From an uncultured Thermotogae bacterium (GTDB lineage: Bacteria; Bipolaricaulota; Bipolaricaulia; UBA7950; UBA9294), in assembly GCA_964466035.1 (NCBI GenBank), contig CAYXLR010000002.1, positions 67,206 through 131,205 on the forward strand: a stretch of DNA of 64,000 nt, given 5' to 3'. How positions within the stretch are numbered: the first letter of the stretch is position 1; each line of letters begins with the position of its first letter. The notes under the pieces were generated by a model. That model was not told where the DNA came from and did not search any database. It saw nothing but the letters and a program-made list of their open reading frames with translations. Positions 1 through 64,000 of the stretch are shown one piece after another. Both the position numbers and the translations under genes were made by a program.

Positions 1-185
1 TGGGGGCCCTTTTCACCCTGAGTGACGACATAGTCCACCCTCTGTCCCTCGGTCAGTTTCTTGAAGCCTGTCCCACGAACGGAACTGAAGTGGACGAACA
101 CGTCTCCGCCTTGGGGCCGCTCGATGAAGCCGTACCCTTTGGCGTCGTTGAACCACTTGACCTTCCCGGTTTCACGCTCTGCCAT
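1..185 (-). CDS. Cold-shock protein (CspA family); C-terminus cut by window edge
   Basis: Not in the ORF track because it runs off the edge. Manual reverse translation from the ATG at 185 gives [61 protein letters not shown]. It carries the KGYGFI and VFVHF RNA-binding motifs. A GGAGG lies about 10 nt upstream (196-200). Confidence 0.9.
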
Positions 186-388
186 GGTCAATCTACCTCC
201 CTTGAATCTTCGGTACTCCATGTCGAAGGCTCCGACATCCTGAACACTACTCCCAACCGATGTCGCGACTCCCGTCGATCAGGCCGCTGGATCCTGTCGA
301 TCCAGAGCGCGCATCCCTGTGACGCGGACGCGCGAGAACCGCCTCGTCGGCGACTCCCACTTCCACAGACATCATCCGTCCTACTCGT

Positions 389-701
389 TCAATCATCGGC
401 TCTCCCTTTCCGAGGCTGTTCGCGGGGGCCAGCCTGGCCGGCCCCATGGTGGTCCCTCTCCTCGGATGCTTCCTCCGTCCCATTGCGGGTTTGCCTCATG
501 CCTGATGCTTGTCGGTCAGGGTCCGTACCGTATGTGTCCACAAGGCGCACGGACCAGCTCGGCGGTAGCATCGCCGCTATTGTGAGCAATCCAAGAGGCG
601 GCGAAGAGGCCTTTCTCCCAAGTGAAGCTGAGCGCTCGCTTGAAGCTCCAGAATGTTGGCGGAACTTCCGGGTAGATCAGTAGAGCATTCGTAGTATTCA
701 C
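389..701 (-). pseudogene. Decayed N-terminal fragment of a B12-binding radical SAM protein
   Basis: ORF 516..701 reads NALLIYPEVPPTFWSFKRALSF. The expected continuation PPLGLLTIAAMLPPSWSVRLVDT is in another frame (ORF 389..589), and a possible VRTLTDK continuation is in a third frame before a stop. At least two frame breaks are present and no radical-SAM core follows. Confidence 0.55.
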
Positions 702-765
702 CTCTCGAATTGGGCTTCCTTCGTAGCGACCTTGTCGCGCTGCGACTTCCTCCCGGGACCAGCGA

Positions 766-939
766 TCACACGCGCTTCAGGGCGTCTGTCACGTACTGCT
801 CCACGGCCGTGCGGATGATCTCGGACTCCGAGACTCCCTCCCTCTCCGACAGCTCTTGCAGCTGGGCCAGCAACTTGGCGGGAGCCATGAAGTTCTTCAT
901 CACTAAAGGATTCTCTGGATCTCGCTTTCTGCGTGCCAT
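766..939 (-). CDS. Ribbon-helix-helix (CopG/antitoxin-like) DNA-binding protein, 57 aa
   Basis: MARRKRDPENPLVMKNFMAPAKLLAQLQELSEREGVSESEIIRTAVEQYVTDALKRV has a beta-strand followed by two helices, which is the typical RHH layout. The start is set at 939 because the promoter -10 overlaps the upstream Met at 957. No partner toxin ORF was recognised downstream. Confidence 0.7.
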   Translation of the reverse strand: MARRKRDPENPLVMKNFMAPAKLLAQLQELSEREGVSESEIIRTAVEQYVTDALKRV

Positions 940-956
940 GAGGGGTGACCGGTCCA

Positions 957-985
957 AGTATACGATTAGTTATATATTTAGTCAA
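957..985 (-). promoter_or_regulatory. Sigma70-type promoter for the RHH gene
   Basis: The minus strand reads TTGACT (985-980), a 17-nt spacer, then TATACT (962-957), in the most AT-rich patch of this region. The predicted TSS is about 10 nt before the ATG at 939. Confidence 0.6.
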
Positions 986-1383
986 TAGCTCGGCCACCTT
1001 GCGGGACCCGACAGGGCCGCTCGCTTTCTCGACTGGAGATGTGCCACCGGGGTGCAGTGGGTGGTAAGAGGCGTGCAGTAGGGGTTCCAAGACCAGGAAC
1101 AGATCAGCAGAAGGTTTTCCGATCGTTCATCCAGGCTCCAGCCCAGAGGGTCCGAACTCGGTACGACGCCGTTCGAGAAGCGTCGAGGTAGGTGAGGCGG
1201 GCGAGACAGATCTCGAACCAAGCACCAAAAACGTCGAACGCTCCGTGAATGAGTACGCGGTCTGTGCAGGCTGCGTACCGGTTCAGAGGCAATCTGCCGG
1301 GCTTGGAAGGCCCGTGCTTCTCGAACTGACCGGATCCCGCTGTCTGATCCACTCGTGGAGTTCGTCCGCAACTCCTCAGCTGC

Positions 1384-2034
1384 CTAGGTCGGCGGACTTG
1401 GTGGGTCCTCTTGCTCCCACTTCGAGAGGTGTCCGAGTTTCTCGTTCTCCTTGTAGTCAGCGAGGATTGCCCAAACGACAATGGCCAACGTTGCGAGATA
1501 GACAGCCTCGATTGCCAGGGTGGACCAGAACACAAGATCCGATAGCTGTTGGATGGCAAGTGCCCAGATGCCCGCTCCGAAGATTGCCACAGAGAAGACG
1601 AGTATCGGGGCGAACCGCGCGAACGCAAGCGCCTTGTGCATCCACCACTCGATAGGATCCTCACTTGCCACTGCACTCCGATGCTTCATCAACTCCTTCT
1701 CCCAAGTCAACGCCCCCCTGGGCAGGGTTGGGTCCTGTCGCCTTATCACTTCCTCTATGTACTGCGCGTTGTAGGCGATCAACAGGTCATGCCGCACGTA
1801 ATAGAGCACGAGAACGCCCATGACACCTCCTACAGTCAGGAGGACCGGCCACACCCACTCCGAGAGGCTTCCAGAGCCTGCACTGATGGCAGCTCCCAGC
1901 AGACCTCCTGTCGCGCCGGCGAGTAGTAGAGCGTAGTTGAGCATTGCCTGCTGCGCGCCTAGCCTGTGGAGGATTTCCGTTCTCCTTGCTTGGTAGTCGA
2001 CTTGGAACCAGGAGTGATCTGGTTTCTCCATCAT
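1384..2034 (-). CDS. Hypothetical integral membrane protein (about 4 TM helices), 216 aa
   Basis: GGGAGG lies directly upstream of the ATGATG start. Four hydrophobic segments are present (AMLNYALLLAGATGGLLGAAI, WVWPVLLTVGGVMGVLVLYYV, FAPILVFSVAIFGAGIWALAI, LVFWSTLAIEAVYLATLAIVVWAIL). It is the last gene of the minus-strand string, 160 nt after the Shango helicase. Confidence 0.7.
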   Translation of the reverse strand: MMEKPDHSWFQVDYQARRTEILHRLGAQQAMLNYALLLAGATGGLLGAAISAGSGSLSEWVWPVLLTVGGVMGVLVLYYVRHDLLIAYNAQYIEEVIRRQDPTLPRGALTWEKELMKHRSAVASEDPIEWWMHKALAFARFAPILVFSVAIFGAGIWALAIQQLSDLVFWSTLAIEAVYLATLAIVVWAILADYKENEKLGHLSKWEQEDPPSPPT

Positions 2035-2195
2035 CTGCCTCCCTTCGGCTTGAACTGCAAACGCACTGCCGCCCGAAGATGCTACATCAACAGCCGATCG
2101 GCCGGATCCACCTAAGCGTCGGACCTCTTATGACCCAACACCGGACTGATCGCCTGGCCGCGAATCGACACCTGGAGACCATGCAAGAGAGACTG

Positions 2196-4433
2196 TCAGG
2201 CTGAAGGGAACCTGGATAGGACTTCCTCGACATAGTCCTTCGTCTCCTGGATGCGGATCATCCGAGACGCATAGTCGATCGCCGTAAGTTCATCACCCAA
2301 GTACTCATCGTACTTCTCAGTCTCCCGATTCCGTACTTGGAACGCCAAGGCCACCGGGTCGTGATCGCAGGTCAACGCATCGCGAAGCTTCGCAGCAAAG
2401 GAGCTAGGCGGCATCCTGGGGCAGCGCAAAGCGACAGCAAGCAGATCAACTTGGCAGGATGTGGCCTCCAGCATGGCCCTGAGAGTGTGTCGTATGAGGT
2501 CGCTAGTCCAGCAGAAGAGGTACGAGTCACCTCCGTACTGGATGAGGCTCGTCTGGGCCAGTCCGAGATCTGCGAACGTCCTTTGCGCCGCGCGAAGGAA
2601 GTACTCCGCGGTCCTGTCAAGATAGGCTCGCGACTCGCTGCTGGCCAGTGCACTTCTCATTCTCTCTCGCACCTCGCGCCCCACCAGCCAGCCGCTTCCT
2701 GCAAAGCGCGGAGGCTTCCCCGCCGGCGAAGGCACGAGGGTCACGACTCTCCGCTGGCTATCCACATCTCGAATTAGCCACCTCTGTCCCCCAAAGATCA
2801 TGTGGTTGCCCGGGATCAGAGGATGAGAGATCGGTAGCGATCCGAGCGGGCCGTCGGGAGCCATCAGGGTGTATTCCTCTGGCGTATGGAAGATCGCGTA
2901 GAAGCCTCGCTGGCGCTGAATCCTCTCTCCCTCAGATCCGAGAAGAAGCGTGCCGTTGGGAGCCTGCTCGATCAGGTTCCTCGCGCCCATCTGCCGAAGC
3001 AGCGCAATGAAGATGTCCTTCTCGACATTTTCAAACGGGCCGGTATCGCAGAGTATTCTCCACAACTCAGATGCGGTCACACCTCCCTTCTCCCCGATCA
3101 TCGAGAGGATCTGATGCAGAAGAGTCGAAAGGTGCAGTGACTCCGCTGTTGGGGATTCGCACCAACCGTCAAGTAGCAGGTCGAGTTGCGCGACTGTCTG
3201 GATCATCCTCAAGTGCAGTCTCTCTTCGATGCTCGAATCCGATCGCGGGATGTACTCCATCACGTAGAGACGCAGCACTGCGGGATTCCCACGTCTCCCT
3301 GAGCGTCCCAGCCTCTGGCGAATGCTCGATACGGAAGGCGGACAGCCTATCTGTCCGACGCTCTCGATCTGACCGATGTCTATTCCCAGTTCCAGCGTAC
3401 TCGTGCAGACTGCTGTAGCGGGCCGATTCGGATTCCTTAGCGCCTCCACTGCGTGCTCTCTCAAAGGCTTGGACAGGGATCCGTGGTGCGCGAAGAACTC
3501 ATTCGGAACTGATGCCGCCTCACATAGACGCCGCAGCTTGTCGGCGTACATCTCAACACCAGCCCTGGTGTTTGCGAAGAGGAGGTTGTTCCTCCCCCTC
3601 AGAGCATTGAACACCACTTTCGGGATCTCATCTGCCACTGCCATCTTCAGCTCGCCTGCGTCAGACCCAGTCGAGCCCTGTTGGCTCCCATCGGCTTCAT
3701 CCGCGAATCCCAGAAGCGCCATGCGAAGCTCACCCTTATCACCAGCTCGGATGTGGATTGCATCCCGATCACTGCCGGGCCGAAGGAAGGCAGCGGCCTG
3801 ATCGAGATCACCGAGCGTCGCGCTTAGCGCTACGCGCGTTGCGGAGTGGCCAGTGACAACATCGAGACGGTGCATGAGGCTCTGAAGCTGTCTCCCTCGT
3901 TCAGCAGCTAAGTAGGAGTGCAACTCATCAACCACGACATACTGCAGTGGCGCGAACAGCCGCCGCATGTGGTCTCCCCTAACGACGAAGAACGCCTCTA
4001 GTGACTCGGGCGTTGTCAGGAGAATCCCCTCGGGGTTCCGCATGGCGCGTGTCCTGGTGGATTGGGAGACGTCGCTATGCCAAGCCGTCACCGCGACATC
4101 TACCAGCTCAGCGATCTCGGTCAGCCTACGGTGCTGGTCATCGATTAGTGCCCTGAGCGGAGAGACGTACAGAACTCTGAATCCAATCAGCTCTTCAGTA
4201 TCCGCAGCCAGGATGCTCAGGATTGGCAAGAAGACCGCCTCGGTCTTCCCGCCAGCTGTGGGAGCAGCAACCACGACATCAGACTCGGCCGAGCACATGA
4301 TCGCCTGGATTGCTCTCTCCTGGATCTCGTGGAGCTTCGTCCACCGCTGCTGCCACGCCCACTTCTGCAGGCGCTTGTCCAGGAGATCAAAGGATGAGCT
4401 TCGAGCGTTAGAGCTTGAAACGTGCGAGGCCAT
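2196..4433 (-). CDS. sngC: Shango SngC-type DEAD/DEAH (Lhr-like) helicase
   Basis: Helicase motif I is AAPTAGGKTEA, motif II is VVVDELH, SAT is SATLG and motif VI is QRLGRSGRRG. A C-terminal extension of about 330 aa follows. The start is uncertain (Met at 4433, 4463 or 4511). It overlaps the end of the upstream ATPase gene. Confidence 0.85.
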   Translation of the reverse strand: MASHVSSSNARSSSFDLLDKRLQKWAWQQRWTKLHEIQERAIQAIMCSAESDVVVAAPTAGGKTEAVFLPILSILAADTEELIGFRVLYVSPLRALIDDQHRRLTEIAELVDVAVTAWHSDVSQSTRTRAMRNPEGILLTTPESLEAFFVVRGDHMRRLFAPLQYVVVDELHSYLAAERGRQLQSLMHRLDVVTGHSATRVALSATLGDLDQAAAFLRPGSDRDAIHIRAGDKGELRMALLGFADEADGSQQGSTGSDAGELKMAVADEIPKVVFNALRGRNNLLFANTRAGVEMYADKLRRLCEAASVPNEFFAHHGSLSKPLREHAVEALRNPNRPATAVCTSTLELGIDIGQIESVGQIGCPPSVSSIRQRLGRSGRRGNPAVLRLYVMEYIPRSDSSIEERLHLRMIQTVAQLDLLLDGWCESPTAESLHLSTLLHQILSMIGEKGGVTASELWRILCDTGPFENVEKDIFIALLRQMGARNLIEQAPNGTLLLGSEGERIQRQRGFYAIFHTPEEYTLMAPDGPLGSLPISHPLIPGNHMIFGGQRWLIRDVDSQRRVVTLVPSPAGKPPRFAGSGWLVGREVRERMRSALASSESRAYLDRTAEYFLRAAQRTFADLGLAQTSLIQYGGDSYLFCWTSDLIRHTLRAMLEATSCQVDLLAVALRCPRMPPSSFAAKLRDALTCDHDPVALAFQVRNRETEKYDEYLGDELTAIDYASRMIRIQETKDYVEEVLSRFPSA

Positions 4434-5733
4434 CGTTGACGGTTCCCTCTTGTCCGTCCACATCAAACTCCTCGCCAGCAATCGGGTTCCCGCCGGAGTC
4501 GGCATGCACATCCACGCCAGTTAGAATCGTCTGCCACGACACGTCCGGGTTCTGCTCTAGCACAGCGAGAAGATCTACAAAAGCCATGATTGTCGTTCGA
4601 GGCGTTCGGAAGTACGCCTCGCCGATTCGGTTCATGCAATGCCCCATGAATGCCTCGATGACTTCGCTTGTTACAGTGATAGTCTCCTCTCGGCCTGAAG
4701 TGTAGACGTCTCGGACCTTCTCAAGCAGAACGAATAGGTCCTCTGGCGTAAGGCTCTGCAGCCGGATCACGGGACCACTGTGGTCTACCAATCCGTCCAC
4801 CGCGAAAGTGTTCTCCGCAAGGCGCGAACTCAGAGCTTCATGGCTGTACACACCTCTGCGGGGATCTTGCAGGAACTCCAGCGTGCCTGCAGCGAGGAAG
4901 CCAATGCCTCTTGAGATACCCTGTATGCTGTCATTGACGATCCGCAGTAGCTGCTCGTAGTTGCCGCGACGGGCCTGTGCGTTCTGCAGCATATAGATGC
5001 TGACCATCTCGTCCAGACAGACAAGCAGCCCATCGAAGCCTGCAAGCCGGCAGAACCGACCGAGTAGCTTCAGGTGGTCGTAGAACGAGTTATCACTGAC
5101 AATCGTGCGGATGCCGAGCGCCTGCCGCGCTTCGGTTTTCGTAGAGAACTCTCCTCTCAGCCACCGTATCGCATTCGACCTTAACTCATCGTCACCGGCG
5201 TCATAGCCTCGCCAATACGCCGCCACGACCGCCCCGAAGTCATACCCGCCCACGAGTTCGGATAGAGCCGCAACTCGGCTCGCGATAACGGAGTTCACGT
5301 CTGCGGATGTGCTTTCAGCCTCAGCAAGCGCCCCCGCGACGAATCGTTCCACAAGTGCTGGAAGCGCTCCTCCATCTGGGCTGCTGCGTGTCGACATGTT
5401 CCTCATCAGCTCGCTGTAGAGTGCGCGCGCCTGCCCGCCTGTTGAATACAGACGGCGAGCCGAAGACAGGTCGCAGTGAACTGTCACCAGTTTCCTACTA
5501 AGAGCCATCTCACGTACCAGGTTTAGGAAGAAGGTCTTGCCTGAACCGTAATCTCCGATCACGAATCTGATGCCCGAACCACCATCCGCAATCCGCTCGA
5601 TGTCCTTCTTCATCTCGCGGATCTCGTTCTCCCGCGCTACCTGGATGTGCTGGATGCCCGTTCGAGGAACAACTCCTGCCTGAAGAGCTTGCACGATCGC
5701 ATCTCGAACTCGTGGTCTGATACGACTACTCAT
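4408..5733 (-). CDS. sngB: Shango SngB-type ATPase (DUF2791/BrxD-like)
   Basis: Walker A is GDYGSGKTFF and the Walker-B-like segment is LLVCLDEM. The overall layout matches the BREX BrxD/DUF2791 family. The ATG at 5733 overlaps the sngA stop by 8 nt. Confidence 0.85.
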   Translation of the reverse strand: MSSRIRPRVRDAIVQALQAGVVPRTGIQHIQVARENEIREMKKDIERIADGGSGIRFVIGDYGSGKTFFLNLVREMALSRKLVTVHCDLSSARRLYSTGGQARALYSELMRNMSTRSSPDGGALPALVERFVAGALAEAESTSADVNSVIASRVAALSELVGGYDFGAVVAAYWRGYDAGDDELRSNAIRWLRGEFSTKTEARQALGIRTIVSDNSFYDHLKLLGRFCRLAGFDGLLVCLDEMVSIYMLQNAQARRGNYEQLLRIVNDSIQGISRGIGFLAAGTLEFLQDPRRGVYSHEALSSRLAENTFAVDGLVDHSGPVIRLQSLTPEDLFVLLEKVRDVYTSGREETITVTSEVIEAFMGHCMNRIGEAYFRTPRTTIMAFVDLLAVLEQNPDVSWQTILTGVDVHADSGGNPIAGEEFDVDGQEGTVNDGLARFKL

Positions 5734-7981
5734 ACAACCCCCCAACAAGGTCAGCAATGTCTGTCACGACTCGAAGCGGATCTGCCTTCTCAATCAACAC
5801 ATCCTCGAATCTGTCCACGACAGCTTCGTTGATAGCCTCGATAGCTGCGTCGGGGAGCAAGTTGACCTCGCGACACATCTCAGCCCATCGTTCCACAGGA
5901 ATCTGTCCATAGCGAAGAAGCTCCAGGACCAGCCGGCGGTGCGCATCGTCGAAGATCTCGTCGCCTTGGTCTTCCTCATCCTCGTCCACCGTCTCGAGCT
6001 GTGCCTGAGGCTCCTCCTCGTAGAAGACCTCTTCGAGCAGTGTGACGACCGATTCGGACTCTTCTCGTTTCCTCCGAATGCTCTCTTCATCCAGGACAAT
6101 CACGCCACCTTCTGTGGCCGTCTGCGGCGGAAGCTCGTACGATGGGGACGTTTCGCGAGCCTGTCGAACGGTCACTGGCTCCTTCCCCGACGCACCACTC
6201 CCGCCAGCCATGAGTTCGTGAATCTCGGAATGCACGGACTCCGGCGGCAGCTCGAGAACGCTGTACGTCTTCTGCAGTGCCTTGACCTCTTCCTGCGTAA
6301 TGCGGCCGTCAGCTGCAGCCACAAGAAGAAGGTACTTCGCAATCTCCTGTCTCTGCGTCTCACTCAACCCCGACACGGCGCTTCTCAGTGACCGAGCCGC
6401 AGGCGGGCTTCCTAGCAGGATTCGCAGTCGAGCCTCAAGGCGGTTTCTTTCGGCAGCACTCAGGCCAGAGAACCGCCTCGATATCACATCTAGCTCCGCT
6501 GCGTCCACACCATCGGTAGAGCTAACCGTGACGGCGAACGGTAGAGACGCAGCGCAAGCCCTGAATTCGGGTGACAGCTTCGATTCCGGCTTCCACTCTT
6601 GTCTGAAAATGCAGATGGTGCTGGCAAGATCGGGAACCTTGCCGCCATACGCAGGGTCTGGCTCGACTCCAAAGCCAAGCTTCCCAAGCAAGAGAGAAGC
6701 GAGTTCCCACTTCTTTCGAGTCAGTTCTTCTGGACTGACTCCTTCTAGTTCAGACACGAGGTCGCTCGCCGCTGCTTCGCGTAGTGCGTCTTCGGCGAGC
6801 AACTCGTTCAGCCACTCGCGAACTCTCGCCACAACCGCAGAGGAGGTCTCGTCCAGAACCTCCTTTGGCAGAAGTGCCGGCAAGTACTCCGTCAGCGAAG
6901 CAGCTGACTTCCTCCCCAATGCACGGCTGTACTTGTCCAACGCGTTGGTGCATTCCTCCACAATCGCTCGGAGCTTGTCGGTTGGCCTCTTGAGCACCGT
7001 GACATCAGGCAGTTCCGTATGGAGCCGGAATGGTCGGCTTGATATAGCGAGGCTGGCCGCCTGGTACTCAATCCTGAGTGGGGTTTTGCTCGGAGCGACA
7101 ACTATCCCGTCCCCGTGCTTTTTCGAGTAGCGGCTCAGGAAGAGGGACTCGAATTCTTCCCTGCATCTGATTGCCGGTGTTCGGAGGTTGTTGAGCGGTA
7201 TGTTATACGCCCATTGTAGCGCCCACTGTGCAGGAACCGGCTCCCCAGCTGCCGCGAATTGGCCCAGCCCCAGCTTGACCTCAAGAGGTACGTCCCAGCG
7301 GCGGGCGAGGGGAGATTGAAGCTCTACTCTGCTTTCCGTGAGCATCGCTTTGCTACACGCTAGCAACCCGAGGAAGCTACCCGTGTAGCCCTGAAATGAC
7401 CCACTGTCTGGGTAGAGTTCTCTCAGCCGTAGGACCTCGTCTCTGATGAGATCGAGTTCCTCGGTCCATGTGCCACGCGCGATCAGCTCATCGATCGCTC
7501 GCTTCTCCAAACCGTAGAAGAAGATGAATAGGTGGCCTGTATCGACAGCCGGGGTCTTCCTCCCGTCGGCCAGCCACTGCAGGTAGCCCGCCCGATTAGC
7601 CGGCGAAAGCCCCGAGTAGCTCGGCCAGTACCCGATGTCTCCCGTCGTGCCCGGTGGGTGGTCGTCTACTGGTAGCCTGGTGTTGATGAGCGAAGGGTCG
7701 CTCCACTTGCCGGATGCCCCGGGCTTGTGATCAGCTGCGTACACGAAGCCCGCCGTAATCGAATACCCAGCGACTTCGATGAGGTCGCCAGGAAGTAGCC
7801 ATCTAGCGTCGCTGCCTCTTTCCTTCTTAGTTGGCGCCTGAGGATAGCTCGTCCTAACGGTGATTGTGAAGGAGTCGTCGTCGCCACTGCGCCGCGCTCG
7901 CTCCTGCTCCTCGCGCTTCTGAGCGGACTTCCATAGGAAGTAGCCAACAGCAATCACAACGACAACTACCCAGAACCACAT
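5726..7981 (-). CDS. sngA: Shango SngA-type TerB-N/TerB/TerB-C protein with an N-terminal TM helix
   Basis: An N-terminal helix (WFWVVVVVIAVGYFLW) is followed by a TerB-N-like region. A TerB-like segment (EIAKYLLLVAAADGRITQEEVKALQKTY) comes next, then an acidic linker and a TerB-C-like tail (LDEESIRRKREESESVVTLLEEVF...). The gene order A-B-C matches the published Shango system. Confidence 0.85.
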   Translation of the reverse strand: MWFWVVVVVIAVGYFLWKSAQKREEQERARRSGDDDSFTITVRTSYPQAPTKKERGSDARWLLPGDLIEVAGYSITAGFVYAADHKPGASGKWSDPSLINTRLPVDDHPPGTTGDIGYWPSYSGLSPANRAGYLQWLADGRKTPAVDTGHLFIFFYGLEKRAIDELIARGTWTEELDLIRDEVLRLRELYPDSGSFQGYTGSFLGLLACSKAMLTESRVELQSPLARRWDVPLEVKLGLGQFAAAGEPVPAQWALQWAYNIPLNNLRTPAIRCREEFESLFLSRYSKKHGDGIVVAPSKTPLRIEYQAASLAISSRPFRLHTELPDVTVLKRPTDKLRAIVEECTNALDKYSRALGRKSAASLTEYLPALLPKEVLDETSSAVVARVREWLNELLAEDALREAAASDLVSELEGVSPEELTRKKWELASLLLGKLGFGVEPDPAYGGKVPDLASTICIFRQEWKPESKLSPEFRACAASLPFAVTVSSTDGVDAAELDVISRRFSGLSAAERNRLEARLRILLGSPPAARSLRSAVSGLSETQRQEIAKYLLLVAAADGRITQEEVKALQKTYSVLELPPESVHSEIHELMAGGSGASGKEPVTVRQARETSPSYELPPQTATEGGVIVLDEESIRRKREESESVVTLLEEVFYEEEPQAQLETVDEDEEDQGDEIFDDAHRRLVLELLRYGQIPVERWAEMCREVNLLPDAAIEAINEAVVDRFEDVLIEKADPLRVVTDIADLVGGLYE

Positions 7982-7990
7982 ATCGGCACC

Positions 7991-8399
7991 TCAGCCCCGC
8001 TGCTCAGGTTTCTCCTGTTGCTTCAGTAGCAGCTCTCTTGCCTTCGCCAGTCGCTCCGTGAAGCCCTTAGTCTGCACACCATGTCCGTGTTCCTGCCGTG
8101 CGAATCGCTCGAGGATCTCAACTTCGCGAGCGAAGTCCTTCTGCTTGCGGTACAGCTTGGCGGCCTCCATAGTAGTACCATGGAGCGACTGCCCACCTCT
8201 TCTTTCGAGCTTCTGCCTCGACCGCGTCAATCAGCTCTCGCAGCAGTTCTTCGAGTTTAGCTAGGCGCCCCTGCCGCTTCAGGTCTTTGGCTACTTCCAC
8301 ATAATCGGTGTAGTGGCGCCCCCGAACGTAACCAGCTCTCATCCAAGCACCTCCTGCCTGAAGGTGCCTCTTCAGGCCAATCGACCAACTGCTCAGCAT
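7991..8399 (-). pseudogene. Small helical (TPR-like) protein split by a +1 frame break
   Basis: ORF 8118..8399 ends ...RWAVAPWYYYGGRQ. ORF 7991..8230, one frame over, continues MEAAKLYRKQKDFAREVEILERFARQ. Joined, the two read APWYY(Y)-EAAKLYRKQKDF, like a single conserved small protein. The break is at the TACTACTAT run, about 8168-8180. The ATG at 8399 directly abuts the TGA of the upstream gene. Confidence 0.5.
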
Positions 8400-11300
8400 T
8401 CACACTGTATCAGCCAACTCCAAGTAACGACAAAACGAGTTGGCTAGCATCATCTGTCGCGGAGTGCGACACTCAGGCCGGAAGAGCAATGGGCTTGACA
8501 CCAGGATGCACGCACACCGCGCCCTAGACGTCGCGACGTTGATGCGGCTCTGGCTGTACAAGAACTCCATCCCGCGCGGAGCTTCCTCAGGAGATGAAGT
8601 AGCCGTCGAGTAGATCACTATAGGCGCCTCCTGTCCCTGGAACTTATCGACAGTGCCGACTCGTGCTCTTTCCGGTAGTTCCTCCAATAGGTCGGCAACT
8701 TGCGCGTTGTATGGCGCAACGATGAGTATGTCTTCCAGGGAGACTGGGAGCATCTGCCCATCCTTGTCCCGCCACGAGGTTCTACCGTCCACTAGCTCGG
8801 AGACCAAGCGCGCCACTGCACTTACCTCCTCAGGAGAGTCGTTCCGATTCCCTTCGTGAACTACTGGGGAGTACCACAGGCCCGCACCGCGGATCGGGGT
8901 TCCTCCAACCACCTCCTGCCGATGAAGGTTTGCCTGTGAGCGAAGACGGCTCTCGTAGAACATCTCGGATGTGTATCCGCATATGGTGGGATGAAGTCTC
9001 CATGTCGTTTCGAGGAACAGACCTCGATCTGGTGGAAGCGTTGCATGCCCTGCCAGTAAATGCTCGAGCGCGCTGACATCGGTCCCGTCCGGGTGGCTCC
9101 CACGCTTTGGCTGCTCGAGTTGCTGCGGATCGCCTAGTAGTACAACGGATGTCGCTGCTTGTGAAACAGCCAAGACGTTAGCAAGCGACATCTGCCCGGC
9201 TTCATCGACGAAGAGGATGTCGACTGAGCCATCAGCCTCCTCGCGCGCCCATAGCCATGCCGTTCCTGCAGCAACGTCAACCTCACCGCTCGACAGCAGT
9301 GCGAAGACCTTCTCGTTAGACGTAGTCTCAGTGATCCCTTCAGGAGGCTCCTCTTCCGACTTCCGGGTGGCTTTCTGGACGCAGCGGATGCCCCTTCCTG
9401 CTTCGTAGGCTGCCTCGAGAGTGGCGTCCAGCAAGTTACGGATGACCTTGTGGCTGACTGCTGTAATGCCAACCTTCTTCCCAGCTACCACCGCTTCGCA
9501 GATCATCCTCGCACCTATGAACGTCTTGCCGGAACCTGGTGGCCCTTGGATTGGCAACACGCCAGCGTCGAGTTCGTGGACCAGCTTGCGGGCCGCATCA
9601 AGCGCAGTGGGTGCCGCTTCGAGATGTTCGGAAATCGGTCCGCCGCGAAGGCGCGGCGGCAGTCCAAGCAGCAGATCCCGCCCCGCACGATGCTCTCCCG
9701 GTTCATCAACCTGATGCTCTGCCACCCACTCACCGACCCGAAGCAATGCATCTTGGAGCACACTGGTCCTGACGGCATCATGAGTGAAGACCGTCTTGGG
9801 ATGGATATCAGCAATCGATGGCCCCTTCTTGATGTCAACGAGGCGCCGTGCTTGGTCAATGGCAGCTACTTCTCCGAATCCCGAGTTCTCCCCGTCGCCG
9901 CGTCGAAGCCGGTCACCGGGTCGGATCTTGGTTTCTTGGGGCGGGAAACGATACCTGTCAACGAAGCTCTTCTTGATTTGCTCAACACGCTTCACGAACT
10001 CCAGCCCCGCGATGGCCGCTCGTTCATCGAGCAGCTCCTCATCAGTGAGGCCGACGAGCCTGTAGAACTCCCACCAGACCGCCTTCTCCTCTCTGCGATG
10101 CCACTCCAGGAGCTGCGCGAGAGTCCAGACTGCCTGCTGCTCCCTGTCTCGCTCACGCTTATCCACTGGCAGATCCCGGGTTAGCCTCTTGGCCAACTCC
10201 CTTGCGCGAGTGATGACCTCTTCGAGTTCCTCGCTCGGTCTGCCGTCACTGTGTTGAGGTCTGGGGATTCTCTTCCCCTCCTGGACCAGATCCGTTCGCA
10301 GATCCTCCAGCCAGCTACGCAAGCGCAGCGTAGACAAGCAGTCATCTCGGTTGTAGCCCTCAACAGCATCCCGGACTTCCTCGGGGATTGATTCAGCCGC
10401 GCCGAACTCCAGGGCGTACTCCAAGGCTTGCATGTGACGGGCGGCAGCTCTTAAGTCAACAGAGCGATCGAAACCGAAAAACGGCTCAAGGTCCTTGATC
10501 GAGTACGACTCAACACTTGCACGAAGGGATTGACGAACAATGGCGTACAGGTCGACGAATCGCTCTCCACGAAGAAGCCGATCGACTTCATCCTCCCGTG
10601 TCGCGTGACGCCCCATCAGGCGTTTGATTGCCGACGGCTCGTACGGTGCGTAGTGGTAGATGTGGAATCCGCTATCCGCCTCCCATCGCTCAATCGCGTC
10701 ATCCACGAAGCTTTCAAAGGCCTGCTTCTCGGCCGCTGGTGTCAGGCCCCAGAGCGACTCGTACTGCGGCTTCCCGTCGCCATCGAGAGACACAACCCCA
10801 AACAGGTACTCCAGTCCCTCCTCACCAACGAATCGCGCGCCTTCGAAGTCGAAGAAGATGTCAACCGGTGTTGGCTCTGGAAGACGGGACAACCCGAACC
10901 CTTCTTCCGGCTCAAGCATCTCGTGTACAGGTTCACCGCGCTCGCGTCCCGCAAGCTGCACGCGGGCCTGATCGCGGATCTTCGCATAGCCCTCGTGAGA
11001 TCCCCTCGTCGGCCTCGGATCAAGCGGGAGTTCCGCCGAGGCTAGTGCGGCAAGCGTATTGACACCTCTGGCCTGTAGCTCCGCGATCTGCATCTTGCTG
11101 ATGCTGGCAACCAAGGACAGGTGGTCATCAGCATGGCGACGTGTGTCACACTCCTGCCACCAGCGGCAGATGTCGCATTGCTCGCACGGTTCTGGATAAG
11201 TCTCACCACCACTCCAGTCTCCCTTCTTCACTACGGACTGAGCTTGGGCACGCACTAGGCGGTAGTAAGCCATGTAGTTGGCGACTCGATAGCTCTCCGG

Positions 11301-11831
11301 TACGAAGTCGACCCCCGGAGGAACGACGTGCATCTGCTCAGGCAAGCAGCCTTGGATACCCGCAAGGATGTCGGAGTAGAGACAGAGCTGGAGTATGGTG
11401 CGCCCTCGCGTCTCACGCGCCAGTTTCGTGTCGAGTGCTTCGTACGAGTACTCTCCAAGGTTCGGAGAGGGCGTAGCGACTCGTCGAAGGACATCGGCGC
11501 GCCCCATCCAGCCATTGCTGAGTAGGGTTGCCTGGGTAATGACCTCCGTGCCGCGCTTCATCTCCGCGAGCGTTGCGGCAAACTGCGCACGAGTGTCACC
11601 AGTCTCCCGCAGCTCAGCGACTGCGCATCCCTTCTTCTTCAGGTGCCCAATGTAGGCAGCCTCGTGCTCGTAGCCGCGTTGCTGGAGCGCCTCAAGTGCC
11701 GGATCCGAATAGCCAGGGGCCTCGAGATCGCCCCGCGCCACAAGTAGATCGAGGCGAGTCAAGTGCTGACACCCTAGGTGATTCGCAAGATCGCTGGCAG
11801 TTAGCTGAACGGTGTTTTCCGAGACTCGCAT
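8400..11831 (-). CDS. Multidomain RecB/Cas4-like nuclease (TM0106-type), RNase-H-like domain and SF1 (DNA2/Upf1-like) helicase, 1143 aa
   Basis: The N-terminus has PD-(D/E)xK-like motifs (GRADVL, EALDTKL, QLCLYSDIL) and a Cys cluster (CEQCDICRWWQEC). The middle has DnaQ/RNase-H-like motifs (IFFDFEG, HYAPYE, YNRDDC). The C-terminus has SF1 motifs (GPPGSGKTF, DEAGQMS, LLGDPQQL, VDKFQGQE, NVATSRAR). Confidence 0.85.
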   Translation of the reverse strand: MRVSENTVQLTASDLANHLGCQHLTRLDLLVARGDLEAPGYSDPALEALQQRGYEHEAAYIGHLKKKGCAVAELRETGDTRAQFAATLAEMKRGTEVITQATLLSNGWMGRADVLRRVATPSPNLGEYSYEALDTKLARETRGRTILQLCLYSDILAGIQGCLPEQMHVVPPGVDFVPESYRVANYMAYYRLVRAQAQSVVKKGDWSGGETYPEPCEQCDICRWWQECDTRRHADDHLSLVASISKMQIAELQARGVNTLAALASAELPLDPRPTRGSHEGYAKIRDQARVQLAGRERGEPVHEMLEPEEGFGLSRLPEPTPVDIFFDFEGARFVGEEGLEYLFGVVSLDGDGKPQYESLWGLTPAAEKQAFESFVDDAIERWEADSGFHIYHYAPYEPSAIKRLMGRHATREDEVDRLLRGERFVDLYAIVRQSLRASVESYSIKDLEPFFGFDRSVDLRAAARHMQALEYALEFGAAESIPEEVRDAVEGYNRDDCLSTLRLRSWLEDLRTDLVQEGKRIPRPQHSDGRPSEELEEVITRARELAKRLTRDLPVDKRERDREQQAVWTLAQLLEWHRREEKAVWWEFYRLVGLTDEELLDERAAIAGLEFVKRVEQIKKSFVDRYRFPPQETKIRPGDRLRRGDGENSGFGEVAAIDQARRLVDIKKGPSIADIHPKTVFTHDAVRTSVLQDALLRVGEWVAEHQVDEPGEHRAGRDLLLGLPPRLRGGPISEHLEAAPTALDAARKLVHELDAGVLPIQGPPGSGKTFIGARMICEAVVAGKKVGITAVSHKVIRNLLDATLEAAYEAGRGIRCVQKATRKSEEEPPEGITETTSNEKVFALLSSGEVDVAAGTAWLWAREEADGSVDILFVDEAGQMSLANVLAVSQAATSVVLLGDPQQLEQPKRGSHPDGTDVSALEHLLAGHATLPPDRGLFLETTWRLHPTICGYTSEMFYESRLRSQANLHRQEVVGGTPIRGAGLWYSPVVHEGNRNDSPEEVSAVARLVSELVDGRTSWRDKDGQMLPVSLEDILIVAPYNAQVADLLEELPERARVGTVDKFQGQEAPIVIYSTATSSPEEAPRGMEFLYSQSRINVATSRARCACILVSSPLLFRPECRTPRQMMLANSFCRYLELADTV

Positions 11832-11841
11832 GCGTGTCTAT

Positions 11842-11850
11842 ATCATAGCA
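11842..11850 (-). promoter_or_regulatory. Candidate extended -10 promoter (TGcTATGAT) for the defence-gene string
   Basis: The minus strand reads TGCTATGATATAGACACGCATG. The -10 ends 10 nt before the ATG at 11831, implying a nearly leaderless mRNA. No good -35 element was seen. Confidence 0.35.
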
Positions 11851-12019
11851 TGTGATTGTTCCGACCGCATTGGCGAGTTCATGATGCCCCAGACAGCAGG
11901 ACTCGACCGAGTAGCTGTTGCTTCACACAGCAACTGGAGAACGCGGTTATGTGATACGCCGTCCGTGCAAACAGCGTATTCAAGTGCTTGCTCCTCCTCA
12001 GCTGGCTTCTGGATCTGAC

Positions 12020-12721
12020 CTACTCCATAAGTAGCGACGCGGCTTCCTCGTCGACCAGGAACGTCACGGTTCCGTCCGTTGGCTGAACCAACCCGGCGGG
12101 CACGGGGCTTCCCGATTCGACGGCTCGGACGGCGTCTGCCTTTTCCGCGCCGGTTACGAGGAAGAGGACGTGCCGCGCGGCGTTGATCAGCGGGAGCGTC
12201 ATCGTGATCCGCCACGGCGGCTCGGCCAGGGCGTGCACCGGGACGATCCATCGATCGGTTTCGCTCAGCGCCTGATGCCTCGGAAAGAGCGACGCGGTGT
12301 GGCCGTCCGCGCCGATCCCGAGCAGGATCAGATCGAGCCGACCGTCGGCTCCGACGACGCGGCGAAGCTCGATCTCGTACGCGTCGGCCGCGGCGAGCGG
12401 ATCGAGCTCCCCCGCGATGCGATGGATCCGGTCCGCGGGGATCGGGACGCGATCGAGGAGCGCCTCGCGGGCCGACCGGTAATTGCTCCGCGGGTCGGTC
12501 GGCGGGACGCAGCGCTCGTCGGCCCAGAAGACGTCGACGGCGGCCCAATCGAGTTCCGCCGACGTGGCGAGGCGCTCGTACAGCGGGCGCGGCGTCTTTC
12601 CGCCGGAGAGCGCGACGAGGAACCGGCCTCGCTCGCGGATCGCCTCGGCGCCGATCCGGACGAACCGTTCAACGGCGTGTGCGAACAGGGCCTCCCGCGC
12701 GTCGAAGCGTACGAGTTTCAT
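12020..12721 (-). CDS. pgl: 6-phosphogluconolactonase
   Basis: The N-terminus MKLVRFD...FLVALSGGKTPRPLYERLA is typical of Pgl/NagB-fold lactonases. It sits 3 nt downstream of zwf. Confidence 0.85.
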   Translation of the reverse strand: MKLVRFDAREALFAHAVERFVRIGAEAIRERGRFLVALSGGKTPRPLYERLATSAELDWAAVDVFWADERCVPPTDPRSNYRSAREALLDRVPIPADRIHRIAGELDPLAAADAYEIELRRVVGADGRLDLILLGIGADGHTASLFPRHQALSETDRWIVPVHALAEPPWRITMTLPLINAARHVLFLVTGAEKADAVRAVESGSPVPAGLVQPTDGTVTFLVDEEAASLLME

Positions 12722-12724
12722 CGT

Positions 12725-14221
12725 TCACTCATTGCGCCAGTGCCGCCCGGCGGCGTCGAACAATCGATCCGCCTCCTTCGGCCCCCACGTCCCGGTGCGG
12801 TAGCGGATCGGCTCGACGTCGATTCGCAGAAGCGGGTCGACCAGTCCCCACGACAGCTCGACCTCGTCGCAGCGAATGAACAGCGACGGGTCGCCGTTGA
12901 GGGCGTCGAGGAGGAGGCGCTCGTAGGCGTCCGGCAGCCCGACCTCGCCGAAGTGGTCCGCGTAGTGGTAGGCCATGTCGACGGGGTGGGTTTGCATCCC
13001 CCCGCCGGGGACCTTGGTCTCGAATCGGAGGTGAACCCCCTCGTCGGGCTGGATCTGCAGCGAGATCCGATTCGGGGTCGGCTCGCGGCCCTGCGGGAAG
13101 AGCCGATGGGGGACGTCCTTGAACTGGAGCCTGACTTCGCTCTTCTTCTCGCGGAGCCGCTTCCCGGAGCGGAGGTAGAACGGCACCCCCCGCCATCGCC
13201 AGTTGTCGACGTACAGGCGGAGCGCGGCGTACGTCGGCGTCCGCGAATCGGGGGCGACGCCCTCCTCGTCCGGGTATCCGGCGTATTGGCCGAGGACGAG
13301 ATCGCCCTCCTCGATCGGGCGCGCGGCTTCGAGAACCTTGACCTTCTCGTCGCGGAGGGCCTTCGCCGAAGAGGAGCTCGGCGGCTCCAACGCCACCAGC
13401 GTGAGGAGCTGAAGAAGGTGGTTCTGAACGATGTCCCGGAGGACCCCCGCTTGATCGTAGTACTCGGCGCGGTGCTCGACGCCGAGCGACTCGGCGACGG
13501 TGATCTGGACGTGATCGATGTAGTCCCGATTCCAAAGCGGCTCGAAGATCGCGTTGGCGAACCGGAATGCGAGGATGTTCTGGACCGTCTCCTTGCCGAG
13601 ATAGTGGTCGATGCGAAGGACCTGCGATTCGTCGAAGACGCCGTGGACGATCCGATTGAGATCCTGCGCGGAGATCAAATCGTGGCCGAACGGCTTCTCG
13701 AACACGATCCGCCGCCATCCGACGCCCGGCCCGGCGAGCCCGACGTCTCCGAGCCTCTGGACGATCGCCGCGGTCGCGGTCGGGGGCGTGGCGAGGTAGA
13801 AGAGGAGGTTTCCGTCCGTCTCGCGCGCGAGGTCGTTCGACCGGAGGTGCTCCGCCAGGCGGACGAAGCCGGCGGCGTCCATGTCCGGCGTGCGGAAGTA
13901 GCTGAAGTTCCGCTCGAACCGCGACCAGAGATCGCACAGCTTCGGGTCCGGCTTCAATCGGGCGTACGCCTTCACCCCTTCGAACAGGCGCCCGCGAAAC
14001 GTTTCGTCGTCGAGCTCCCGTCGCCCGACGCCGACGACCCGCGTGCGCGGGGAGAGCCGGCCGGCGCAGGCGAGGCTGTGCAGCGCCGGGGCGAGCTTCC
14101 GCTGCGCCAGGTCGCCGGACGCCCCGAAGATGACGACCGCGGCGGGCGGGGTCCGAGCAACGCTCGAACCCTTCACGACGGTCCCGCGTTCCGACGTCGT
14201 CGGTCCGCGATTCTCGCTCAC
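12725..14221 (-). CDS. zwf: Glucose-6-phosphate 1-dehydrogenase
   Basis: It carries the dinucleotide-binding motif [14 protein letters not shown] and the active-site block RIDHYLGKE. The track ORF (12725..14896) is over-extended. A GTG at 14221 overlaps the rpiA stop (GTGA) and gives 498 aa. Confidence 0.9.
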
Positions 14222-14928
14222 GGCGCGATGACCTCCGACAGGTCCGATCCCTTGGCGAAGTGCTCGACGCCTCGCTCCGTCGCGACGACGAGGTCGGTGG
14301 CGAGGTCGATGAACAGCCCGTGGGCGACGACGCCAGGGCGCGCGTCGAGCCGCATCGCCAGCTCGGACGGTCGCTCGATCGGACCGAAGTCGCAGTCGAG
14401 GATGAAGTTGCGTTGGTCGGTGAGGAACGGGTCTTCGCCGCCGCGACGGAGGACGTGCGCGCCGAGCGATTCGAGGGCGGCGACCTCGACGGTCCAGGCG
14501 AACGGGACGACCTCGACCGGAAGCGCGAATCGGGTCCCCAGGCGGGGCGACAGCTTCGAGCGGTCGACGACGATGATCTCCCGTTCGCTCGCGTCGGCGA
14601 CGATCTTCTCCCGGAGGAGGGCGCCGCCGCCGCCCTTGATCAGGTTCATCTCCGCGTCGACCTCGTCGGCGCCGTCGATCGTCAGATCGATCGTCGGCCT
14701 TTCGTCGAGCGTCGTGAGGGGGATTCCGAGCCGCTCCGCCTGCCGCGCGACGTCCTCCGAGCACGGCACGCAGAGGACGTCCACGAGCCCGCCGCTTCGT
14801 AGGCGCTCGGCGATCCGCTCGACGGCGAACGCCGCGGTCGTGCCGTGGCCGAGGCCGACGGTCATCCCGCTCTCGACGAATTCGGCCGCCCGCCACGCGG
14901 CCCGGCGCTTCTGCTCGGCGACGTCCAT
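14218..14928 (-). CDS. rpiA: Ribose-5-phosphate isomerase A
   Basis: It carries [15 protein letters not shown] and [11 protein letters not shown] motifs. Only the last 236 aa of the 805-aa track ORF are real, with the ATG at 14928, 2 nt after the pgi stop. Confidence 0.9.
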
Positions 14929-14930
14929 CC

Positions 14931-16577
14931 TCAGCCTCCTTCCTCGAGCTCCTTGGCGACCCGGCGGATCGCCTCGGCCGCGTCCGCGGGGACGGCGTAC
15001 GTCGAGACTTGGCGCCCGGCGTCGAGGAGCGCCCGCCGGTCGCCTCCGGCCTGCGCGGAGATGAGCGTCCCGAACGTCAGCGCTGACCCCGAGCTTTCGC
15101 CTTCGCCGGGGATCGGCAGGTCCGCGTCGTGCGGGGAGACGAGCTGGACGAAGCGTCCGTTTCCTCGATCCCCCTTGTGGAGCTGCCCGGTCGAGTGGAG
15201 GAAGCGGGGGCCGTAGCCGAACGTCGTCGCGAGGCCGAACCGGGCACGGAGTCCGACACGCAGCGCGGTGAAGGCGTCGGACAGCCGGTCGCTCGGCGGG
15301 AGGTACGCCTGCAGCGCGATGTAGTCCCCTTGTTCGGTGCCGGCGAGGGCGGCGACGAGCCCGTCGGCCGTGAGCGGCGTCGACTCGGTCGCGGGCGGGC
15401 GCCCGGTCCGTTGGAACCCGTCGACCAGCTCGCGGGCGAGCCGCTTCGCGGCCTCGACGTTCGGCTGATCGAACGGGTTGACCCGAAGAACGTGCGCGGC
15501 GACGGCCGTCGACAGCTCCCACAGGAAGAACTGCTCGCCGAGCGCGTAGAGGTCGTCGAGCTCGATCCGAATCACCGGGTGGCCGGCCCGTTCCAGCTCC
15601 GAGATTGCGCGCTCGTCCGGGCCTTTCCCCCCAAGTGAAAAAGAGACGAAGAGCCGATCGTCGCCGTACGCCGCCGGCGGGGCGACCGGCTCGCCGACGA
15701 CCGGGAGGATCCCCGTCTCCTCCTTGCCGGTGCTCTCGGCGATCAGCTGCTCGATCCAATCGCCGAAGCCGGCGATCCTCGGAGGAAAGAGGAACGTCGC
15801 TTTGTCGCGCCCGCCGAGTACCGAAGCGGCGAGGGTCGCTCCGATCCGGACGGCCGGGTTCTCGCCCAACGGCTCGTGCTTGGCGCATTCGATCGACGTC
15901 CTCTGCGCGTGTTCCAGGAGGCGCGCGACGTCGATCCCGAGAAGGGCGGCCGGGACCAGGCCGAAGAGCGACAGGGCCGCGTACCGGCCGCCGATGTTCG
16001 GGTCGTTGAGGAACGTCTCGCGGAAGCCGTGCCGCGCCGCGAGGTCGACGAGCGGACTGCCCGGATCGGTGATCGCGACGAACCGGCGTCCGGCCTTCGC
16101 CTCTCCTTCCGCCTTCCGAACCCGGTCGTGGAAGTACCGGAACAGGGAGAGCGTCTCCGTCGTCGTCCCGGACTTCGTCGCGACGAGGAACAACGTGCGG
16201 GACAGGTCGAGCCGGCGCTCGACGTCGGCGATCGCCGCCGGATGCGTCGTGTCGAGGACGGTCAGCGCGGGGTGCCCCGACGCCGGGCCGAACGCGCGGG
16301 CGAACACGTCCGGGGCGAGGCTGGAGCCGCCCATGCCGAACAGCAGGACGTGCTCGGTCCCGTCCGAGCGGACACCGTTCACGAAGGCGTCGAGCCGGTC
16401 GAGCTCCTGCACCATCGAGAACGGGGCGTGAAGCCAGCCGAGCCGGTTCGTGATCTCCGTCGGCTCCGGCTTCCAGACCGTGAAGTCGTGGGCCCAGATG
16501 CGGGACAGAATCCACTCGCGCTCGAACCGGGCCAGCAGTTCGTCGTAGCGGTCGGGTGGGTTCACGACGCGGATCAT
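14931..16577 (-). CDS. pgi: Glucose-6-phosphate isomerase
   Basis: SIS-domain motifs are present ([26 protein letters not shown]). The start is taken at MIRVVNPP (16577) and could be 16637. Confidence 0.85.
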
Positions 16578-16698
16578 CCGCGGGCCTCCTCTCTTCTCTC
16601 CCGCCTTCGCCTGGCCCGTCGATGGAAGATACCACAAACGGTGCGGCGTCGACAGGGCGTCGGGGGAACGACCCCGCGAGCGGGTCCCGGCCTCCGCC

Positions 16699-17730
16699 TC
16701 ACGCCGCGAGGGATTCGATGCCGTGCCATGCGGCGCCGAGGAGGGCGGCGCGGGGGTTGAGGATCACGTGGACCGGGATCCTCTCGAGCAACGGCGCGAA
16801 GCGTCCCTTGGCGCGGATCGTCTCGAGGAAGCCCTCGTCCTGGAGGAAGGGGAGGATGCGAGGCGGGAGACCGCCGGCGAGGTAGATCCCTCCCGTCGCG
16901 AGGATCTTGAGCGCCAAGTTGCCCGCCTCGGCACCGAGGATCGAGACGAACGTACGAAGCGTCTCCTCGCAGAGCGCGGACCGTTTCTCGACGGCGGCGG
17001 AGACGATGAGAGGCGTCGGATCTGCGGCGTCGTTCAGTCGCTCGTCGAGCACCGCGGTCTCCTCGGTGCCGCGCCGGTCCCGGAGGAAGCGATAGACGTT
17101 CGGGATGCCGCTTCCGGAGGCGACCCGCTCGACGCTCACGTGCCCGAACTCCTCGCGCAGGAACGTCCACAGCTCGGCCTGCAGGCCGTCGTTCGGCGCG
17201 AAGTCGGCGTGCCCGCCCTCGGACGGGCGCGCGGTGTACCCCGTGCCGTTCCACGTCAAGTACGCCTCCCCTAGGCCGGTCCCGGGGGCGATCACCGCGA
17301 GCGGACCGTGCGGGTCGCGCTCTCCCGGATGGAGCGTGAGCAGGTCGAGCGGCGAGAGGTGCGGAATCGACCGGGCGATCGCCTCGAGGTCGTTGATCAG
17401 CACCGCCTGCTCGAGTCCGAAACGATCGGCGATCCGCTGCGCGTCGATCTCCCAGGGAAGGTTGGTGACCCGGGCGCGCTCCCCGGCGATCGGTCCGGCG
17501 ACGGCGAAGAAAGCCCGGACGGCGGGCCGGTCGGTTTCGGTCAGAAAGGATTCGATGATCGATTCGAGGTCGCCGTAGTCCCGGCTCGCGTAGGTCCGCT
17601 CGGCGACGGCCTGATCCGTGTCGGGCCCGCCCGCGAACAGGGCGAGGACCGTTTTGGTCCCCCCGACGTCCCCGGCGAGAAGGCATCGACGCGGGTCCGG
17701 CTCGGATCGTCCGCCTGCTTGGGTCTCCAT
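16699..17730 (-). CDS. glk: Glucokinase (Glk family)
   Basis: It has the N-terminal LLAGDVGGTKTVLALF motif and the C-terminal GGIYLAGGLPPRILPFL motif. Confidence 0.85.
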   Translation of the reverse strand: METQAGGRSEPDPRRCLLAGDVGGTKTVLALFAGGPDTDQAVAERTYASRDYGDLESIIESFLTETDRPAVRAFFAVAGPIAGERARVTNLPWEIDAQRIADRFGLEQAVLINDLEAIARSIPHLSPLDLLTLHPGERDPHGPLAVIAPGTGLGEAYLTWNGTGYTARPSEGGHADFAPNDGLQAELWTFLREEFGHVSVERVASGSGIPNVYRFLRDRRGTEETAVLDERLNDAADPTPLIVSAAVEKRSALCEETLRTFVSILGAEAGNLALKILATGGIYLAGGLPPRILPFLQDEGFLETIRAKGRFAPLLERIPVHVILNPRAALLGAAWHGIESLAA

Positions 17731-17790
17731 GATCTCCGGAGACCGTAGCGGGAAGCCGGCGCTCAGGCAACCCCATCTGCAGGGCTTCGC

Positions 17791-18870
<1,080 letters not shown>

Positions 18871-18912
18871 TCCTCCTCCTTGATCGCCTTCTCCGTCCGA
18901 CCATTGTACTCA

Positions 18913-19770
18913 TTACCCCTTCACCGACCCAGCGAGAATCCCGCGGACGAAGTAGCGCTGCAGCGAGAAGAAGACGACGAGCGGCAGCGCCATCGAAACG
19001 AACGCGGCGGCCGTCAGCAGTTCCCAATCCTGTCCCCGATTGGTGACCAGATTCGCGATCGACACCGTCAGCGGCGCCACGTTCGGTCTGGCGCTCAAGT
19101 AGACGAGAGCGACGAGCAGGTCGTTCCAGATCCAAAGGAACTGAAAGATGAAAACCGACGCGAGCGCCGGAACCGAAATCGGGATCACGATCCGCCAGAA
19201 GGTCATCAGCGGTGACGCCCCGTCGATCGACGCCGAATCGAACAGGTCTTTGGGGATCCCGGCCATGAAGTTGTGAACCAGGTACGTCGTCAACGGAAGC
19301 CCGTACGCCGTGTGGGCGAGCCAGATGCCGGGGAAGGTCCCGGCGAGCTTCAGCTTGCTGTAGATCGGCAGGATCGGGATGAACGTCATCTGCAGCGGGA
19401 TGACCATGAGCCCAACAAGGAGCATGAACAGGATCTTCCGTCCGTTGAACCTCATCCAGGCGAAGCCGAACGCGGCGAACGACGCGATGAACGTCGAGAT
19501 CGCGGTGGCTGGAACACTGATGAACAGGCTGTTCAGGAACGAGCGCGCGAGACCCTCACCGCGCAGCACGCCGATGTAGTTCTCGAGCGAGAACTGCCCG
19601 CCACTGAACAGCTTCGGGAAGACGGTCCACCAGCCGGAGCCGGCGATGTTGGCCGGATCGCGGAACGAGGTGATGAGAAGGCCGAGCGTCGGGATGATCC
19701 AGATTGCGGCGAACACCAGGATCGTCAGGTGTAACGGCGTCTTGGCGATCAGCTTCCTTGGGTTCATCAT
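18913..19770 (-). CDS. Carbohydrate ABC transporter permease
   Basis: It has a multi-TM MalG-like layout with the EAA-like loop DSASIDGASPLMTFWRIVIP. The start MMNPRK at 19770 overlaps the upstream stop. Confidence 0.85.
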   Translation of the reverse strand: MMNPRKLIAKTPLHLTILVFAAIWIIPTLGLLITSFRDPANIAGSGWWTVFPKLFSGGQFSLENYIGVLRGEGLARSFLNSLFISVPATAISTFIASFAAFGFAWMRFNGRKILFMLLVGLMVIPLQMTFIPILPIYSKLKLAGTFPGIWLAHTAYGLPLTTYLVHNFMAGIPKDLFDSASIDGASPLMTFWRIVIPISVPALASVFIFQFLWIWNDLLVALVYLSARPNVAPLTVSIANLVTNRGQDWELLTAAAFVSMALPLVVFFSLQRYFVRGILAGSVKG

Positions 19771-20750
19771 CGCCCTCCTTCCTGCGCCGCGAATCGCCTG
19801 ATGTTCAGAATCATGAACGGCACGATCAGGATGAGCAGCACCACAGCTAGCGCGCTCGCGCGCCCGTAATTGAAGAAGTTGAACATCTCTTTGTACATCC
19901 GGTTGGCAATCACTTCCGTCGAGTAGTTGCCGTTGGTCATGACGAAGATGATGTCGAAGATCTTCAGCACCTGAACGACCATCGTTGTCGCGACGACGGC
20001 CGCTGTCGGCGCGAGCAGCGGGAGGATGATGTTCCGGAAGACGCGCCACTCGGTGGCCCCGTCGATCCGCGCGGCCTCCAGCAGCGGTTTGGGGATGTTC
20101 TTGTACGCTGCGGAGAGGATGACCATGCAGAAACCGGTCCACATCCAGATCCCCACGACGATGAGGCAGAGGTTGTTGATCCAAGGGCGCTGGATCAGCC
20201 ACCCGACCGGCTCGCCCCCGAATGCCACGACGATCGCGTTCAGAACGCCGATCTGATTCAAGTCCGCAGGCTTGTACGCGTAGACGAACTTCCAGACGAC
20301 CGATGCCCCGACCATCGAGATGGCCGCCGGGATGAAGATGATCGACTTCACGAGTCTCTCATACCGGACGCGGTCGAGCATCACTGCGAGGACCAGTCCG
20401 AACCCGACGGTGCACGCCGTGAATAAGACGGCCCAGAGGGCGTTGTTTCGAAGCGCGGTCAGCATGACCGGATTCGTGAAGACGTACGTCCAGTTCTTGA
20501 GCCCGACGAACTCCACCGTCGGGCCGAACAGCGTCGTGCCACGGCCGAAGAACGAGCGTGCGACTGTCATAACGGTCGGATAGACGAGGAAGAACGCGAT
20601 CAGGATGAGTGCCGGAGCGACGAACCCCCACGATCTCCATCGTATCGATCGAAGCCATCTCCAGACGGCTCGGCAACCCTGTAGGAATAGACGTCCGAGG
20701 AACAGGGTGATCCGCCGTGGGCTCCTCCACCCCTTTGCGCGAACCCCCAT
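19767..20750 (-). CDS. Carbohydrate ABC transporter permease
   Basis: It has a MalF-like layout with the EAA loop EAARIDGATEWRVFRNIILP. The start is taken at MGVRAKGW (20750). Confidence 0.85.
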   Translation of the reverse strand: MGVRAKGWRSPRRITLFLGRLFLQGCRAVWRWLRSIRWRSWGFVAPALILIAFFLVYPTVMTVARSFFGRGTTLFGPTVEFVGLKNWTYVFTNPVMLTALRNNALWAVLFTACTVGFGLVLAVMLDRVRYERLVKSIIFIPAAISMVGASVVWKFVYAYKPADLNQIGVLNAIVVAFGGEPVGWLIQRPWINNLCLIVVGIWMWTGFCMVILSAAYKNIPKPLLEAARIDGATEWRVFRNIILPLLAPTAAVVATTMVVQVLKIFDIIFVMTNGNYSTEVIANRMYKEMFNFFNYGRASALAVVLLILIVPFMILNIRRFAAQEGGR

Positions 20751-20823
20751 GAAGACCCACCTCCCTCCGTGGCCAGAGGATGAAGCCGGGGGCTGGAGCC
20801 CCCGGCTTCCTTGATGGCTCTGC

Positions 20824-22086
20824 CTAGTAGGCGTCGACGGCGGCCGCCTCGATGGCCTGAAGGACCGTGTCGAGGTTGATACCGCTGATGTAGTCGAGGA
20901 CGCCGCTCCAGAACGCACCGGCGCCGATCTCACCGGGCATCAGGTCGGAGCCGTCGAAGCGCGACACGGTCGCGCTCAGCAGCATCTCCTGCGCCTTGCG
21001 TGTGATCGGGCTCTCGAACTGCGCCGGATCGGCGTTGACGTAGGCCGACAGCTCGCCGAGCTCCGAGCTCCAGATGTTCGCCGCCGTCTCCGAGGTCAGG
21101 AACTGCGCGAACTTGATGACCTCGGGCCGGTTGTTGAACACCGTGACGACGTCGCCGGAGACGAGCAACGGGATCGAGCCGTCCGGGGTCGCGGCCGGTG
21201 TGATCGTCGGCAGCGGGAAGATGTCGTAGTCCTCCGCGGCGACGAGCCCGTCGAAGTGGTCGTTGAAAAACCCCTGGATGAAGGTCGCCTGATGGTGCAT
21301 GTAGGCGGCCGGTGGGTCGAGGAACAACGGATCAGCTGCGTCGCCGAAGTTGGTCGTCAGCGCGCCGATCGGCCCACCGAAGACGTACCCCTTGTCGAAC
21401 AGGCTGCCGAACGTCTCGAACGCCTTCTTGACGCGCGCGTCGGTCCACGAGATCTCGTGGGCGACCCACTTGTCGTAGACGTCCGCTCCGGCGGTGCGGA
21501 GCATGATGTCCTCGATCCAGTCGGTTCCCGGCCAGCCGCTCGCCGCACCGGACTCGAGGCCGATGGAGAACGGGGCCCCACCGTCGGCGACGATCTGCTC
21601 GCACAGGGCGAGAAGCTGGTACCAGGTGGTCGGGATCTCGTAGCCCTTGGCCGCGAACTCCTTCGGGTTGTACCAGATCAGGCTCTTCACGTTCGGGAAG
21701 ATGAACAGCCCGTACAGGCCGCCGTCGTACTCCCCGATCGGGACGAGCGCCGGGTTGATGTCCGACGTGTTGACGAGGTCGGTCAAATCAACGATCTGTC
21801 CGTCGTCGGCCCACTGCTTCATGAGGCCGATCCACGGGTGGGGTGTGAGGTCGGGAGGATTCCCGGCAGCGAGGCGCGTCGCCAGAACCGCTGGGCGATC
21901 CCGCCCGACGATCTCGACAACAACATCGATGTCAGGATTCGCTGCCTCGAACGTATCGACGATCATTTGGAAGGCCGGCGCTTGCTCGCCCGGCCAGCCG
22001 TGCATCACGTTGACCACCTTCTGCTGCGCAATCGCCGCCAGACCGACGAGCGAAAGCGCGAGAAGTGCAACAAGAACCTTACGCAT
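20824..22086 (-). CDS. Extracellular sugar-binding protein (ABC family 1 SBP)
   Basis: The signal-like N-terminus is MRKVLVALLALSLVGLAAIAQ. The size and position ahead of the two permeases fit an SBP. Confidence 0.85.
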   Translation of the reverse strand: MRKVLVALLALSLVGLAAIAQQKVVNVMHGWPGEQAPAFQMIVDTFEAANPDIDVVVEIVGRDRPAVLATRLAAGNPPDLTPHPWIGLMKQWADDGQIVDLTDLVNTSDINPALVPIGEYDGGLYGLFIFPNVKSLIWYNPKEFAAKGYEIPTTWYQLLALCEQIVADGGAPFSIGLESGAASGWPGTDWIEDIMLRTAGADVYDKWVAHEISWTDARVKKAFETFGSLFDKGYVFGGPIGALTTNFGDAADPLFLDPPAAYMHHQATFIQGFFNDHFDGLVAAEDYDIFPLPTITPAATPDGSIPLLVSGDVVTVFNNRPEVIKFAQFLTSETAANIWSSELGELSAYVNADPAQFESPITRKAQEMLLSATVSRFDGSDLMPGEIGAGAFWSGVLDYISGINLDTVLQAIEAAAVDAY

Positions 22087-22274
22087 GTCTTGCCTCCTTG
22101 GTTACGTTTCCATGGGTGCTTCCCAGCAGTTGGCCATGCTGTCCTTCGTGCGTACCACCTCCCTGTTCGATGTTTGGCATGAATCGGTCGTGGAGAGGCC
22201 GACATCGGTTCTGCGCTGGCGATTCCACGTCGCGCGCTTCGGTTCGCATTGGTCGGCGTCCCTCCGGTGATTCA

Positions 22275-22928
22275 CTACGTCTTGTGGACCAGCTCCTTCA
22301 CGGAGTAGTCCGCTTCGATCAAGATGTCGGCGTGGTCCCTGTGCCTTGATATGATTCCGTGCTCGATCTCCAGTACCCGATCGAGAAACCCGTCTTGAAT
22401 CTCGCGGGCGCGTCCGGCCCTCGCGCCTCGTGTGTCTCTGAACGTGCGATCGATGAAGACCCGAACGTCGACGTTCCGCAGCAGGGACGTGTATGTCCCC
22501 TCCGCGATGACAACTTCCACACCCTCAGTGGATAGCCGCTCCTCACCGATTCGGTCCTCACTGTAGAAGACGAGCGGCTTGACGATCGCTTCGGCTCCGT
22601 CGATCAGTGCCTTAAGGTTCGCGTCGAGGAGGTCGAGTCTGACCTCCTGCGGTCCGACCCAGTCGATTCCCTCTCTCCGCTTCCGATCATTCGTCTTCGG
22701 CGGGTGGATGAAGTAGTCGTCCTGCTGGATGACGAGGGCCGGAACGCCTCGGGCTTGCAGCTCGTCGGCGAGGGCCGCCGCCAGTTCGCTCTTTCCACTC
22801 CCGGACTCTCCGCCGATGCTGACGATCATCGGCGCGTCACGATCGGAGAGTCGTTTGTTGAGGAGCGACGCGAGGTTTGCTGCCGCTTCTCGGTGATGGG
22901 GCTCGATGATCAACTTGTCACCGTGCAT
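22275..22928 (-). CDS. P-loop kinase of the uridine-kinase/phosphoribulokinase family
   Basis: The Walker A is IGGESGSGKSELA, and the text resembles Udk/PRK proteins (QQDDYF, VIAEGTY). The substrate is unknown. The start at 22928 overlaps the glycosyltransferase stop. Confidence 0.65.
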   Translation of the reverse strand: MHGDKLIIEPHHREAAANLASLLNKRLSDRDAPMIVSIGGESGSGKSELAAALADELQARGVPALVIQQDDYFIHPPKTNDRKRREGIDWVGPQEVRLDLLDANLKALIDGAEAIVKPLVFYSEDRIGEERLSTEGVEVVIAEGTYTSLLRNVDVRVFIDRTFRDTRGARAGRAREIQDGFLDRVLEIEHGIISRHRDHADILIEADYSVKELVHKT

Positions 22929-24153
22929 CGGATCTGTCCCTTGTCTCAAGTCCGTATGCCGCGAGATGCCGATTGGCGATGATCTCCCAGCTGTAGCTTC
23001 TCTCAATCGTTGCTCGTCCGCGTCGTCCGAACTCGTTCCGTCGTTCGGGCACTCGGATCAGTTCGGCGAGAGCGTCCGCGAGCGCCTCGATGTCGGTCGG
23101 ATCGACGAGGATCCCGGTTACCCCCGATTCGATGACCGTCGCTGGGCCGCCGGTGTTCGTCGCGACGACAGGGACTGCGCAGGCCATCGCTTCGAGCATG
23201 ACAATCCCGAACGGCTCGTACCGAGACGGCAGTACGAACACATCCGCCGCCCCATAGTAGTGAGGGAGGAGTGTCTCGGGCAAAACCGGCAACCATCGGA
23301 GGACGTCGTCAAGTTCCTCCGCATCGATGATCGCCTCAAGCCTCGTCCGTTCGGCCGCCTCCTGGATACTCCCGTCACCAGCGCTCATGACGAACAGCGT
23401 CGGGGGCAAGTCATCGCGTCGCGTGACACCTCCTGCCGCCTTCAGGAACAGGTCAAAGCCCTTTCGCTCGTCGAGCCGGCCAAGGGTGAAGACGATCGTG
23501 TCCTCTTCCGGCAGCCCGAGCACCCTCCGTGTCTCCTTCTTGTCGGCCGAGGGAGCGAAGACGTCTGAGTTCACGCCCGGAGGGATGACAGCGATCCGAT
23601 CGGCCGGTACGTCGTACAGCTCGTGGATCTGCTGTTTCTCCGTCTCTGTCAAGGCGACGACACAATCGCAGCCGTGGTAGGTCTCCGTCTCGAACTGGAT
23701 CCGCTTGTCGTAGTGGTACTGCTCCCCGTCAGGAAGCGCGGCTTGCTTCAACCTTCCGATCGAGTGGGTCGTGTGGAACCAACGGTGCCCATTCCGAAGC
23801 GCACCGGCGACGTACCCGCCGTCCCAGTAGTGTGAATGGAGGATCTCGCCGCCGGTGAGCTCCTTTTGCACGCGGTCGGCGAACTCGGGAAGATAGGGGG
23901 CGAGAACCTCCTTTGGAATGAACCCCGCTGGACCACACGGGACTCGGACCACCGTTGCGCCCGGCACGAAGCCTTCTCGCTCCGGCTTCCCCTCGCCTCG
24001 ATCCCTCGTATAGACGTGGACCTCATAACCGGCCTTCGCCAAGTGAGCCGACAGCTCGCGGACGTAGACGCACTGCCCACCGATGTCCGGCTCGCCGATT
24101 CGGCCGAGTGGATCGCCGTGCGGCGTGATCATCGCGAAAGTGGCTTCAGGCAA
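22918..24153 (-). CDS. GT4 glycosyltransferase, sucrose-phosphate-synthase-like
   Basis: The N-terminus GRIGEPDIGGQCVYVRELSAHLAKAGYEV resembles SPS/GT4 enzymes. The C-terminal block is LPSRYEPFGIVMLEAMACAVPVVAT. Confidence 0.8.
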   Translation of the reverse strand: MPEATFAMITPHGDPLGRIGEPDIGGQCVYVRELSAHLAKAGYEVHVYTRDRGEGKPEREGFVPGATVVRVPCGPAGFIPKEVLAPYLPEFADRVQKELTGGEILHSHYWDGGYVAGALRNGHRWFHTTHSIGRLKQAALPDGEQYHYDKRIQFETETYHGCDCVVALTETEKQQIHELYDVPADRIAVIPPGVNSDVFAPSADKKETRRVLGLPEEDTIVFTLGRLDERKGFDLFLKAAGGVTRRDDLPPTLFVMSAGDGSIQEAAERTRLEAIIDAEELDDVLRWLPVLPETLLPHYYGAADVFVLPSRYEPFGIVMLEAMACAVPVVATNTGGPATVIESGVTGILVDPTDIEALADALAELIRVPERRNEFGRRGRATIERSYSWEIIANRHLAAYGLETRDRSDAR

Positions 24154-24907
24154 TTAGGACCTCCAGCCTCGGGTGAGCGTCTTTCAGGCGCTTCGACACG
24201 GGCGCGGGGATTGGCGTCTCCGTGATGAGGACGTCGACGCGGTCGAGCGGCTCGATCCGGACCAAGCTCTCGATGTCGATTTTCGATGAATCGGCGAGAA
24301 CGATAACGCACTCGGCCCTCTCGATCATCTTCCGTTTGATTCCCGCTTCTTGCGGGTTGTTGACGGAGATTCCGTGCGCCGTTACGCCGTTGACTCCGAG
24401 TACTGCCTTGTCGAAGTGGAGCCGATCTAGGAACCCTTCGGCCAACTCGCCGGTGAAGCTGAGCGCGGGCATGTAGAGCGCCCCCCCGATCAGAATGAGC
24501 TCCACGTTCGGTGCGTCGAAGAGCTTGTTCATCGAGTAGACGGAGTTGACGGCGAGCTTCAGCCGCCTGTGGCAAAGAAGGTCGGCGAGGTATAGCGTCG
24601 TGCTGCCCGCATCGAGGATCACTCGATCGCCGTCTCGGATCGTCTCCGCTGCCTTGGCGGCGATCGCCTGCTTCGCTTCCCGATTGACGCTCGTTTGCTG
24701 CTGGAACGCCGGAGTGAACCGAGAGACGCGGTTGGCCACAGCGCCGCCGCGGTTCCTGGTGAGCATACCGGCGCGCTCGAGCGCCTCGAGGTCTGTCCGA
24801 ATGGTGACCTGTGATACGCCGAACTGCTCGCTCAGATCAGCGACTGTGGCTGCCCCTTGGGCGATAACGGACTCCGCGATCAGGTGGCGTCTTTCATCAA
24901 CTAGCAT
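24146..24907 (-). CDS. DeoR-family transcriptional regulator
   Basis: It has an N-terminal HTH (TVADLSEQFGVSQVTIRTDLEALE) and a DeoR C-terminal sugar-phosphate sensor domain. It overlaps the GT4 start by 8 nt. Confidence 0.85.
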   Translation of the reverse strand: MLVDERRHLIAESVIAQGAATVADLSEQFGVSQVTIRTDLEALERAGMLTRNRGGAVANRVSRFTPAFQQQTSVNREAKQAIAAKAAETIRDGDRVILDAGSTTLYLADLLCHRRLKLAVNSVYSMNKLFDAPNVELILIGGALYMPALSFTGELAEGFLDRLHFDKAVLGVNGVTAHGISVNNPQEAGIKRKMIERAECVIVLADSSKIDIESLVRIEPLDRVDVLITETPIPAPVSKRLKDAHPRLEVLIA

Positions 24908-24918
24908 TTCGCTTGTGT

Positions 24919-24947
24919 TTGACAGCTGTTACCTTTCGGAATACTAT
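24919..24947 (+). promoter_or_regulatory. Sigma70-type promoter for the galT-like operon
   Basis: TTGACA (24919-24924), a 17-nt spacer, then TACTAT (24942-24947). It lies just upstream of the divergent deoR start. An inverted TGTCAA occurs about 40 nt downstream and could be an operator half-site. Confidence 0.55.
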
Positions 24948-25086
24948 CGAACGGTGGCCGTCTTGTCAAGAAACGATCCGACCAATCGAGTTTCCCAGAG
25001 CGCTGACGGACACGCGGGAAGGCGAATCCTGGCTGGTGGCGTGTCGTTACGGAATGTGGTGCGAGTGCGAGAAGCGGAGGCTGGCG

Positions 25087-26118
25087 ATGACTGAACTCCG
25101 GCGCAGCAAGATTCGAGGGGAGTGGGTCGTTATAGCGGCTGGCCGAGCCAAGCGGCCGATGGTCGTCGAACCCACAGAGCCATGCGTCACGGATCAGGGA
25201 GCCGACGCGTGTCCGTTCTGCGTCGGGAACGAATCGATGGTTCCGCCGGAGATCTACCGCGTCGGCGGACCCGACGGCGCGTGGCGCGTTCGCGTTGTTC
25301 CGAACAGGTTTCCCGCGCTCGCAGGCGGCAAAGGCGGAAAGAGTTTGTCGCCTTCGGGGTTGCTCCAGTGTCGAGAGGGGAGCGGCGCGCATGAGGTGGT
25401 CATCGAGACCCCTGATCACAAGATACAGCTCGCGGATCTGCCGGAGGGTCAGATCGAGGCGGTTCTAGAGACGATCGCCGTTCGGGCCCGGGCGTTGATG
25501 GAAAGCCCCGAACATCACTACGTGCTGGCGTTCAAGAACCACGGACGGGAGGCGGGTGCGTCGCTGTCTCACTCGCATTCCCAGATCCTCGCGATGCCCG
25601 TCGTCCCAGAGGTCGTGCGGAGGATGCTGAGCACGGCATCGACGTACTACGAGTCGGAGGGACGATGCGTGTTCTGCGACACGCTGGCGGAGGAACTTCG
25701 CGCTGAACGCCGCGTGATCGACAAAGCCGACGGGTTCGTGACCCTGGCGCCGTACGATTCCCGAATCCCGTTCGAGATTGCGATCTACCCGCTGGAGCAT
25801 GCGTGCGACTTCACGTCGATCGCAGATGCGGCACGCCGCGGGCTGGCACGTGCTCTGAAGCGGGCGCTGGGGCGGCTCCGGCGCGCGCGCGGGGACGTCC
25901 CGTACATGCTCGTTCTTCAGACGGCTCCGAATCCGAGGTCGACCTCCGACGAGTCGACCGGGTGGGAGACGTTGGTGCGCGCCTACCACTGGCGGTTTGA
26001 ACTCCTGCCGCGAACGACGAAACTGGGGGGCGTCGAGTGGGGAACCGGCGTTCACATCAACACCGCTCCGCCAGAAGAGGCGGCTCGGGCACTTCGGGAG
26101 GCCGGCGTCGACGCTTGA
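25087..26118 (+). CDS. galT: Galactose-1-phosphate uridylyltransferase-family (GalT/HIT-like) nucleotidyltransferase
   Basis: It has the CPFC zinc motif and the active-site HSHSQI. The start is set at MTELRRSKIRGEW (25087) and the track ORF starts earlier. Confidence 0.8.
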   Translation: MTELRRSKIRGEWVVIAAGRAKRPMVVEPTEPCVTDQGADACPFCVGNESMVPPEIYRVGGPDGAWRVRVVPNRFPALAGGKGGKSLSPSGLLQCREGSGAHEVVIETPDHKIQLADLPEGQIEAVLETIAVRARALMESPEHHYVLAFKNHGREAGASLSHSHSQILAMPVVPEVVRRMLSTASTYYESEGRCVFCDTLAEELRAERRVIDKADGFVTLAPYDSRIPFEIAIYPLEHACDFTSIADAARRGLARALKRALGRLRRARGDVPYMLVLQTAPNPRSTSDESTGWETLVRAYHWRFELLPRTTKLGGVEWGTGVHINTAPPEEAARALREAGVDA

Positions 26119-26239
26119 CGGATGCGGGGCGGACGACCACCGATGCGATGCGAGAGCGAGTGAGCGGGTCTGCGTTCGCAGGTTCGGACCAGTAAGATCG
26201 AGGCGAGGACCGGACCGGCGGCTCTCGAAGAGGTGGAGC

Positions 26240-27811
26240 ATGTCAGCAGCTGTAGACGAACCAGCGGGCCTGGAAGCAGTGGTTTTCGATCTGGATGGGG
26301 TGGTGACGCTGACCGCGGCGGTTCACGCGGCCGCGTGGAAAGAGCTGTTCGATGAGGTCCTCGAACGGAGGGCCAAGGAGACCGGGAAGCCGTTCGTTCC
26401 GTTCGACCCGGAGGACGATTACCACACGTACGTCGACGGAAAGCCGCGGATCGAAGGGGTGAAAAGCTTCCTCGCGTCGCGGGGAATCGAGCTGCCCGAG
26501 GGAACGCCTGACGACGGTCCGGACGAGCCGACGGCGTGGGGGCTCGGGAACCGGAAGAACGGCTACTTCCGGGCGATCCTGGACGAGAGGGGCGCCGAGG
26601 TGGATGAACGGACGGTCGCGTTCGTCCGCCAACTGCGGGAAGCGGGGATCCGCGTCGCCGTCGCGTCGTCGAGCAAGAACTGCGGGCCGATCCTCGAGCG
26701 CGCCGGCCTGAACGACCTGTTCGAGGCGCGCGTCGACGGGATCGTCTCGGAGGAGATCGGACTCAAGGGCAAACCGAATCCGGACATTTTCGTCGAAGCG
26801 GCCCGAAGGGTCGGGGCGCCGCCGGAGCGGGCGATCGTGGTTGAGGACGCGATCTCCGGCGTACAGGCCGGTCGAGCCGGCGGCTTCGGCCTGGTCATCG
26901 GGATCGACCGGGTCGGCGCCGCGGCCGCGCTCCGCGAGCACGGGGCCGATCTGATCCTCGAGTCGTTCGGCGGTCAATCGTTCGAGCTGATCGAGGAGTG
27001 GTTCGCGAACCGGGATCAACGGCGACCGTCCGCACTGCGCGAGTGGGACGAGCTGAGCCGGCGGCTTCGAGGAAAGCGGCCCGCCCTCTTCCTCGACTAC
27101 GACGGGACCCTCACGCCGATCGTCGGCCGGCCGGAGCTGGCCGTCCTCACCGACGAGCGCCGCGCCGTTCTCGAGAAGATCGCCTCCCGGTTCCCGACGG
27201 CGATCATCAGCGGTCGCGGGCGCGACGACGTCGAGCGGCTCGTCGGGATCCCGGAGCTCGCCTACGCCGGGAGCCACGGGTTCGACATCGTCGGTCCGGG
27301 CGGCGCCTCCGTCGGACACGCGGTCGCCGACTGGATCGAGCCGGTGATGGAGCGGGTGGCGCGCGAAGTGAAACCGAAGCTGGAGAGGATCGAAGGGGTG
27401 GTGATCGAGGAGAAGCGGTTCTCGGTCGCGGTCCACTATCGCTTGGTCGACGAGGCGGACGTGGCGCGGGTCGAGTCGATCGTCGACGGGGCGATCGCGA
27501 CCGACGGGCGGCTGAAAAAGGCGCACGGGAAGAAGGTGTTCGAGGTCCGCCCGGACCTCGATTGGGACAAGGGGAAGGCGCTTCTCCTTCTCCTCGAGGC
27601 GCTCGGCCTGGGCGGCCCGGACGTCGTTCCGTTCTACATCGGGGACGACGTCACCGATGAAGATGCGTTCGCGGTCCTCCGGGATCGCGGGGTCGGGGTC
27701 GTCGTCTCCGAGGCGCCGCGGCCGACGGAGGCGACGTACTGGGTCCAGGCGCCGTGGGAGGTGTACGCGTTTTTCGACCGGCTGCTGAGCCTGGAAGGAG
27801 GCGGCGGGTGA
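26240..27811 (+). CDS. Fusion of a beta-phosphoglucomutase-like HAD domain and trehalose-6-phosphate phosphatase (OtsB-like)
   Basis: The N-terminal half has VVFDLDGVV and a beta-PGM-like body with VVEDAISGVQAGRAGG. The C-terminal half has LFLDYDGTLTPIV and FYIGDDVTDEDAF, which are T6PP motifs. Confidence 0.85.
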   Translation: MSAAVDEPAGLEAVVFDLDGVVTLTAAVHAAAWKELFDEVLERRAKETGKPFVPFDPEDDYHTYVDGKPRIEGVKSFLASRGIELPEGTPDDGPDEPTAWGLGNRKNGYFRAILDERGAEVDERTVAFVRQLREAGIRVAVASSSKNCGPILERAGLNDLFEARVDGIVSEEIGLKGKPNPDIFVEAARRVGAPPERAIVVEDAISGVQAGRAGGFGLVIGIDRVGAAAALREHGADLILESFGGQSFELIEEWFANRDQRRPSALREWDELSRRLRGKRPALFLDYDGTLTPIVGRPELAVLTDERRAVLEKIASRFPTAIISGRGRDDVERLVGIPELAYAGSHGFDIVGPGGASVGHAVADWIEPVMERVAREVKPKLERIEGVVIEEKRFSVAVHYRLVDEADVARVESIVDGAIATDGRLKKAHGKKVFEVRPDLDWDKGKALLLLLEALGLGGPDVVPFYIGDDVTDEDAFAVLRDRGVGVVVSEAPRPTEATYWVQAPWEVYAFFDRLLSLEGGGG

Positions 27812-30228
27812 ACAAAGGCTGGAGGCTCGTCTACGAGGGGTTCGATCCGACGGAAGAGCCGCTCCGCGAGGCGCTCTGCACGCTGGGAAACGGGCGATTC
27901 GCCTCCCGCGGCGCGGCGGAGGCATCGAGCGCCGACGAGGTCCACTACCCCGGCACGTACATCGCCGGGGGGTACGACCGGCTGACGAGCGACGTCGCCG
28001 GGCGCGACGTGGTCAACGAGGACCTCGTCAACTTCCCGAACTGGCTCCCGCTGTCGTTCCGTCCCGAGGGCGGAGCGTGGTTCGGCGAGGGGGAAGCCGA
28101 GTTGTCCGACTACCGTCAGGAGCTCGACCTTCGTGGCGGAGTCCTGCTGCGCGCGTTCACCGTCCGGGACGCCGAGGGCCGCGAGACGCGCGTCTCTTCG
28201 CGTCGAATCGTTCACATGGGGGACCCACGGCTGGCCGGGATCGCGCAGGAGATCGTGCCGCTCAACTGGTCCGGAAAGATTGAGATCCGTTCGGGCCTCG
28301 ACGGCGGGGTGACGAACCGGGGGGTCGCGCGGTACCGGGAGCTTCGTGGGGATCACCTCGAGACGATCGACGCGGGGGAGACCGAAGACGGTCCGATCTT
28401 CCTCCACGTCCGAACGGTGCAGTCTCGGTTGGAGGTCTGCCTTGCGGCGCGAACGCGAGTCCGGCTGGGGAACGAGCCGGCGGAAGCGGGCGAAGTCGAG
28501 CGCCGCAACGGAGCGATCCGGCGGACGTTCGAGGTTCGCGTCCGGCCCGGCTGCCCCGTGCGCGTCGAGAAGGTCGTGGGGCTCTGCACGTCACGCGATC
28601 CGGCGATCGGCGATCTCGTCGAGGACGCGCTCGTCGCCGCTCGTCGGGCGCCGGACTTCGACGGCTTGCTCGCGTCGCATCGCGCCGCGTGGGAGTCGCT
28701 GTGGGACCGGTACGACGTCGAGGTCGACGTCTCGCCGAACGTCGATCTCGAGCCGCACGCGATCCAGTCGATCCTCCGGCTGCACACGTTCCACCTCCTG
28801 CAGACGGCGTCGCCGCACACGGTGGGGCTCGACGCGAGCGTCCCGGCGCGGGGGCTCCACGGCGAGGCGTATCGCGGCCACGTCTTCTGGGACGAGATGT
28901 ACCTCTTCCCGTTCTACCTGTACCGCGATCCCGAGCTGGCGCGCTCGCTCCTCCTGTATCGGTACCGTCGCCTCGGGGAGGCGCGGGCGAACGCCGTCGA
29001 GGACGGTCGCGCCGGCGCGATGTACCCGTGGCAGACCGGGTCGAGCGGGCGCGAGGAGACGCAGATCATCCATCTGAATCCCCGATCGGGGACGTGGGAC
29101 CCGGATCGCAGCCACCTTCAGCGGCACGTCGGCGCGGCGATCGCGGTGAACGTGTGGGACTACGTGCGGGCGACCGACGATCGAGACTTCCTCGCCCGAT
29201 ACGGGGCGGAGATGCTTCTCGAGATCGCCCGATTCTGGGTCAGCATGACCGAGGCGGACGAGGACGGGCGGTTCGAGATCGTCGGCGTGATGGGGCCGGA
29301 CGAGTTCCACGAGGCGTACCCCGGGGCGGCGGAGGGCGGGCTGCGGAACAACGCCTACACGAACGTGATGGCCGCGTGGTGCATCGGGAAGGCGCTGGAA
29401 GCGATGGAGCTTCTGGGCGAACGGGATCGATCGGCCGTGGCCGAGCGGATCGCTCTGGCGGGCGGGGAGACGGACCGGTGGCGCGAAGTCGTCCGCGGGA
29501 TGAAGATCCCGGTCCTCCCGAACGGCCTGATCGAGCAGTTCGAGGGGTACGGACGGCTCGAGGAGCTCGACTGGGACGCGTACCGCGCCAAGTACGGAGA
29601 CATCGGCCGGCTGGATCGGATCCTCAGGGCGGAGGGCGATTCGCCGGATCGGTACAAGCTCTCGAAGCAGGCCGATCTGTGCATGCTCTTCTACGTCTTC
29701 GATCGCGACGGGCTAGCGGAGCTGCTGGGGCAGATGGGGTACGAGCTGACGGAGGCGAAGCTGCGCGAGACGATCGAGTACTACCGGCGGCGGACGTCGC
29801 ACGGATCGACGCTCAGCCACCTCGTCTTCGCGGCGATCCTCGACCGGCTCGACCGGGGCGCGAGCTGGGGACACTTCGTCGAGGCGCTGCGCAGCGACGT
29901 CGACGACGTCCAAGGAGGGACGACGCCGGAGGGGATCCACGCCGCGGTGATGGCGGGGACGGTCCGGCACGTGATCGAGCGGTACGCCGGCCTTCGGCTG
30001 GACGCCGACCGCCTGTCTCTGACCCCGAGACCGCCGACCGGGATCGATCGGATCCGGTTCTCCGTTCAATGGGGGGACACCGTCGCGGCGATCGAGGTCG
30101 ATCGCGAGCGCGTCCGGATCGAGGTCCCTGTGGGCGCTCCCTCCGCCGTCCCCGTGCGAGTAAACGGGACGGACGGCGTCGCCGCGGCCGTCGAGCCGCT
30201 CGTCGTTGCGTACGCCTCGGCGGGGTGA
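27808..30228 (+). CDS. Glycoside hydrolase family 65 (trehalose/maltose/kojibiose phosphorylase-type)
   Basis: An N-terminal beta-sandwich region is followed by a catalytic (alpha/alpha)6 region with motifs such as GEAYRGHVFWDEMY and YPWQTGSSGREE. The GTG start overlaps the upstream stop (GTGA). Confidence 0.85.
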   Translation: MNKGWRLVYEGFDPTEEPLREALCTLGNGRFASRGAAEASSADEVHYPGTYIAGGYDRLTSDVAGRDVVNEDLVNFPNWLPLSFRPEGGAWFGEGEAELSDYRQELDLRGGVLLRAFTVRDAEGRETRVSSRRIVHMGDPRLAGIAQEIVPLNWSGKIEIRSGLDGGVTNRGVARYRELRGDHLETIDAGETEDGPIFLHVRTVQSRLEVCLAARTRVRLGNEPAEAGEVERRNGAIRRTFEVRVRPGCPVRVEKVVGLCTSRDPAIGDLVEDALVAARRAPDFDGLLASHRAAWESLWDRYDVEVDVSPNVDLEPHAIQSILRLHTFHLLQTASPHTVGLDASVPARGLHGEAYRGHVFWDEMYLFPFYLYRDPELARSLLLYRYRRLGEARANAVEDGRAGAMYPWQTGSSGREETQIIHLNPRSGTWDPDRSHLQRHVGAAIAVNVWDYVRATDDRDFLARYGAEMLLEIARFWVSMTEADEDGRFEIVGVMGPDEFHEAYPGAAEGGLRNNAYTNVMAAWCIGKALEAMELLGERDRSAVAERIALAGGETDRWREVVRGMKIPVLPNGLIEQFEGYGRLEELDWDAYRAKYGDIGRLDRILRAEGDSPDRYKLSKQADLCMLFYVFDRDGLAELLGQMGYELTEAKLRETIEYYRRRTSHGSTLSHLVFAAILDRLDRGASWGHFVEALRSDVDDVQGGTTPEGIHAAVMAGTVRHVIERYAGLRLDADRLSLTPRPPTGIDRIRFSVQWGDTVAAIEVDRERVRIEVPVGAPSAVPVRVNGTDGVAAAVEPLVVAYASAG

Positions 30229-30292
30229 ACTTCCCGCGCGGAACGGTTGAGCAGCAGGATCTCGTCCCGGCCGACGGAGGGGCCGAACGGAG

Positions 30293-30574
30293 CTACTCGA
30301 CGACTTCGACGCCCTTCCAGAAGGCGACGTGGTTCTTGATGTGACCGGCCGCCTCCTTCGGCTCCGGGTAGGCCCAGGCGGCGTTCTTATTCTCGTCCCC
30401 TTCCGCGACGATGTGGTAGTAGTGCGCCTCGCCCTTCCAGGGGCAGATCGTGCGATGCGGGCTCTCGCGCAGGAACTTCCTGCGGACCGAGTCGGGCGGG
30501 AAGTAGTGGTTGTTCTCGACGACGACCGTCCGATCGCTCTCGGCGATGACGTGGCCGTTCCATATGGCTCTCAT
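30293..30574 (-). CDS. DUF427 domain protein
   Basis: MRAIWNGHVIAESDRTVVVENNHYFPPDSV...CPWKGEAHYY is typical DUF427 text. Confidence 0.8.
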   Translation of the reverse strand: MRAIWNGHVIAESDRTVVVENNHYFPPDSVRRKFLRESPHRTICPWKGEAHYYHIVAEGDENKNAAWAYPEPKEAAGHIKNHVAFWKGVEVVE

Positions 30575-30708
30575 GCTTCTCCTTCCCTCCTACCGCATCA
30601 GCGTCGGAGAGAGGCGTGAAGGAGACGTGGGGAACGTATCGCGAAGAGATGAAGCCGCGCCCGTCCCGAGGGAACGGGCGCCGGCGGCTCTTCATGCTGC
30701 GTCTCGAC

Positions 30709-31092
30709 TCAGATGTTCAGCGCGTCGAGGATGATCCGGACGATCAACAACACCCAGCCGACGATGATCCCGATCCAGATGATCCGTCGGGCGAAGTCGA
30801 GCAGCCCGAACAGGAGCAGGATGAGCGTGATGAAGGCGAGGTAGCCGATCGGCTTCTCCAGGTCGCTCGAGACGCGGTCGTTGGTGATCAGGTTCAGGAC
30901 GTACAGGACGCCCTGACCGAGGTACGTCGCGGCACTGTCGATGTAGGTGAGAAACTGGTCGATCGCCGTCTCGGCGGTCTCGCGGACCGGCTCGGAGACG
31001 GCCGGGGTCGCGTCCTGCCCCCCTCCGACCAGCGGGACGAGACAGACAACGGCGAGCAACACGTAGACAGCGGCACGCTTCTTCGTAATCAT
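30709..31092 (-). CDS. Hypothetical membrane protein with an N-terminal signal/anchor
   Basis: MITKKRAAVYVLLAVVCLVPLVGGG is followed by two C-terminal TM helices. No family was recognised. Confidence 0.55.
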   Translation of the reverse strand: MITKKRAAVYVLLAVVCLVPLVGGGQDATPAVSEPVRETAETAIDQFLTYIDSAATYLGQGVLYVLNLITNDRVSSDLEKPIGYLAFITLILLLFGLLDFARRIIWIGIIVGWVLLIVRIILDALNI

Positions 31093-31230
31093 GAACCCCC
31101 CCTTTCTTTGGCCGCACAACTGTACCACGAAGCCCGACGGCGGTGAAAGCGGCGTCCGTCATTTGGCGAGCTCCCACTTGCCCCCTGCTCGGCGTGTACG
31201 CGTGTCCGTCGAGCGGTCCGGCCGGAGTCG

Positions 31231-32613
31231 CTACGGCTCGATCGGTTCCGCGACGCCGTGGGGGACCGTCGTGTCGAAGCGGTCCCGAAGCGCACGCATC
31301 GCCGAGACGAACATCAGCACGGTGACGACCGCGGCGAGGCCGTCGGCGATCGGGAACGACGCCCAGATGCCGTCGAGTCCGAGAAAACGGGGCAGAACGA
31401 CGACGAGGGGAATCAGAAGGATGACCTGGCGAAGGAGCGCGAGGACCAGCGCGGGGAGCGGCCGTCCGAGCGCTTGGTACATCCCGGCCGCGACGACCTG
31501 GAAGCCGACTGTCGGGAAGGCGAGGATGACGATGCGAATCGCTGGCGTCCCCATGGACAAGACCTCGGCGTCCTGCGTGAAGATCCGCAGCAGCAGCGCC
31601 GGGACGCTCAGCAGGAGGATCGTCGTTCCGACCGACATCGCCGTGGTAACGAGGTTGGACAGGCGGACGGCGTGACGGACGCGCTCGAGCTGACCGGCTC
31701 CGTAGTTGTAGCCGACGATCGGCATCATCCCTTGGACGATCCCGAACATCGGGAGGAAGAGGAACATGATCATTCGGTTGACCACGCCGAAGGTCGCGAT
31801 GGCGATGTCCCCACCGTACGTCGCAAGGCTCGTGTTGAGGATAATGACGGTGAAGCTGGACGCTGCCGAGCGCAGCCCGGACCCCAGGCCGACGGTGACG
31901 GCCTCCCAGAGAATGGAACGATTCAGACGGAAGTGATGCGGCCGGGTCCGAAGCGAGCTGCGTCCGCCGAAGAAGTAGTAGACCAAGTACACGACGGTGG
32001 TCGCCTGGGCGAGGACCGTGGCCAAGGCGGCGCCGCGAATGCCGAGACGGAGGCCGTAGATGAACAGCGGATCGAGGCCGATGTTGAGCAGGCCCGCGAT
32101 GATCATCGTCCACATCGCGACGCGGGCGTTCCCCTCCGCTCGGACCACGGCGTTGGTCGCCATGGCGAACATGAAGAACGGCGTGCCGATCAGAATGAAC
32201 CGCGAGTAGTCGGCGGCGTACGGGAGGATCCCTTCGGTCGCTCCGAAGAACCTTAGAAGGGCCGGCAGAAACAGGCTCCCGAAGACGGCGATGATCGTGC
32301 TGGACAGCACGACCACCGTGAACAGGTTGCCGAGGGCATGGCGGGCTTCCTCCTGGTCGCCGGCGCCCAACCGCCGGGAGACGATCGACGCGCAGCCGAT
32401 GCCGAACAGCTGTGCGAGCGCCATCACGAGAATCTGGATGGGAAAGGATATGGCGATCCCGGCGATGGCCAGCGACCCGACACCCCGTCCGACGAAGATC
32501 GTGTCGGTCAGGTTGTACATGGCTTGCACCATCAGCCCGACCATCGCGGGGGCCGACATCTTGACCAGCAGCCGACGGATCGGCGCGGTTCCGAGCTGGG
32601 AGCTGTGGTCCAT
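31231..32613 (-). CDS. MATE-family efflux transporter
   Basis: It has a 12-TM layout and the N-terminus PIRRLLVKMSAPAMVGLMVQAMYNLTDTIFVGR typical of MATE/NorM proteins. Confidence 0.85.
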   Translation of the reverse strand: MDHSSQLGTAPIRRLLVKMSAPAMVGLMVQAMYNLTDTIFVGRGVGSLAIAGIAISFPIQILVMALAQLFGIGCASIVSRRLGAGDQEEARHALGNLFTVVVLSSTIIAVFGSLFLPALLRFFGATEGILPYAADYSRFILIGTPFFMFAMATNAVVRAEGNARVAMWTMIIAGLLNIGLDPLFIYGLRLGIRGAALATVLAQATTVVYLVYYFFGGRSSLRTRPHHFRLNRSILWEAVTVGLGSGLRSAASSFTVIILNTSLATYGGDIAIATFGVVNRMIMFLFLPMFGIVQGMMPIVGYNYGAGQLERVRHAVRLSNLVTTAMSVGTTILLLSVPALLLRIFTQDAEVLSMGTPAIRIVILAFPTVGFQVVAAGMYQALGRPLPALVLALLRQVILLIPLVVVLPRFLGLDGIWASFPIADGLAAVVTVLMFVSAMRALRDRFDTTVPHGVAEPIEP

Positions 32614-32723
32614 GATCCGATGCCCTCCGTCCGCGGACGCCCCGGGCCTCAGACCGAGTGCGATGTTGGCCCGCTTGCCGTAGAGCGATCATGATATCGC
32701 GCCGGTCCACGACGCGAAAGCGG

Positions 32724-33482
32724 CTAAGCGGGCGATCCGAGCGCTTCGGGGTCGAACAGCTCCGGCGGGAGGGGTTCGTCGCCGATCTCGAGGATCTCTG
32801 AGGTCGTCTCGCGGCCGACGAGGAACAGGTTGACGATCCTCTGACGGACGACGTAGAGGTCGTCTTCGTTTCGTGTCTGGTAGCTCTCGTAGAAGACCTC
32901 GTAGAACGGGATCCCGCTCAACGCGTACAGGACCGCCGAGACCGGCCGCAGCGTCTCCGGATCGACGGTCACCGTCGCCGCCTGAAACGCGACCGAGAAG
33001 TCCACCGCCTCCAGGTCCACCTCGAGGAGAGGGGTTCCGTCTTCGGTGACGATCGAGCGACGCTCGGCCACGGTGTAGTCGTCGAGGAATCGGATCCCGC
33101 TGGTCTGGGCGACGGCGGCGTCGCCGAAGACCTCGGTGGTGGCCGAGGTCTTGATCGGGGAATCGAGATCGGGCCCGAAGAAGTAGGTCGCCTCGGGCGT
33201 GCTGAGGTAGATCTGCCCCGCCAGTTCCTCGGGTGAGAGGAACTCGATCCGGGCGGTCTGTTCATCGGGGATGGGGGCGAACAGGAGTCGGATCTCGGCG
33301 TCCCGTTCCTCCTCCGGTGTGACGGCGTGGATTCGGACGCGGACGGTCGTCACGGACTCGGCGAAGAATCGGGCCTCGTCGAGGGCCGCGAGCAACTCGT
33401 CGTCGGACAGCGCATCCTGGCCGAACGCGGTGAGCCCGGCCGAGAAGAGAACTCCGAGGACGAGCACGATCGATGGTCTCAT
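32724..33482 (-). CDS. LolA-like outer-membrane-lipoprotein-sorting family protein
   Basis: It has a signal peptide (MRPSIVLVLGVLFSAGLTAFGQ). Size and position downstream of two FtsX permeases match the LolA-like partner commonly found in such clusters. The track ORF is over-extended. Confidence 0.6.
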   Translation of the reverse strand: MRPSIVLVLGVLFSAGLTAFGQDALSDDELLAALDEARFFAESVTTVRVRIHAVTPEEERDAEIRLLFAPIPDEQTARIEFLSPEELAGQIYLSTPEATYFFGPDLDSPIKTSATTEVFGDAAVAQTSGIRFLDDYTVAERRSIVTEDGTPLLEVDLEAVDFSVAFQAATVTVDPETLRPVSAVLYALSGIPFYEVFYESYQTRNEDDLYVVRQRIVNLFLVGRETTSEILEIGDEPLPPELFDPEALGSPA

Positions 33483-33508
33483 GTAGACTCCTTTCCTTGA
33501 GGGGGCGA

Positions 33509-34720
33509 CTATGCGGTCTTCAATGCTTCGACGATCCGCTGTCGCGAGCTCTTCCACGCCGGGATCAACGCGCTCGTCAGCGTCGCGAAGATCGCAGTGA
33601 CGAACGGCGTGACGGCGACCGAGGGGGACAGTGCGAGGCGAAGCGCCTGCGGGATGGGAGCGCCGGGCGGGGTCCATTCGACCCCGACGGCGTTGAACAC
33701 CGCGGCAAGGACCGACCCCACCAGGACGCCGAGGGTCGCCCCGATCAGTCCGAGGAGGATCCCCTCGAGCAGGAACGTTTGGAAGATGCGGCCCCGCGAC
33801 GTTCCGAACGCCCGCAGCGTGCCGACCTCGCGGGTCCGCTCCAAGAAGGAGAGCGTCAGCACCTCGACGACGGAGAAGAAGACGAGGGCGAACACCGCGA
33901 TCCCGGCCAGCCCGCTGAACGCCGTGTAGAACGAGCTGAGCGATTCGTAGCTCGGGTTGAGCTCTTCCCACGTCCGCGTCGCGAGGGGAATCCCGGCGTC
34001 ATCGAGCTCGGCCTGGAGGCTCGCCGCGAACGCCTCGGCGTCGTCCAGATCTTCGAGCCCGATGAGAATCCGCTCGACCCCGTCGGTCTTGAGTAGGCGC
34101 TGAACGAAGCCGATGGGGAACAACCCGAGCTGCGCCTCGAGTTCCTCGAGGCTGTATCGCAGGGTTCCGATGACGTCGACGGTCGCGGCGTTGAAGTTGC
34201 CGGAGACCGTCCCGGTGGCGACGTTGATCCGGTCCCCCGGTTCGACGTCCAGCTTCGCGGCCAGGCTGGCGCCGAGGATCGTCTGTCGAGAAGCGTCCTC
34301 GGGGAGCGGATCTCCGCTGACGATGATGCACTCGTACTCCTCGACGCAGCTGCACGGGACGATGCCCCGCCCGATGACGAGCGTGCTGCCCCGCTCGTCG
34401 CCGATGAGGCCGGCAAAGTTCAATTGCCACGAGGCGCCCGTGACACCGGGCCGGGCCGCAATGAGATCGAGCGTCCGCTCGCGAAGCTGTGGGGAAACGA
34501 GGACTTCGTAGGCGTCGGCGGTGTTCTCGAACAGCCGCTCGTCGGCGACCTGAACGGCACCGGTCTCGCAGGCGAGCGACCGCTTGGTGGAGTTCAGCGC
34601 TTCTCCGATGAACCCGAGAAGGAACAGGAACACCGAGGTGCCGACGACGATCACGGCCAAGCTGAACAGCGTACGACGACGGTTTCGGAAGACGTTGCGC
34701 AGCGCGATCTTGAATTGCAT
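33509..34720 (-). CDS. ABC transporter permease (FtsX/MacB-type)
   Basis: An N-terminal TM helix is followed by a large extracytoplasmic domain and a C-terminal FtsX 3-TM bundle (ERTREVGTLRAFG). Confidence 0.85.
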   Translation of the reverse strand: MQFKIALRNVFRNRRRTLFSLAVIVVGTSVFLFLLGFIGEALNSTKRSLACETGAVQVADERLFENTADAYEVLVSPQLRERTLDLIAARPGVTGASWQLNFAGLIGDERGSTLVIGRGIVPCSCVEEYECIIVSGDPLPEDASRQTILGASLAAKLDVEPGDRINVATGTVSGNFNAATVDVIGTLRYSLEELEAQLGLFPIGFVQRLLKTDGVERILIGLEDLDDAEAFAASLQAELDDAGIPLATRTWEELNPSYESLSSFYTAFSGLAGIAVFALVFFSVVEVLTLSFLERTREVGTLRAFGTSRGRIFQTFLLEGILLGLIGATLGVLVGSVLAAVFNAVGVEWTPPGAPIPQALRLALSPSVAVTPFVTAIFATLTSALIPAWKSSRQRIVEALKTA

Positions 34721-34729
34721 CCGGGCCTC

Positions 34730-35941
34730 CTACTCCACCCTCAGGGCGTCGACGACGCGAAGCCGAGCCGCCTGCAACGCCGGATACAGCGCGCTGAGCA
34801 GCGTCGCAACGAGGCTGACGAGAAACGGCAGCAGCACGGTCAACGGCCCGATGCGCGTGCCCAGGACGCTGGGCTCGACCGTTCCTGGCGGCAGCCATTC
34901 GATGCCGAGGGCGTTGAAGCCGAGGCTAAGCAGGATTCCGGCGAGGATCCCGATCAGGCTCCCGAGCACGGCCAGCCACGCGCTCTCCGAGAAGAAAAGC
35001 CGGAACACCTCTCCGCGGGTCGTTCCGAGCGCCCGCAACGTTCCGATCTCGCGGGTCCGCTCGAGGAAGGCGAGGGTCAGTACCTGGAGGATGATGAAGA
35101 AGACAAGCACCGAGATGGCGAGGGTGAGGAAGCCGAACAGCAGGTCGAAGTACGACGACAGCTGCTGGTAGATCGGACTCAGCTCCTCCCAGGTGCGCAC
35201 CTCGAGCGGCAGTTCCGCGTCCGCCAGGCCGGCCTCGATCCGTGCGGCCGCGGCATCGGTGGCCGCGATCCGGTCGAGCTCGACGATCACTCGGTCGATC
35301 CCGTTCGTGTTGAGCAGCAGCAGCCCGAACCGGAGCGGTACGAGAAGCACCTGTGACTCGACCTGCTCGCTCGAGAACCCGTAGATGCCGGCGATGACGA
35401 ACGGACTCGCGTTGTACGCGCCGTCCACCGTGGTGAGGGTGACCGTGATCGCGTCGCCGACTTCGAGCGACAGGAGATCGGCGAGCGCCCGCCCGACGAG
35501 GGCGGAGGCCAGGTCGTCGGGACGCAGCTCGCGGCCCTCGACGACGTACTCGCCGAAGTCGAGCAGACCGTTCTCCGGCTCGATCGCTCGGAGCCGGACG
35601 ACTTGGGTCTGGTTCCCGGAGGCGGCCAACCCGGGGAACTCGAGCTGTACCGTGCTCGCGACGTACGACGGCTCGTTGCGAAGCAGCGCGGTGAGGGCCT
35701 CGACGTGATCCGGGGTCAGCAGGTACTCGTACCCCTCGGCCTCGTCGTCGAACAGCAGCGGCGAAGCGATTTGGAGGTTGCCGTACTCGGCGACGCTCAC
35801 GTCGCGGATCTGGTCCCGCGCGTTGTCGAGGAACGCGAGGACGAACAGCGAAATCGCCGTCCCGAACGCGATGATCGCGAGAGAGATCAGCGTCCGTCGC
35901 CGGTTACGCCATAGGCTGCGAAGCGGGATCCACCACCACAC
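34730..35941 (-). CDS. ABC transporter permease (FtsX/MacB-type)
   Basis: It is a paralogue of the downstream permease and carries ERTREIGTLRALG. Confidence 0.85.
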   Translation of the reverse strand: MWWWIPLRSLWRNRRRTLISLAIIAFGTAISLFVLAFLDNARDQIRDVSVAEYGNLQIASPLLFDDEAEGYEYLLTPDHVEALTALLRNEPSYVASTVQLEFPGLAASGNQTQVVRLRAIEPENGLLDFGEYVVEGRELRPDDLASALVGRALADLLSLEVGDAITVTLTTVDGAYNASPFVIAGIYGFSSEQVESQVLLVPLRFGLLLLNTNGIDRVIVELDRIAATDAAAARIEAGLADAELPLEVRTWEELSPIYQQLSSYFDLLFGFLTLAISVLVFFIILQVLTLAFLERTREIGTLRALGTTRGEVFRLFFSESAWLAVLGSLIGILAGILLSLGFNALGIEWLPPGTVEPSVLGTRIGPLTVLLPFLVSLVATLLSALYPALQAARLRVVDALRVE

Positions 35942-35942
35942 G

Positions 35943-36656
35943 TCAGCTCTCCTCCCGCAGCGACCCGTCGTGGATGCGGATGTGCCGCTGGCCGTAATCC
36001 GACACGGCCGGATCGTGGGTCACGATGAGGAAGGTCACGCAGTGCTCCTCGTTGAGGCCGCGCATCAGCTCCATCACCGACCCGCCGGTCTCCGAGTCGA
36101 GGTTGGCGGTCGGTTCGTCGGCGAGCACGATCTTGGGTCGGGTGATCAGCGCCCGGGCGATCGCGACGCGCTGGCGTTGGCCGCCCGACAGCTCGTTCGG
36201 CCGGCGCCGCATGAGATCGGCGAGCCCGACCTCCGCGAGCAGCGCGGAGACCCGGTCCCGTCGCTGCGCCTTGTCGACCTTCTGGAGCAGCAACGGGTAC
36301 TCGACGTTCTCGGCGGCGGTGAGGACCGGAATGAGGTTGAACGATTGGAAGATCAACCCGATCCGGGACTTCCGCAGCGCCGCGAGCTGTCCCTCGGTCT
36401 GCGTGCTCGTCGGCTGCCCTTCGATCAGGACCTCCCCGGACGTGGGTCGGTCGATCGCCGAGATCAGATTCAGGAACGTGGTCTTGCCGCTGCCCGACGG
36501 GCCGTTGATCACCACGAAATCCCCTTGTCGCGCGACGAAGTCGACCTCGCGTAGCGCGTAGATCGTCTCCGTCCCCATCCGATAGGTCTTCGTCAGCTCC
36601 CGCGTTTCGAGGAATCGCTCGCCGTGCGAGTGGCAGAACCGGCTTTCGTTGTCCAT
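35943..36656 (-). CDS. ABC transporter ATP-binding protein (LolD/MacB-type)
   Basis: Walker A is GPSGSGKTT, the signature is LSGGQRQRVAIARA and Walker B is VLADEPT. Confidence 0.9.
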   Translation of the reverse strand: MDNESRFCHSHGERFLETRELTKTYRMGTETIYALREVDFVARQGDFVVINGPSGSGKTTFLNLISAIDRPTSGEVLIEGQPTSTQTEGQLAALRKSRIGLIFQSFNLIPVLTAAENVEYPLLLQKVDKAQRRDRVSALLAEVGLADLMRRRPNELSGGQRQRVAIARALITRPKIVLADEPTANLDSETGGSVMELMRGLNEEHCVTFLIVTHDPAVSDYGQRHIRIHDGSLREES

Positions 36657-36790
36657 ACGTCCCTCCCGCTCCGCGCCAGTCTATACGGTTCTCTTGGGCG
36701 TCGTGTAATCGGACCGGGCGTGGATACTCAGGAGAAGTGGGTACACTCTGAAATGGATCTGTGCGAGTTGTGAAGAAAGGAGCGACGCCG

Positions 36791-37687
36791 ATGAGATCGA
36801 TTCCGGTCGGACGGGTGATCTACGCGTTCGCGACGGAGATGGAACCGGCCGCCCACGTAGCGGCGGGAGAAACGGTGGTCTTCGAGACGCGGGACGCGTT
36901 CGGCGGGCAGGTGAAGAGCCCGGAGGACATCCTGGCCGAGCTCGACTTCGACCGCATCAACCCGGTGACCGGCCCGGTCTTCGTCGACGGCGCCGAGCCG
37001 GGCGACACGCTGGTTGTCCGCGTGGTATCGATCGAACCGGCCGGTTCGGGGGCGATCGTCACCGGACCGGGAATGGGTGTTCTCGGGAAGGAGATCGAAC
37101 GACACGCGACGCGGATCCTCCCGGTCGAAGGCGACACCGTCCGCTTCGATGATCTGCGGATTCCCGCGTCTCCGATGATCGGCGTCATCGGCGTGGCGCC
37201 GGGTGAGGGAACCCATCCGACGGGAACGGCGCATCGCCACGGCGGGAACATGGACACCAAGGAGATCGGGACGGGCTGCACCGTCTACCTCCCGGTGGCA
37301 CAGCCGGGCGCGCTCCTCGCGCTCGGGGACGTCCACGCCGTGCAGGCGGACGGAGAGGTCTGCGTCTCCGCCTGCGAGGTCGCCGCACGGGTGACGGTCG
37401 AGATCGACCTGATCAAGGGACGCAACGCGGACTGGCCGATCGTCGAGCTGGACGACGCCGTGTACGTTTTGGTCTCGCTGCCGACGATCGAGGAGGCGTT
37501 GAAGGAGGCGACGCGTCAGGCGGTGCGGCTGATCGAGGCGGCGCGCGACCTGTCGCACGAGGACGCCTACATGCTCGCCAGCCTCGCGGCCGACGTCGGG
37601 GTCAGCCAGCTCGTCGATCCGAACAAGACGGCGAAGGCGAGGATCCCGACCGCGGTCCTGGCGAAGCCGGTGGAGGCGTGGTTGTGA
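36791..37687 (+). CDS. Acetamidase/formamidase-family amidase
   Basis: FmdA/AmdA-like text is present ([38 protein letters not shown]). The start is set at the ATG with AAGGAG 7 nt upstream. Confidence 0.8.
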
Positions 37688-37757
37688 GCGCGCCCGCGGT
37701 CGGTACGATATGCGCGGGCAACGGATGCGGATTGGATCGGAAAGGGGTTGAGACCGA

Positions 37758-38951
37758 GTGATTGCGATACGTGGCGGCACGGTGTTGACGCCGACGGTGA
37801 CGATCGAGGAAGGGATCGTCCTGATCGACGACGGGAGGATCGTTGACGTCGGGACGGGCGTCGAGGTCCCGACGGACGCGGAGGTCATCGACGCGTCGGG
37901 GCAGGTCGTCATGCCGGGGATGATCGACGCGCACTGCCACACCGGCGTGTTCGGCGACGGCGTCGGTTCGATCCACGCCGACGGGAACGAGATGACCGAC
38001 CCGATCACTCCGCACCTGCGGGCGATCGACGCGATCCATCCCGAGGACCTCGCGTTCAAGGACCTCCGCGAGGCGGGCGTCACCGCGATCAACACCGGGC
38101 CGGGAAGCGGGAACCTGATCGGCGGCCAGACGGCGGCGATCAAGACCGCCGGCCGGACGGTCGACGAGATGCTGGTCGCGTTTCCCGTGGGGATGAAGAT
38201 GGCGCTCGGGGAGAACCCGAAGCGGGTCTACGGCGAGCAGAAGAAGACCCCGTCGACGCGGATGGGGAACGCCGCGACGCTCCGCGAGTGGCTGACCAAG
38301 GCGCAGGGTTACCTCGACAAGGGCGCCCGCCACGCGGAGAAGCTCGCCGACTTTCGGGCCGGCGTCGAGGGGGCGGCCGAGCCGGAGCCGTTCGAGGTCG
38401 ACCTGAAGCTCGAGGCGCTGGCCCGGGTCCTCCGTCGGGAGATCCCGGCGCACATCCACGCCCATCGCGCCGACGATATCATGACGGCGATCCGGATCGC
38501 CGAGGAGTTCGAGCTGGATTTCGTCCTGATTCATGCGACCGAGGGGTACAAGATCGCCGACATCCTGGCGGCGAGGATGATCCCGTGCGTGCCGGGGCCG
38601 ATCCTCTTCTCTCGAAGCAAGGTCGAGCTGCGCGACATGACCCCGAAGAACGCCGGGGTCCTCGCGAACGCGGGCGTCAAGGTGGCGATCCAGACCGATC
38701 AGATGTCGGCCGTTCGGTACCTTCGTCTCGACGCGGCGATCGCCGTCAACGAGGGGATGCGCGACGACGACGCGCTGCGTGCGATCACCCTCACTCCGGC
38801 CGAGATCCTCGGGATCGACGACCGGGTCGGAAGCCTCGAAGCGGGGAAGGACGCCGACGTCGTCATCCTGTCGGCCCATCCGCTCGACGTCGCGCACGGC
38901 CGCGTGCAGCGGGTCCTGATCAACGGGGAGACGGTCTTCTCGAGGGCGTAA
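37758..38951 (+). CDS. Metal-dependent amidohydrolase (imidazolonepropionase-like superfamily)
   Basis: It has the HxH-type motif (MPGMIDAHCH) and a C-terminal GSLEAGKDADVVIL block. Confidence 0.8.
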   Translation: MIAIRGGTVLTPTVTIEEGIVLIDDGRIVDVGTGVEVPTDAEVIDASGQVVMPGMIDAHCHTGVFGDGVGSIHADGNEMTDPITPHLRAIDAIHPEDLAFKDLREAGVTAINTGPGSGNLIGGQTAAIKTAGRTVDEMLVAFPVGMKMALGENPKRVYGEQKKTPSTRMGNAATLREWLTKAQGYLDKGARHAEKLADFRAGVEGAAEPEPFEVDLKLEALARVLRREIPAHIHAHRADDIMTAIRIAEEFELDFVLIHATEGYKIADILAARMIPCVPGPILFSRSKVELRDMTPKNAGVLANAGVKVAIQTDQMSAVRYLRLDAAIAVNEGMRDDDALRAITLTPAEILGIDDRVGSLEAGKDADVVILSAHPLDVAHGRVQRVLINGETVFSRA

Positions 38952-38976
38952 GCGGCGAGGGAGCGGAGGAATTCGG

Positions 38977-39343
38977 GTGAGCGTTGTGATTCTCGACTTC
39001 GGGTCGCCGAACCGAAGTGGTGGCGTTCTGAGGTGACGCTGCAATATCGAAGGGTGCGGTTCAGACTATGAGCGTCGTCATCCTCGACTTCGGTATCGCC
39101 GAACCGAAGTGCTGGCATTCTGAAGAGACGTCGCCATACCGAAGGGCGCGGTACGGATCATGAGCGTCGTGATTCTCGACTTCGGTTCGCTCGAACCGAA
39201 GTGGTGGCCTCGCAGGATGGGTATGAGCGGTGAGAGACAGGGGGACGTCAGGTGAGCGTCGTCATCCTCGACTTCGGTATCGCCGAACCGAAGTGCTGGC
39301 ATTCTGAAGAGACGTCGCCATACCGAAGGGCGCGGCACGGATC
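38977..39343 (+). repeat. Four tandem units of about 92 bp, each mimicking the 5' end of guaA and carrying a hairpin
   Basis: Unit starts are at 38977, 39068, 39160 and 39252, and the real guaA ATG is at 39344. The shared head is [A/G]TGAGCGTYGTSATYCTCGACTTCGG..CGC.GAACCGAAGTG. Units 2 and 4 differ at 2 positions by my alignment. Confidence 0.9.
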
Positions 39344-40858
39344 ATGAGCGTCGTGATTCTCGACTTCGGTTCGCAGTACACCCGCCTCATCGCCCGGCGC
39401 GTTCGCGAGTTGAACGCCCACTCGGTCGTCCTCCCCGGAACGGCCTCCGTCGAACGGATCCGCGAGGAAGCGCCCGCTGCGATCGTCCTCTCCGGCGGGC
39501 CGAAGCTCGTTTTCGAAGACGGCGCCCCGAAGCCGGACGACGCGATGTACGACCTGGGAATACCGATTCTCGGGATCTGCTACGGGATGCATCTGCTGGT
39601 GGAGCGGTTCGGCGGAGCGGTCGTCGATACGGGCGGGCGCTCGTACGGATCGGATCGGCTGGTGCGCGTGGGCGGACCGCTGTTCGACGGCCTGACGGCG
39701 CCTCAGCCGGTCTGGATGAGCCATTCGACCGCCGTCTCCGAGCTTGCTGCCGGCTGGTCGAGCGTCGCGGCGACGGCGACGAATCCGCACGCCGCCGTCG
39801 CTTCGGCCGACGGACGGTTGCACGGCGTGCAGTTTCATCCGGAGGTCGCCCACACGCCGGAAGGCGTCCGGATTCTCGCCAACTTCCTCGATCTCGCGCG
39901 GGTGCCGAGGGATTGGACGCCGGAGCGGAACCTCGAGCGGATCGCCGCGGAGGTGGGAGCGCGCGTCGGGCGGGATCGGGTTCTGCTCGGCGTCTCCGGC
40001 GGCGTCGACTCGTCGACGCTGGCGCTGCTCCTCGCCCGCGAGGGGGTCGATCATCTCGCCGTCTTCGTCGATCACGGCCTCCTGCGCGAGGGGGAGCGCC
40101 GGGAAGTGGACGCCGGGCTTCGCGCCCTCGGGATCAACCTCGTGACGGTCGACGCGTCGGATCGCTTCCTCGGCGCGCTGGCCGGGATCGTCGACCCGGA
40201 GGGGAAGCGGAAGGTCATCGGGCGCGAGTTCGTCGGCGTCTTCCGCGAGGAGGCCGAGCGGCACGGACCGTTCCGGTTTCTCGCCCAGGGAACCCTCTAC
40301 CCGGACGTGATCGAGTCGGCCGGCGGCGAAGGGACGTCGAACATCAAGAGCCACCACAACGTCGGGGGGCTGCCCGAGGAGCTCGGGTTCGAGCTCCTCG
40401 AGCCGTTCCGCGCCCTGTTCAAGGACGAGGTGCGCGAGGTCGCGCGCCTTCTCGGCCTCCCGGACGGGATCCGGCTCCGACATCCGTTTCCCGGCCCCGG
40501 GCTCGCCGTGCGAATCCTCGGCGAGGTGACCCGAGAGCGCGTCGCGATCGTCCGTAAGGCAGACGATGTCTTCGTCTCGGTGCTGAAGGAGCACGGCGCC
40601 TACCACGACGCGTGGCAGGCGCTCGCCGTCCTCACGCCGATCCAGTCGGTCGGCGTCGCCGGTGACGAGCGGCGGTACGGACACGTCGTCGCGCTCCGGG
40701 CCGTCACCAGCCTCGACGCGATGACCGCCGACTGGGCTCGCCTCCCCGCGGAGATCCTCGACGAGGCCGCCCGGCGGATCACCCGCGAGATCCCGGAGGT
40801 CGGGCGCGTCGTCTACGACGTCACGAGCAAGCCGCCGGCGACGATCGAGTGGGAGTGA
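39344..40858 (+). CDS. guaA: GMP synthase (glutamine-hydrolysing)
   Basis: The N-terminus [23 protein letters not shown] belongs to a GATase domain (GICYGMHL). It is followed by the ATP-PPase motif SGGVDSST and the C-terminal tail TIEWE. Confidence 0.95.
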
Positions 40859-40967
40859 GGACGGCTCGATCGGTCCCAAGAGATTGCCCGCGGCAGGGGG
40901 ATCGCGGTAGAGTGTATCGTGGATCGCTTCGGCGGGCCGCTGTCAGCGTAGATCGAAGGAGATCGAG

Positions 40968-41813
40968 ATGATCAAGCGAGTTGTCCTGGGAGTGGTGGGT
41001 TCCCTCTGTCTTTCGGTGTGGGCTCTCGGGCAGTCCTGCGCGATCCAGGTCTACTTCGCGTCGCCGGGAGCGGGGGACGGCGCAAGGACGGCCATCGTCC
41101 AGAGCATCGACGGCGCCCGAGACACCTTGGAGATCGCCGTTCCGAGCTTCACGGACGATCTGCTGGGGGACGCGGTCGTGCGCGCGCATCGCCGAGGCGT
41201 CGATGTCCGCGTGATTCTGGCCGGAGGACGAGAACGAGAGGTCGGCAGCGAGTACGAGAAGCTGCTCGCCGTCGGTGTTCCCGTCCGCCTCTCCGACGGA
41301 TCGGGGACGTTCGGCCATCGATTCGCGGTCATCGATCGGCGGATCGTTCTGACTGGATCGTACGAGTGGACGGACTCCTCGACCACGGCGAGATTCGACA
41401 GTCTCACGCGAATCACGTGCCCCACGGCGGCGCAGGCCGCACCGGCGGCGGCGTTCCTTGCGGAGTTCGATCGGCTGTGGGTCGGATGGGGGCAGAGTTC
41501 GTCCGCCGCTCTACCGGCCACCTCGGCGGTCTCTTCGGTCAGCATTCTGTCCGTCGATCGGACCGCGCAGTGCGTCTACCTGCTGAACACCTCCGACCGG
41601 CCCCTCGATCTCTCCTACTGGTCGCTCAACGATCTCGAGGGGCAGTATGCGTTTCCGCCTGGAACGGTGATCCCTCCGAACGATCCGTATCGGATCTGCG
41701 CCGACGTGTTCAATCCGGGGGGCGACATCGACGGACTGTACTTGGATCCGGACGGCGACGAGGTCTTCCTGGTCACTCCGGAGGGCGACATCGTCGATGA
41801 GCGGGTGTGGTGA
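40968..41813 (+). CDS. Secreted phospholipase-D-fold (Nuc-like) protein fused to a lamin-tail domain
   Basis: It has a signal peptide (MIKRVVLGVVGSLCLSVWALGQS). The PLD-like block is FGHRFAVIDRRIVLTGSYEWTDSS. The C-terminal LTD-like block is CVYLLNTSDRPLDLSYWSLND...DEVFLVTPEGDIVDERVW. Confidence 0.7.
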   Translation: MIKRVVLGVVGSLCLSVWALGQSCAIQVYFASPGAGDGARTAIVQSIDGARDTLEIAVPSFTDDLLGDAVVRAHRRGVDVRVILAGGREREVGSEYEKLLAVGVPVRLSDGSGTFGHRFAVIDRRIVLTGSYEWTDSSTTARFDSLTRITCPTAAQAAPAAAFLAEFDRLWVGWGQSSSAALPATSAVSSVSILSVDRTAQCVYLLNTSDRPLDLSYWSLNDLEGQYAFPPGTVIPPNDPYRICADVFNPGGDIDGLYLDPDGDEVFLVTPEGDIVDERVW

Positions 41814-41899
41814 CCCGAACCGCGAGCGTTCCAGGGTTTCTCGTACGCGATGTCCTGTGAAGTGGGCCCATGAGACAAGTCCAATGGTTGCTGGCCCCC

Positions 41900-41928
41900 T
41901 TGACGGGACGTTACGATTCTACTAGAAT
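41900..41928 (+). promoter_or_regulatory. Sigma70-type promoter
   Basis: TTGACG (41900-41905), a 17-nt spacer, then TAGAAT (41923-41928), in a low-G+C intergenic patch. Confidence 0.6.
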
Positions 41929-41934
41929 GTCCTA

Positions 41935-42099
41935 GCTGCGGGCGAAGCATCGCAGTAATCGGAGCTGGCGGAGAGGAGACAAGGCCGAAACGTGGTCTTG
42001 TCTATTGGATTGAAGAGACGGCGGCTGGTGGTAAAGTGACCCTCAGCGGAGTGGACGCGAGACAGAAAGCTCCTTCGAAAGAAGGAGCTTCTTTGTTTT
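41935..42099 (+). ncRNA. Candidate sRNA or attenuating leader of about 165 nt (unclassified)
   Basis: It is bounded by the promoter above and an intrinsic terminator below. Internal hairpins are CTGCG..CGCAG (41936-41955) and AGACAAG..CTTGTCT (41977-42003). No ORF with a start codon is present. No known RNA family was recognised. Confidence 0.45.
42067..42099 (+). terminator. Rho-independent terminator
   Basis: A perfect 10-bp stem AAGCTCCTTC/GAAGGAGCTT with a GAAA loop is followed by CTTTGTTTT. Confidence 0.7.
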
Positions 42100-42374
42100 G
42101 TGGAGGAGGAGTGAGCACGGACTAGGCGGGAAAGACAAGAGGCACGCGAAGTGAGCCCCGTGAGACCGTCCCCACGGCAACACCCAGACTCGTTCTTGCG
42201 TACCCCTGTCTATTGCCATTCTTCCTTAGACCCAGCGGGTCTAGACAGGTCGATGCTACTCGACCCGGCGCACCCTCCGACTGGCCTCTGTCCCGCGGAA
42301 ACGGGACATGGTGCCGCCGTCTTCGCGGACCAGACGGCTTCGAGGTGGGAAACGGCGCTGCATGGAGGGAGAGA

Positions 42375-43673
42375 ATGAGAAGGGTGCCTGTCCAGAGCGT
42401 GCTGGTGGCGGGCCTGAGCGTCGTCGTTCTGGCTTTTGCCGCCTTGGGGCAACTGACCGGGCGCCTGGATCTCGACGCCGTGGCCCGGCGGATTCCTACG
42501 ACCGTTACGGGGGAGATCAAGCTCGACACGCCGAGCGAGTTCACGATGCTCGAGTTCGCGATCGCGTCGAAGCTCGACCTCACGCTGAGAACCGGCTTCA
42601 TCGATCCGCGGGTCAAGGCGGCGATCAACACCGCGGGGATCGAGCACTTCGTCCTGTCGAGTCCGTTCGAGTTCGGGGACCTGCCGCTCTACGGGGCTCG
42701 ACTCGACGAGTTCACCCTCGTGCCGGAGGTCTGGGTCGCGGTTCCGTTCGAGAACGTGACCGACGTCAACAACCTCCCGAACTCCGTGATCATTCCGCCG
42801 GCGAATCCGCTGTTCGTCTCGGCCCGTGCGACGCTCAGCGCGGCGGTCGGGGGATTCGACATCGAGCATCTGATCATGCTGGAGGACGTGAACTTCCCGA
42901 ACCCGAGCGGGTCGTACGATCCGCTCTACTACGAGCACTCCGACCAGGAGTTCGGCATCGGGAGCCTGACGTCGGCGAGCTGGCGCGCGAGCGTCGGGCT
43001 GTCGATGCGGGTGGAGCTCGGCCTGTCGGCCTCGAGTGCCAACAAGAGCATCAAGGGGCACTCCGCGAAGGGGAAGGTCACGCCGGACAGCTCGTTCGTC
43101 CGGCTCGGCATTGGAGGGATCCGGCTCGCGAGCGTCTCGCTCTTCGGCGTCGGCATCCAGGACGTCACACTCGGATCGAGCTTCTCCGTTGCGACCGGCA
43201 CGGACGAGGCGTTCAGCACGACCGTGACGATCGCCGGCGGCGCGTGGGAGGGGACGAGCATCAGCCTGTCGATCACGCTCACGTCGACCCCTCCGACCGT
43301 CAGCGCGCTGATGCTGACGGTCACCGAGGGACCGTTCAGGCTGAGCATCGCGCTGGACGAGCTGGACATCACAGGCCTTTCCGCCAGCTGCGGGAACTCG
43401 CTGAACCTCGGGCCGATCAGCGGGTCCTGGTCGCTCCGCGCGTCGGGGATCGAACGCGGCCTGACCGGATTGGCGATGGGGCTTTCGCTGGCGCAGGGGG
43501 TGTTCTCGACGAACACGTCGATCACGTTCAGCCAGCGGGGAGAAGACTTCGGCTTCGCCAGTTGGTCGAGCAAGTTGAGCTTCCGGTTCAGTCCGGCGGT
43601 GGTGTCGGTCCAGGCGACGTTCGGTCGGTACGGGCTCACCCGAGCCGCGGTCGCGACGAGTGTGTCGTTCTAG
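42375..43673 (+). CDS. Putative outer-membrane beta-barrel protein, 432 aa
   Basis: GGAGGGAG lies upstream of the ATG. It has a signal peptide ([26 protein letters not shown]). Pervasive alternating amphipathic strands are present (e.g. [38 protein letters not shown]). The C-terminus ends ...VATSVSF, a beta-signal-like terminal Phe. No family was recognised. Confidence 0.6.
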
Positions 43674-43677
43674 GGGG

Positions 43678-46600
43678 ATGAAGATGAACCTACGCACCAA
43701 TCAGATGAACGACGGCGTTCGGCACACCGGGAGGGACCGGAAGAGATGCAGGACTTGGTATGTGCTGCTCCTGGTCTGTGGTCTGGTGCTGGGGCTCGGC
43801 CTGGCGCTATCGGCGCAGATCCCTGTCACAGTAGCGATTACGGGCTCTGATACCGAACCCTCCGTGGTCGGTGAAGGGTACTACGTCAGGTTCGAAGTGG
43901 TTCGGGCCGCAGCCAACCCCGACAGCCTTAACCTGTACGGCACGGTGACGGTGAATGACGGCGAAGGGAACACGTGCAGTCGCACGACAACGACTGGAGT
44001 TTTCACTGACGGCTGGTCTTGGGGCTGCACGCTAACTACGTACACGGCAGGCGCAAAAACGATCACCGCAACCTTCACACCGTTGAATCCAGCCGAGTTC
44101 GGCAGCGGCAGCGATACGGAAACCCATGTTGTCAATCGCGCCGACACGACGGTGACCATCACCGGTGACGTGCCGGACCCGTCCGTCGTCAATGAGGCGT
44201 ACGAGGTGAGCGGGACGGTAACGGTCGACGACCCGGGAAGCGGCAGCCCGACCGGCACCGTCGACGTCGACGACGGCGACGGGAACACGTGCTCGGCAGC
44301 GGTTGCGCTCGACGGCAGCTGGAGCTGTGCGCTGACCTCGACGAGCGCGGGCAACAAGACAATCACCGCGGTCTACTCCGGCGACGACAATTTCATCGGG
44401 AGTACGGACACGGAAGATCACGAGGTCACGAAGCGGCTTACGAAGACGGAGGTCTTCTGCTCGGACACGCCGCTGGTGGTGAACGACACGGTGACCTGCA
44501 CCTGCACCGTCAGCGACATCTCCCCGGGAATCCCCTCGGTTCCGACCGGCGACGTGAGCGTCTCCGTGACACCGAATGACGAAGGATCTCCCGCATCCTG
44601 GGGCCATACGTTGGTCGCGGGCGACGGCGGGCAATTCACGTTTACGTACACCCCGGACAGCGCGGAAACCACGCCGCACGTGTTCGCCGCGGCGTACGAC
44701 GGCAGCGCCGTCCACGCAGCCAGCAACGTCGCTGAATGTGTCACCGTCGACTTCGATCAACAGATCATCCGGCGGGCCGTCGACATCGATGTCAGCGTCG
44801 CCCCGATGGCAGCGTACATCAACGAGGTCGTGACGATCGACATCCACGTCGAGGACGATACGACCGCAGGGACACCCGGCGATCTGAACGGGGAAACGGT
44901 CACACTGTCGACATCGAGTGGGACGGGGGTATTCGAGACGGGCGCTCCTGGAGCGGATCATGACGAGACGCTCGACTCGAACGGTGACTGCACCGTGAGC
45001 TACACGCCCGGCGCATTCGAGGCGGGGACCACGACCATCACCGTGACGTTCGCCAGCCCAGACCCCGACCCGCACCCCGTGTTCGCCGAGAAGTCGGTGA
45101 CTGCGCAGATCGATGTGGAACTGCGTCCGACTGAGACCGTACTGGAGAACGCGTGCGGTCCGCTCCTCGTGAACGAGTCCTGCGGATTCACGGTTTCCGT
45201 CGCAGACATCGCCGATGCCGGCACGCCTATCGCCCCGGACGGCGCTGTGGCGATCACGAGGGAGCCGCCGCTTCCCGGAACCGCCACCGGCGTGCCGACC
45301 GTTATCGCCGTTACGGGAGGGGCGACGCCCGGCTTCACGTATACGGCCACTTCGCTCAACGAAGAGGCCGGCCACGAGCTGCTCGTCGCGGTGTATGCAC
45401 CCGACGATGGTATCCACGCACCGAGCAGCGCGGGCTACGCGCAGCCGGTTCAACGACGGCCGACCGAGATTAGCCTCAGTTGCTCACCCACTGCCGACGG
45501 TTGTGACTGCTCCGTGACCGTAGCGGACAAGCCAGGCAACGACCCCGTCGCCAGCCCGCCCGTGGGCGACTTCTACATCTTGGACGATCCGGACGACATC
45601 CTGATCACGTGGGACCCCGCGGAGCCCTTCTTCAAGGTGGCTTCGGACGACATCTACGTCAATGTCGCTGTGAAGTTCGAGGCGAGTGATGCCGTTGGCG
45701 TCCATCTGGACTCGGCGGATGCGGTGGGCGTCGATCGAACGGCCTTCATCGAGGAAGATCCGGGCGACGGCACGACCGGAGCAACGTGCGACGAAGGCTG
45801 CGGCAGCGGAGGCTTCAACATCGATGCGCTTGTCACCGGAATCAACATCGCGGTCGAGACGATATCGTACCTTCAGCTGGGGCTGGACATCGTCGACATC
45901 CCGGTGAGCCTGATTCCGAACCCGGTCTGGTGCGCTGGACTCGGTGTGTGCTCGGGAAGCGAGGTCCCGATCCAGGAGATCATCATGGCGGTCACGGCCA
46001 CTGCGAAGGCCGCGATGGAAGGCATCAAGCTGGAGATGGAGAGGGACTGGGACGGCGACGGTCTCCCGGCGATCGTCGAGGAGCTGCTCGGCACGAGCGA
46101 CCTGTCGACGGACTCCGATGGCGATGGCATGGGCGACGGCGACGAGATCTCCGCAGCGGGCGGATACGCCGGCGGAACGCGCAGACCGTCCCCGATCAAC
46201 GAGGACAGCGACGGCGACACCCTCAAAGACGGCGACGAGGCCGACATCTACAACACCAACTACTGCGTGGCGGACAGCGACTGCGACACGCTGACCGACG
46301 GCCAGGAAGTAGGGACATGGTCCCTTCCGGACATCCGAGACCACGCGAATCCGGGAATGCAGGACACCGATGGTGACGGCCTGCGTGATGACGTCGAGTA
46401 CTACATGAACCACTCCTGCCCGTACGTCAACGACGACGACTCCGACGACGACGGTCTTCAGGACGGGTACGAGGACGCCAATCTGGACGGTTGCTGGGGC
46501 GGCCATACCGGCGACACGCTGCCTTGGACCTGCACCGGCGGGATCACGGTCGGCGGGAGCACGACGCAGGCGTCGAAGACGGTCGACGACTGGGAAACCG

Positions 46601-49600
46601 ATCTGTGCGATCCCGACACCGATGGCGACGGGCTGATGGACGGCGAAGAGGAGGGACTGTTCGGTGCCGGGGAGGTGACCCCTACGGGCGTCTCCGCGAC
46701 AGTCGGGGCCGAAGGTGCGAGTCTCGGTGTGACCGTCCCCGCGCTCGATACCGACATGGACAACGACGGGTTGACGGACTACGAAGAGGTCAACGCGTAC
46801 CAGACCGATCCGACGGACGCGGACACCGACAACGATACCGTCTCCGACGGCGACGAAATCGCGACGTGGGACTCCGCCATCGCTGCGCGACTGGGAACGA
46901 CCGCTTCCTCCGACTCTCGAGACCACGCCAATCCTCGGATGGACGACACCGACGGCGACGGCCTGACCGACGACCTCGAGATGGAGTACGGCTGCAATTG
47001 CGGCCCCGGCGGAGGTGCGTCGCGGGATGGCTACGTCAACGACGACGACTCCGACGACGACGGCCTCCAGGACGGCCCCGATTCGCAGCTTCATCTCGCC
47101 ACGTGGGATCCTTCCGACTACGGCAAGGACGTCGATGCTGCCTCCGGAAACGACGGCGAGCTTCACGACGACAGCACGTGCGCGATCTGCGACGAGGACT
47201 CCGACGGCGACGGGTTGCTCGACGGCGAAGAGGTCCAGGTCGGGACGGACCCGCTCGACTGGGACACCGACGACGACGGCCTGTCGGACCGGGAGGAACT
47301 GCAGACCTACTTCACCGATCCGAACGACCCCGACACCGACGGCGACGGAGCGGCGTTGGAGTACGGTGCCACGTGCACCCTGACCGATCGGCCGACGTCC
47401 GTTCCTCTTGCTGGCTACGCCGGAGCGACCGCATCGACGAGCATCACGGTCTCACGCTACGAGCTCGATGGGAACACACCGACGTACACAGACGAGACGC
47501 AATCGGTCGAGTACTACGACGGGGTCACGCTCGGCTCGGACGGAATCGAGGCCGTCAGCCGTGAAGGAGTCTTCCCGTTCGACGATCTTGGGGATCAGTC
47601 CGACCCGCTGCAGAAGGACACCGACGGAGACGGAATTCAGGACGATGTCGAGTTCAAGCCGGGCTGCAACTGCAGCGGGGAAGGCGTGGAATCCGGACGG
47701 GACGGCTACGTCAACGACGACGACTCCGACGACGACGGGCTGCAGGACGGGGCGGAATACGACCGGTTTGGGTCGGACGACGTCGGCGAAGCCGGTGTCC
47801 TGCCCGTGCTCGGAAACGACGGGGAGCTTCACGACGATCCGGTCTGCTCGCTCTGTGATCCGGATTCCGACGGCGATGGGCTCCTCGACGGCGAAGAGAC
47901 GTTCATCGGGACCGATCCGCTCGACTGGGACTCCGACGACGACGGGCTTTCCGATCGCGAGGAGCTGCAAACCTACTTTACCGATCCGAACGACGACGAC
48001 ACGGACGACGACCAGGCCGATGGGAACGTCGCGGCGCGGGATCCGGACACCGCTCCTCTTCTGGACGGATTCGACGGAACGGAGGCGATCCAAGCGCTCT
48101 CGGACTGCGAAGAGGCGCTCAGCGGGACGGCGCATCCGCCGTTCGGGAACTGGTACGACGAGACCGACCCGCTGCAGCGCGACACCGACGGCGACGGCCT
48201 CGGCGACGCGATCGAGTTCAAGGTCGGCTGTAGCTGCTCGACGACGGGCTGGTGCGACTGCCCCGCGGCCCCTTGGACGTACGCCGATCCGAACTACTAC
48301 GGCGTCGTGTACGACCCGATTCGCGACGGCTACGCCAACAGCTCCGACTCGGACGAAGACGGGCTCCGGGACGGCGAGGACGTTTACGAGGATCTCGCAA
48401 AGGCCGACGTCGACTTCCCCGGGAAGGTGTTCACGATTCGAGGCGAGCACTGCACCGACCTACGCCTGCGCGAGCAGCAGGACGACGGGATCCACTCGAT
48501 CTGCGATCGAGATTCCGACGGGGACGGGCTCCTCGACGGCGAGGAATTCGCGATCGGAACCGACTGGCTCGACTGGGACACCGACGACGACGGACGCAAC
48601 GATTGGCACGAGCACACCGGCGGCGAGCAGGTGACGAGCGCGGACCCCATCCCGACGGACCCGTTCGATCCGGACACTGACGACGACGGGCTCCTGGACT
48701 CGGCCGAGGTGTTCGGATTGAACAACACGAACCCTCTCAATGCCGACACCGACGGCGACGGTCTATGCGACGGGGGAACGGGGACGCCGTACATGATGAC
48801 CTGGCCTACCGATCCGACGGTCCACGTCAACCCGATCTGCAAATCGTGCGCCGAGCCGGGCCTCGACGCTTGTGGAACCATCGTACGAGGAGGAAGCGCC
48901 GACGGGATCGGCGATCACCCGAATCCGCACGGATACGGTGAGGACAAGAACGGAAACGGCGCGTGGGATCCCGGAGGGTACGACTACTGGGGCGACGTGT
49001 ACGCCGGCGACGAGACCGATCCGAACCAGTACGACACCGACGGCGACGCGGACGGAGACGGCGTCGAGGTCCTCGGATTCTCGACGTCGCGCCAGAGCTG
49101 GATTCCGGCCACCGACCTGTTCGGTCGGCCGATCACGGTCACGTATCCAGCGTGCGGCTGCATGAATCCGCTCGATCCCGACACCGACGACGACCAGTTG
49201 GAGGACGGATACGAGGACCGGAACCACGACGGGAACTTCGACTTCCTTCCGAGCGAGTTCGATCACGAGGATCCGCTCCCGGGTCCGCCGATTCCGTATC
49301 CGACCGAGACGAACCCGTGCGATCCCGATACGGACGACGACGGGCTGACCGACTACGAGGAGCGCTACCAGTCGCAGGTCTACGTGCGCTACCCGGACCT
49401 CACCCGCCCGTTCAACCCGACGAATCCGCTCGACCACGACACGGACAACGACTGGATCCTCGACGGGCCGGAGGTGTTCTGGGAGTGCGTCGAGCTGGCG
49501 TACTGGACGCTCGACAACGACACCGACGGCCTGACCGACGAGGACCCGATCGACGGGATCGACAACGACGGAGACGGCTTGATCGACGAGGATCCGCAGG

Positions 49601-50142
49601 ACTACTGGATCCGGTTCGTCCCGATGCTCGACCCGACCAACCGCGACTCCGACTCGGACGGGTTCATCGACGGCCTCGACGACGATCCGTGCAACTCGGA
49701 GCTGATTCCGCTCCTGGCGCCGGTTCAGGCCGAGCCGATCGACACCGACGGCGACGGCTTCTCCGACGACGACGAGCTGCTTGCGGGCACCCATCCGAAC
49801 GACCCGGAGGATCATCCGATCCCGTATGTCGGGATGAACCTCGACCTCGACGACTGCTTCGACGACCGTCTGTGGCTCGAACCGACGATGTGCTGCGGAA
49901 TCGCCAACTCGGTGGTCATCGACCTCGACAGCAACGTCCTCGTCGACGTCCGGGTGCAGATCGTGCAGCCCCGCGACGTGCGGGTTGGCGACTACGACGA
50001 GGACGGACACGAGGACGACGCCCGCTACGTCGTCGAGTACGCGTTCGCGCTGTATCGCGTCGTCCAGCGACGGATCGTCGCGACGATCGACGACTTCGAC
50101 ATGGATCTCGTGATCGACGCGGTGAGACTCGACCCGAGATAG
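43678..50142 (+). CDS. Giant secreted/surface protein with N-terminal Ig-like repeats and dozens of thrombospondin-type-3-like Ca-binding repeats, 2154 aa
   Basis: It has a signal/anchor ([21 protein letters not shown]). Repeated Big_3-like modules are present (..TVTITGD..DPSVV..GTV.V.DG.GNTC......W.C.LT...AG.KTITA.Y.GD..F..S). From about residue 800, DxDxDG-type repeats are reiterated (DTDGDGLxDxxE, [10 protein letters not shown]). The start could be 43660. Confidence 0.85.
46360..48640 (+). repeat. Four in-frame modules of about 0.56-0.68 kb inside the giant gene
   Basis: Module heads are at about 46360, 46945, 47617 and 48181 (D.TDGDGL.DD.E....C.C....[18 protein letters not shown]). Each is followed by [24 protein letters not shown]...[28 protein letters not shown]. 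Confidence 0.75.
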
Positions 50143-50539
50143 ACACAGAGGAACGGCACAGAGATCGAGCGCCTCGCTAGTGGCTCCGCGGGGCGCTCGG
50201 CACTTGTAGGGGCGTCGGCCGTCTCCCGAAGGACGGTGGATCGCCTCGGGGAGGAACGGGACGTCGCGCCTCAAGCCGTAGGCGATCGCCTTCCCCAGTG
50301 CCTCGTAGCGATGCACGGGCGGAGGATCCGCGGTCCACGAGCGGCCTCCCACGCTGCGCCCCGGCCCGATCGATGGTGCGTGCGCGTCGTCGAAGGGGTC
50401 CTCACGGTGACGTCCGAAGGGAACGCATTTCCCCTGCGGGGCTCCCCGCGATCCCCCCGCTGCGAGCCGAACTGCGGCTACGCTCGTTTCGTACACAAGC
50501 CGACACGTGTGGATCGATTCTGAGGCAGAGGAGAGTGCG

Positions 50540-51490
50540 ATGAAAAGGGTGTATCTCGTAGGGCCGATCCTGGTTCTGGCTCTGGTTCTGCTGGCTGGCT
50601 GCATGCGCGTTCAGACGCTGGTCGTCACGCCGTTCTCCGGGATCGCGGAGGCAGGGGACACCGTCGCTTTCGCGGCGACGGATCAGCTCGGCAATCCTAT
50701 CGTGGTGACGTGGGCGGTCGACGCCGGGCCCGGCACCATCTCGGCCGCCGGTGTTTATACCGCCCCGGCGACCGTGGCGGAAGTTACGACCGCGAAGATC
50801 ACGGCGACCTACGGGGGTGTGACCGTGGTGACCGGCTCGGCGGTCGTGACGCTCGTCCCGCCTGCGACGGCGAAGATCGTCGATGCGGACGGCGACGCGT
50901 TCGGCCCGGCGACGTACGACGTCCACAGCATCTCGACGGCGCGGACGTCGACGGAACTGACGATCACCGTGGTCTTCGACTCGACGACTCCCCCCGACAT
51001 CCCAGCGGCGAGCGCTGTGGTCGCGGCGGGCGAGCTGGCGGGGTTCATCGACTTCGACACCGACGAGTCGAGCACCACCGGGTTCGCGTCGGCCAACGCG
51101 GCGTTTTGTCCGTGCGCGCCGGTCTCCGCGATCGGCACCGAGCTGTTCATCCCGCTGTTCCAGCGGAACGCGGCGGGCAACTACGAAGTCATTCTGGCGA
51201 CGACGCTCGTGGACGTGGGCGACGCGACGCCCAGCGTCTCGGGAAACGTGCTCACCCTGACGGTTCCCCTCGCGGACCTTAACGGCGACGACGGGATCAC
51301 GAACCTGAGCTCGGTCCTCGGCGACTTCCTCGGCCCGACGGACTGCATGCCGGACGAGGGGGCCGCGGTCACGACCTCGCTCGAGCCCAAGGGGGTCGAG
51401 CCGGAGATCGACCAGATCCACGAGTACTACCTGTGGACGAAGTACAACGAGTTCGAGTGGGGGGTTCAGACCGAGCCGATCACCCTTTAG
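50540..51490 (+). CDS. Lipoprotein with a Big_2-like Ig domain
   Basis: It has a lipobox (LVLLAGC) after MKRVYLVGPILVLA and a Big_2-like segment (TPFSGIAEAGDTVAFAATDQLGNPIVVTWAVDAGPGTISAAGVYTAP). The C-terminal domain is unknown. Confidence 0.7.
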   Translation: MKRVYLVGPILVLALVLLAGCMRVQTLVVTPFSGIAEAGDTVAFAATDQLGNPIVVTWAVDAGPGTISAAGVYTAPATVAEVTTAKITATYGGVTVVTGSAVVTLVPPATAKIVDADGDAFGPATYDVHSISTARTSTELTITVVFDSTTPPDIPAASAVVAAGELAGFIDFDTDESSTTGFASANAAFCPCAPVSAIGTELFIPLFQRNAAGNYEVILATTLVDVGDATPSVSGNVLTLTVPLADLNGDDGITNLSSVLGDFLGPTDCMPDEGAAVTTSLEPKGVEPEIDQIHEYYLWTKYNEFEWGVQTEPITL

Positions 51491-51619
51491 AGGTCAGGGT
51501 CCCCGCGAGCCGAGAGCGAGAGAGGCGCCGGCCCTCCGCTCGGCTTCGCTTTTTCGGCCGCTTTGTGTCGGCCCGACCGGTTTCGATCGCCTCACCTCTG
51601 CCGGTCGGTGGCGCCCGAA

Positions 51620-51649
51620 TTGCGATCCCCTACAGACTTTCCGTATAGT
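51620..51649 (+). promoter_or_regulatory. Candidate sigma70-type promoter for the hydrogenase-metVF operon
   Basis: TTGCGA (51620-51625), an 18-nt spacer, then TATAGT (51644-51649), about 60 nt upstream of the small-subunit ATG. Confidence 0.45.
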
Positions 51650-51711
51650 GGCGTGGAGCCGTTTCCACACGAGAATCGAACGGCGGGTCCGCCTCGAGGG
51701 AGGGTGAGACG

Positions 51712-52572
51712 ATGGCAGAAACTCGGGAGATGCCGGTGATCTGGATCCAGGCCGCCACGTGCAGCGGCTGTTCCGTGTCCGTGCTCAACTCGGCCGCGCC
51801 GAAGATCACGGACCTCCTCCTCAGCGAGGTGATTCCGGGGCGGCACATCAACCTCCGGTTCCAGGCCACGGTGATGGCCGGATCCGGAGAGCCGGCCGTC
51901 GAGGTCCTCGATGCGGCCGCGAAGGGCGATCCCGGAACGTACGTACTGATCGTCGAGGGATCGATCCCGACGAAGGACGGCGGCGTCTACGGGACGCTCG
52001 GCGAGGTGCCGATGGTCGACCGCGTGATCCCGCTCGCCGAGAACGCCGCGGTGATCATCGGGCTCGGGACCTGCGCGTCGTTCGGCGGGATCTTCGCCGC
52101 CGACCCGAATCCCGGGGGCTGTGTCAGCGTCGGCGATCTCCTGAGAGAGAAGGGGATCGATACGCCGTTGATCAACGTCCCCGGCTGCCCGCCGCACCCC
52201 GACTGGTTCGTCGGGACCGTCGCGACGATCCTGGTCGGGGGGGTGTCCGCGGTGAAGGTCGACGAGCTCGGGCGGCCGATCCGCTTCTTCGGGCAGCTGA
52301 TCCACGAGAACTGCCCCCGACGCGCCTACTTCGACGAGGGGAAGTTCGCCAAGCATCTCAGCGACGAGGGCTGTCTGTACGAGCTCGGTTGCAAGGGGAC
52401 GATCACCCACGCCGACTGCCCGCTGCGACGTTGGAACAACGGGACGAACTGGGTGATCGGCAGCGGTGCCCCGTGCAACGGATGCGTCGAGCCGGAGTTC
52501 CCGGACCTGATCTCACCGTTCTACGAGAGGCTCCCGGAAGAGGCCCTTCTGGTGCCGAGGAAGGAGTCCTGA
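51712..52572 (+). CDS. [NiFe]-hydrogenase small subunit without a Tat signal
   Basis: The N-terminus VIWIQAATCSGCS starts at residue 9. It carries GTCASFGG, PGCPP, HENCPRR, and CLYELGCKG...CPLRRWN...PCNGC Fe-S ligand blocks. There is no RRxF leader and no C-terminal anchor. Confidence 0.9.
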   Translation: MAETREMPVIWIQAATCSGCSVSVLNSAAPKITDLLLSEVIPGRHINLRFQATVMAGSGEPAVEVLDAAAKGDPGTYVLIVEGSIPTKDGGVYGTLGEVPMVDRVIPLAENAAVIIGLGTCASFGGIFAADPNPGGCVSVGDLLREKGIDTPLINVPGCPPHPDWFVGTVATILVGGVSAVKVDELGRPIRFFGQLIHENCPRRAYFDEGKFAKHLSDEGCLYELGCKGTITHADCPLRRWNNGTNWVIGSGAPCNGCVEPEFPDLISPFYERLPEEALLVPRKES

Positions 52573-52574
52573 CC

Positions 52575-54110
52575 ATGCGGACGATCGTCATCGATCCGGT
52601 CACTCGGATCGAAGGGCACCTGAAGATCGAAGCGACCGTCGACGACGGCGTCGTCGTGGAGGCGCGGAGCACGGGGACGCTGTTCCGCGGCATCGAGCTG
52701 ATCCTTCAGGGGCGAGACCCTCGCGACGCCCCTCGGATCACCCAGCGGATCTGCGGCGTCTGCCCGACGGCGCACGCGACGGCGTCGACGTTCGCGCTCG
52801 ACGAGGCGTTCGGGATCGCCGATCGGATCCCGGCGAACGGTCGGATCCTCCGCAACCTCATCCTCGGCTGCAACTTCATCCAGTCCCACGTCCTGCACTT
52901 CTACCACCTGGCGGCGCTCGACTACGTCGACGTGACGGCCGTCGCCGGGTATGAGGGGACCGACCCCGGCCTCCTCGCGGCGAAGGCGTTCCTCGGCCGC
53001 GGCGAGCTCGGGCCGTTCGTCCCCCGGTACGAGGGGGACTATCGCTTCCCGACCGACGTCGCGCAGCGGCTGGCGTCGCACTACGTGCAGGCGTTCGACG
53101 TCCGGCGGAAGGCGCACGAGCTCCTGGCGGTGTTCGGCGGGAAGATGCCGCACAACGTCGGGATCGTCCCCGGCGGGGTGACGCAGGTCCCCGAGGTCGA
53201 CACGATCGCCGGCTTCCTATGGCGGCTAAACGAGATTCGTCATTTTATCGATCACGTGTACGTCCCCGACGTGCTCGAGGTCGCCCGCGCCTACGGCGAC
53301 TACGCCGAGGTCGGCGGCGGTTGCGGGAGCTTCATCAGCTACGGGGGGTTCCCTCTCGAGAACGGCCGCTTCCTCGGCTCGGGGACGATCGCGATGGACC
53401 TCGCTCCGGAAGAGATCGGCGTCGGGAAGATCACCGAGTCGGTCCAGCATGCGTGGCTGGCGAGCGAGCGGGATCCACTGCATCCGTCGGAGGGCGTGAC
53501 GGTGCCCGATCCGTCCAAGGAGGGCGCTTACTCGTGGATCAAGGCCCCCCGCTACGACGGCGACGTGTACGAGGGCGGGCCGCTGGCGCGGATGCTCCTC
53601 GGGTATGCGCGCGGGATCGAACCGATCGTGGCGCTCGTCGATCGGGTGCTGGGCGCGCTCGATGCCGGTCCGGCGGCGCTGAACTCGGCCCTCGGACGCC
53701 ACGCGGCGCGCGCGGTCGAGTGCAAGGTCGTCGCCGACGCGATGGCCGACTGGGTCCTCGACCTCGTGCCGGGCGGCGAGGTCTACGCGCCGTACGAGAT
53801 CCCCGACGAAGGAGAAGGGGCCGGGCTGACCGCCGCCCCCCGAGGGGCGCTCGGCCACTGGGTCCGGCTGAAGGACGGAGCCATCGACCACTACCAGTGC
53901 GTCGTTCCGACGACGTGGAACGCGTCTCCGAAGGACGAGCAGGGGAAGCCGGGTCCGATCGAACAGGCGATCGCCGGGACGCCGATCGCGGACGAGGAGA
54001 ATCCGTTCGAGATCGTCCGGATCGTTCGCTCGTTCGATCCGTGTTTGGCCTGCGCCGTCCACCTGATCACGCCCCGAGGCAGAACGCTGGGGCGGTACGT
54101 GGTGAGCTAG
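52575..54110 (+). CDS. [NiFe]-hydrogenase large subunit, 511 aa
   Basis: It has RIEGH, the N-terminal CxxC (RICGVCPTAH) and the C-terminal CxxC (DPCLACAVH), followed by a 15-aa extension that is the expected protease substrate. It starts 2 nt after the small-subunit stop. Confidence 0.9.
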   Translation: MRTIVIDPVTRIEGHLKIEATVDDGVVVEARSTGTLFRGIELILQGRDPRDAPRITQRICGVCPTAHATASTFALDEAFGIADRIPANGRILRNLILGCNFIQSHVLHFYHLAALDYVDVTAVAGYEGTDPGLLAAKAFLGRGELGPFVPRYEGDYRFPTDVAQRLASHYVQAFDVRRKAHELLAVFGGKMPHNVGIVPGGVTQVPEVDTIAGFLWRLNEIRHFIDHVYVPDVLEVARAYGDYAEVGGGCGSFISYGGFPLENGRFLGSGTIAMDLAPEEIGVGKITESVQHAWLASERDPLHPSEGVTVPDPSKEGAYSWIKAPRYDGDVYEGGPLARMLLGYARGIEPIVALVDRVLGALDAGPAALNSALGRHAARAVECKVVADAMADWVLDLVPGGEVYAPYEIPDEGEGAGLTAAPRGALGHWVRLKDGAIDHYQCVVPTTWNASPKDEQGKPGPIEQAIAGTPIADEENPFEIVRIVRSFDPCLACAVHLITPRGRTLGRYVVS

Positions 54111-54118
54111 GAGGCGCG

Positions 54119-54577
54119 ATGAGAACCGCGATCGTCGGCGTCGGGAACGGCCTGATGAGGGACGAGGGGATCGGCGTTCACGTCGCCCGCGCGATGGCGA
54201 ACGCGGAGCTTCCCGAGGGCGTCCTGGTGGTCGACGCGGGGACCGATCCGGACGTCGCGTTCGACCTCGACGGATACGAACGCGTGATCGTCGTCGACGC
54301 GGTCCTTGGCGGAGGGACGCCGGGCACGGTGTATCGGTTCGGCGACGAGGTCGAATTCGACGCGTCCGGCGCCCGAAGGGCGAGCCACGACGTGAGGCTG
54401 TTGGAGACGCTCCGCGCGGTCGGACTGCCGGGGGAGGACCCGGAGATCGTCGTGATCGGGGTCGAACCGGAGAAGATCGATTGGGGGCTCGACCTGTCAC
54501 CGATCGTCGAGGCGTCGGTCCCGAGGGTCGTAGAGATCGTGAGACAGGAGATCAGGCGGAACGACAGGAGGTCCTAG
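54119..54577 (+). CDS. Hydrogenase maturation endopeptidase (HybD/HoxW family)
   Basis: It has the N-terminus IVGVGNGLMRDEGIG and is about 150 aa. GGAGG lies upstream. Confidence 0.85.
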   Translation: MRTAIVGVGNGLMRDEGIGVHVARAMANAELPEGVLVVDAGTDPDVAFDLDGYERVIVVDAVLGGGTPGTVYRFGDEVEFDASGARRASHDVRLLETLRAVGLPGEDPEIVVIGVEPEKIDWGLDLSPIVEASVPRVVEIVRQEIRRNDRRS

Positions 54578-55273
54578 ATGCTCGTGACCGAACGAAAACC
54601 GATCGACGAGATCGTCGGATTCCTCGCCGGAGAGCGCTCGGTCTTCCTCCTCGGCTGCGACGGGTGCGCGGCCGCCTCCGGCACGGGCGGGGAGCCGGAG
54701 ATCCTCGAGTTGAAGGAGGAGCTGGAGGCACACGGTACCGAGGTCGTCGGCTGGAAGGTCCTCGACTTCCTCTGCCAGAAGGCGCTGATCCGGACCAGCC
54801 TGAGGCCGTACGCGGAGACGCTGGAACGCGCCGATTCCGTCGTCGTCTCGACGTGCGGGATCGGCATCCAGGCGTCGGCGACGGTGATCGATAAGGCCGT
54901 GCATCCGGCGTGCAACACGGTCTCCCTCGGCGGGATCCGTGGCGAGTGGCAGGGCGAGGAGCGGTGCGCCGAGTGCGGGCAGTGCTTCCTCGAGTTCACT
55001 GCGGGAATCTGTCCGTTGACCGCCTGCGCGAAGGGGCTCGTCAACGGGCCGTGCGGCGGCGCGAAGGACGGACGGTGCGAGGTCGAGCCCGAGGTTCGGC
55101 GGTGCGCGTGGGACGTCATCTACGAGCGACTCGAGAGGCAGGGGCGGCTCGATTTGCTCCGTCGCAGTCCGGTGCAAGTCAAGGACCACGCGAGAATGCG
55201 GCCGCCGAGCGCGATCCGGGGGACCCGGACGTGGGCGATCGACATGAAGACAGCAGAGGACGCGACCTCATGA
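54578..55273 (+). CDS. metV: Methylenetetrahydrofolate reductase-associated Fe-S subunit (MetV, MTHFR_C domain)
   Basis: It is Cys-rich (GCDGCAA, STCGIG, CAECGQC, ICPLTACAKGLVNGPCGG). The ATG directly abuts the protease stop (TAGATG). Confidence 0.8.
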   Translation: MLVTERKPIDEIVGFLAGERSVFLLGCDGCAAASGTGGEPEILELKEELEAHGTEVVGWKVLDFLCQKALIRTSLRPYAETLERADSVVVSTCGIGIQASATVIDKAVHPACNTVSLGGIRGEWQGEERCAECGQCFLEFTAGICPLTACAKGLVNGPCGGAKDGRCEVEPEVRRCAWDVIYERLERQGRLDLLRRSPVQVKDHARMRPPSAIRGTRTWAIDMKTAEDATS

Positions 55274-56136
55274 AACTGACCGATCTGTTCCGTGCCGGCA
55301 AGTTCGTCGTCACCTCCGAGGTCGCCCCTCCGAAGGGAACCGAGACCGCGGAGATGATCGAGAACGCGGAGCGGCTGAAGCCGCGCGTCGACGCGATCAA
55401 CATCACCGATCAGCAATCGTCGGTGATGCGCCTCGGGTCGTTGGCCGCGTCGCGGATGCTGAAGGAGCGCGGGATCGAGCCCGTGTTCCAGGCGACGTGC
55501 CGCGACCGCAATCGGATCGCGCTGCAGTCCGATTTGCTCTCCGCGTGGGCGCTGGGGATCGAGAACGTCCTCTGCCTGACCGGCGATCACGTCACGCTCG
55601 GCGACTTTCCGGACGCGAAGGCCGTCTTCGACCTTGACTCGGTGTCGCTCCTCGCCGCGGCGAAAGGGCTCAATCAAGGGAGCGACATGGGCGGCAACGA
55701 GCTCGCGGGGAGTCCCGACTTCTGCCTCGGCGCCGTCGTCACGCCGGGTGCCGACCCGGTCGAGCTCCAGTTGATCAAAATGGGGAAGAAGATCGCCGCG
55801 GGAGCGACGTTCTTCCAAACCCAGGCGGTCTTCGATCCGGAGGCGTTCGCCCGGTTCATGGAAGGGGCGAAGGGGTTCGGCGTCCCGGTGATGGCCGGGA
55901 TCATCCTCCTCAAGTCGCCCGGCATGGCGCGGTTCATGAACCAGAACGTCGCCGGCGTTTCCGTGCCCGACGGGCTGATCGACGAGATGGCGGACGCGGG
56001 CGACCGCCCGGCGAAGTCGGTCGAGATCGCCGCGCGGCTGGCCCGCGACGTCAAGGATCTCTGCCAAGGAGTGCACATCATGCCGCTCGGCTGGGAGAAG
56101 CGCGTCCCCGAGGTGCTGGAGGCCGCGGGGCTGTAG
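55270..56136 (+). CDS. metF: Methylenetetrahydrofolate reductase
   Basis: MTHFR TIM-barrel text is present (FVVTSEVAPPKG, INITDQ, ATCRDRNRIALQSDLL, FFQTQAVFD). The ATG overlaps the metV stop (ATGA). Confidence 0.9.
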   Translation: MKLTDLFRAGKFVVTSEVAPPKGTETAEMIENAERLKPRVDAINITDQQSSVMRLGSLAASRMLKERGIEPVFQATCRDRNRIALQSDLLSAWALGIENVLCLTGDHVTLGDFPDAKAVFDLDSVSLLAAAKGLNQGSDMGGNELAGSPDFCLGAVVTPGADPVELQLIKMGKKIAAGATFFQTQAVFDPEAFARFMEGAKGFGVPVMAGIILLKSPGMARFMNQNVAGVSVPDGLIDEMADAGDRPAKSVEIAARLARDVKDLCQGVHIMPLGWEKRVPEVLEAAGL

Positions 56137-56186
56137 CGGGCGAAGCGTCAGAGCGTACTCTCGTTGTGTTGCCGGCGCCGGTGCCG

Positions 56187-56900
56187 TCACGAGGGTCGGT
56201 GCGGAGCCCGTGCGTTGCCGGGGACGTGGCGATAGGAGCAGTCGAGCCGTGGGCACCCTTCGCAGGAGAACGGATGCTTCGCTTGCGTGACCCGCTCGCC
56301 GATCCCGATGACGAACGACACGCTCTTCGACGGCCGCATCAACAGGTGGGGCGTGAGCCGGACGCCGAGCGGATCCCTCGGCAGGTGGGCGAAGACGAGG
56401 CGCTGGTTTTCCAGCTCCCAGCCGCTCGCCCCCGCGCCCGGAGAGAACGCGCGGCTTGCGGACAGACCGCGCTCCTCGGCCCAGTCGAAGACGGCGCAGC
56501 CGAGGCGGTCGCTGATCTGAGACAGGGCGGTCATCGCGATCGCGTCGAGGATCATCGAGTCGATCAGCTCGCCCTTCCGAGATAACGTGCGGGCGTGCTC
56601 TTCGATCGCCCGCCCCGCCGTGCACAGCCCGAAGCAGAGAAACCGGGCTTTCCGAATCGGCGTCGGCAATGCGTCGATCTCCGCGTTCGAAAGCGATCTT
56701 GCGGCGACGTGGTGTCCGATACCCCGCGGTCGGATCAGCGATCGGCCGATCGGAATGGATTCCCGCACCCGTCCCTCGACGATCGCCGATCGGGAGAAGC
56801 CACCGCGCTCGAGCGTCGGCCAGACGGCATCCGCTCCGAGGTCGACGTCCGCGCCGTCGAGGTCGAAACGGCCTACGAGGGGACCGTCATGCTCCGCCAT
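56187..56900 (-). CDS. Stand-alone methionine-synthase activation-domain-like protein (Met_synt_B12 family)
   Basis: The block FSPGAGASGWELENQRLVFAHL...VRLTPHLLMRPSKSVSFVIGIG matches the conserved core of the MetH reactivation domain. The start is taken at MAEHDG (56900). Confidence 0.7.
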   Translation of the reverse strand: MAEHDGPLVGRFDLDGADVDLGADAVWPTLERGGFSRSAIVEGRVRESIPIGRSLIRPRGIGHHVAARSLSNAEIDALPTPIRKARFLCFGLCTAGRAIEEHARTLSRKGELIDSMILDAIAMTALSQISDRLGCAVFDWAEERGLSASRAFSPGAGASGWELENQRLVFAHLPRDPLGVRLTPHLLMRPSKSVSFVIGIGERVTQAKHPFSCEGCPRLDCSYRHVPGNARAPHRPS

Positions 56901-57093
56901 GCTTCCTCCCCTCCTCGCGGTCGCCGAGGCACGCGAGCGCAAGGAGACAGAATCCAGGATTGTGATGATTGAATCCAGTGGTGGTCGGTTGCACGCATCG
57001 CCCAAGTGAGTGCCGGAGCCGCGGCCGGCGCTCCTTGCTCTGCCCGAGGGCCGACACTACGATGAACGGAGCCACTCCAAGGGAAGGAGAAAC

Positions 57094-57891
57094 ATGTTCT
57101 TGGTCGTAGGGGAGCTGATCAACTCGACGAGGAAGCGGGTCGGGCAGGCGATCGCCGACCGGAACGAGGCGCACATTCGCGACCTCGCCCGACGTCAGCA
57201 CGAGGCCGGAGCGGACGTCATCGACCTCAATGCGGGCCAATCGATGGATCGGGAGCTCGACGATCTTCTCTGGCTCATCGAGGTGGTCGAGGAGGATCTC
57301 GGCCCCGACGTGCGGCTCGGGATCGACACGTCGGATCCTCACGTGATGGAGAAGGCGATCCGCCAGTGCTCCGGGCCTCCGCTGATGAACTCGGTCAGCA
57401 ACGAGCCGTCGAAGCTTCCGCTCCTCGGGATCGCCGCGGACTGCGACTGCGACGTCGTCGGCCTGGCGATGGGCGAGGCCGGCATGCCGAAGACCGCCGA
57501 CGACCGGGTCCGCGAAGCCGTGGCGCTCGTCGAGAAGTGCGAGACGGCGGGCGTGGCCCGCGAAAGGCTCTACGTCGATCTGATCTGCATGTCGGTCGCC
57601 AGCTCGCCGGAGCAGGGTCGGGAGGTGCTCGAGGCGCTCCGGCGGGTCCAGGGGGAGCTGTCGGTCAAGCCGCTCGTCGCGGTGAGCAACGTGTCGTTCG
57701 GGCTTCCGAATCGACGGCTCTTGAACCGGACGTTCCTCGGGATGCTGATCGAGGCCGGCCTCGTCGGCGCGATCCTCGATCCGACCGACCCGGGGATCTC
57801 GGAGACGATCTGCGCGGCTCGGGCGCTCCTCGGGACGGACGAGTACTGCATGGACTACATCCGGCACCATCGCGCGACGTCTCAGGCGTAG
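57094..57891 (+). CDS. Methyltetrahydrofolate:corrinoid methyltransferase (pterin-binding domain, AcsE/MetH-like)
   Basis: GGAAGGAG lies upstream. The sequence MFLVVGELINSTRKRV...GADVIDLNAG...NVSFGLP is typical of the pterin-binding barrel. Confidence 0.8.
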   Translation: MFLVVGELINSTRKRVGQAIADRNEAHIRDLARRQHEAGADVIDLNAGQSMDRELDDLLWLIEVVEEDLGPDVRLGIDTSDPHVMEKAIRQCSGPPLMNSVSNEPSKLPLLGIAADCDCDVVGLAMGEAGMPKTADDRVREAVALVEKCETAGVARERLYVDLICMSVASSPEQGREVLEALRRVQGELSVKPLVAVSNVSFGLPNRRLLNRTFLGMLIEAGLVGAILDPTDPGISETICAARALLGTDEYCMDYIRHHRATSQA

Positions 57892-57910
57892 GCGAGCGGG
57901 GGGATTCGGG

Positions 57911-59734
57911 ATGACGGAGGAATCCGGTAAGGATCGGCGCGGCACGGAAAGCGAGATCGTGCTCGTTCCGGACGGCGTGTCGCTGCGCGGTTCGCCCGGC
58001 TCGACGCTCCTTCAGGTCCTTCAAGAGAACGGCGTGCCGATCGCCGGCTCGTGCGGCGGGCAGGGAACGTGCGGCGAGTGCAGGGTCCGATTCGTGGGAC
58101 GCGCCCCGGAGCCGACGCCGAGCGATCTCGACCTTCTCGATCCCGGTTCGATCGCCGCCGGATGGCGGCTTGCCTGCGCCCACGCGGTGCAGGGAACGGT
58201 GAGAATCGAGGTTCGCGCGCCGGACGGCGATCTCGATCAGAAGGCGCAAGGCGACGCACGGGCTCCGGAGGGCGAACTCGATCCGGCCGTAACGTCGCGA
58301 ATCGTCGACGTGGCGAACCGGTCGCGGGAGGACCGGCGCCCGCTCGCGGAGCGGCTCGGGGAGGCGCGTTCCGGCGAGCCGCGGATCCCCCTCCACGTCC
58401 TTCAGCGACTGGCGAGCGCGCAGCGTACTGGGCCGCTGACCGTGATCGAGGCGGAGTGCGGGATTCTCGACGTGATCGCCGGACGGGTCGGTTCGGTCCA
58501 CGGTCTCGCGATCGACATCGGGACGACGACCCTCGCGGTCTACCTGTTCGATCTCGAGACGGGCCGCCAGCTCGGCGTTGCGGCGTCGAGGAACCCGCAG
58601 CAGCGGTTCGGCGCGGACGTGATCTCCCGGATCGCGCACGTGCGCCGGACGAAGGGCGAGGGGCTGACGGAGCTTCACGCGTCCGCGGTCGAAGGCCTGA
58701 ACGGGTTGATCTCCCGGATCGCGGGGGAGGCGTCCGTCTCGCCCGAGGTGATCTACCAGGCCACGGCCGTCGGCAATCCGACGATGCTTCACCTTCTCTT
58801 GGGGATCGATCCGAGGGGAATCGACGTGAGTCCGTACGTCCCCGTCTTCCGTCACGGGGTACGCTGTTCCGCGGGGGACATCGGCCTCGCCATCGCCCCG
58901 CGCGGCGTCGTGGAGACCCTCCCCGCGGTCTCGGCCTACGTCGGGGCCGACATCGTCGCGGGGATCCTCGCGACGGATCTGGAGGGAAGAGAAGGGAGCA
59001 CGCTCTTCCTCGACGTCGGGACGAACGGCGAGATCGTCCTCGCGCTCGACGGGCGGTTGATCGCCTGTTCGACCGCCGCGGGCCCCGCGTTCGAGGGCGC
59101 GTCGATCGTCCAGGGGATGGCCGCGCTCGACGGGGCGATCGAATCCGTTCGGGTGGTGGACGGGCACGTCGAGTGCACAGCGATCGGCGGCGCGCAGCTG
59201 GTCGGGCTCTGCGGGACCGGCCTGGTCTCCGCGGTCGCCGAGCTTTACGCGGCGGGCGTCATCGAACCGTCGGGGCGGTTCCGCGATCCCGGATCACCGC
59301 TGGCGGATCGTCTCGAGGGGATGCGGAAGGATCGTCGGTTCCGCCTGACGGACGGTGCAGCGGTCTACCTGCATCAGAGCGACGTCCGCGAGTTCCAGTT
59401 GGCCAAAGCGGCCGTCCGCGCCGGCATCGAGGTTCTCCTTCGGGGGGCCGGTCTGCCGGCGGAGAAGCTCGATCGTGTGCTCATCGGAGGAGCGTTCTCG
59501 GCCCGGCTGTCCGGCGAGCACTTGACGCGGACCGGACTTCTCCCGGAGATCGATCCTTCCCGCATCCACGTCGTGGGGAACACGGCCGGGTGGGGGGCGA
59601 AGCGCGTCCTCCTGAACCGCCGTCTGACCGCCGACGCGAAGCGGCTCGCGCGATCCGTAGAGTACGTCGAGCTTTCTGCCGACCGGAGCTTCCGCGACCT
59701 GTACGTCGCGCAGATCCCGTTTCCCGACGGGTGA
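57911..59734 (+). CDS. Corrinoid reductive activase-like protein (2Fe-2S ferredoxin plus ASKHA/DUF4445)
   Basis: The N-terminus has SCGGQGTCGECRV, a plant-type 2Fe-2S motif. ASKHA phosphate motifs are DIGTTTLAVYLFD and LDVGTNGEIVL. Confidence 0.8.
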   Translation: MTEESGKDRRGTESEIVLVPDGVSLRGSPGSTLLQVLQENGVPIAGSCGGQGTCGECRVRFVGRAPEPTPSDLDLLDPGSIAAGWRLACAHAVQGTVRIEVRAPDGDLDQKAQGDARAPEGELDPAVTSRIVDVANRSREDRRPLAERLGEARSGEPRIPLHVLQRLASAQRTGPLTVIEAECGILDVIAGRVGSVHGLAIDIGTTTLAVYLFDLETGRQLGVAASRNPQQRFGADVISRIAHVRRTKGEGLTELHASAVEGLNGLISRIAGEASVSPEVIYQATAVGNPTMLHLLLGIDPRGIDVSPYVPVFRHGVRCSAGDIGLAIAPRGVVETLPAVSAYVGADIVAGILATDLEGREGSTLFLDVGTNGEIVLALDGRLIACSTAAGPAFEGASIVQGMAALDGAIESVRVVDGHVECTAIGGAQLVGLCGTGLVSAVAELYAAGVIEPSGRFRDPGSPLADRLEGMRKDRRFRLTDGAAVYLHQSDVREFQLAKAAVRAGIEVLLRGAGLPAEKLDRVLIGGAFSARLSGEHLTRTGLLPEIDPSRIHVVGNTAGWGAKRVLLNRRLTADAKRLARSVEYVELSADRSFRDLYVAQIPFPDG

Positions 59735-59773
59735 GGCGCCGTTTCCTCGGCGAAACGTGTCGAAGTGGGTGGA

Positions 59774-60562
59774 TCAGTCGGCGCGCCGAACGAGCGACGG
59801 GAGGACGTAGGTCGTTCCGAGCTCCGGATGCTCGCCGACGACGGCGTCGACGCCGAAGACGCGGCGGACGTTCGCCTGCGTGAGGACCTCGTTCGGCGTC
59901 CCGCTCACGACGATCCGGCCGTCGCTCATCAGGGCGATCCGATCGGTCGCCTGCGCGGCGAGCGTCAGGTCGTGGATCGCGATCAGGACGGTCATCCCCG
60001 CCCTCGCTTGTTCCCGGACGATCGACATGAATCCGACCTGATGCCGGAGGTCGAGGTGCGTCGTCGGCTCGTCGAGGAGGAGGACGTTCGGCTCCTGGGC
60101 GAGGGCCATCCCGAGGAAGACGCGCTGGCGCTCGCCGCCGGAGACGGCGCGGATCGAGCGGTCGGCGAGCCCGTGGATGTCGGCGAGGTCCATCGCGCGC
60201 TCGATCGCCCTGCGATCGTCGCGCGACTCGCGCGCGAACCGCCCGCGGTGCGGAATCCGGCCCATCGCGACGACCTCTCGGACGGTGAAGTCGAACCCCA
60301 TCGGTCGTTCCTGCTCGACCATCGCGAGGCAGCGGGCGCGTTGCCTCGCCGACAGCGCGACGAGCGGCGACGCGTCGAGGCGGACGGTTCCGCTGTCCGG
60401 CCGAAGGACGCCCGAGACGACCTTCAGAAGCGTGCTCTTCCCGGAGCCGTTCGGGCCGATCAGCGCGACCGACTCCCCGCTCCGGACGTCGAGCCGGACG
60501 CCGCGCAGCGCCGGCGTCCGGCCGTCGTACGCGAACGAGACGCTCCGAACTTCGACGCGCAT
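59774..60562 (-). CDS. ABC ATP-binding protein, iron-chelate/cobalamin type (FecE/BtuD-like)
   Basis: Walker A is GPNGSGKST, the signature is SGGERQRV and Walker B is LLLDEPT. The ATG overlaps the permease stop. Confidence 0.85.
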   Translation of the reverse strand: MRVEVRSVSFAYDGRTPALRGVRLDVRSGESVALIGPNGSGKSTLLKVVSGVLRPDSGTVRLDASPLVALSARQRARCLAMVEQERPMGFDFTVREVVAMGRIPHRGRFARESRDDRRAIERAMDLADIHGLADRSIRAVSGGERQRVFLGMALAQEPNVLLLDEPTTHLDLRHQVGFMSIVREQARAGMTVLIAIHDLTLAAQATDRIALMSDGRIVVSGTPNEVLTQANVRRVFGVDAVVGEHPELGTTYVLPSLVRRAD

Positions 60563-61566
60563 CAGAGCCGCGCTCCTCGTGTCTTCAGCAGGTAGAGGAA
60601 GAACGGGGCGCCGAGAAACGCCGTGATCACCCCGACCGGCAGCTCGGCCGGCGCGAGGACCGTCCGTGCGGCCACGTCGGACCAGACGAGGAAGCACCCT
60701 CCGGCGAGGGCCGAAACCGGAATCAGCCGCCGGTGATCCGGTCCGACGAGCAGCCGCATCACGTGCGGGATGACCAGCCCGATGAAGCCGATCGTCCCCG
60801 CCATCGCGACGGCAGCGGCGGTCAGGGCCGTCGTCAGCACGAGGAGCCACCGGTACAGCGCGTCCGGGTTGACCCCGACGTGGAACGCGCCCTCCTCGCC
60901 GAGGGAGAGCGCGTTCAGATCGCGCGCGAGCACGATGACGCCGCCGATTCCGACGGCGACGATCGGCGCGAGGACCGCGACGGACGGCCAGCCGGCCCTG
61001 CCGAGCCCGCCCATGATCCAGAACAACACGTCGGACAGCTTCTCCCCGCCGGAGCTGAGGAAGATCAGGAAGCTGGTGACGGCGGAGAAGAGCGCCCCCA
61101 CGGCGACCCCGGCGAGGATCAGGGTGAAGATCGACGTCCGGCGGTCCCGTCCCCGGGCGAGCCCGTAGACGATGGCGACGGCCGCCGCGGCCCCGACGAA
61201 CGCCCCCAGAGGTAGGAGGAAGGCCGATCCCGTTGCGAAGAGGATCGCGAGCGCCGCGCCGGTCGACGCCCCGCTCGCGATCCCGAGGACGTACGGACTG
61301 GCGAGCGGGTTCCGGAACAGCCCCTGCATCGCGACGCCGGAGACGGCGAGCGCCGACCCGACGAGCAGGCCGAGCAGGACACGCGGGAGGCGGATCTGTC
61401 GGACGATCACGCGATGGACCGTCGAGACGGTCTCGTCGCCGAGGAGTCCCGCGAAGGCGTCGCGGACCGGGATCGTCACCGGTCCGATCACGATCCCTGC
61501 GAGAAGCGAGAGAACCGCGAGGACGGCGAGCCCGAACAGGATCCATCGTCCGCGTCGCCGGCCCAT
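60562..61566 (-). CDS. FecCD/BtuC-family ABC permease
   Basis: It is a 334-aa polytopic protein with family text such as RLPRVLLGLLVGSALAVSG and LPVGVITAFLGAPFFLYLL. Confidence 0.85.
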   Translation of the reverse strand: MGRRRGRWILFGLAVLAVLSLLAGIVIGPVTIPVRDAFAGLLGDETVSTVHRVIVRQIRLPRVLLGLLVGSALAVSGVAMQGLFRNPLASPYVLGIASGASTGAALAILFATGSAFLLPLGAFVGAAAAVAIVYGLARGRDRRTSIFTLILAGVAVGALFSAVTSFLIFLSSGGEKLSDVLFWIMGGLGRAGWPSVAVLAPIVAVGIGGVIVLARDLNALSLGEEGAFHVGVNPDALYRWLLVLTTALTAAAVAMAGTIGFIGLVIPHVMRLLVGPDHRRLIPVSALAGGCFLVWSDVAARTVLAPAELPVGVITAFLGAPFFLYLLKTRGARL

Positions 61567-61567
61567 G

Positions 61568-62440
61568 CTACGGCGCGGTTCCGTGGAGCGCTTCGATCAT
61601 CGCGAGGAGCGCCTCGACGACGCGGGTCGAGGCGGCGACGGACGCCCGGATCCCGACGACGCGGCCGCTGGCGACGGCGGAGACGCTCCGAAGGAGCGGA
61701 TGGTCGACGATGTTCTCGATCTGCGACGGCGCGGTGAAGATCACCTGCGGGTCGCGCGCGATGATCTCCTCGAAGCTGACCTGCCCCTGGGTATCCGGGA
61801 AGACGTTCGATCCGCCCGCGCGGAGGATCAGCTCGTTCTCGATCGCGTCCGAGCCCGCGGCGTACGGTGGATCGTCAGCGGACGAGGCGTACAGGAACGC
61901 GGCCGGGACGGTCGGCTGCCCGAGGGCGAGCGCCTCGGCCTCGACGATCTCCGACGCGATCCGCCCGATCTCTACGTCACTCTCGTCGACCGCGTCGATG
62001 GCTGTGCCGATCGTGTGGATCGTCTCGAAGATCGACGCGATGCTGGTCAGCCACGGCGTCGTCAGGACCGTGACGCCAGCCGCCTCGAGCGCCGGTCGCT
62101 CGCCGCCCCAGTCGGTCGCGCCGAGGACGAGGTCCGGCTCGTGGCCGAGGATCAGCTCGACGTTCGGCGCGTACGTCGGGCCGACGGAAGGCAGGTCGGT
62201 GACGGCCGCCGGGTTGTCCTCCGTCTCGCCGATCGCGATCAGCCGGTCGATCGCGCCGAGATCGACGACGATCTGCGCGTACAGTGCGCCGATCGCGACG
62301 ATCCGCTCGGGCGGGCGCTCGATCGTGATCTCCTGCCCGCGGTCGTCGACGACCGTGACCGGGAAAGCTTCAACGGTGGCCGAGAACGTGACGGCCAGGA
62401 GGACGACCGCGAGCCCGGCTGCGATGGTTGCTCTTCTCAT
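61568..62440 (-). CDS. Periplasmic binding protein (BtuF/FhuD class)
   Basis: It has a signal peptide (MRRATIAAGLAVVLLAVTFSATVEA) and the block ITIERPPERIVA...LGHEPDLVLG typical of class III SBPs. The track ORF is over-extended. Confidence 0.8.
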   Translation of the reverse strand: MRRATIAAGLAVVLLAVTFSATVEAFPVTVVDDRGQEITIERPPERIVAIGALYAQIVVDLGAIDRLIAIGETEDNPAAVTDLPSVGPTYAPNVELILGHEPDLVLGATDWGGERPALEAAGVTVLTTPWLTSIASIFETIHTIGTAIDAVDESDVEIGRIASEIVEAEALALGQPTVPAAFLYASSADDPPYAAGSDAIENELILRAGGSNVFPDTQGQVSFEEIIARDPQVIFTAPSQIENIVDHPLLRSVSAVASGRVVGIRASVAASTRVVEALLAMIEALHGTAP

Positions 62441-62460
62441 CGGGACCGTCCTTTCGGAAG

Positions 62461-62477
62461 TGGGATGTAACATCCCA
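62461..62477. promoter_or_regulatory. Perfect 8-1-8 palindrome TGGGATGT-A-ACATCCCA, candidate operator or hairpin
   Basis: It lies 21 nt upstream of the SBP ATG (62440), in the 88-nt gap after the winged-helix regulator gene. It is AT-richer than its surroundings. Confidence 0.4.
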
Positions 62478-62528
62478 GTTGGGCGCTCCATCGTACCCGA
62501 CGGGGGTGGGAGAGGCAAGTCGCGCGGG

Positions 62529-63140
62529 CTACCGAGCGGGTGCCAAAAGGGCGAGGACGGCGCGCCAGAGTCCGAGGCCGGCTTGCTTGACGTCCGCTCC
62601 GAAGGCGATCGGAAGGAAGTCTCCGTCGGACGGATCGGGGAACGCCGCACCGATCGCCTCGGCGTCCCGAGGATTGCGAAGGTCGACCGGCTCGCCGTCG
62701 TGGGCGAACGCCCATCCCTTCGGACCGTGCCGGAGGAGGAGAAGGCCGGTCGCTCCCTCGCGGACCGCTTCGTCACGGATCGCCCAGACGGAGTCCGTCA
62801 CGCCCGACGTGAGGTGCGCCCCAAGGCCGACGTCGTCCAGTCGAAGGGACGGCGACAGTCCGACCGAAGCGACCCGGGCGATCGGGCCGAGGAGGCCGCG
62901 GAAGTGCCGTCGACCGGCGGCGGTCAGCTCGACGCCCGAGCGCCGAAGCGTGACGAAGCCGCGGTCCCGCATCCGCTCGAGCTCGATCCGCACCGCCATC
63001 TCCGACAGGCCGGTCAGGACGGCGAGTCGGCGTCGGCCGAGTCGCGACCGGCTGATGTGATAGGCAAGCTGGAGCGCGACCGATTCGTCCACACCGACCT
63101 CCCGGGTTTGAAGTCTCACTTCTCGCGTTCGACCGATCAT
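62529..63140 (-). CDS. Putative winged-helix transcriptional regulator with an uncharacterised C-terminal domain
   Basis: The N-terminus ALQLAYHISRSRLGRRRLAVLTGLSEMAVRIELERMRDRGFV resembles a wHTH. The start is taken at MIGRT (63140). Confidence 0.5.
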   Translation of the reverse strand: MIGRTREVRLQTREVGVDESVALQLAYHISRSRLGRRRLAVLTGLSEMAVRIELERMRDRGFVTLRRSGVELTAAGRRHFRGLLGPIARVASVGLSPSLRLDDVGLGAHLTSGVTDSVWAIRDEAVREGATGLLLLRHGPKGWAFAHDGEPVDLRNPRDAEAIGAAFPDPSDGDFLPIAFGADVKQAGLGLWRAVLALLAPAR

Positions 63141-63216
63141 ACACCAACGAATCTCGAACCGGACCCGAGGACGCTGAGGACTAGACCTGCATTGCATTTT
63201 CACCTATATTGGGATC

Positions 63217-63843
63217 ATGGGACACGTCGACAGCGATCCATTCCATTCGGCGGCCGTGCCGCCGAGTGAGATTGCGGACGCTCTCCGGATCGTCTGCGAG
63301 CGGAACGGTCGTTGTCGGCTTCAGGACGGAACGGAGGTCTGCATCCGGCTGATCGAACCGACCGATGTCTCCGCGTGCACCGAGATGCTCGCCGCCTGCA
63401 CGCCGAGGAGCCTCTATTTCCGATACGAGCGTGTCGTCACCGAGCCGCTCGGCGCTCTGGCCGGGCGGCTCTGCTGCCCCGATCCGCAGACCGAGGTGAC
63501 GGTCGTCGCCGAGACGTGCGTCGACGGAGCACGCTCCCTCATCGGGGTCGCGCAGCTGCTCGCTGAGCCGGCGCACGAGGCCGCCGAGTACGCTGTGCTC
63601 GTCGCCGACCCGTGGCAGAGCAAGGGGCTCGGAGGCGCGTTCACCGACTGCTGCCTCCGGCTCGCTCACACCTGGGGCGTACGGCGCGTTCTCGTCGAGT
63701 TCCTCCCCGGCAACATGCGGATCATCCGCATCCTCGAGAAGCGGGCCTTCGACCTGTATCGAGACATGCAGGAGCACGCCGTTTCCGGACAGAAGCACAT
63801 CGACGAGGGCGACGCCGATCGGCTCGCCCGCTCCGCGCCGTAG
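63217..63843 (+). CDS. GNAT-family N-acetyltransferase
   Basis: The acetyl-CoA-binding block is VLVADPWQSKGLGGAF (Q/R-x-x-G-x-G/A). The layout resembles the GNAT domain of Pat-type protein acetyltransferases. Confidence 0.75.
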   Translation: MGHVDSDPFHSAAVPPSEIADALRIVCERNGRCRLQDGTEVCIRLIEPTDVSACTEMLAACTPRSLYFRYERVVTEPLGALAGRLCCPDPQTEVTVVAETCVDGARSLIGVAQLLAEPAHEAAEYAVLVADPWQSKGLGGAFTDCCLRLAHTWGVRRVLVEFLPGNMRIIRILEKRAFDLYRDMQEHAVSGQKHIDEGDADRLARSAP

Positions 63844-64000
63844 CCTCCTGTGCCGGGGCTGTAAACCTTGCGGTGTTCGCAGCGAATGGCACTTCACACG
63901 CGAACTGCGGGACGGACGCCCCGTTCTCGCAGACCGCTCTGCGAACACGGTGCCGAGCCCCGCCTCTCCCGGCCCCTCTCGCGAGATCGAGCCCCTAGGC

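What the first reader, a model, noticed from the sequence alone, without database searches (positions are those of the whole stretch)
2196..11831. Shango (sngABC) embedded in a longer coupled string headed by a nuclease-helicase
The TerB-N/TerB-C protein, DUF2791 ATPase and DEAH helicase match the published three-gene Shango system in content and order. Here they are not a stand-alone operon. The 1143-aa nuclease-helicase stop (8400-8402) is directly followed by the ATG of a small gene (8399). That gene ends 9 nt before the sngA ATG (7981). sngA/sngB and sngB/sngC overlap. The only convincing promoter-like element lies upstream of the nuclease-helicase (11842-11850). Shango has no recognised nuclease effector of its own. 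A co-transcribed RecB/Cas4-type nuclease with an SF1 helicase could therefore be an accessory effector, or the two could form a fused two-system island. Either way this is an undescribed Shango context as far as I know.
Basis: partly seen in the sequence, partly recalled or inferred. Interest (0 to 1): 0.65.

Follow-up and report, generated by a model that had tools for sequence, protein, structure and literature searches.

The report
Shango defence operon with neighbouring nuclease-helicase
A horizontally acquired 10-kb gene cassette joins the known three-gene anti-phage system Shango to an uncharacterised but very widespread nuclease-helicase gene and a small, here broken, adaptor-like gene; the pairing recurs in related microbes but each part also occurs alone, so it is most likely two co-travelling defence modules rather than one new machine.

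Summary
The minus strand of 2196-11831 carries a 1143-aa TM0106-family nuclease-helicase ("NucHel"), a small gene, then sngA, sngB and sngC. The three Sng proteins give strong PADLOC hits, and the sng genes overlap.

Two corrections apply. The small gene is frameshifted by a 1-nt insertion at 8169-8171, also present in two other assemblies, and its likely start is ATG 8342, not 8399. The "promoter" is only an extended -10-like motif, although it is conserved in a relative whose NucHel is 90% identical.

The cassette (58.7% GC) sits in a 67-70% GC host, next to pgl.

The same neighbourhood recurs in one Shango clade: NucHel is adjacent in 5 of 8 lineages and the small TPR-like gene in 7 of 8. 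NucHel is sometimes inverted there, and its tree does not track Shango's. Independent juxtapositions occur in Erythrobacter, Bradyrhizobium, Mucilaginibacter and a metagenome contig.

Outside these cases the two families are separate:
- About 96% of 160 surveyed NucHel loci lack Shango and sit beside other defence systems.
- None of 678 SngA-carrying plasmids has NucHel adjacent.

Best reading: a mobile two-module defence cassette, possibly co-transcribed and synergistic. It is a new variant of a known kind, of moderate interest.

The parts
8400..11831 (-). NucHel: a 1143-aa TM0106-family nuclease-helicase, full length and intact
   Evidence: It matches TIGR03491 at 245 bits against a cutoff of 97, and PF13482, AAA_11, AAA_12 and AAA_30. 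The family has 7763 homologues at E<=1e-20, aligned end to end. All 25 checked catalytic or structural residues are conserved across 161 family members, and the window carries the consensus residue at each.
11127..11801 (-). Cas4/RecB-like PD-(D/E)XK nuclease domain with four cysteines, predicted to hold a 4Fe-4S cluster (aa ~11-235)
   Evidence: D113, D134-x-K136, Q148xxxY152 and C21/C219/C222/C228 are invariant or nearly so. This is the N-terminal part of the TIGR03491 match. Majorek 2014 describes COG2251 as DUF83 plus PF13482 plus tandem AAA domains.
10308..10859 (-). RNase H-fold domain predicted to be a DnaQ/PolB-like 3'-5' exonuclease (aa 325-508)
   Evidence: PF13482 matches at 1.9e-18. 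D324, D328, E330, D427 and D497 are invariant. The family is placed in the 3'-5' exonuclease clade in PMC3985635.
8487..9584 (-). Upf1-like SF1B helicase core (aa ~750-1115), with Walker A GPPGSGKT and DEAGQ
   Evidence: It matches AAA_11, AAA_12 and AAA_30. The nearest solved structures are Nam7/Upf1, IGHMBP2, Sen1 and DNA2. K769, D876, E877 and Q880 are invariant.
11842..11850 (-). Extended -10-like motif TGCTATGAT, 10 nt upstream of the NucHel ATG
   Evidence: Read directly from the sequence. It is identical in L081, and a -10-like TAATGAT/TAATAAT is kept in L092 and L084. The two-hexamer scan does not flag it. This is a consensus match only.
11832..11985 (-). Conserved ~150-nt leader, marking the right edge of the transferred cassette
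   Evidence: It is highly similar between the window and L081 up to about 11985. Beyond that lie the host pgl stop (12020) and host-level GC.
7991..8342 (-). Small TPR-like gene (about 116 codons when intact), frameshifted here by a 1-nt insertion at 8169-8171
   Evidence: The alignment to intact L081 shows the insertion, and the same lesion is in L082 and L083. About 30 uninterrupted homologues of 100-120 aa exist. The AF2 model has pLDDT 87 and five helices, and its nearest folds are short TPR domains with weak support, E about 0.07 and TM 0.5-0.6. An AGGAGG lies 7 nt before ATG 8342.
5726..7981 (-). sngA: 751 aa with an N-terminal transmembrane helix, TerB_N, TerB and TerB_C
   Evidence: PADLOC SngA matches at 1.2e-74. 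Pfam TerB_N matches at 8.5e-44, TerB_C at 4.2e-19 and TerB at 6.8e-6.
4408..5733 (-). sngB: a BrxD-like (formerly DUF2791) ATPase of 441 aa
   Evidence: PADLOC SngB matches at 3.4e-167, against 5.4e-43 for BrxD. PF10923 matches at 1.8e-145. The ATG at 5733 overlaps the end of sngA by 8 nt.
2196..4433 (-). sngC: a DEAH-box SF2 helicase (the ORF is open back to 4511)
   Evidence: PADLOC SngC matches at 1.1e-237, against 2.7e-117 for BrxHI. DEAD and Helicase_C also match. The likely start at ATG 4433 overlaps sngB by 26 nt.

Best explanation
The region is a horizontally acquired defence cassette built from two modules that travel together.

Module 1 is a complete Shango system (sngA, sngB, sngC). 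In this clade it carries an extra small TPR-like gene in front. That gene is inactivated by a frameshift in this organism.

Module 2 is a single large gene of the TM0106/COG2251 family. It combines a Cas4-like iron-sulfur nuclease, a DnaQ-like exonuclease fold and an Upf1/DNA2-like SF1B helicase.

Inferred mechanism, not shown:
- NucHel acts alone, like DNA2 or the bacterial enzyme Bad. It loads on ssDNA or ss/ds junctions of invading or replicating foreign DNA, translocates 5'->3' and cuts.
- Shango acts by its own, still unknown, route. SngA is thought to survey the membrane, and the BrxD-like ATPase and DEAH helicase act on nucleic acid.
- In this window the genes share one orientation with no detectable terminator between them, so read-through co-expression is plausible. 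NucHel has its own conserved promoter-like motif, and Shango must also have one, because NucHel is inverted in relatives.

The repeated pairing suggests a selective advantage in keeping both, either layered or synergistic immunity, rather than obligate dependence.
For: Shown:
- Gene content, order and intact catalytic motifs are confirmed.
- The cassette is 58.7% GC against 67-70% for the host, and its edges are the sngC stop and about 11985.

NucHel is a stand-alone gene with variable neighbours:
- 154 of 160 loci chosen only by NucHel similarity have no Shango.
- Its neighbours include a type III restriction enzyme, an Mrr-NACHT-HEAT protein, GmrSD/HEC-05, a DrmD-like protein with a TmtA-like protein, ZorA, SIR2-HerA, BrxA, QatD and PtuA.

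Shango occurs without NucHel:
- No plasmid holds NucHel and SngA as one joined place. 678 records carry SngA and 69 carry NucHel.
- The Shango loci L183-L186, L192-L194, L190 and L197-L199 lack NucHel.
- Three-gene Shango alone protects PAO1 (PMC10250203).

The modules are separable and re-assorted:
- NucHel is divergent in L187, L188 and L144.
- SngB is 87% identical between the window and L187, while NucHel is only 65% identical, so the two trees are incongruent.

The pairing is nevertheless recurrent:
- 5 of 8 lineages of the clade have NucHel adjacent.
- At least 4 further independent juxtapositions exist. Their nearest NucHel relatives are not linked to Shango.
- The Sng genes are the most recurrent multi-gene neighbour set of NucHel: each Sng gene cluster occurs in 8 of the 166 clustered loci, which include the window and 5 loci added after the survey.
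Against: - The spacing is tight, as expected for operon partners: a TTGA start/stop overlap of sngC and NucHel in Erythrobacter, 24 nt in Bradyrhizobium and 42 nt in Mucilaginibacter.
- Repeated re-association of non-cognate NucHel modules with this Shango clade is more than simple island co-residence predicts.
- Shango has no recognisable nuclease of its own.
- No experiment shows that NucHel defends against phage on its own. It is absent from PADLOC-DB v2 and still carries only a generic NCBIfam name.
Confidence: 0.55

Rival explanations
1. One integrated system. In this clade NucHel is the nuclease effector that Shango lacks, and the small TPR protein is the adaptor that couples it to SngA/B/C. 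Shango senses infection and recruits or licenses NucHel to degrade phage DNA.
For: - Recurrent immediate adjacency occurs in at least 5 independent NucHel lineages and three phylum-level groups (Alphaproteobacteria, Bacteroidota, and the clade that includes a Bipolaricaulota MAG).
- sngC and NucHel show a translational-coupling-type overlap in L014.
- A small TPR gene lies at the junction. It stays with NucHel in L187 and with sngA in L188 and L197.
- PF13482 domains are elsewhere often fused to TPR repeats (PMC3985635).
- Non-cognate NucHel modules have re-associated with this Shango clade.
- No nuclease domain is found in SngA, SngB or SngC.
Against: - Both partners occur alone far more often than together, even inside the clade.
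- Orientation is not conserved.
- The proposed adaptor gene is frameshifted in this window while the other four genes are intact.
- The TPR protein also occurs alone beside unrelated defence genes: GmrSD/SLFN in L087 and SIR2-HerA in L088.
- Canonical Shango works without NucHel.
Confidence: 0.3
2. Incidental neighbour. NucHel is a DNA-repair or recombination helicase-nuclease (a bacterial DNA2 analogue) carried on mobile elements, with no role in defence. Its adjacency to Shango reflects shared integration hotspots.
For: - Sequence conservation is very high for a defence gene: 67% mean column identity across phyla.
- It has a DNA2-like architecture.
- Some loci lie next to conjugation genes (TrwC and TrwB in L014) or housekeeping genes (DUF72, MFS).
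Against: - Its neighbours are variable and rich in defence genes.
- It is frequent on plasmids beside WYL regulators and giant DUF3883 proteins.
- It has no conserved housekeeping synteny.
Confidence: 0.08
3. Decaying cassette. The frameshift in the small gene marks a cassette that no longer functions in this host, so the string has no current function.
For: - The frameshift at 8169-8171 is fixed in three assemblies.
- The cassette is foreign by GC content.
- About 2.2 kb of island sequence to its left has no recognisable gene.
Against: - The four large genes, 9.0 kb in all, are uninterrupted with every checked catalytic residue intact.
- NucHel in the window is identical (tblastn identity 99.9-100%) to that of the other assemblies.
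- A relative (L190) lacks the small gene entirely yet keeps an intact sngABC.
Confidence: 0.07

Closest known systems
Shango (SngABC; Millman et al. 2022 bioRxiv 10.1101/2022.05.11.491447; Johnson et al. 2023 PMC10250203)
   Same: The three genes have the same domain content and order: a TerB_N/TerB/TerB_C protein, a DUF2791/BrxD-like ATPase and a DEAD/DEAH helicase. The ORFs overlap, and the top PADLOC hits are the Sng models.
   Different: In this clade a ~110-aa TPR-like gene precedes sngA, and a TM0106 nuclease-helicase lies next door. Neither is part of the published definition. In PA14 a 'large multi-domain helicase' is also reported directly beside Shango, but I could not test whether it is a NucHel.
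TM0106 / COG2251 family (TIGR03491; RNase H-like family F.13 of Majorek et al. 2014, PMC3985635)
   Same: NucHel is a member. It has the Cas4-like DUF83 nuclease, the PF13482 exonuclease fold and the tandem AAA helicase domains described for COG2251.
   Different: The family has only bioinformatic descriptions. I found no assigned biological role and no published link to Shango or to defence islands.
DNA2 and the bacterial DNA2-like enzyme Bad (Wilkinson et al. 2020, PMC7430649)
   Same: Both have an Fe-S RecB/Cas4-type nuclease N-terminal to an SF1B helicase in one polypeptide. Bad neighbours a type III methyltransferase, and several NucHel loci neighbour type III restriction-modification genes.
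   Different: Sequence similarity to DNA2 is limited to the helicase. NucHel has an extra RNase H-fold domain between nuclease and helicase.
Single-protein helicase-nuclease defences with Upf1-like motors (Mokosh type II MkoC, Hhe, Nhi)
   Same: They share an Upf1-like SF1 helicase joined to a nuclease and residence in defence islands. NucHel gives partial PADLOC hits to MkoA and MkoC over the helicase only.
   Different: The nuclease is of a different kind: Cas4-like plus a DEDD-like fold, not PLD or Vsr. The Hhe match is negligible at E 0.006-0.008. No Nhi hit was returned.
BREX accessory genes BrxD and BrxHI
   Same: SngB and SngC are homologous to BrxD and BrxHI, which are their secondary PADLOC hits. 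BrxA-bearing loci are also found next to NucHel.
   Different: No BrxA, BrxB, BrxC, PglX or PglZ genes lie in the island, and the Sng models score far higher.

Membership tests
Shango | SngA: a protein with TerB_N and TerB_C (and TerB) domains | tested here: met
   PADLOC SngA matches at 1.2e-74. Pfam TerB_N, TerB and TerB_C all score above their cutoffs.
Shango | SngB: a DUF2791/BrxD-like ATPase | tested here: met
   PADLOC SngB matches at 3.4e-167. PF10923 matches at 1.8e-145. The Walker A motif GDYGSGKT is present in the translation.
Shango | SngC: a DEAD/DEAH-box helicase | tested here: met
   PADLOC SngC matches at 1.1e-237 over model positions 3-718 of 720. DEAD and Helicase_C also match.
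Shango | Three genes adjacent, co-oriented, in the order A-B-C | tested here: met
   The genes lie at 7981->5726, 5733->4408 and 4433->2196 on the minus strand, with overlaps of 8 and 26 nt.
Shango | Confers phage resistance | not testable with these tools
   Only published for systems from E. coli and P. aeruginosa.
TM0106 / TIGR03491 RecB-like nuclease family | Score above the curated NCBIfam cutoff | tested here: met
   245.3 bits against a cutoff of 97.45, covering aa 11-508 and model positions 2-462 of 462.
TM0106 / TIGR03491 RecB-like nuclease family | Cas4-type PD-(D/E)XK motifs and four cluster cysteines | tested here: met
   D113, D134xK136, Q148xxxY152 and C21/C219/C222/C228 are present and conserved in 161 homologues.
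TM0106 / TIGR03491 RecB-like nuclease family | Nuclease or exonuclease activity | not testable with these tools
   Predicted only (PMC3985635).
Mokosh (MkoA/MkoB or MkoC) | A COG1112/Upf1-like helicase together with a PLD-family nuclease | tested here: not met
   Hits to MkoA and MkoC cover only the helicase (aa 852-1131). NucHel has no PLD domain in Pfam, and the island has no PLD gene.
Hhe / Nhi single-gene helicase-nuclease defences | Full-length match to the family model | tested here: not met
   Hhe matches at E 0.006 in PADLOC and at 13.5 bits against a cutoff of 2000 in NCBIfam. No Nhi match was returned.
DNA2 / Bad helicase-nucleases | An Fe-S RecB-type nuclease N-terminal to an SF1B 5'-3' helicase in one chain | tested here: met
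   The architecture is present. This shows resemblance of design, not homology of the nuclease part.
DNA2 / Bad helicase-nucleases | Sequence homology to Bad (WP_053413574) over the full length | not tested
The paper mentions a 'second class' in Mycobacteria and Rhodococcus, which may correspond to the Rhodococcus and Arthrobacter hits.
BREX | Core genes BrxA, BrxB, BrxC, PglX and PglZ near the BrxD/BrxH-like genes | tested here: not met
   All ORFs of at least 90 aa in 1-12000 are accounted for, and none matches these families.

The most novel reading that the evidence does not exclude
The TM0106-type nuclease-helicase is a modular, plug-in nuclease effector. Different sensor or ATPase modules recruit it: Shango through the small TPR adaptor, Tiamat-like or DUF3883 giants, and type III restriction-modification or BREX-like sets. 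In this clade it supplies the DNA-degrading step that Shango lacks. The string would then be a genuine four- or five-component Shango subtype, and NucHel a new widespread defence effector family.
Probability: 0.22. Interest if true: 0.72.

Novelty: new variant of a known kind. Interest (0 to 1): 0.45.

Why it matters
- Shango is a validated anti-phage system whose mechanism and effector are unknown. A natural subtype that keeps a nuclease-helicase and a TPR adaptor next door gives a concrete, testable candidate for the missing effector step.
- Independently, the survey shows where a very large and highly conserved protein family lives. The family has more than 7,700 homologues and only a generic name in current annotation. 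It sits almost always in variable, defence-rich neighbourhoods, which makes it a good candidate for a new single-gene defence family.
- If the two modules prove independent, the locus is simply a compact defence island. That is useful for annotation but unsurprising.

Tried and rejected
- **Viral contigs.** The scan with an SngA alignment returned only 11 loci, mostly TerB_N fragments. It was of no use as a reverse survey.
- **Azospirillum plasmid.** I suspected that its 1205-aa 'DEAD/DEAH helicase' upstream of Shango was a NucHel. It is not: tblastn gave no hit, and it is MkoC-like.
- **Contig L190.** I suspected that its partial upstream gene was the NucHel C-terminus. It is not: the adjacent 99-aa ORF is an HsdR_N-like fragment, and tblastn found no NucHel there.
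- **Programmed frameshift in the small gene.** I rejected this reading. There is no slippery or stall motif, the zero frame runs on for 17 more codons, and relatives encode one uninterrupted ORF.
- **Island borders and the left flank.** I looked for flanking repeats, tRNA genes, integrases and RNA families. I found no tRNA or Rfam hit, only chance-level repeats, and no Pfam hit in 1-2195.
- **Literature.** I found nothing on TM0106 or PF13482 as a defence gene and nothing on the Shango mechanism. The Anantharaman 2012 Ter paper (PMC4104200) is not held.
- **Lower-GC stretch at 18-26 kb.** It is ordinary sugar-transport and glycosyltransferase DNA, not a second defence island.

Full report
**1. 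What is in the sequence**

The first 12 kb of the window is 58-59% GC. The next 6 kb is 68-72% GC and the rest of the window about 67%.

On the minus strand lie, in order:
- a 1143-aa ORF at 11831->8400;
- two short ORFs in different frames, 8399->8118 and 8230->7991;
- a 751-aa ORF at 7981->5726;
- a 441-aa ORF starting at ATG 5733 and ending at 4408;
- a roughly 745-aa ORF from ATG 4433 to 2196, open back to 4511.

Upstream of 11831 lies the host 6-phosphogluconolactonase gene (12020-12721, PF01182 in the same-organism contig L082), followed by a zwf-like ORF.

**2. The Shango call is correct**

PADLOC gives SngA 1.2e-74, SngB 3.4e-167 and SngC 1.1e-237. In each case this is far better than the related BREX models BrxD and BrxHI.

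Pfam gives TerB_N, TerB and TerB_C; BrxC_BrxD (formerly DUF2791); and DEAD plus Helicase_C.

sngA and sngB overlap by 8 nt (ATGAGTAG). sngB and sngC overlap by 26 nt if sngC starts at ATG 4433, which matches where the SngC model alignment begins. None of the three proteins has a nuclease domain.

**3. The nuclease-helicase call is correct**

Residues 11-508 match TIGR03491 'TM0106 family RecB-like putative nuclease' at 245 bits against a cutoff of 97. Residues 325-508 match PF13482 RNase_H_2, and residues about 750-1115 match AAA_11, AAA_12 and AAA_30.

In alignments of 16 and of 161 homologues the following are invariant or nearly so, and all are present in the window protein:
- the Cas4 motifs D113, D134-x-K136 and Q148xxxY152;
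- the four cysteines C21, C219, C222 and C228;
- the DEDD-like acidic residues D324, D328, E330, D427 and D497;
- the helicase motifs K769 and D876-E877-A-G-Q880.

The helicase is of the Upf1/Nam7/IGHMBP2/Sen1/DNA2 kind, that is SF1B. No solved structure matches the N-terminal half by sequence.

The same architecture was described bioinformatically for COG2251: a DUF83-like nuclease, PF13482 and tandem AAA domains, with a predicted 3'-5' exonuclease (PMC3985635).

**4. The small gene was misread**

The stretch 8399..7991 is 409 nt. Alignment with the orthologous region of L081, whose NucHel is 90% identical, shows one extra base at 8169-8171. Two other assemblies of the same organism, L082 (JGI) and L083 (Logan), carry the same lesion.

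About 30 homologues of 100-120 aa are uninterrupted. The conserved coding region begins at ATG 8342, 7 nt after an AGGAGG. The sequence between the NucHel stop and that ATG is not conserved as coding in L081. The abutting TGA/ATG at 8400/8399 is therefore probably fortuitous, and the true spacer is about 57 nt.

An AlphaFold2 model built on a family alignment (first sequence P0125; pLDDT 87) has five helices. Its nearest folds are short TPR domains such as Tah1, Hop TPR2A and LpoP. The statistics are weak, with E about 0.07 and TM 0.5-0.6. I treat 'TPR-like adaptor' as an inference.

**5. Promoters and terminators**

It resembles an extended -10 and lies 10 nt from the ATG, so a transcript from it would be nearly leaderless.

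It sits in a ~150-nt leader that is highly conserved with L081. A -10-like element is retained in L084 and L092. This argues for a real NucHel promoter but remains a consensus match.

The generic scan finds promoter-like and terminator-like sites only at chance level, and none between the genes on the minus strand. Co-transcription is possible but not shown.

**6. How general is the association, starting from NucHel?**

It is strongly conserved, with 67% mean column identity across phyla.

I fetched 80 species-representative genome loci and 80 metagenome loci, chosen only by NucHel similarity. Shango is immediately adjacent in six of them:
- L013 (Bradyrhizobium), L014 and L018 (Erythrobacter), arranged as sngA-sngB-sngC-NucHel. 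The sngC stop and NucHel start overlap as TTGA in L014 and are 24 nt apart in L013.
- L024 (Mucilaginibacter), arranged as NucHel-sngA'-sngB-sngC with a 42-nt gap. Here SngA' matches only TerB_C and the C-terminal half of the SngA model.
- L092, which has the same five-gene string as the window with an intact small gene.
- L144, where sngABC is transcribed divergently from NucHel.

The NucHels of these loci are not each other's closest relatives. Each has closer relatives that are not linked to Shango.

In all-against-all clustering of neighbour ORFs, the Sng genes are the most recurrent multi-gene neighbour set. Each Sng gene cluster occurs in 8 of the 166 clustered loci. That set includes the window and 5 loci added after the survey, so the count is not unbiased. 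The Sng set is ahead of SIR2-HerA, type III restriction-modification and conjugation genes.

The other 154 loci carry NucHel as a solitary gene in variable contexts. The neighbours tested are mostly defence genes:
- a type III restriction enzyme;
- an Mrr-NACHT-HEAT STAND protein;
- GmrSD/HEC-05;
- a DrmD-like SNF2 protein with a TmtA-like protein;
- ZorA;
- SIR2-HerA;
- a PLD/ZacB-like protein;
- BrxA, QatD and PtuA.

**7. How general is the association, starting from Shango?**

In PLSDB, SngA is on 678 plasmids, of which 449 are Klebsiella and 144 Salmonella. NucHel is on 69 plasmids, mostly alphaproteobacterial and Piscirickettsia.

A chimeric NucHel+SngA query found no record in which the two join into one place. 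About four records hold both genes, far apart. For three of these I inspected the region around NucHel, and it holds no Shango.

The Shango loci I inspected in Arthrobacter, Azospirillum, B. elkanii and Klebsiella plasmids, in viral contigs and in more distant metagenome relatives have no NucHel. Published three-gene Shango is active on its own.

**8. The clade that contains the window**

The closest SngA relatives, at 40-85% identity, fall into eight lineages:
- Window, L081, and L084-86 with L092: NucHel-small-sngABC.
- L187: NucHel and the small gene are inverted as a unit, and a remnant of a small-gene 3' end is left in front of sngA.
- L188 (a Bipolaricaulota MAG): NucHel is divergent, and the small gene is in front of sngA.
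- L197-199 and L189: small-sngABC without an adjacent NucHel.
- L190 and L191: sngABC alone.

NucHel is therefore adjacent in 5 of 8 lineages and the small gene is present in 7 of 8. Flanking genes differ in every case (pgl in the window; ISL3, IS110, IS21 or an integrase elsewhere). The set therefore moves as a cassette.

Identity matrices show that Shango has a structured tree, while the NucHels are star-like at 65-69% apart from the window-L081 pair. Window against L187 gives SngB 87% and SngC 80%, but NucHel only 65%. NucHel modules have therefore been exchanged or re-acquired next to this Shango clade, rather than only co-inherited.

**9. Interpretation**

The data fit a two-module cassette best.
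- Each module is self-contained elsewhere.
- Orientation is not fixed.
- NucHel has many other partners.
- Shango must have its own promoter wherever NucHel is inverted.

The recurrent, tight and re-established pairing is more than I would expect from random co-residence in defence islands. I have no measured background rate, so this judgement is informal. It keeps the 'nuclease effector plus TPR adaptor' model alive at roughly 0.3.

In this window the proposed adaptor gene is broken while the four large genes are intact. This favours independent action of the two modules here.

The mechanism I assign to NucHel is translocation 5'->3' on ssDNA with endonucleolytic and exonucleolytic cutting. 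It is inferred from its domains and from the biochemistry of DNA2 and Bad (PMC7430649). It is not shown for this family.

**10. Novelty**

Shango itself is known. I found no description of a Shango subtype with a TPR gene, no description of a NucHel-Shango link, and no description of the TM0106-helicase family as a defence gene.

NucHel is not in PADLOC-DB v2, and the 2026 NCBIfam release gives it only the generic family name.

I rate it a new variant of a known kind, of moderate interest.

Noticed in passing
window 8169-8171 (also L082 ~5440, L083 ~4498): The 1-nt insertion that breaks the small gene also creates an in-frame ATG (8170-8168) at the head of the 3' half. Gene callers therefore report two ORFs, of 74/93 aa and 59 aa. 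I do not know whether either half is made.
   Followed up: partly
window 7981-7900; L188 8539-8600; L189 640-700: SngA starts with a transmembrane helix, MWFWVVVVVIAVGYFLWK. In L188 and L189 the small TPR protein carries a very similar N-terminal helix (MWYIVVVALIAAGYLIWK) that other family members lack. This suggests recombination between the 5' ends of sngA and the small gene.
   Followed up: no
L187 4711-9000: NucHel and a complete small gene are inverted relative to sngABC. A 37-codon ORF resembling the small gene's C-terminus remains just upstream of sngA. It looks like the scar of a module replacement.
   Followed up: partly
L195 7912-18011; L196 7926-16957 (alphaproteobacterial plasmids): A NucHel subfamily about 37-39% identical to the window protein has its own conserved context. 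A divergent WYL-domain regulator is followed by NucHel, a small DUF4357 or DUF4258 gene and a giant protein of 1400-1800 aa (DUF3883 in L195). This may be a separate candidate system.
   Followed up: no
L184 3956-7573; L185 5070-8114; L193 1885-8946: Other Shango loci carry different large co-oriented genes just upstream of sngA. These are an MkoC-like Upf1-type helicase (Azospirillum), a PDC-S06 AAA_13 ATPase with a 109-aa ORF (B. elkanii), and a four-gene set containing SbcC- and SbcD-like genes (soil viral OTU). Johnson et al. also mention a 'large multi-domain helicase' beside PA14 Shango. The slot upstream of sngA may be a general docking site for nuclease or helicase modules.
   Followed up: partly
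window 1-2195: About 2.2 kb of island-GC sequence lies downstream of sngC. It holds only a 216-aa predicted membrane ORF (1384-2034). It has no Pfam, PADLOC or NCBIfam hit, no Rfam hit, and no similarity to any fetched locus beyond about 30 nt past the sngC stop (to ~2163). The left border of the island is off the window or unrecognisable.
   Followed up: partly
L087 2424-2771; L088 10001-10447; P0142: The small TPR-like protein family also occurs alone in other defence contexts. It lies beside a GmrSD_N/SLFN-AlbA_2 gene in L087 and beside SIR2-HerA in an integrase-flanked island in L088. One member (P0142) is fused to a HIRAN domain (PF08797).
   Followed up: no
L022 6166-12829; clusters 13 and 27: Several NucHel genes sit directly after type III restriction-modification genes, with a 13-nt gap in L022. 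This echoes the published observation that the DNA2-like enzyme Bad always neighbours a type III methyltransferase.
   Followed up: no

Follow-up and report, generated by a model that had tools for sequence, protein, structure and literature searches.

Tandem partial duplicates of the guaA 5' end in an uncultured Bipolaricaulota lineage: a likely relay of translationally coupled mini-ORFs

Why should a gene for GMP synthase be preceded by four imperfect copies of its own start? This question is raised by guaA in contig CAYXLR010000002.1 of an uncultured bacterium placed in the Bipolaricaulota, of which a stretch of 64,000 nt (hereafter the window) was analyzed; all features reported below lie on the plus strand. 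We read the copies as a lineage-specific, copy-number-variable array of partial guaA 5'-end duplicates that acts as a relay of translationally coupled mini-ORFs, a reading to which we assign a probability of about 0.6. It belongs with known translational coupling, as a variant, and does not constitute a new kind of system.

Four units of 91-92 nt fill positions 38977-39343, directly 5' of guaA (39344-40858, 504 aa). Tandem Repeats Finder placed the repeat at 38978-39374 with a period of 92, 4.3 copies and a score of 431. Each unit opens with a head that repeats the first 27-31 nt of guaA (start codon and codons 2-9/10, within 39344-39374). The head GAGCGTCGTSATYCTCGACTTCGG occurs five times (four units and guaA), compared to 0 expected in shuffles. 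The non-guaA part of the unit measures 61-65 nt and starts, directly after the head, with 11 nt that repeat guaA codons 6-10 in inverted orientation (anti-head); the anti-head segment CGAACCGAAGTG is present once per unit. Every anti-head is perfectly complementary to guaA at 39363-39373 (ACTTCGGTTCG). Inverted-repeat analysis located the head/anti-head hairpin of unit 2 at 39087-39110 (ACTTCGGT ... ACCGAAGT) and its equivalents in the other units at 38996-39018, 39179-39202 and 39271-39294. Upstream, an amidohydrolase gene (37758-38951; Pfam Amidohydro_1/3 and synteny) is separated from the array by spacer U (38952-38976), which was delimited from the sequence and from repeat and tail alignments. 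It harbors GGAGG at 38965-38969, the only strong Shine-Dalgarno of the leader, 7 nt 5' of the GTG of unit 1. Unit 1 (38977-39067, 91 nt) is a decayed A-type unit with a 19-codon ORF closed by a TGA at 39034-39036. Unit 2 (39068-39159, A-type), unit 3 (39160-39251, B-type) and unit 4 (39252-39343, A-type) are 92 nt each and bear 31-codon uORFs at 39068-39163, 39160-39255 and 39252-39347, respectively. Each TGA overlaps the following start on the same strand as xTGA, namely the ATG of unit 3 (ATGA, 39160-39163), the GTG of unit 4 (GTGA, 39252-39255) and the ATG of guaA (ATGA, 39344-39347).

Units 2 and 4 are identical but for 2 positions, and a 184-bp higher-order duplication appears to be recent, since 39069-39190 and 39253-39374 are 99% identical. 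Both units carry a second anti-head (AH2, GCCATACCGAAG) with another ACCGAAG, located at 39133-39144 in unit 2 and 39317-39328 in unit 4, which can pair 11/12 with the head of its own unit (CTTCGGTATCGC), and a 31-nt A-type core (TGGCATTCTGAAGAGACGTCGCCATACCGAA; 39113-39143, second copy 39297-39327). The head of unit 3 is identical to guaA over 31 nt; its tail contains a Shine-Dalgarno-like run (GGGGGA) and its 3' half is homologous to the spacer 5' of unit 1. The initial annotation had described this four-unit array and its period, the inverted complement behind each mimic head, the 31-codon chain of units 2-4 running into the guaA ATG, the diverged unit 1, the near-identity of units 2 and 4 and their second ACCGAAG; all of these features were found at the positions it gave. 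The 184-bp duplication, the homology of the 3' half of unit 3 and the arithmetical basis of the uORF length and overlap (see below) had escaped it.

It had also raised the possibility of an assembly artefact. Two separate contigs from other samples (L004, L005) encode an identical GuaA preceded by the same four units, and we confirmed that the array is real and no one-off assembly product. A further contig with identical GuaA (L002) has two units, while those of L001 and L003 break inside the array. The two-unit allele of L002 could represent assembly collapse of the 184-bp repeat. At least five contigs start 33-189 nt from the guaA start, and short-read assemblies of these organisms break up at guaA because of the repeat.

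Between one and five units are established at the same place in 8 of 10 related lineages, whose GuaA is 82-90% identical. L091 presents five units in the order A,B,B,B,B, all with 31 codons in 92 nt. L103 and L109 each carry a single unit of 92 nt, with tails that are unrelated and ATGA as the overlap, and the two units of L101 are 59 nt long (59 = 92 - 33), overlap by GTGA and have identical "spacers". In L106 and L114 the units are decayed and the overlap is lost, and guaA has its own Shine-Dalgarno on its 5' side, while L099 and L100 are without units. Across the window and the eight lineages, units abut the guaA start and measure 55-93 nt (55, 59, 82, 92, 93), and every intact unit ends in an ATGA or GTGA overlap. 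The stop/start overlap, whose conservation the initial annotation had proposed to check, recurs in L091, L103, L109 and L101. In a neighbor-joining (NJ) tree built from GuaA, the two lineages without units fall among unit-bearing ones, so that the unit is ancestral to the clade. Unit heads share the synonymous variants of the guaA of their own genome, a sign of concerted evolution. The head codons correspond to the conserved N-terminus of GuaA, found in all Bipolaricaulota GuaA including that of unit-less genomes. At the site complementary to the anti-head, the guaA of L099 and L100 uses other synonymous codons, whereas unit-bearing genomes are perfectly complementary.

Restriction of the units to guaA was examined at several levels. 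No further copies were detected elsewhere in the 64-kb window and no unit tails elsewhere in 780 kb of fetched DNA, while the head mimic was present in 0 of 80 GTDB guaA loci. A metagenome-wide scan was run with the head/anti-head hairpin, using a pattern that included the head arm and so was not head-independent; 12 of its 13 contigs were unrelated coding hairpins and the thirteenth was L091, a related guaA with five units. The A-type uORF had 0 matches among 1.84 billion representative proteins, and a concatenate of five uORFs returned nothing at E <= 10 from a 5.8-billion protein set. Our literature search on guaA/xpt leaders or Bipolaricaulota repeats found nothing specific. A generic dispersed repeat of the REP or MITE kind, against which the initial annotation had advised a check, was rejected, as no copies at unrelated loci were seen in the window, the 780 kb or the metagenome scan.

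A more particular version of dispersal is a MIRU-like mobile repeat that inserts at start codons together with a coupled ORF, guaA being just one of its sites. In M. tuberculosis, MIRU loci occur about once every 100 kb, and the 64 kb of this genome examined here leaves such a repeat some room. The architecture also matches that of MIRUs, with short units repeated in tandem at a start codon and, inside them, an ORF coupled at -4 spacing (PMC12548453). We nevertheless consider this very improbable: the first 27-31 nt of the unit are guaA's own conserved codons and track the synonymous variants of each genome, and both the 780-kb search and the hairpin scan point to guaA alone.

Scarcely credible is the suggestion, made in the initial annotation, that the units are att-like scars of repeated integration and excision, or its variant of off-target CRISPR-type spacer insertion. 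In its favor, the head copies resemble a long target duplication, and there is a palindrome at the junction. A Pfam scan of 19 large ORFs, however, detected no integrase, transposase or cas gene, and the ORFs scanned on both flanks of the array, up to about 12 kb away, are housekeeping genes; an inserted element between heads was seen in 0 of 12 related loci, with no more than 93 nt between head copies; and the slot formerly belonged to another gene, xpt. Moreover, "spacers" are duplicated (units 2 and 4), the five unit lengths fit no molecular ruler, and the one CRISPR-DR match in Rfam is noise and lies outside the array. A CRISPR or neo-CRISPR array was likewise rejected, as the repeat is the start of guaA itself, lengths vary, spacers are repeated and the ORFs scanned include no cas gene.

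The former occupant of the slot offers a clue to the origin of the units. In outgroups (GuaA 67-78% identical) a xanthine phosphoribosyltransferase gene (xpt) is found where the array stands, and the gene order is AKR-xpt-guaA, AKR being an aldo/keto reductase gene. Relatives have the AKR gene between the amidohydrolase gene and guaA, and the window has neither AKR nor xpt. Throughout the in-group, xpt has vanished from this position and the units stand in its place. In L110-113, L116 and L006 xpt is directly 5' of guaA with ATGA or GTGA overlaps, and in L110, L116 and L006 the stop of xpt and the start of guaA share an xTGA, the same -4 overlap as in the units. We favor the view that the units arose as partial, chimeric duplicates spanning the former xpt/guaA junction and persisted after the loss of xpt. 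Initially, a tandem duplication of ~92 bp would have combined ~22 codons from the end of xpt with ~10 from the start of guaA, the two meeting at a common TCG(C). The resulting mini-ORF, a chimera, would keep to the xpt frame through the xpt tail as far as xpt's overlapping stop, and xpt itself would have been deleted afterwards.

We infer the xpt-tail origin from one short in-frame match, between TCGCTCGATCCGGAGACGGGC in the xpt of L110 and TCGCTCGAACCGAAGTGCGGC in the unit of L103 (16/21 matches, same frame, 59 vs 65 nt 5' of the start). It is the top plus-strand local match of the L103 unit in the 4.5-kb L110 locus, and an end-anchored alignment of unit and xpt tails gave z = 3.5. Local alignment of tails to xpt loci ranked the expected site first for two unit types with scores at noise level, and scores of equal size arise elsewhere by chance, which speaks against this origin. 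A profile of 120 Xpt C-termini scored the uORF tails no better than decoys, and no xpt-unit-guaA intermediate was seen among the loci examined.

Unequal homologous recombination between heads later expanded, contracted and mixed the units, as indicated by the 184-bp duplication, the two- and four-unit alleles with identical GuaA, the five units of L091 and the genome-matched heads. Hairpin-driven slippage, another of the initial proposals, was half right in that the array does grow and shrink, the route being recombination between heads. Spacer U bears on the same history. It aligns with the B tails of L104, L091 and unit 3, has a 3-mismatch match to a B-tail 19-mer and overlaps a 59-nt direct repeat (38944-39002 and 39219-39277, 76%). 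Given this homology to the 3' portion of B-type tails, spacer U is probably what remains of a B-type unit after the AKR gene was deleted; that deletion would have ended within a B-type tail.

What such units do for guaA is suggested by their junctions. The uORF chain probably passes ribosomes on to guaA. Ribosomes would load at the GGAGG 5' of unit 1, or at the GGGGGA of the B tail, and would be handed on at each -4 overlap by termination-reinitiation and/or by unfolding of local structure, models of coupling that are both discussed in PMC12548453. In the window and in L105, guaA stands behind an A tail and has no recognizable Shine-Dalgarno of its own; since the A-type tail offers no good one, guaA would be translated mainly through coupling to uORF 4. 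In A-type units, pairing of the head with AH2 would free the anti-head for codons 6-10 of the real guaA unless the uORF is translated, and would thereby reinforce the dependence of guaA on coupling. The best reading of the persistence of the units is that they are tolerated or kept because the chain of -4 overlaps still delivers ribosomes to guaA. Among the functions put forward in the initial annotation, a coupling leader fits best, as the overlap recurs in relatives and mirrors the xpt-guaA junction, while purine-responsive attenuation found no support. The constraint on frame and length, the conserved A tail, the retained helices and the fold of the last unit, all described below, also speak for the relay. 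On the other side are the missing coding-type GC3 bias of the tails and the folding energies and helix statistics at shuffle level. Also against a relay role, the device is dispensable, having been lost in L099 and L100 and having lost its overlap in L106 and L114.

Such dispensability would suit neutral repeat junk, i.e., a hairpin-prone duplication that is tolerated, with untranslated and roleless mini-ORFs and a guaA that initiates independently. The uniform 31 codons and the overlap follow from a period of 92 (2 mod 3), a head that reads xTGAGC and the lack of an in-frame stop, and the antisense strand of L091 shows a similar chain. The argument for constraint that had been drawn from unit 3 is weak for the same reason, the overlap being arithmetical and B-type tails diverging at the neutral rate. 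The tails are also without coding-type GC3 bias (0.60/0.60/0.63 vs 0.76/0.47/0.89 in guaA), and copy number varies, down to decay and loss. We regard the junk explanation as distinctly unlikely all the same. A shuffled non-head part stays open ~45% of the time, yet four unrelated, unalignable tail types are all exactly 92 nt and open (chance openness ~0.45 each, ~0.035 jointly), and the neutral guaA-PLD spacer of the same genomes varies from 109 to 120 nt. Furthermore, guaA lacks its own Shine-Dalgarno behind an A tail, lineages with an early uORF stop have gained a GGAG before guaA, and the A tail is conserved.

That last conservation also speaks in favor of a dedicated regulatory leader, a rheostat or sensor in which alternative head/anti-head pairings gate the guaA 5' region and copy number tunes the output, the signal being ribosome flux or purine/GTP. 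A-type tails, AH2 included, match at 45/48 and 47/48 positions, whereas identity at four-fold sites of guaA is 0.75 and 0.82, and the 31-nt core is invariant among this genome, L091 and L105. The head:anti-head helix of 8 bp is kept in 14 units from eight genomes with one compensatory change (unit 1 of L114), and the head:AH2 helix in 5/5 A-type units with one compensatory change from C-G to U-A (L091_A); most single changes in the helices are G.U-compatible. The perfect complementarity of anti-head and guaA head in unit-bearing genomes only, and the retention of the unit across the clade, point the same way. When the last unit and guaA are folded together to minimum free energy (MFE), the anti-head is paired with the real guaA head and the AUG is enclosed.

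The three pairings (head:anti-head, head:AH2 and anti-head:guaA-head) are all possible, with no thermodynamic or statistical excess over controls. Folding, which the initial annotation had proposed as a check of its hairpins, did not strengthen them: neither a unit by itself nor the last unit with guaA nor the entire leader had a better energy than its shuffles (z-scores in the window -0.6 to +0.9). Helix and covariation statistics were no higher than in shuffle controls (72-103 of 500), and an RNA duplex search of the upstream region against the guaA start gave p = 0.05-0.08 at best. Rfam returned no matches over the whole window at the gathering score and only noise (E = 7.7-9.3) for the leader at the E-value threshold. 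No covariance model matched for purine, PRPP, ppGpp and 2'-dG riboswitches, ribozymes or CRISPR repeats. A hammerhead-like CUGAAGA...GAA in the A tail was set aside, as by eye no stem II is possible and Rfam is also negative. Scanning of 38500-39600 revealed no terminator or promoter signals, and neither regulatory codons nor a ligand-binding fold were evident in the leader. The TTCG/CGAA arms resemble the PurBoxes of B. subtilis (PMC8789054), with different spacing and AT context. Given that, in addition, the B, C and D tails are unrelated, the B tail evolves neutrally and the device was lost twice with no replacement, a dedicated regulatory leader is possible but unlikely. For a role in RNA structure or purine sensing, the A-tail conservation and the two compensatory changes are only suggestive.

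A purpose-built form of this idea, which we hold to be distinctly unlikely, is a translational rheostat in which decoy guaA starts compete with the real start region for anti-heads in cis, and in which serial termination-reinitiation through a recombinationally variable number of decoy uORFs sets the level of GMP synthase or ties it to the supply of ribosomes or GTP. If true, a core purine enzyme of an uncultivated phylum would be governed by a contingency-type locus.

The coupled relay remains our preferred reading, and it carries consequences of its own. The locus illustrates how a gene may drop out of an operon while its coupled neighbor stays supplied with ribosomes: a chimeric stump of the lost gene, joined to a copy of the neighbor's start, appears to continue the hand-off, and such a stump can then multiply to give an array of variable size. 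Relays of uORFs in series also lend themselves to the design of tunable translation.

Compared with known systems, the array shares with the trp and pyrBI attenuators a short leader ORF and, potentially, mutually exclusive pairings. It differs from them in having no U-run terminator hairpin and no regulatory codon run, in a leader peptide that is unconserved beyond the guaA mimic, and in being repeated. With short ribosome-delivery uORFs, and with upstream ORFs whose translation is reported to be needed while the product can be dispensed with (comEB-comEC, bioRxiv 10.1101/2020.12.30.424838), it would share the feature that translation matters and the product does not, the tails here having no coding signature. 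Such cases are single ORFs, unlike the self-mimicking tandem repeats of a downstream start found here. Gene pairs coupled by xTGA (-4), the outgroup xpt-guaA pair included, present the same stop/start configuration and probably a comparable reliance on upstream translation, and an inhibitory RNA structure may be opened by the upstream ribosome in both; in this array, however, the upstream partner is a tandem 31-codon chimera, with several coupling steps in series.

On architectural grounds, the closest known analogue is the mycobacterial MIRU (MIRU-VNTR). MIRUs are short units at start codons; the small ORF in each ends in a stop that overlaps the following start at -4 spacing, and the host gene stays translated because of this overlap (PMC12548453). 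Like them, the guaA units are tens to about 100 bp long, often occur in variable tandem copies and sit exactly at a gene start. MIRUs are dispersed and thought to be mobile, whereas in the DNA searched the present units were found at guaA only; the 5' third of each copies the guaA start, an anti-head inverted repeat follows, the slot is that of a lost xpt, and the host is Bipolaricaulota-like rather than one of the Actinomycetota. If confirmed, the array would be a second, independently evolved instance of the MIRU principle, by which start-codon repeats are rendered harmless through a -4-coupled ORF, in this case non-mobile and in a deep-branching candidate phylum.

The spacer between the amidohydrolase stop codon (TAA, 38949-38951) and the guaA ATG at 39344 has the repeat layout given in the initial annotation. 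Tandem Repeats Finder picked out a single sizeable tandem repeat in the 64-kb window, spanning 38978-39374 with 4.3 copies at a period of 92 (score 431). The 24-nt head pattern mimicking the guaA start was found five times, once in each of the four units and once in guaA itself, and never in shuffles, while the inverted segment CGAACCGAAGTG has one copy in every unit. ORF listing returned the three 31-codon uORFs at 39068-39163, 39160-39255 and 39252-39347, their TGA codons lying within the next start (ATG, GTG and ATG), the last of which is the guaA start. Unit 1, as had also been noted, is 91 nt long and its ORF ends after 19 codons. The array of guaA starts is therefore confirmed as an observation. 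Additionally, 39069-39190 and 39253-39374 are 99% identical, unit 2 with the unit-3 head corresponding to unit 4 with the guaA head, which indicates a recent 184-bp duplication, and the 3′ half of unit 3 is similar to the spacer preceding unit 1. The sole strong Shine-Dalgarno sequence is GGAGG at 38965-38969, 5′ of unit 1; immediately 5′ of guaA the sequence reads ...GGCACGGATC.

Five other JGI contigs, which come from different samples, encode an identical 504-aa GuaA. The array is reproducible, since its four units recur in two of them (L004 and L005). L002 has units 1 and 2 only, with a spacer of 208 nt, and L001 and L003 start within the array. The array is probably polymorphic among samples; the two-unit form could be an assembly collapse. 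Position 1-100 of L001 holds the end of a B-type tail (the tail of unit 3; that of units 2 and 4 is type A) followed by a chimeric unit with a unit-4-type head and a unit-3 body, which is either one more arrangement of the array (B-B) in this sample or a tip of the assembly graph. Many contigs with close GuaA relatives start 33-189 nt 5′ of guaA or span only 1.6-1.9 kb. Among contig ends near guaA, those of L001, L003, L102, L104 and L105 fall in a unit or unit tail, and that of L099 is unit-less. The repeat seems to be a point at which short-read assemblies break.

GuaA homologues place the host among Candidatus Bipolaricaulota/Acetothermia-like bacteria, and guaA upstream regions were compared across 10 lineages at 82-90% GuaA identity and three outgroups. 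In L091 (87%) guaA is preceded by five 92-nt units, the first with a type A tail and the next four with type B, all of them 31-codon ORFs with ATGA or GTGA overlaps leading to a GTG guaA start. Directly 5′ of guaA, the L105 contig (89%) opens within an A unit and the L104 contig (90%) within a B tail. L103 and L109 (83%) bear one 92-nt unit each (31 codons, ATGA overlap), with tails (types C and D) unrelated to A, B and one another, and L101 (82%) bears two identical 59-nt units of 20 codons with a GTGA overlap, 59 being 92 - 33. Decayed units whose ORFs end early occur in L106-108 (93 nt) and in L114/115 (82 and 55 nt), and in both groups GGAG precedes guaA. Conservation of uORF length and overlap in orthologues had been proposed as a check on the array, and this architecture is kept in several genomes. 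No unit was found 5′ of guaA in L099 and L100, which are nested among unit-bearing lineages in a neighbour-joining GuaA tree built without bootstrap; on that tree, the unit is therefore ancestral to the clade and was lost twice.

The constant uORF length and overlap had been taken as a sign of constraint. This argument is not independent, as an open frame together with the head xTGAGC and a period of 92 is enough to produce both. Likewise, the strand opposite guaA in L091 (3710-3897) shows consecutive 31-codon ORFs with ATGA overlaps, which arise from the reverse complement of GTCATCC; this antisense chain results arithmetically from the 92-nt period and cautions against taking such chains for design. 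Other evidence bears on constraint. The four unalignable tail types all give exactly 92 nt and are open (chance openness ~0.45 each, ~0.035 jointly), the guaA-PLD spacer of the same genomes varies from 109 to 120 nt, and the sole intact length variant (L101) differs by 33 nt, in frame. Together these suggest that frame and overlap, rather than the peptide, are under selection. The A tail matches at 45/48 positions between the window and L091 and at 47/48 between the window and L105, against guaA four-fold identities of 0.75 and 0.82 (binomial p ~1e-3 each, our own calculation), and has an invariant 31-nt core; B tails, with 32-37/48 matches, are neutral.

A known RNA family or a dispersed repeat was considered and rejected. 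Rfam gave no match at gathering score, the leader returning noise only (E = 7.7-9.3), and neither promoter-like nor terminator-like sites were detected. Within the window, the head and the anti-head (the inverted copy of guaA codons 6-10 that follows each head) have no copies outside the array and guaA. Searching 241 million metagenome records for GACTTCGG-N3-9-CGAACCGAAGTG yielded 13 contigs: 12 hold unrelated hairpins within coding sequence, and the other is L091, with the match in its guaA leader. Unit tails have no copy elsewhere in 780 kb of fetched DNA, and no head mimic precedes guaA at any of 80 GTDB loci (GuaA identity up to 67%).

The suggestion that the units are att-like scars of serial integration and excision was not supported, as no integrase, transposase or cas domain was found among the 19 large ORFs scanned. 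The neighbours are housekeeping genes, upstream for an ABC/FtsX-MacB transporter, a LolA-like protein, FmdA and the amidohydrolase, and downstream for a PLD/LTD protein, a 2160-aa Big_3_5/TSP3 protein and an NiFe hydrogenase. The 2160-aa ORF 3′ of guaA (43660-50142) encodes a giant surface or adhesin-like protein, given the Big_3_5 and TSP3_bac repeats of its L001/L003 counterpart. An IS1595-family transposase gene lies ~2.1 kb 3′ of guaA in L109 (6003-6380), and none lies near the window array. Positions 1-12000 of the window have a GC content of 0.58-0.59 vs 0.62-0.71 in the remainder and contain large minus-strand ORFs for a DEAD/Helicase_C protein (2196-4511), a TerB_N+TerB+TerB_C protein (5726-7981) and an RNase_H_2 + SF1-helicase protein (8400-11831); this region looks like a horizontally acquired island of conflict/defence type.

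Unit heads track the synonymous variants of their own genome's guaA (CTT in L101; GTT...GATCCT in L103; GTT GTC ATC in L091), and the head of window unit 3 equals guaA over 31/31 nt, which indicates that units and guaA still exchange sequence by unequal crossover or gene conversion. The spacer 5′ of unit 1, starting right after the amidohydrolase stop, aligns with B-type tails (~78% to L104). An aldo/keto reductase gene (AKR) stands between amidohydrolase and guaA in L100, L101, L103 and L109, is present in part in L091, and is missing in the window (at 38951-38977), L106-108 and L114/115. We infer that the window deletion extended from the 3′ end of amidohydrolase into a B-type tail, inside which its right-hand breakpoint appears to lie. 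Deletions adjoining the array recur, as AKR is missing from the other two groups as well. In L091 (4100-4140, minus strand), AKR ends at a TGA 7 codons before the relatives' stop (…AYK* vs …AYKGSEEKYK*), a small C-terminal truncation just 5′ of the array.

Synteny with the outgroups shows which gene formerly stood 5′ of guaA. In L110-113 (78%), L116 (73%) and L006 (67%) the gene order is AKR-xpt-guaA, and the stop of the 194-196-aa phosphoribosyltransferase (L110:914-1504; L116:920-1504; L006:2381-2989) forms an overlapping ATGA or GTGA with the guaA start codon. Homologues of this enzyme in Bipolaricaulota/Acetothermia carry the annotation xanthine phosphoribosyltransferase. The pair forms a salvage route (xanthine to XMP to GMP) in one operon and is apparently translationally coupled. 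Among the in-group lineages xpt is absent from the slot 5′ of guaA, and tblastn found none in the window; units fill the former xpt slot with the same stop/start overlap, so that replacement is observed and the overlap is older than the array. A 92-bp tandem duplication would yield exactly one unit if it covered the final ~22 codons of xpt and guaA up to codon 9/10; guaA codons 1-9/10 would then be joined at a shared TCG(C) to an xpt tail. Since 92 = 2 mod 3, the duplicated tail would be read in the xpt frame to xpt's own overlapping stop. In limited direct support of this model, the L103 unit junction TCGCTCGAACCGAAGTGCGGC (G-SLEPKCG) matches L110 xpt TCGCTCGATCCGGAGACGGGC (Q-SLDPETG) at 16/21 positions in the same frame, 65 and 59 nt before the start, respectively. 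Within the 4.5-kb L110 locus, window unit 3 and the L103 unit both have this xpt site as their top plus-strand local match, although equal scores arise elsewhere by chance, and end-anchored tail alignments to L110 gave uncorrected z-values of 3.5 (C), 2.3 (B) and 1.8-1.9 (A). Counting against this origin, the uORF tails score no higher than decoys with a profile of 120 Xpt C-termini, coding-type GC3 bias is absent from them, and neither an Xpt with a uORF-like tail nor an annotated uORF peptide was found in the protein collections searched. Loss of xpt signal is expected, because four-fold sites between in-group and L110 are saturated (36-39% identity). We give roughly even odds to an origin by duplication of the xpt/guaA junction.

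The 8-bp head:anti-head helix is present in 14/14 distinct units. Both sides of a pair have changed once (U-A to C-G in unit 1 of L114), five single changes are compatible with G.U pairing, and three cells are unpaired. A units offer the head a further partner, a second anti-head to which it pairs at 11/12 positions; this helix is kept in 5/5 A units with one compensatory change (C-G to U-A, L091) and two G.U changes in decayed unit 1. Helix conservation is only suggestive of RNA structure, since neither count exceeds shuffle controls (72-103 of 500). Folds of single units, the last unit with guaA and the whole leader are no better than dinucleotide shuffles (z -0.6 to +0.9). In every unit-bearing genome, codons 6-10 of guaA itself can pair with the anti-head CGAACCGAAGT without a mismatch, and codon choice at these positions differs in L099 and L100, which have no unit. 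In the minimum free energy fold of the last unit with guaA (window and L105), the anti-head pairs with the guaA head around the start codon. The hairpin arms (window 39087-39110 and equivalents) consist of TTCG/CGAA repeats, ACTTCGGTTCG / CGAACCGAAGT. A CGAA/TTCG motif is also central to the PurR boxes of Bacillus subtilis (PMC8789054); the likeness is a resemblance only, as spacing and AT-rich context differ.

The interpretation in the initial annotation is partly supported: the array is probably a coupling leader, not an att scar, and there is no evidence for purine attenuation. Ribosomes would load either at unit 1, through GGAGG, or at unit 4, through GGGGGA in the B tail, stop at the TGA inside the next start and reinitiate or open local structure there. 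Because the A tail before guaA lacks a Shine-Dalgarno sequence, guaA would be fed by uORF 4. The structure is genuinely odd and evolutionarily informative; its logic, judged from sequence, is that of known -4 coupling plus MIRU-like repeats, with a putative function. Delivery of a ribosome by a short ORF is a described use of translational coupling, and mycobacterial MIRUs are repeats at start codons whose internal ORF, coupled at -4 spacing, is the reason why their insertion barely disturbs expression (PMC12548453). The guaA array resembles them in its predicted working, as start-codon repeats with a -4-overlap ORF. However, it is not a member of the MIRU family, being confined to guaA as far as testable and having guaA's own start as its head, and, unlike MIRUs, it takes the place of a lost operon partner.

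Follow-up and report, generated by a model that had tools for sequence, protein, structure and literature searches.

A Tat-less [NiFe]-hydrogenase encoded in one tight operon with MetVF, recurring in uncultured species from roughly ten phyla

We analyzed a stretch of 64,000 nucleotides (hereafter the window) of contig CAYXLR010000002.1 from the assembly GCA_964466035.1 of an uncultured bacterium of the Bipolaricaulota lineage. Five genes run head to tail on the forward strand at 51712-56136, encoding a [NiFe]-hydrogenase small subunit, its large subunit, the maturation protease, MetV and MetF, and all five are in frame. The features of this region are as follows.

51620-51649 (+): promoter-like site (TTGCGA, 18-nt spacer, TATAGT) ahead of hydS.
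51712-52572 (+): hydS, [NiFe]-hydrogenase small subunit, 286 aa, without Tat leader or C-terminal anchor.
52575-54110 (+): hydL, [NiFe]-hydrogenase large subunit, 511 aa.
54119-54577 (+): hydrogenase maturation endopeptidase (HycI/HybD family), 152 aa.
54578-55273 (+): metV, Cys-rich Fe-S subunit of MetVF-type methylene-THF reductase, 231 aa.
55270-56136 (+): metF, methylene-THF reductase catalytic subunit, 288 aa.
56187-56900 (-): opposite-strand ORF of 237 aa with no family match, separating metF from the methyltransferase gene and probably not part of the module.
57094-57891 (+): AcsE-like methyl-THF:corrinoid/Fe-S protein methyltransferase, the next step of the methyl branch after MetF.
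57911-59734 (+): RACo/AcsV-like reductive activator of corrinoid proteins (2Fe-2S ferredoxin domain plus ASKHA ATPase).
59774-62440 (-): Btu/Fec-type ABC importer (ATPase, FecCD permease and periplasmic binding protein), probably for cobalamin or a metal chelate.

Profile searches with Pfam and NCBIfam confirmed the identity of each of the five genes: Oxidored_q6 plus NiFe_hyd_SSU_C for hydS, NiFeSe_Hases (PF00374) at 505 bits and NF033181 at 683 bits against a cut-off of 600 for hydL, HycI / TIGR00072 at 129.5 bits against a cut-off of 47 for the protease, PF12225 at 104 bits for metV and PF02219 at 130 bits for metF. The downstream methyltransferase matched Pterin_bind and scored 257.6 bits to NF005719, just under its cut-off of 259. 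The importer was placed from gene calls and Pfam matches for the locus L003, mapped to the window by adding 52177, and the same trio follows the module in another of the surveyed loci, L089. In contrast, a tblastn search (E <= 1e-8) found the opposite-strand ORF in no locus from another species, and only same-sequence metagenome contigs were matched.

The junctions are those described in the original prediction, namely a 2-nt gap between hydS and hydL (TGA-CC-ATG), an 8-nt gap between hydL and the protease (TAG-GAGGCGCG-ATG), directly abutting codons between the protease and metV (TAGATG), and a 4-nt ATGA overlap between metV and metF. Two small corrections are, however, needed. First, the small subunit starts at 51712 and not at 51620, the start coordinate originally given, which falls in the promoter-like site. 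This site is preceded by a terminator-like hairpin at 51527-51544 and is the only one of its kind in 50000-60500, where shuffled sequences give a mean of 0.4, although it represents a consensus match only. Second, the GGAGG originally placed within the 8-nt gap uses the last G of the hydL stop codon and is thus not wholly inside the gap. An RBS, GGGAGGG, precedes the hydS ATG.

We next analyzed whether the individual subunits are intact. In HydL, the Ni-Fe ligand motifs RICGVC (58-63) and DPCLACAVH (488-496) are present, the latter followed by a 15-aa C-terminal extension after His496. All 11 ligands of the three HydS clusters are present (C17, C20, C121 and C159 for the proximal [4Fe4S]; C236, C255 and C258 for the medial [3Fe4S]; H198, C201, C221 and C227 for the distal [4Fe4S] cluster) and are conserved at 0.98-1.00 in 43 linked homologues. 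Similarly, eleven Cys of MetV are invariant and a twelfth is 93% conserved in the linked homologues, and the MetF residues aligned with E. coli Glu28 and Asp120, which are probably catalytic, are kept (E17 and D105).

To ascertain the cellular location of the hydrogenase, we compared HydS with the 317-aa D. vulgaris [NiFeSe] precursor. Residue 7 of HydS aligns to residue 42 of this precursor and to residue 8 of the 283-aa mature chain, indicating that the small subunit starts where the mature periplasmic protein starts, 6 residues before the conserved PV(I/F)W. The upstream frame is closed by a stop upstream of 51649 and holds no start codon before 51712, so that no Tat leader is possible. The C-terminal anchor is also absent, as the protein ends at position 310 of the 365-position TIGR00391 model. 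Moreover, no cytochrome b, diaphorase, Hdr or MvhD gene, and no acceptor of the cytochrome c3 or HybA/HybB type, was found in the operon or within about 8 kb on either side, and no RnfC gene was found in the region of the window scanned. The cytoplasmic location and the lack of a partner gene in the operon, both part of the original prediction, are confirmed.

By sequence, the hydrogenase is a Group 1 enzyme. Using the subgroups to which the solved structures probably belong, the best matches of the large subunit were group 1a at 436 bits and group 1b at 410-415 bits, followed by 1e (362), 1c (334), 1d (329), 2a Huc (219), 1h (163) and 3c Mvh (128), whereby MvhA matches residues 4-118 only, at 116-128 bits. 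The closest solved relative is the periplasmic [NiFeSe] enzyme of group 1a. Accordingly, the hydrogenase does not group with sensory enzymes.

In order to determine how widespread this arrangement is, we scanned one genome per species and kept 80 loci. The same order recurs in 45 of these 80 species-level loci, in uncultured species from roughly ten phyla, which is far beyond chance, and most gaps are about -30 to +70 nt in most of 45 other species. Of 44 assessable Tat-less small subunits, 43 have metV directly adjacent and the 44th has it within 4.3 kb, whereas none of the 28 Tat-bearing relatives, all of which have RRxFLK, sits beside metV (Fisher p = 4e-19, not corrected for phylogeny). 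No close relative from a cultured isolate was found. In four loci (L045, L052, L073 and L080) metVF lies between hydL and the hydrogenase protease, which is hard to explain unless metVF belongs to the hydrogenase operon. Furthermore, MetV stays next to the hydrogenase even where the MetF partner is a divergent type at 39-47% identity, which fits MetV being the docking subunit. The neighbours are Wood-Ljungdahl genes, with FolD in 11 loci, Fhs in 9, FdhA in 10, NuoF-like in 11, AcsC in 8, AcsB in 7, CooC in 7 and AcsE in 8, and a complete Bipolaricaulota genome carries fhs | hydSL-hycI-metVF | folD.

Taken together, these results support the original prediction of an H2-linked methylene-THF reductase module and suggest, with moderate confidence and as an inference from genomes alone, a model in which the five genes encode a soluble, cytoplasmic H2:methylene-tetrahydrofolate oxidoreductase, that is, a MetVF-type reductase whose electron-input module is a Tat-less Group 1 [NiFe]-hydrogenase in place of RnfC2 or HdrABC-MvhD. 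In the proposed path, H2 is split at the Ni-Fe site of HydL, and electrons pass through the proximal, medial and His-ligated distal clusters of HydS to the Fe-S clusters of MetV and the flavin of MetF, which reduces methylene-THF to methyl-THF, while the AcsE-like methyltransferase encoded downstream takes the methyl group onward and the protease only matures HydL. That the four proteins form one complex, that the distal cluster hands electrons to MetV and that the physiological direction is H2 uptake are inferred. In described MetVF enzymes, MetV is the Fe-S subunit that accepts electrons from a variable partner (PMC8760232). We calculate that the reaction from H2 to methylene-THF is downhill, at -41 kJ/mol standard and still about -13 kJ/mol at 1 Pa H2 (from -414 and -200 mV, the latter value cited in PMC8760232). 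On the other hand, no clade-specific docking signature was found in HydS, where only one position separates linked from Tat-type small subunits, and the hydrogenase-linked MetV copies share the same Cys pattern as other MetV copies. A non-bifurcating H2-driven step would also dissipate the most exergonic reaction of the pathway. In addition, some relatives embed a cNMP-binding histidine kinase or a GltD-HdrA-like protein in the cluster, so that the complex may be larger or differently wired in those lineages, and, as the tree backbone is unresolved (bootstrap values of 30 or less), a single origin of the linked clade is not shown.

A possible, though less likely, alternative is that the hydrogenase and MetVF are merely co-transcribed as members of a Wood-Ljungdahl regulon, with electrons travelling through a soluble carrier (flavodoxin, rubredoxin, thioredoxin-like protein or ferredoxin) or through subunits encoded elsewhere, such as HdrA/MvhD. 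In line with this, purified type II MetVF enzymes accept electrons from reduced ferredoxin in vitro (PMC8760232), other Bipolaricaulota carry metVF next to hdrA and mvhD (PMC9586279), six relatives have a GltD-HdrA-like gene in the same cluster, and no hydrogenase-specific feature was found in MetV or HydS. However, the coupling of Tat loss with metV adjacency and the location of metVF between hydL and its protease go beyond what co-regulation predicts, a simple Group 1 enzyme cannot, on thermodynamic grounds, reduce low-potential ferredoxin with H2 without coupling, and no carrier gene is conserved in the clusters.

It appears doubtful that the same complex works in the opposite direction, oxidizing methyl-THF and releasing H2 during syntrophic acetate or methyl-group oxidation at very low H2; H2 release from methyl-group oxidation was also raised as an option in the original prediction. 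This is the reading given for the one published case, 'Ca. Syntrophonatronum acetioxidans' (PMC6295475), the [NiFeSe] enzymes, as the closest solved relatives, are probably good H2 producers, and a methyltransferase, RACo and a cobalamin-type importer lie next to the operon. Nevertheless, the reaction is uphill by +41 kJ/mol standard and, by our calculation, requires pH2 below about 6e-8 bar (roughly 0.006 Pa) at equal folate concentrations, far below the 1-10 Pa likely to be typical of anoxic sediments, and relatives place the module among CO2-reducing genes (fdh, fhs, folD, acs). The reductive direction is thus much more plausible.

Equally unlikely, yet not excluded, is an Hdr-independent, flavin-based electron-bifurcating enzyme catalyzing 2 H2 + methylene-THF + oxidised ferredoxin -> methyl-THF + reduced ferredoxin, an analogue of Mvh-Hdr in which the most exergonic step of the Wood-Ljungdahl pathway would pay for low-potential electrons in energy-starved subsurface bacteria. 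Such a reaction would solve the energetic waste of a linear H2-driven step, bifurcation by MetVF has long been hypothesised (PMC8760232), and the arrangement is common in energy-starved subsurface lineages. However, there is no HdrA, NuoF-type or EtfAB-type bifurcating flavoprotein in the operon and no ferredoxin-binding subunit, and purified type II MetVF enzymes show uncoupled ferredoxin oxidation and no bifurcation (PMC8760232). An independent and similarly improbable reading is that the cytoplasmic clade is the ancestral state from which a Tat-exported 'hydL-protease-hydS' clade arose, as the NJ tree nests that clade inside the linked group, with weak support.

Finally, an H2 sensor regulating metVF or the Wood-Ljungdahl genes in the manner of HoxBC/HupUV is very unlikely, for although the enzyme is cytoplasmic and has no respiratory partner, a cNMP-binding histidine kinase lies inside the cluster in about 8-11 Chloroflexota and Fraserbacteria relatives, and the L038 and L040 large subunits lack the C-terminal extension, the window enzyme keeps this extension and its own endopeptidase, has Val62 and Leu112 at the two gas-channel positions where H2 sensors are expected to carry Ile and Phe, is far closer to group 1a/1b than to any group 2 structure, and has no kinase in the window operon, nor is there one in most linked loci.

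Among known systems, the periplasmic group 1a/1b uptake hydrogenases (D. vulgaris Hildenborough [NiFeSe] and D. vulgaris Miyazaki F [NiFe]) are the best sequence matches among solved structures for both subunits and have the same Ni-Fe ligand motifs, the same three-cluster layout with a His-ligated distal cluster, and a large subunit with a C-terminal extension and a dedicated endopeptidase. In contrast, the enzyme described here has no Tat signal and no periplasmic or membrane acceptor, carries Cys instead of Sec at the active site, has Val in place of the extra medial-cluster Cys of the [NiFeSe] enzymes, so that a [3Fe4S] medial cluster is expected, and is followed by metVF. In MvhAGD-HdrABC (group 3c) and the MetVF-HdrABC-MvhD complex of Moorella and Sporomusa, a cytoplasmic hydrogenase or Hdr module likewise feeds an exergonic C1 or heterodisulfide reduction, but no MvhD or HdrA was found here. 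H2-dependent methylene-THF reduction has been measured in S. ovata membranes (PMC9430772), where the H2 route runs through a periplasmic, cytochrome b-linked hydrogenase and quinone.

The one mention that we found in the literature is a passing remark on a single MAG, 'Ca. Syntrophonatronum acetioxidans' (Timmers et al. 2018, PMC6295475), in which a signal-less large and small subunit pair, '[NiFe] hydrogenase 2', lies next to a second metF and may belong to this family. The authors called the enzyme 'group 5' and tentatively linked it to H2 metabolism, reading it as H2 production or regulation, and made no survey, MetV link or Tat correlation. The logic proposed here is analogous to that of the hydrogen-dependent CO2 reductase (HDCR) of Acetobacterium woodii and Thermoanaerobacter kivui, in which a hydrogenase appears to be wired through Fe-S subunits directly to a Wood-Ljungdahl reductase so that H2 is used without a soluble carrier, although HDCR uses an [FeFe]-hydrogenase, HycB-type subunits and a formate dehydrogenase, the proteins are unrelated, and a different step of the pathway is catalyzed.

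As in the MetVF-type methylene-THF reductases of types II-IV (MetVF alone, MetVF-RnfC2 and MetVF-HdrABC-MvhD; Öppinger et al. 2021, PMC8760232), MetF and MetV are adjacent and overlapping, MetV has the conserved Cys set, and the role is in the methyl branch of the Wood-Ljungdahl pathway; by NCBIfam, MetF scores 240 bits to the reductase half of a bifunctional homocysteine methyltransferase/MTHFR model and only 36-72 bits to the MetF equivalog models, including that of E. coli. The partner module is, however, a complete [NiFe]-hydrogenase, which none of the four described types has, suggesting a fifth partner type for MetVF reductases in which the implied donor is H2 itself and not NADH or reduced ferredoxin, and which probably feeds H2 electrons directly into CO2 fixation by a route not yet described biochemically.

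Because the window is GC-rich (about 0.58-0.71), six-frame ORF lists are noisy, and we made use of codon-position GC, which picks out one clear gene series on the + strand. Translation and profile searches identified five genes in this series, which are listed below together with the sites preceding them:
51527-51544, terminator-like hairpin
51620, promoter-like site (TTGCGA-18-TATAGT)
51712-52572, + strand, hydS, 286 aa (Oxidored_q6 plus NiFe_hyd_SSU_C)
52575-54110, + strand, hydL, 511 aa (NiFeSe_Hases at 505 bits, and NCBIfam NF033181 at 683 bits against a cut-off of 600)
54119-54577, + strand, HycI/HybD-family endopeptidase
54578-55273, + strand, metV (PF12225)
55270-56136, + strand, metF (PF02219)

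The observation was confirmed, and the junctions are exactly as described in the original prediction, namely TGA-CC-ATG, TAG-GAGGCGCG-ATG, TAGATG and an ATGA overlap. Two details differ, however. Coordinate 51620, which had been taken as the beginning of the region, is not the start of the small subunit but the promoter-like site, which follows the terminator-like hairpin, and the GGAGG motif before the protease, which had been placed within the 8-nt gap, borrows the last G of the hydL stop codon.

By sequence, the hydrogenase is a Group-1 enzyme. The best matches among solved structures for both subunits are the periplasmic [NiFeSe] hydrogenase of D. vulgaris Hildenborough (large subunit 436 bits) and then the standard Desulfovibrio [NiFe] enzymes (about 410 bits), followed by A. 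vinosum (362), E. coli Hyd-2 (334) and Hyd-1 (329), whereas Huc (219), an enzyme presumably of group 1h (163) and MvhA (128 bits, N-terminal 118 residues only) are far behind. The active-site motifs RICGVC and DPCLACAVH are present, with Cys rather than Sec, a 15-residue C-terminal extension follows the last His, and a dedicated protease gene follows the large subunit, as in enzymes that undergo normal maturation. The small subunit keeps all ligands of the proximal (C17, C20, C121, C159), distal (H198, C201, C221, C227) and medial (C236, C255, C258) clusters. The extra medial Cys of the [NiFeSe] enzymes is Val here, so that a [3Fe4S] medial cluster is expected.

Next, we analyzed the likely location of the enzyme. 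Residue 7 of the small subunit aligns with residue 42 of the 317-aa D. vulgaris precursor and with residue 8 of the mature chain, and the reading frame is closed upstream, with no earlier start codon; a Tat leader therefore cannot be encoded. In addition, the protein ends at position 310 of the 365-position TIGR00391 model, and its tail, PEFPDLISPFYERLPEEALLVPRKES, is not hydrophobic. The enzyme should accordingly be cytoplasmic and soluble.

No cytochrome b, diaphorase, HdrA or MvhD gene lies in the surrounding 8 kb. The flanking features are as follows:
43660-50142, 2160-aa ORF with a Big_3_5 Ig-like domain and TSP3 calcium-binding repeats, directly upstream of the region, probably a surface or secreted protein
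50540-51490, + strand, unclassifiable 316-aa ORF upstream of the module
56187-56900, - strand, unclassifiable ORF downstream of the module
further downstream, an AcsE-like methyl-THF:corrinoid methyltransferase, a RACo/AcsV-like corrinoid activator and a Btu/Fec-type ABC importer

The two unclassifiable ORFs have no Pfam match and no meaningful NCBIfam match (one at E 0.037, 13 bits), and tblastn found them in no other species' locus; we treat them as outside the module. Rfam and tRNA scans of the window found nothing. A weak DUF4443 hit suggested an archaeal origin, which was rejected because the neighbours are bacterial (DeoR, MacB/FtsX, one-piece GuaA) and the closest named relatives are Bipolaricaulia. 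Elsewhere in the window, positions 1-12000 have a lower GC content (0.58-0.59, against 0.62-0.71 elsewhere) and carry four genes on the - strand, a DEAD/Helicase_C protein (2196-4511), a BrxC/BrxD-like ATPase (4408-5757), a TerB_N/TerB/TerB_C protein (5726-7981) and an SF1 helicase with an RNase_H_2 domain (8400-11831), which look like an acquired defence island. At 25859-30228, a fused HAD-hydrolase/trehalose-phosphatase gene is followed by a GH65 phosphorylase gene, with a sugar ABC transporter, glucokinase, PGI-like and 6-phosphogluconolactonase-like genes nearby (12020-24928), in what looks like a trehalose/maltose utilisation region.

To ascertain whether the linkage is conserved, we aligned ten diverse large subunits and scanned one genome per GTDB species with this alignment. 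More than 594 stretches matched, and the best 80 loci (designated by L numbers) were kept. Using tblastn with the window proteins, we found the order hydS-hydL-(protease)-metV-metF in 45 of the 80, with most intergenic gaps lying between about -30 and +70 nt. The exact window proteins occur on metagenome contigs from JGI and Logan assemblies, and the closest named relatives are Candidatus Bipolaricaulia MAGs, with 81% identity for the large subunit and the same gene order in one locus (L007). By their record titles, although MAG labels can be wrong, the linked loci belong to Bipolaricaulia, Fraserbacteria, Chloroflexota (Anaerolineae and many Dehalococcoidia), Aerophobetes, Spirochaetota, Planctomycetota (Phycisphaerae, Pirellulales), Desulfotignum, Hebobacteria, Actinomycetota and Omnitrophota. 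The closest relatives are all from MAGs or metagenomes; likewise, the relatives of the Desulfotignum-MAG enzyme carry MAG names or no name at all, and none is from an isolate. In four loci the order is hydS-hydL-metV-metF-protease, such that metVF sits between the hydrogenase structural genes and the hydrogenase's own maturation gene, and in an uncultured Pirellulales genome (L050, 10007-11560) MetV and MetF are fused in one 518-aa ORF.

For every locus, we then read the in-frame sequence upstream of the small-subunit match. Among the assessable loci, 43 Tat-less small subunits have MetV adjacent and one does not, whereas none of the 28 Tat-bearing small subunits has MetV adjacent. These Tat-bearing relatives carry a classic RRxFLK leader, while the metVF-linked small subunits lack one, usually with no room for it. 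The single exception, L008, has metV 4.3 kb downstream. Fisher's exact test gives p = 4e-19, although the species are not independent and this value is descriptive only.

We further clustered all ORFs of the linked loci and ran Pfam on representatives. The recurrent neighbours are Wood-Ljungdahl genes, as summarised below.

Recurrent neighbours of the linked loci, with the number of loci:
FolD, 11
Fhs, 9
FdhA-like, 10
NuoF-like, 11
NuoE-like, 9
AcsC/CdhD, 8
AcsB, 7
CooC, 7
AcsE, 8
DUF3786, 5

In a complete Bipolaricaulota chromosome (CP070725.1, locus L089), the order is NuoF-like, Fer4, FdhA-like, CooS, an unknown gene, fhs (-), hydS, hydL, hycI, metV, metF, folD (-), and then the same ABC importer as in the window. 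The hydrogenase therefore sits between the three folate enzymes of the methyl branch. In this chromosome, a second, smaller [NiFe] hydrogenase (437-aa large subunit, 255-aa small subunit; L089 18547-21527) lies 7 kb from the module, and its FAD/NAD-binding partner subunit is fused to a response-regulator receiver domain.

In about 8-11 Chloroflexota and Fraserbacteria relatives, a histidine kinase with an N-terminal cNMP-binding domain is embedded in the hyd-metVF cluster (for example L009 7673-9556, L008 9964-11883, L014 8073-9239, L016 10729-11910 and L027 11642-12784). In the loci examined it directly precedes a divergent 'type B' MetF (39-47% identity to the window MetF), and the three Anaerolineae/Chloroflexota loci of this group (L009, L011, L012) lack a nearby protease gene. 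Six relatives carry a protein of about 1330 aa that fuses a GltD-like NAD(P)H/FAD module with an HdrA-like module; in L009 (23-4015), L011, L012, L016 and L017 it lies next to a second MetV copy directly preceding the hydrogenase small subunit, which may represent a larger NAD(P)H/H2/MetVF assembly in Anaerolineae. The module may thus be wired differently in those lineages. Moreover, two linked large subunits (L038 1546-3057; L040 3445-4947) end exactly at the His of DPCxxCxxH, with no C-terminal extension and no protease nearby, and two others (L074 and L086, around 9480) have Gln in place of that His.

With regard to the reductase half, MetF aligns over its whole length with E. coli MetF and keeps the residues at positions Glu28 and Asp120, which are E17 and D105 in the window protein. 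By NCBIfam, it scores 240 bits to the reductase half of a bifunctional homocysteine methyltransferase/MTHFR model, and only 36-72 bits to the MetF equivalog models, including that of E. coli. MetV has eleven invariant Cys and a twelfth that is 93% conserved across 43 linked homologues. Its AF2 model is confident (pLDDT 83.7, pTM 0.82), with a predicted N-terminal alpha/beta domain (residues 1-116) and a Cys-rich C-terminal part; however, no sequence match and no significant fold match was found in the PDB (best match E 6e-3 and TM 0.32, to generic Rossmann-like domains), and the fold gave no clue about docking. Similarly, comparison of 45 linked with 28 Tat-type small subunits gave only one discriminating position, and no docking signature was found. 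Where genomes carry a second MetV copy, for example next to a GltD-HdrA-like gene, the Cys pattern is the same, and MetV therefore looks like a generic Fe-S adaptor. In a Dehalococcoidia subclade, in which the adjacent MetF is a divergent type at 39-47% identity, MetV still follows the hydrogenase; the constant link is hydrogenase to MetV.

We also built a bootstrapped NJ tree, rooted with E. coli HyaB and HybC and a distant hydrogenase. It puts all linked enzymes together with one Tat-bearing 'hydL-protease-hydS' clade at bootstrap 26, the backbone being unresolved, and we claim neither a single origin nor an ancestral state.

Taken together, these results support the original prediction of an H2-linked methylene-THF reductase module as a candidate, and with moderate confidence we favour, by inference from genomes alone, a direct H2:methylene-THF oxidoreductase, in which a Group-1 hydrogenase has been made cytoplasmic and joined to MetVF. 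In the model we propose, the path would run from H2 to the Ni-Fe site, through the three HydS clusters, into the MetV clusters, on to the MetF flavin, and finally to methylene-THF. Using E0' values of -414 mV for H+/H2 and -200 mV for methylene/methyl-THF (the latter cited in PMC8760232), we calculated a standard free-energy change of -41 kJ/mol, about -18 kJ/mol at 10 Pa H2 and about -13 kJ/mol at 1 Pa, with equilibrium near 6e-8 bar. The reductive direction therefore works at any realistic H2 level, whereas H2 evolution from methyl-THF would need extraordinarily low H2. A linear enzyme would, however, conserve nothing from the most exergonic step of the pathway, and this cost is the main argument for the alternatives in which a soluble carrier, an extra subunit or electron bifurcation is involved.

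The electron donor of MetVF-type methylene-THF reductases is a long-standing open question in acetogen bioenergetics; four enzyme types are recognised, and the donor of two of them is disputed (PMC8760232). A fifth type with a complete hydrogenase as its input module would name H2 itself as the donor and would be the methyl-branch counterpart of the hydrogen-dependent CO2 reductase. It would also explain how Bipolaricaulota, Dehalococcoidia, Anaerolineae, Planctomycetota, Actinomycetota, Omnitrophota and others could run this step at H2 levels too low to make NADH: at 1 Pa H2 the H+/H2 couple sits near -266 mV, which is too positive to make NADH, and we infer that a direct link would let the step run where NADH-dependent enzymes could not. 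Our survey also shows that a 'periplasmic' hydrogenase class has a large branch that should be cytoplasmic, which automated annotation would misread as respiratory uptake.

The only mention we found of a signal-less [NiFe] hydrogenase beside metF, in a full-text literature search that did not extend to most subscription journals, is a remark on one MAG, 'Ca. Syntrophonatronum acetioxidans', whose enzyme the authors labelled 'group 5' and for which they suggested regulation or H2 production (PMC6295475). The 2021 classification of acetogen methylene-THF reductases lists MetF alone, MetVF, MetVF-RnfC2 and MetVF-HdrABC-MvhD, and calls the donor of type II unresolved (PMC8760232). Bipolaricaulota from Oman were described with metVF beside hdrA and mvhD (PMC9586279), and marine Chloroflexi with hdrABC-mvhD-metVF (PMC5736913). 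H2-dependent methylene-THF reduction has been measured in Sporomusa ovata membranes, where it runs through a periplasmic hydrogenase, quinone and the Hdr-type enzyme (PMC9430772).
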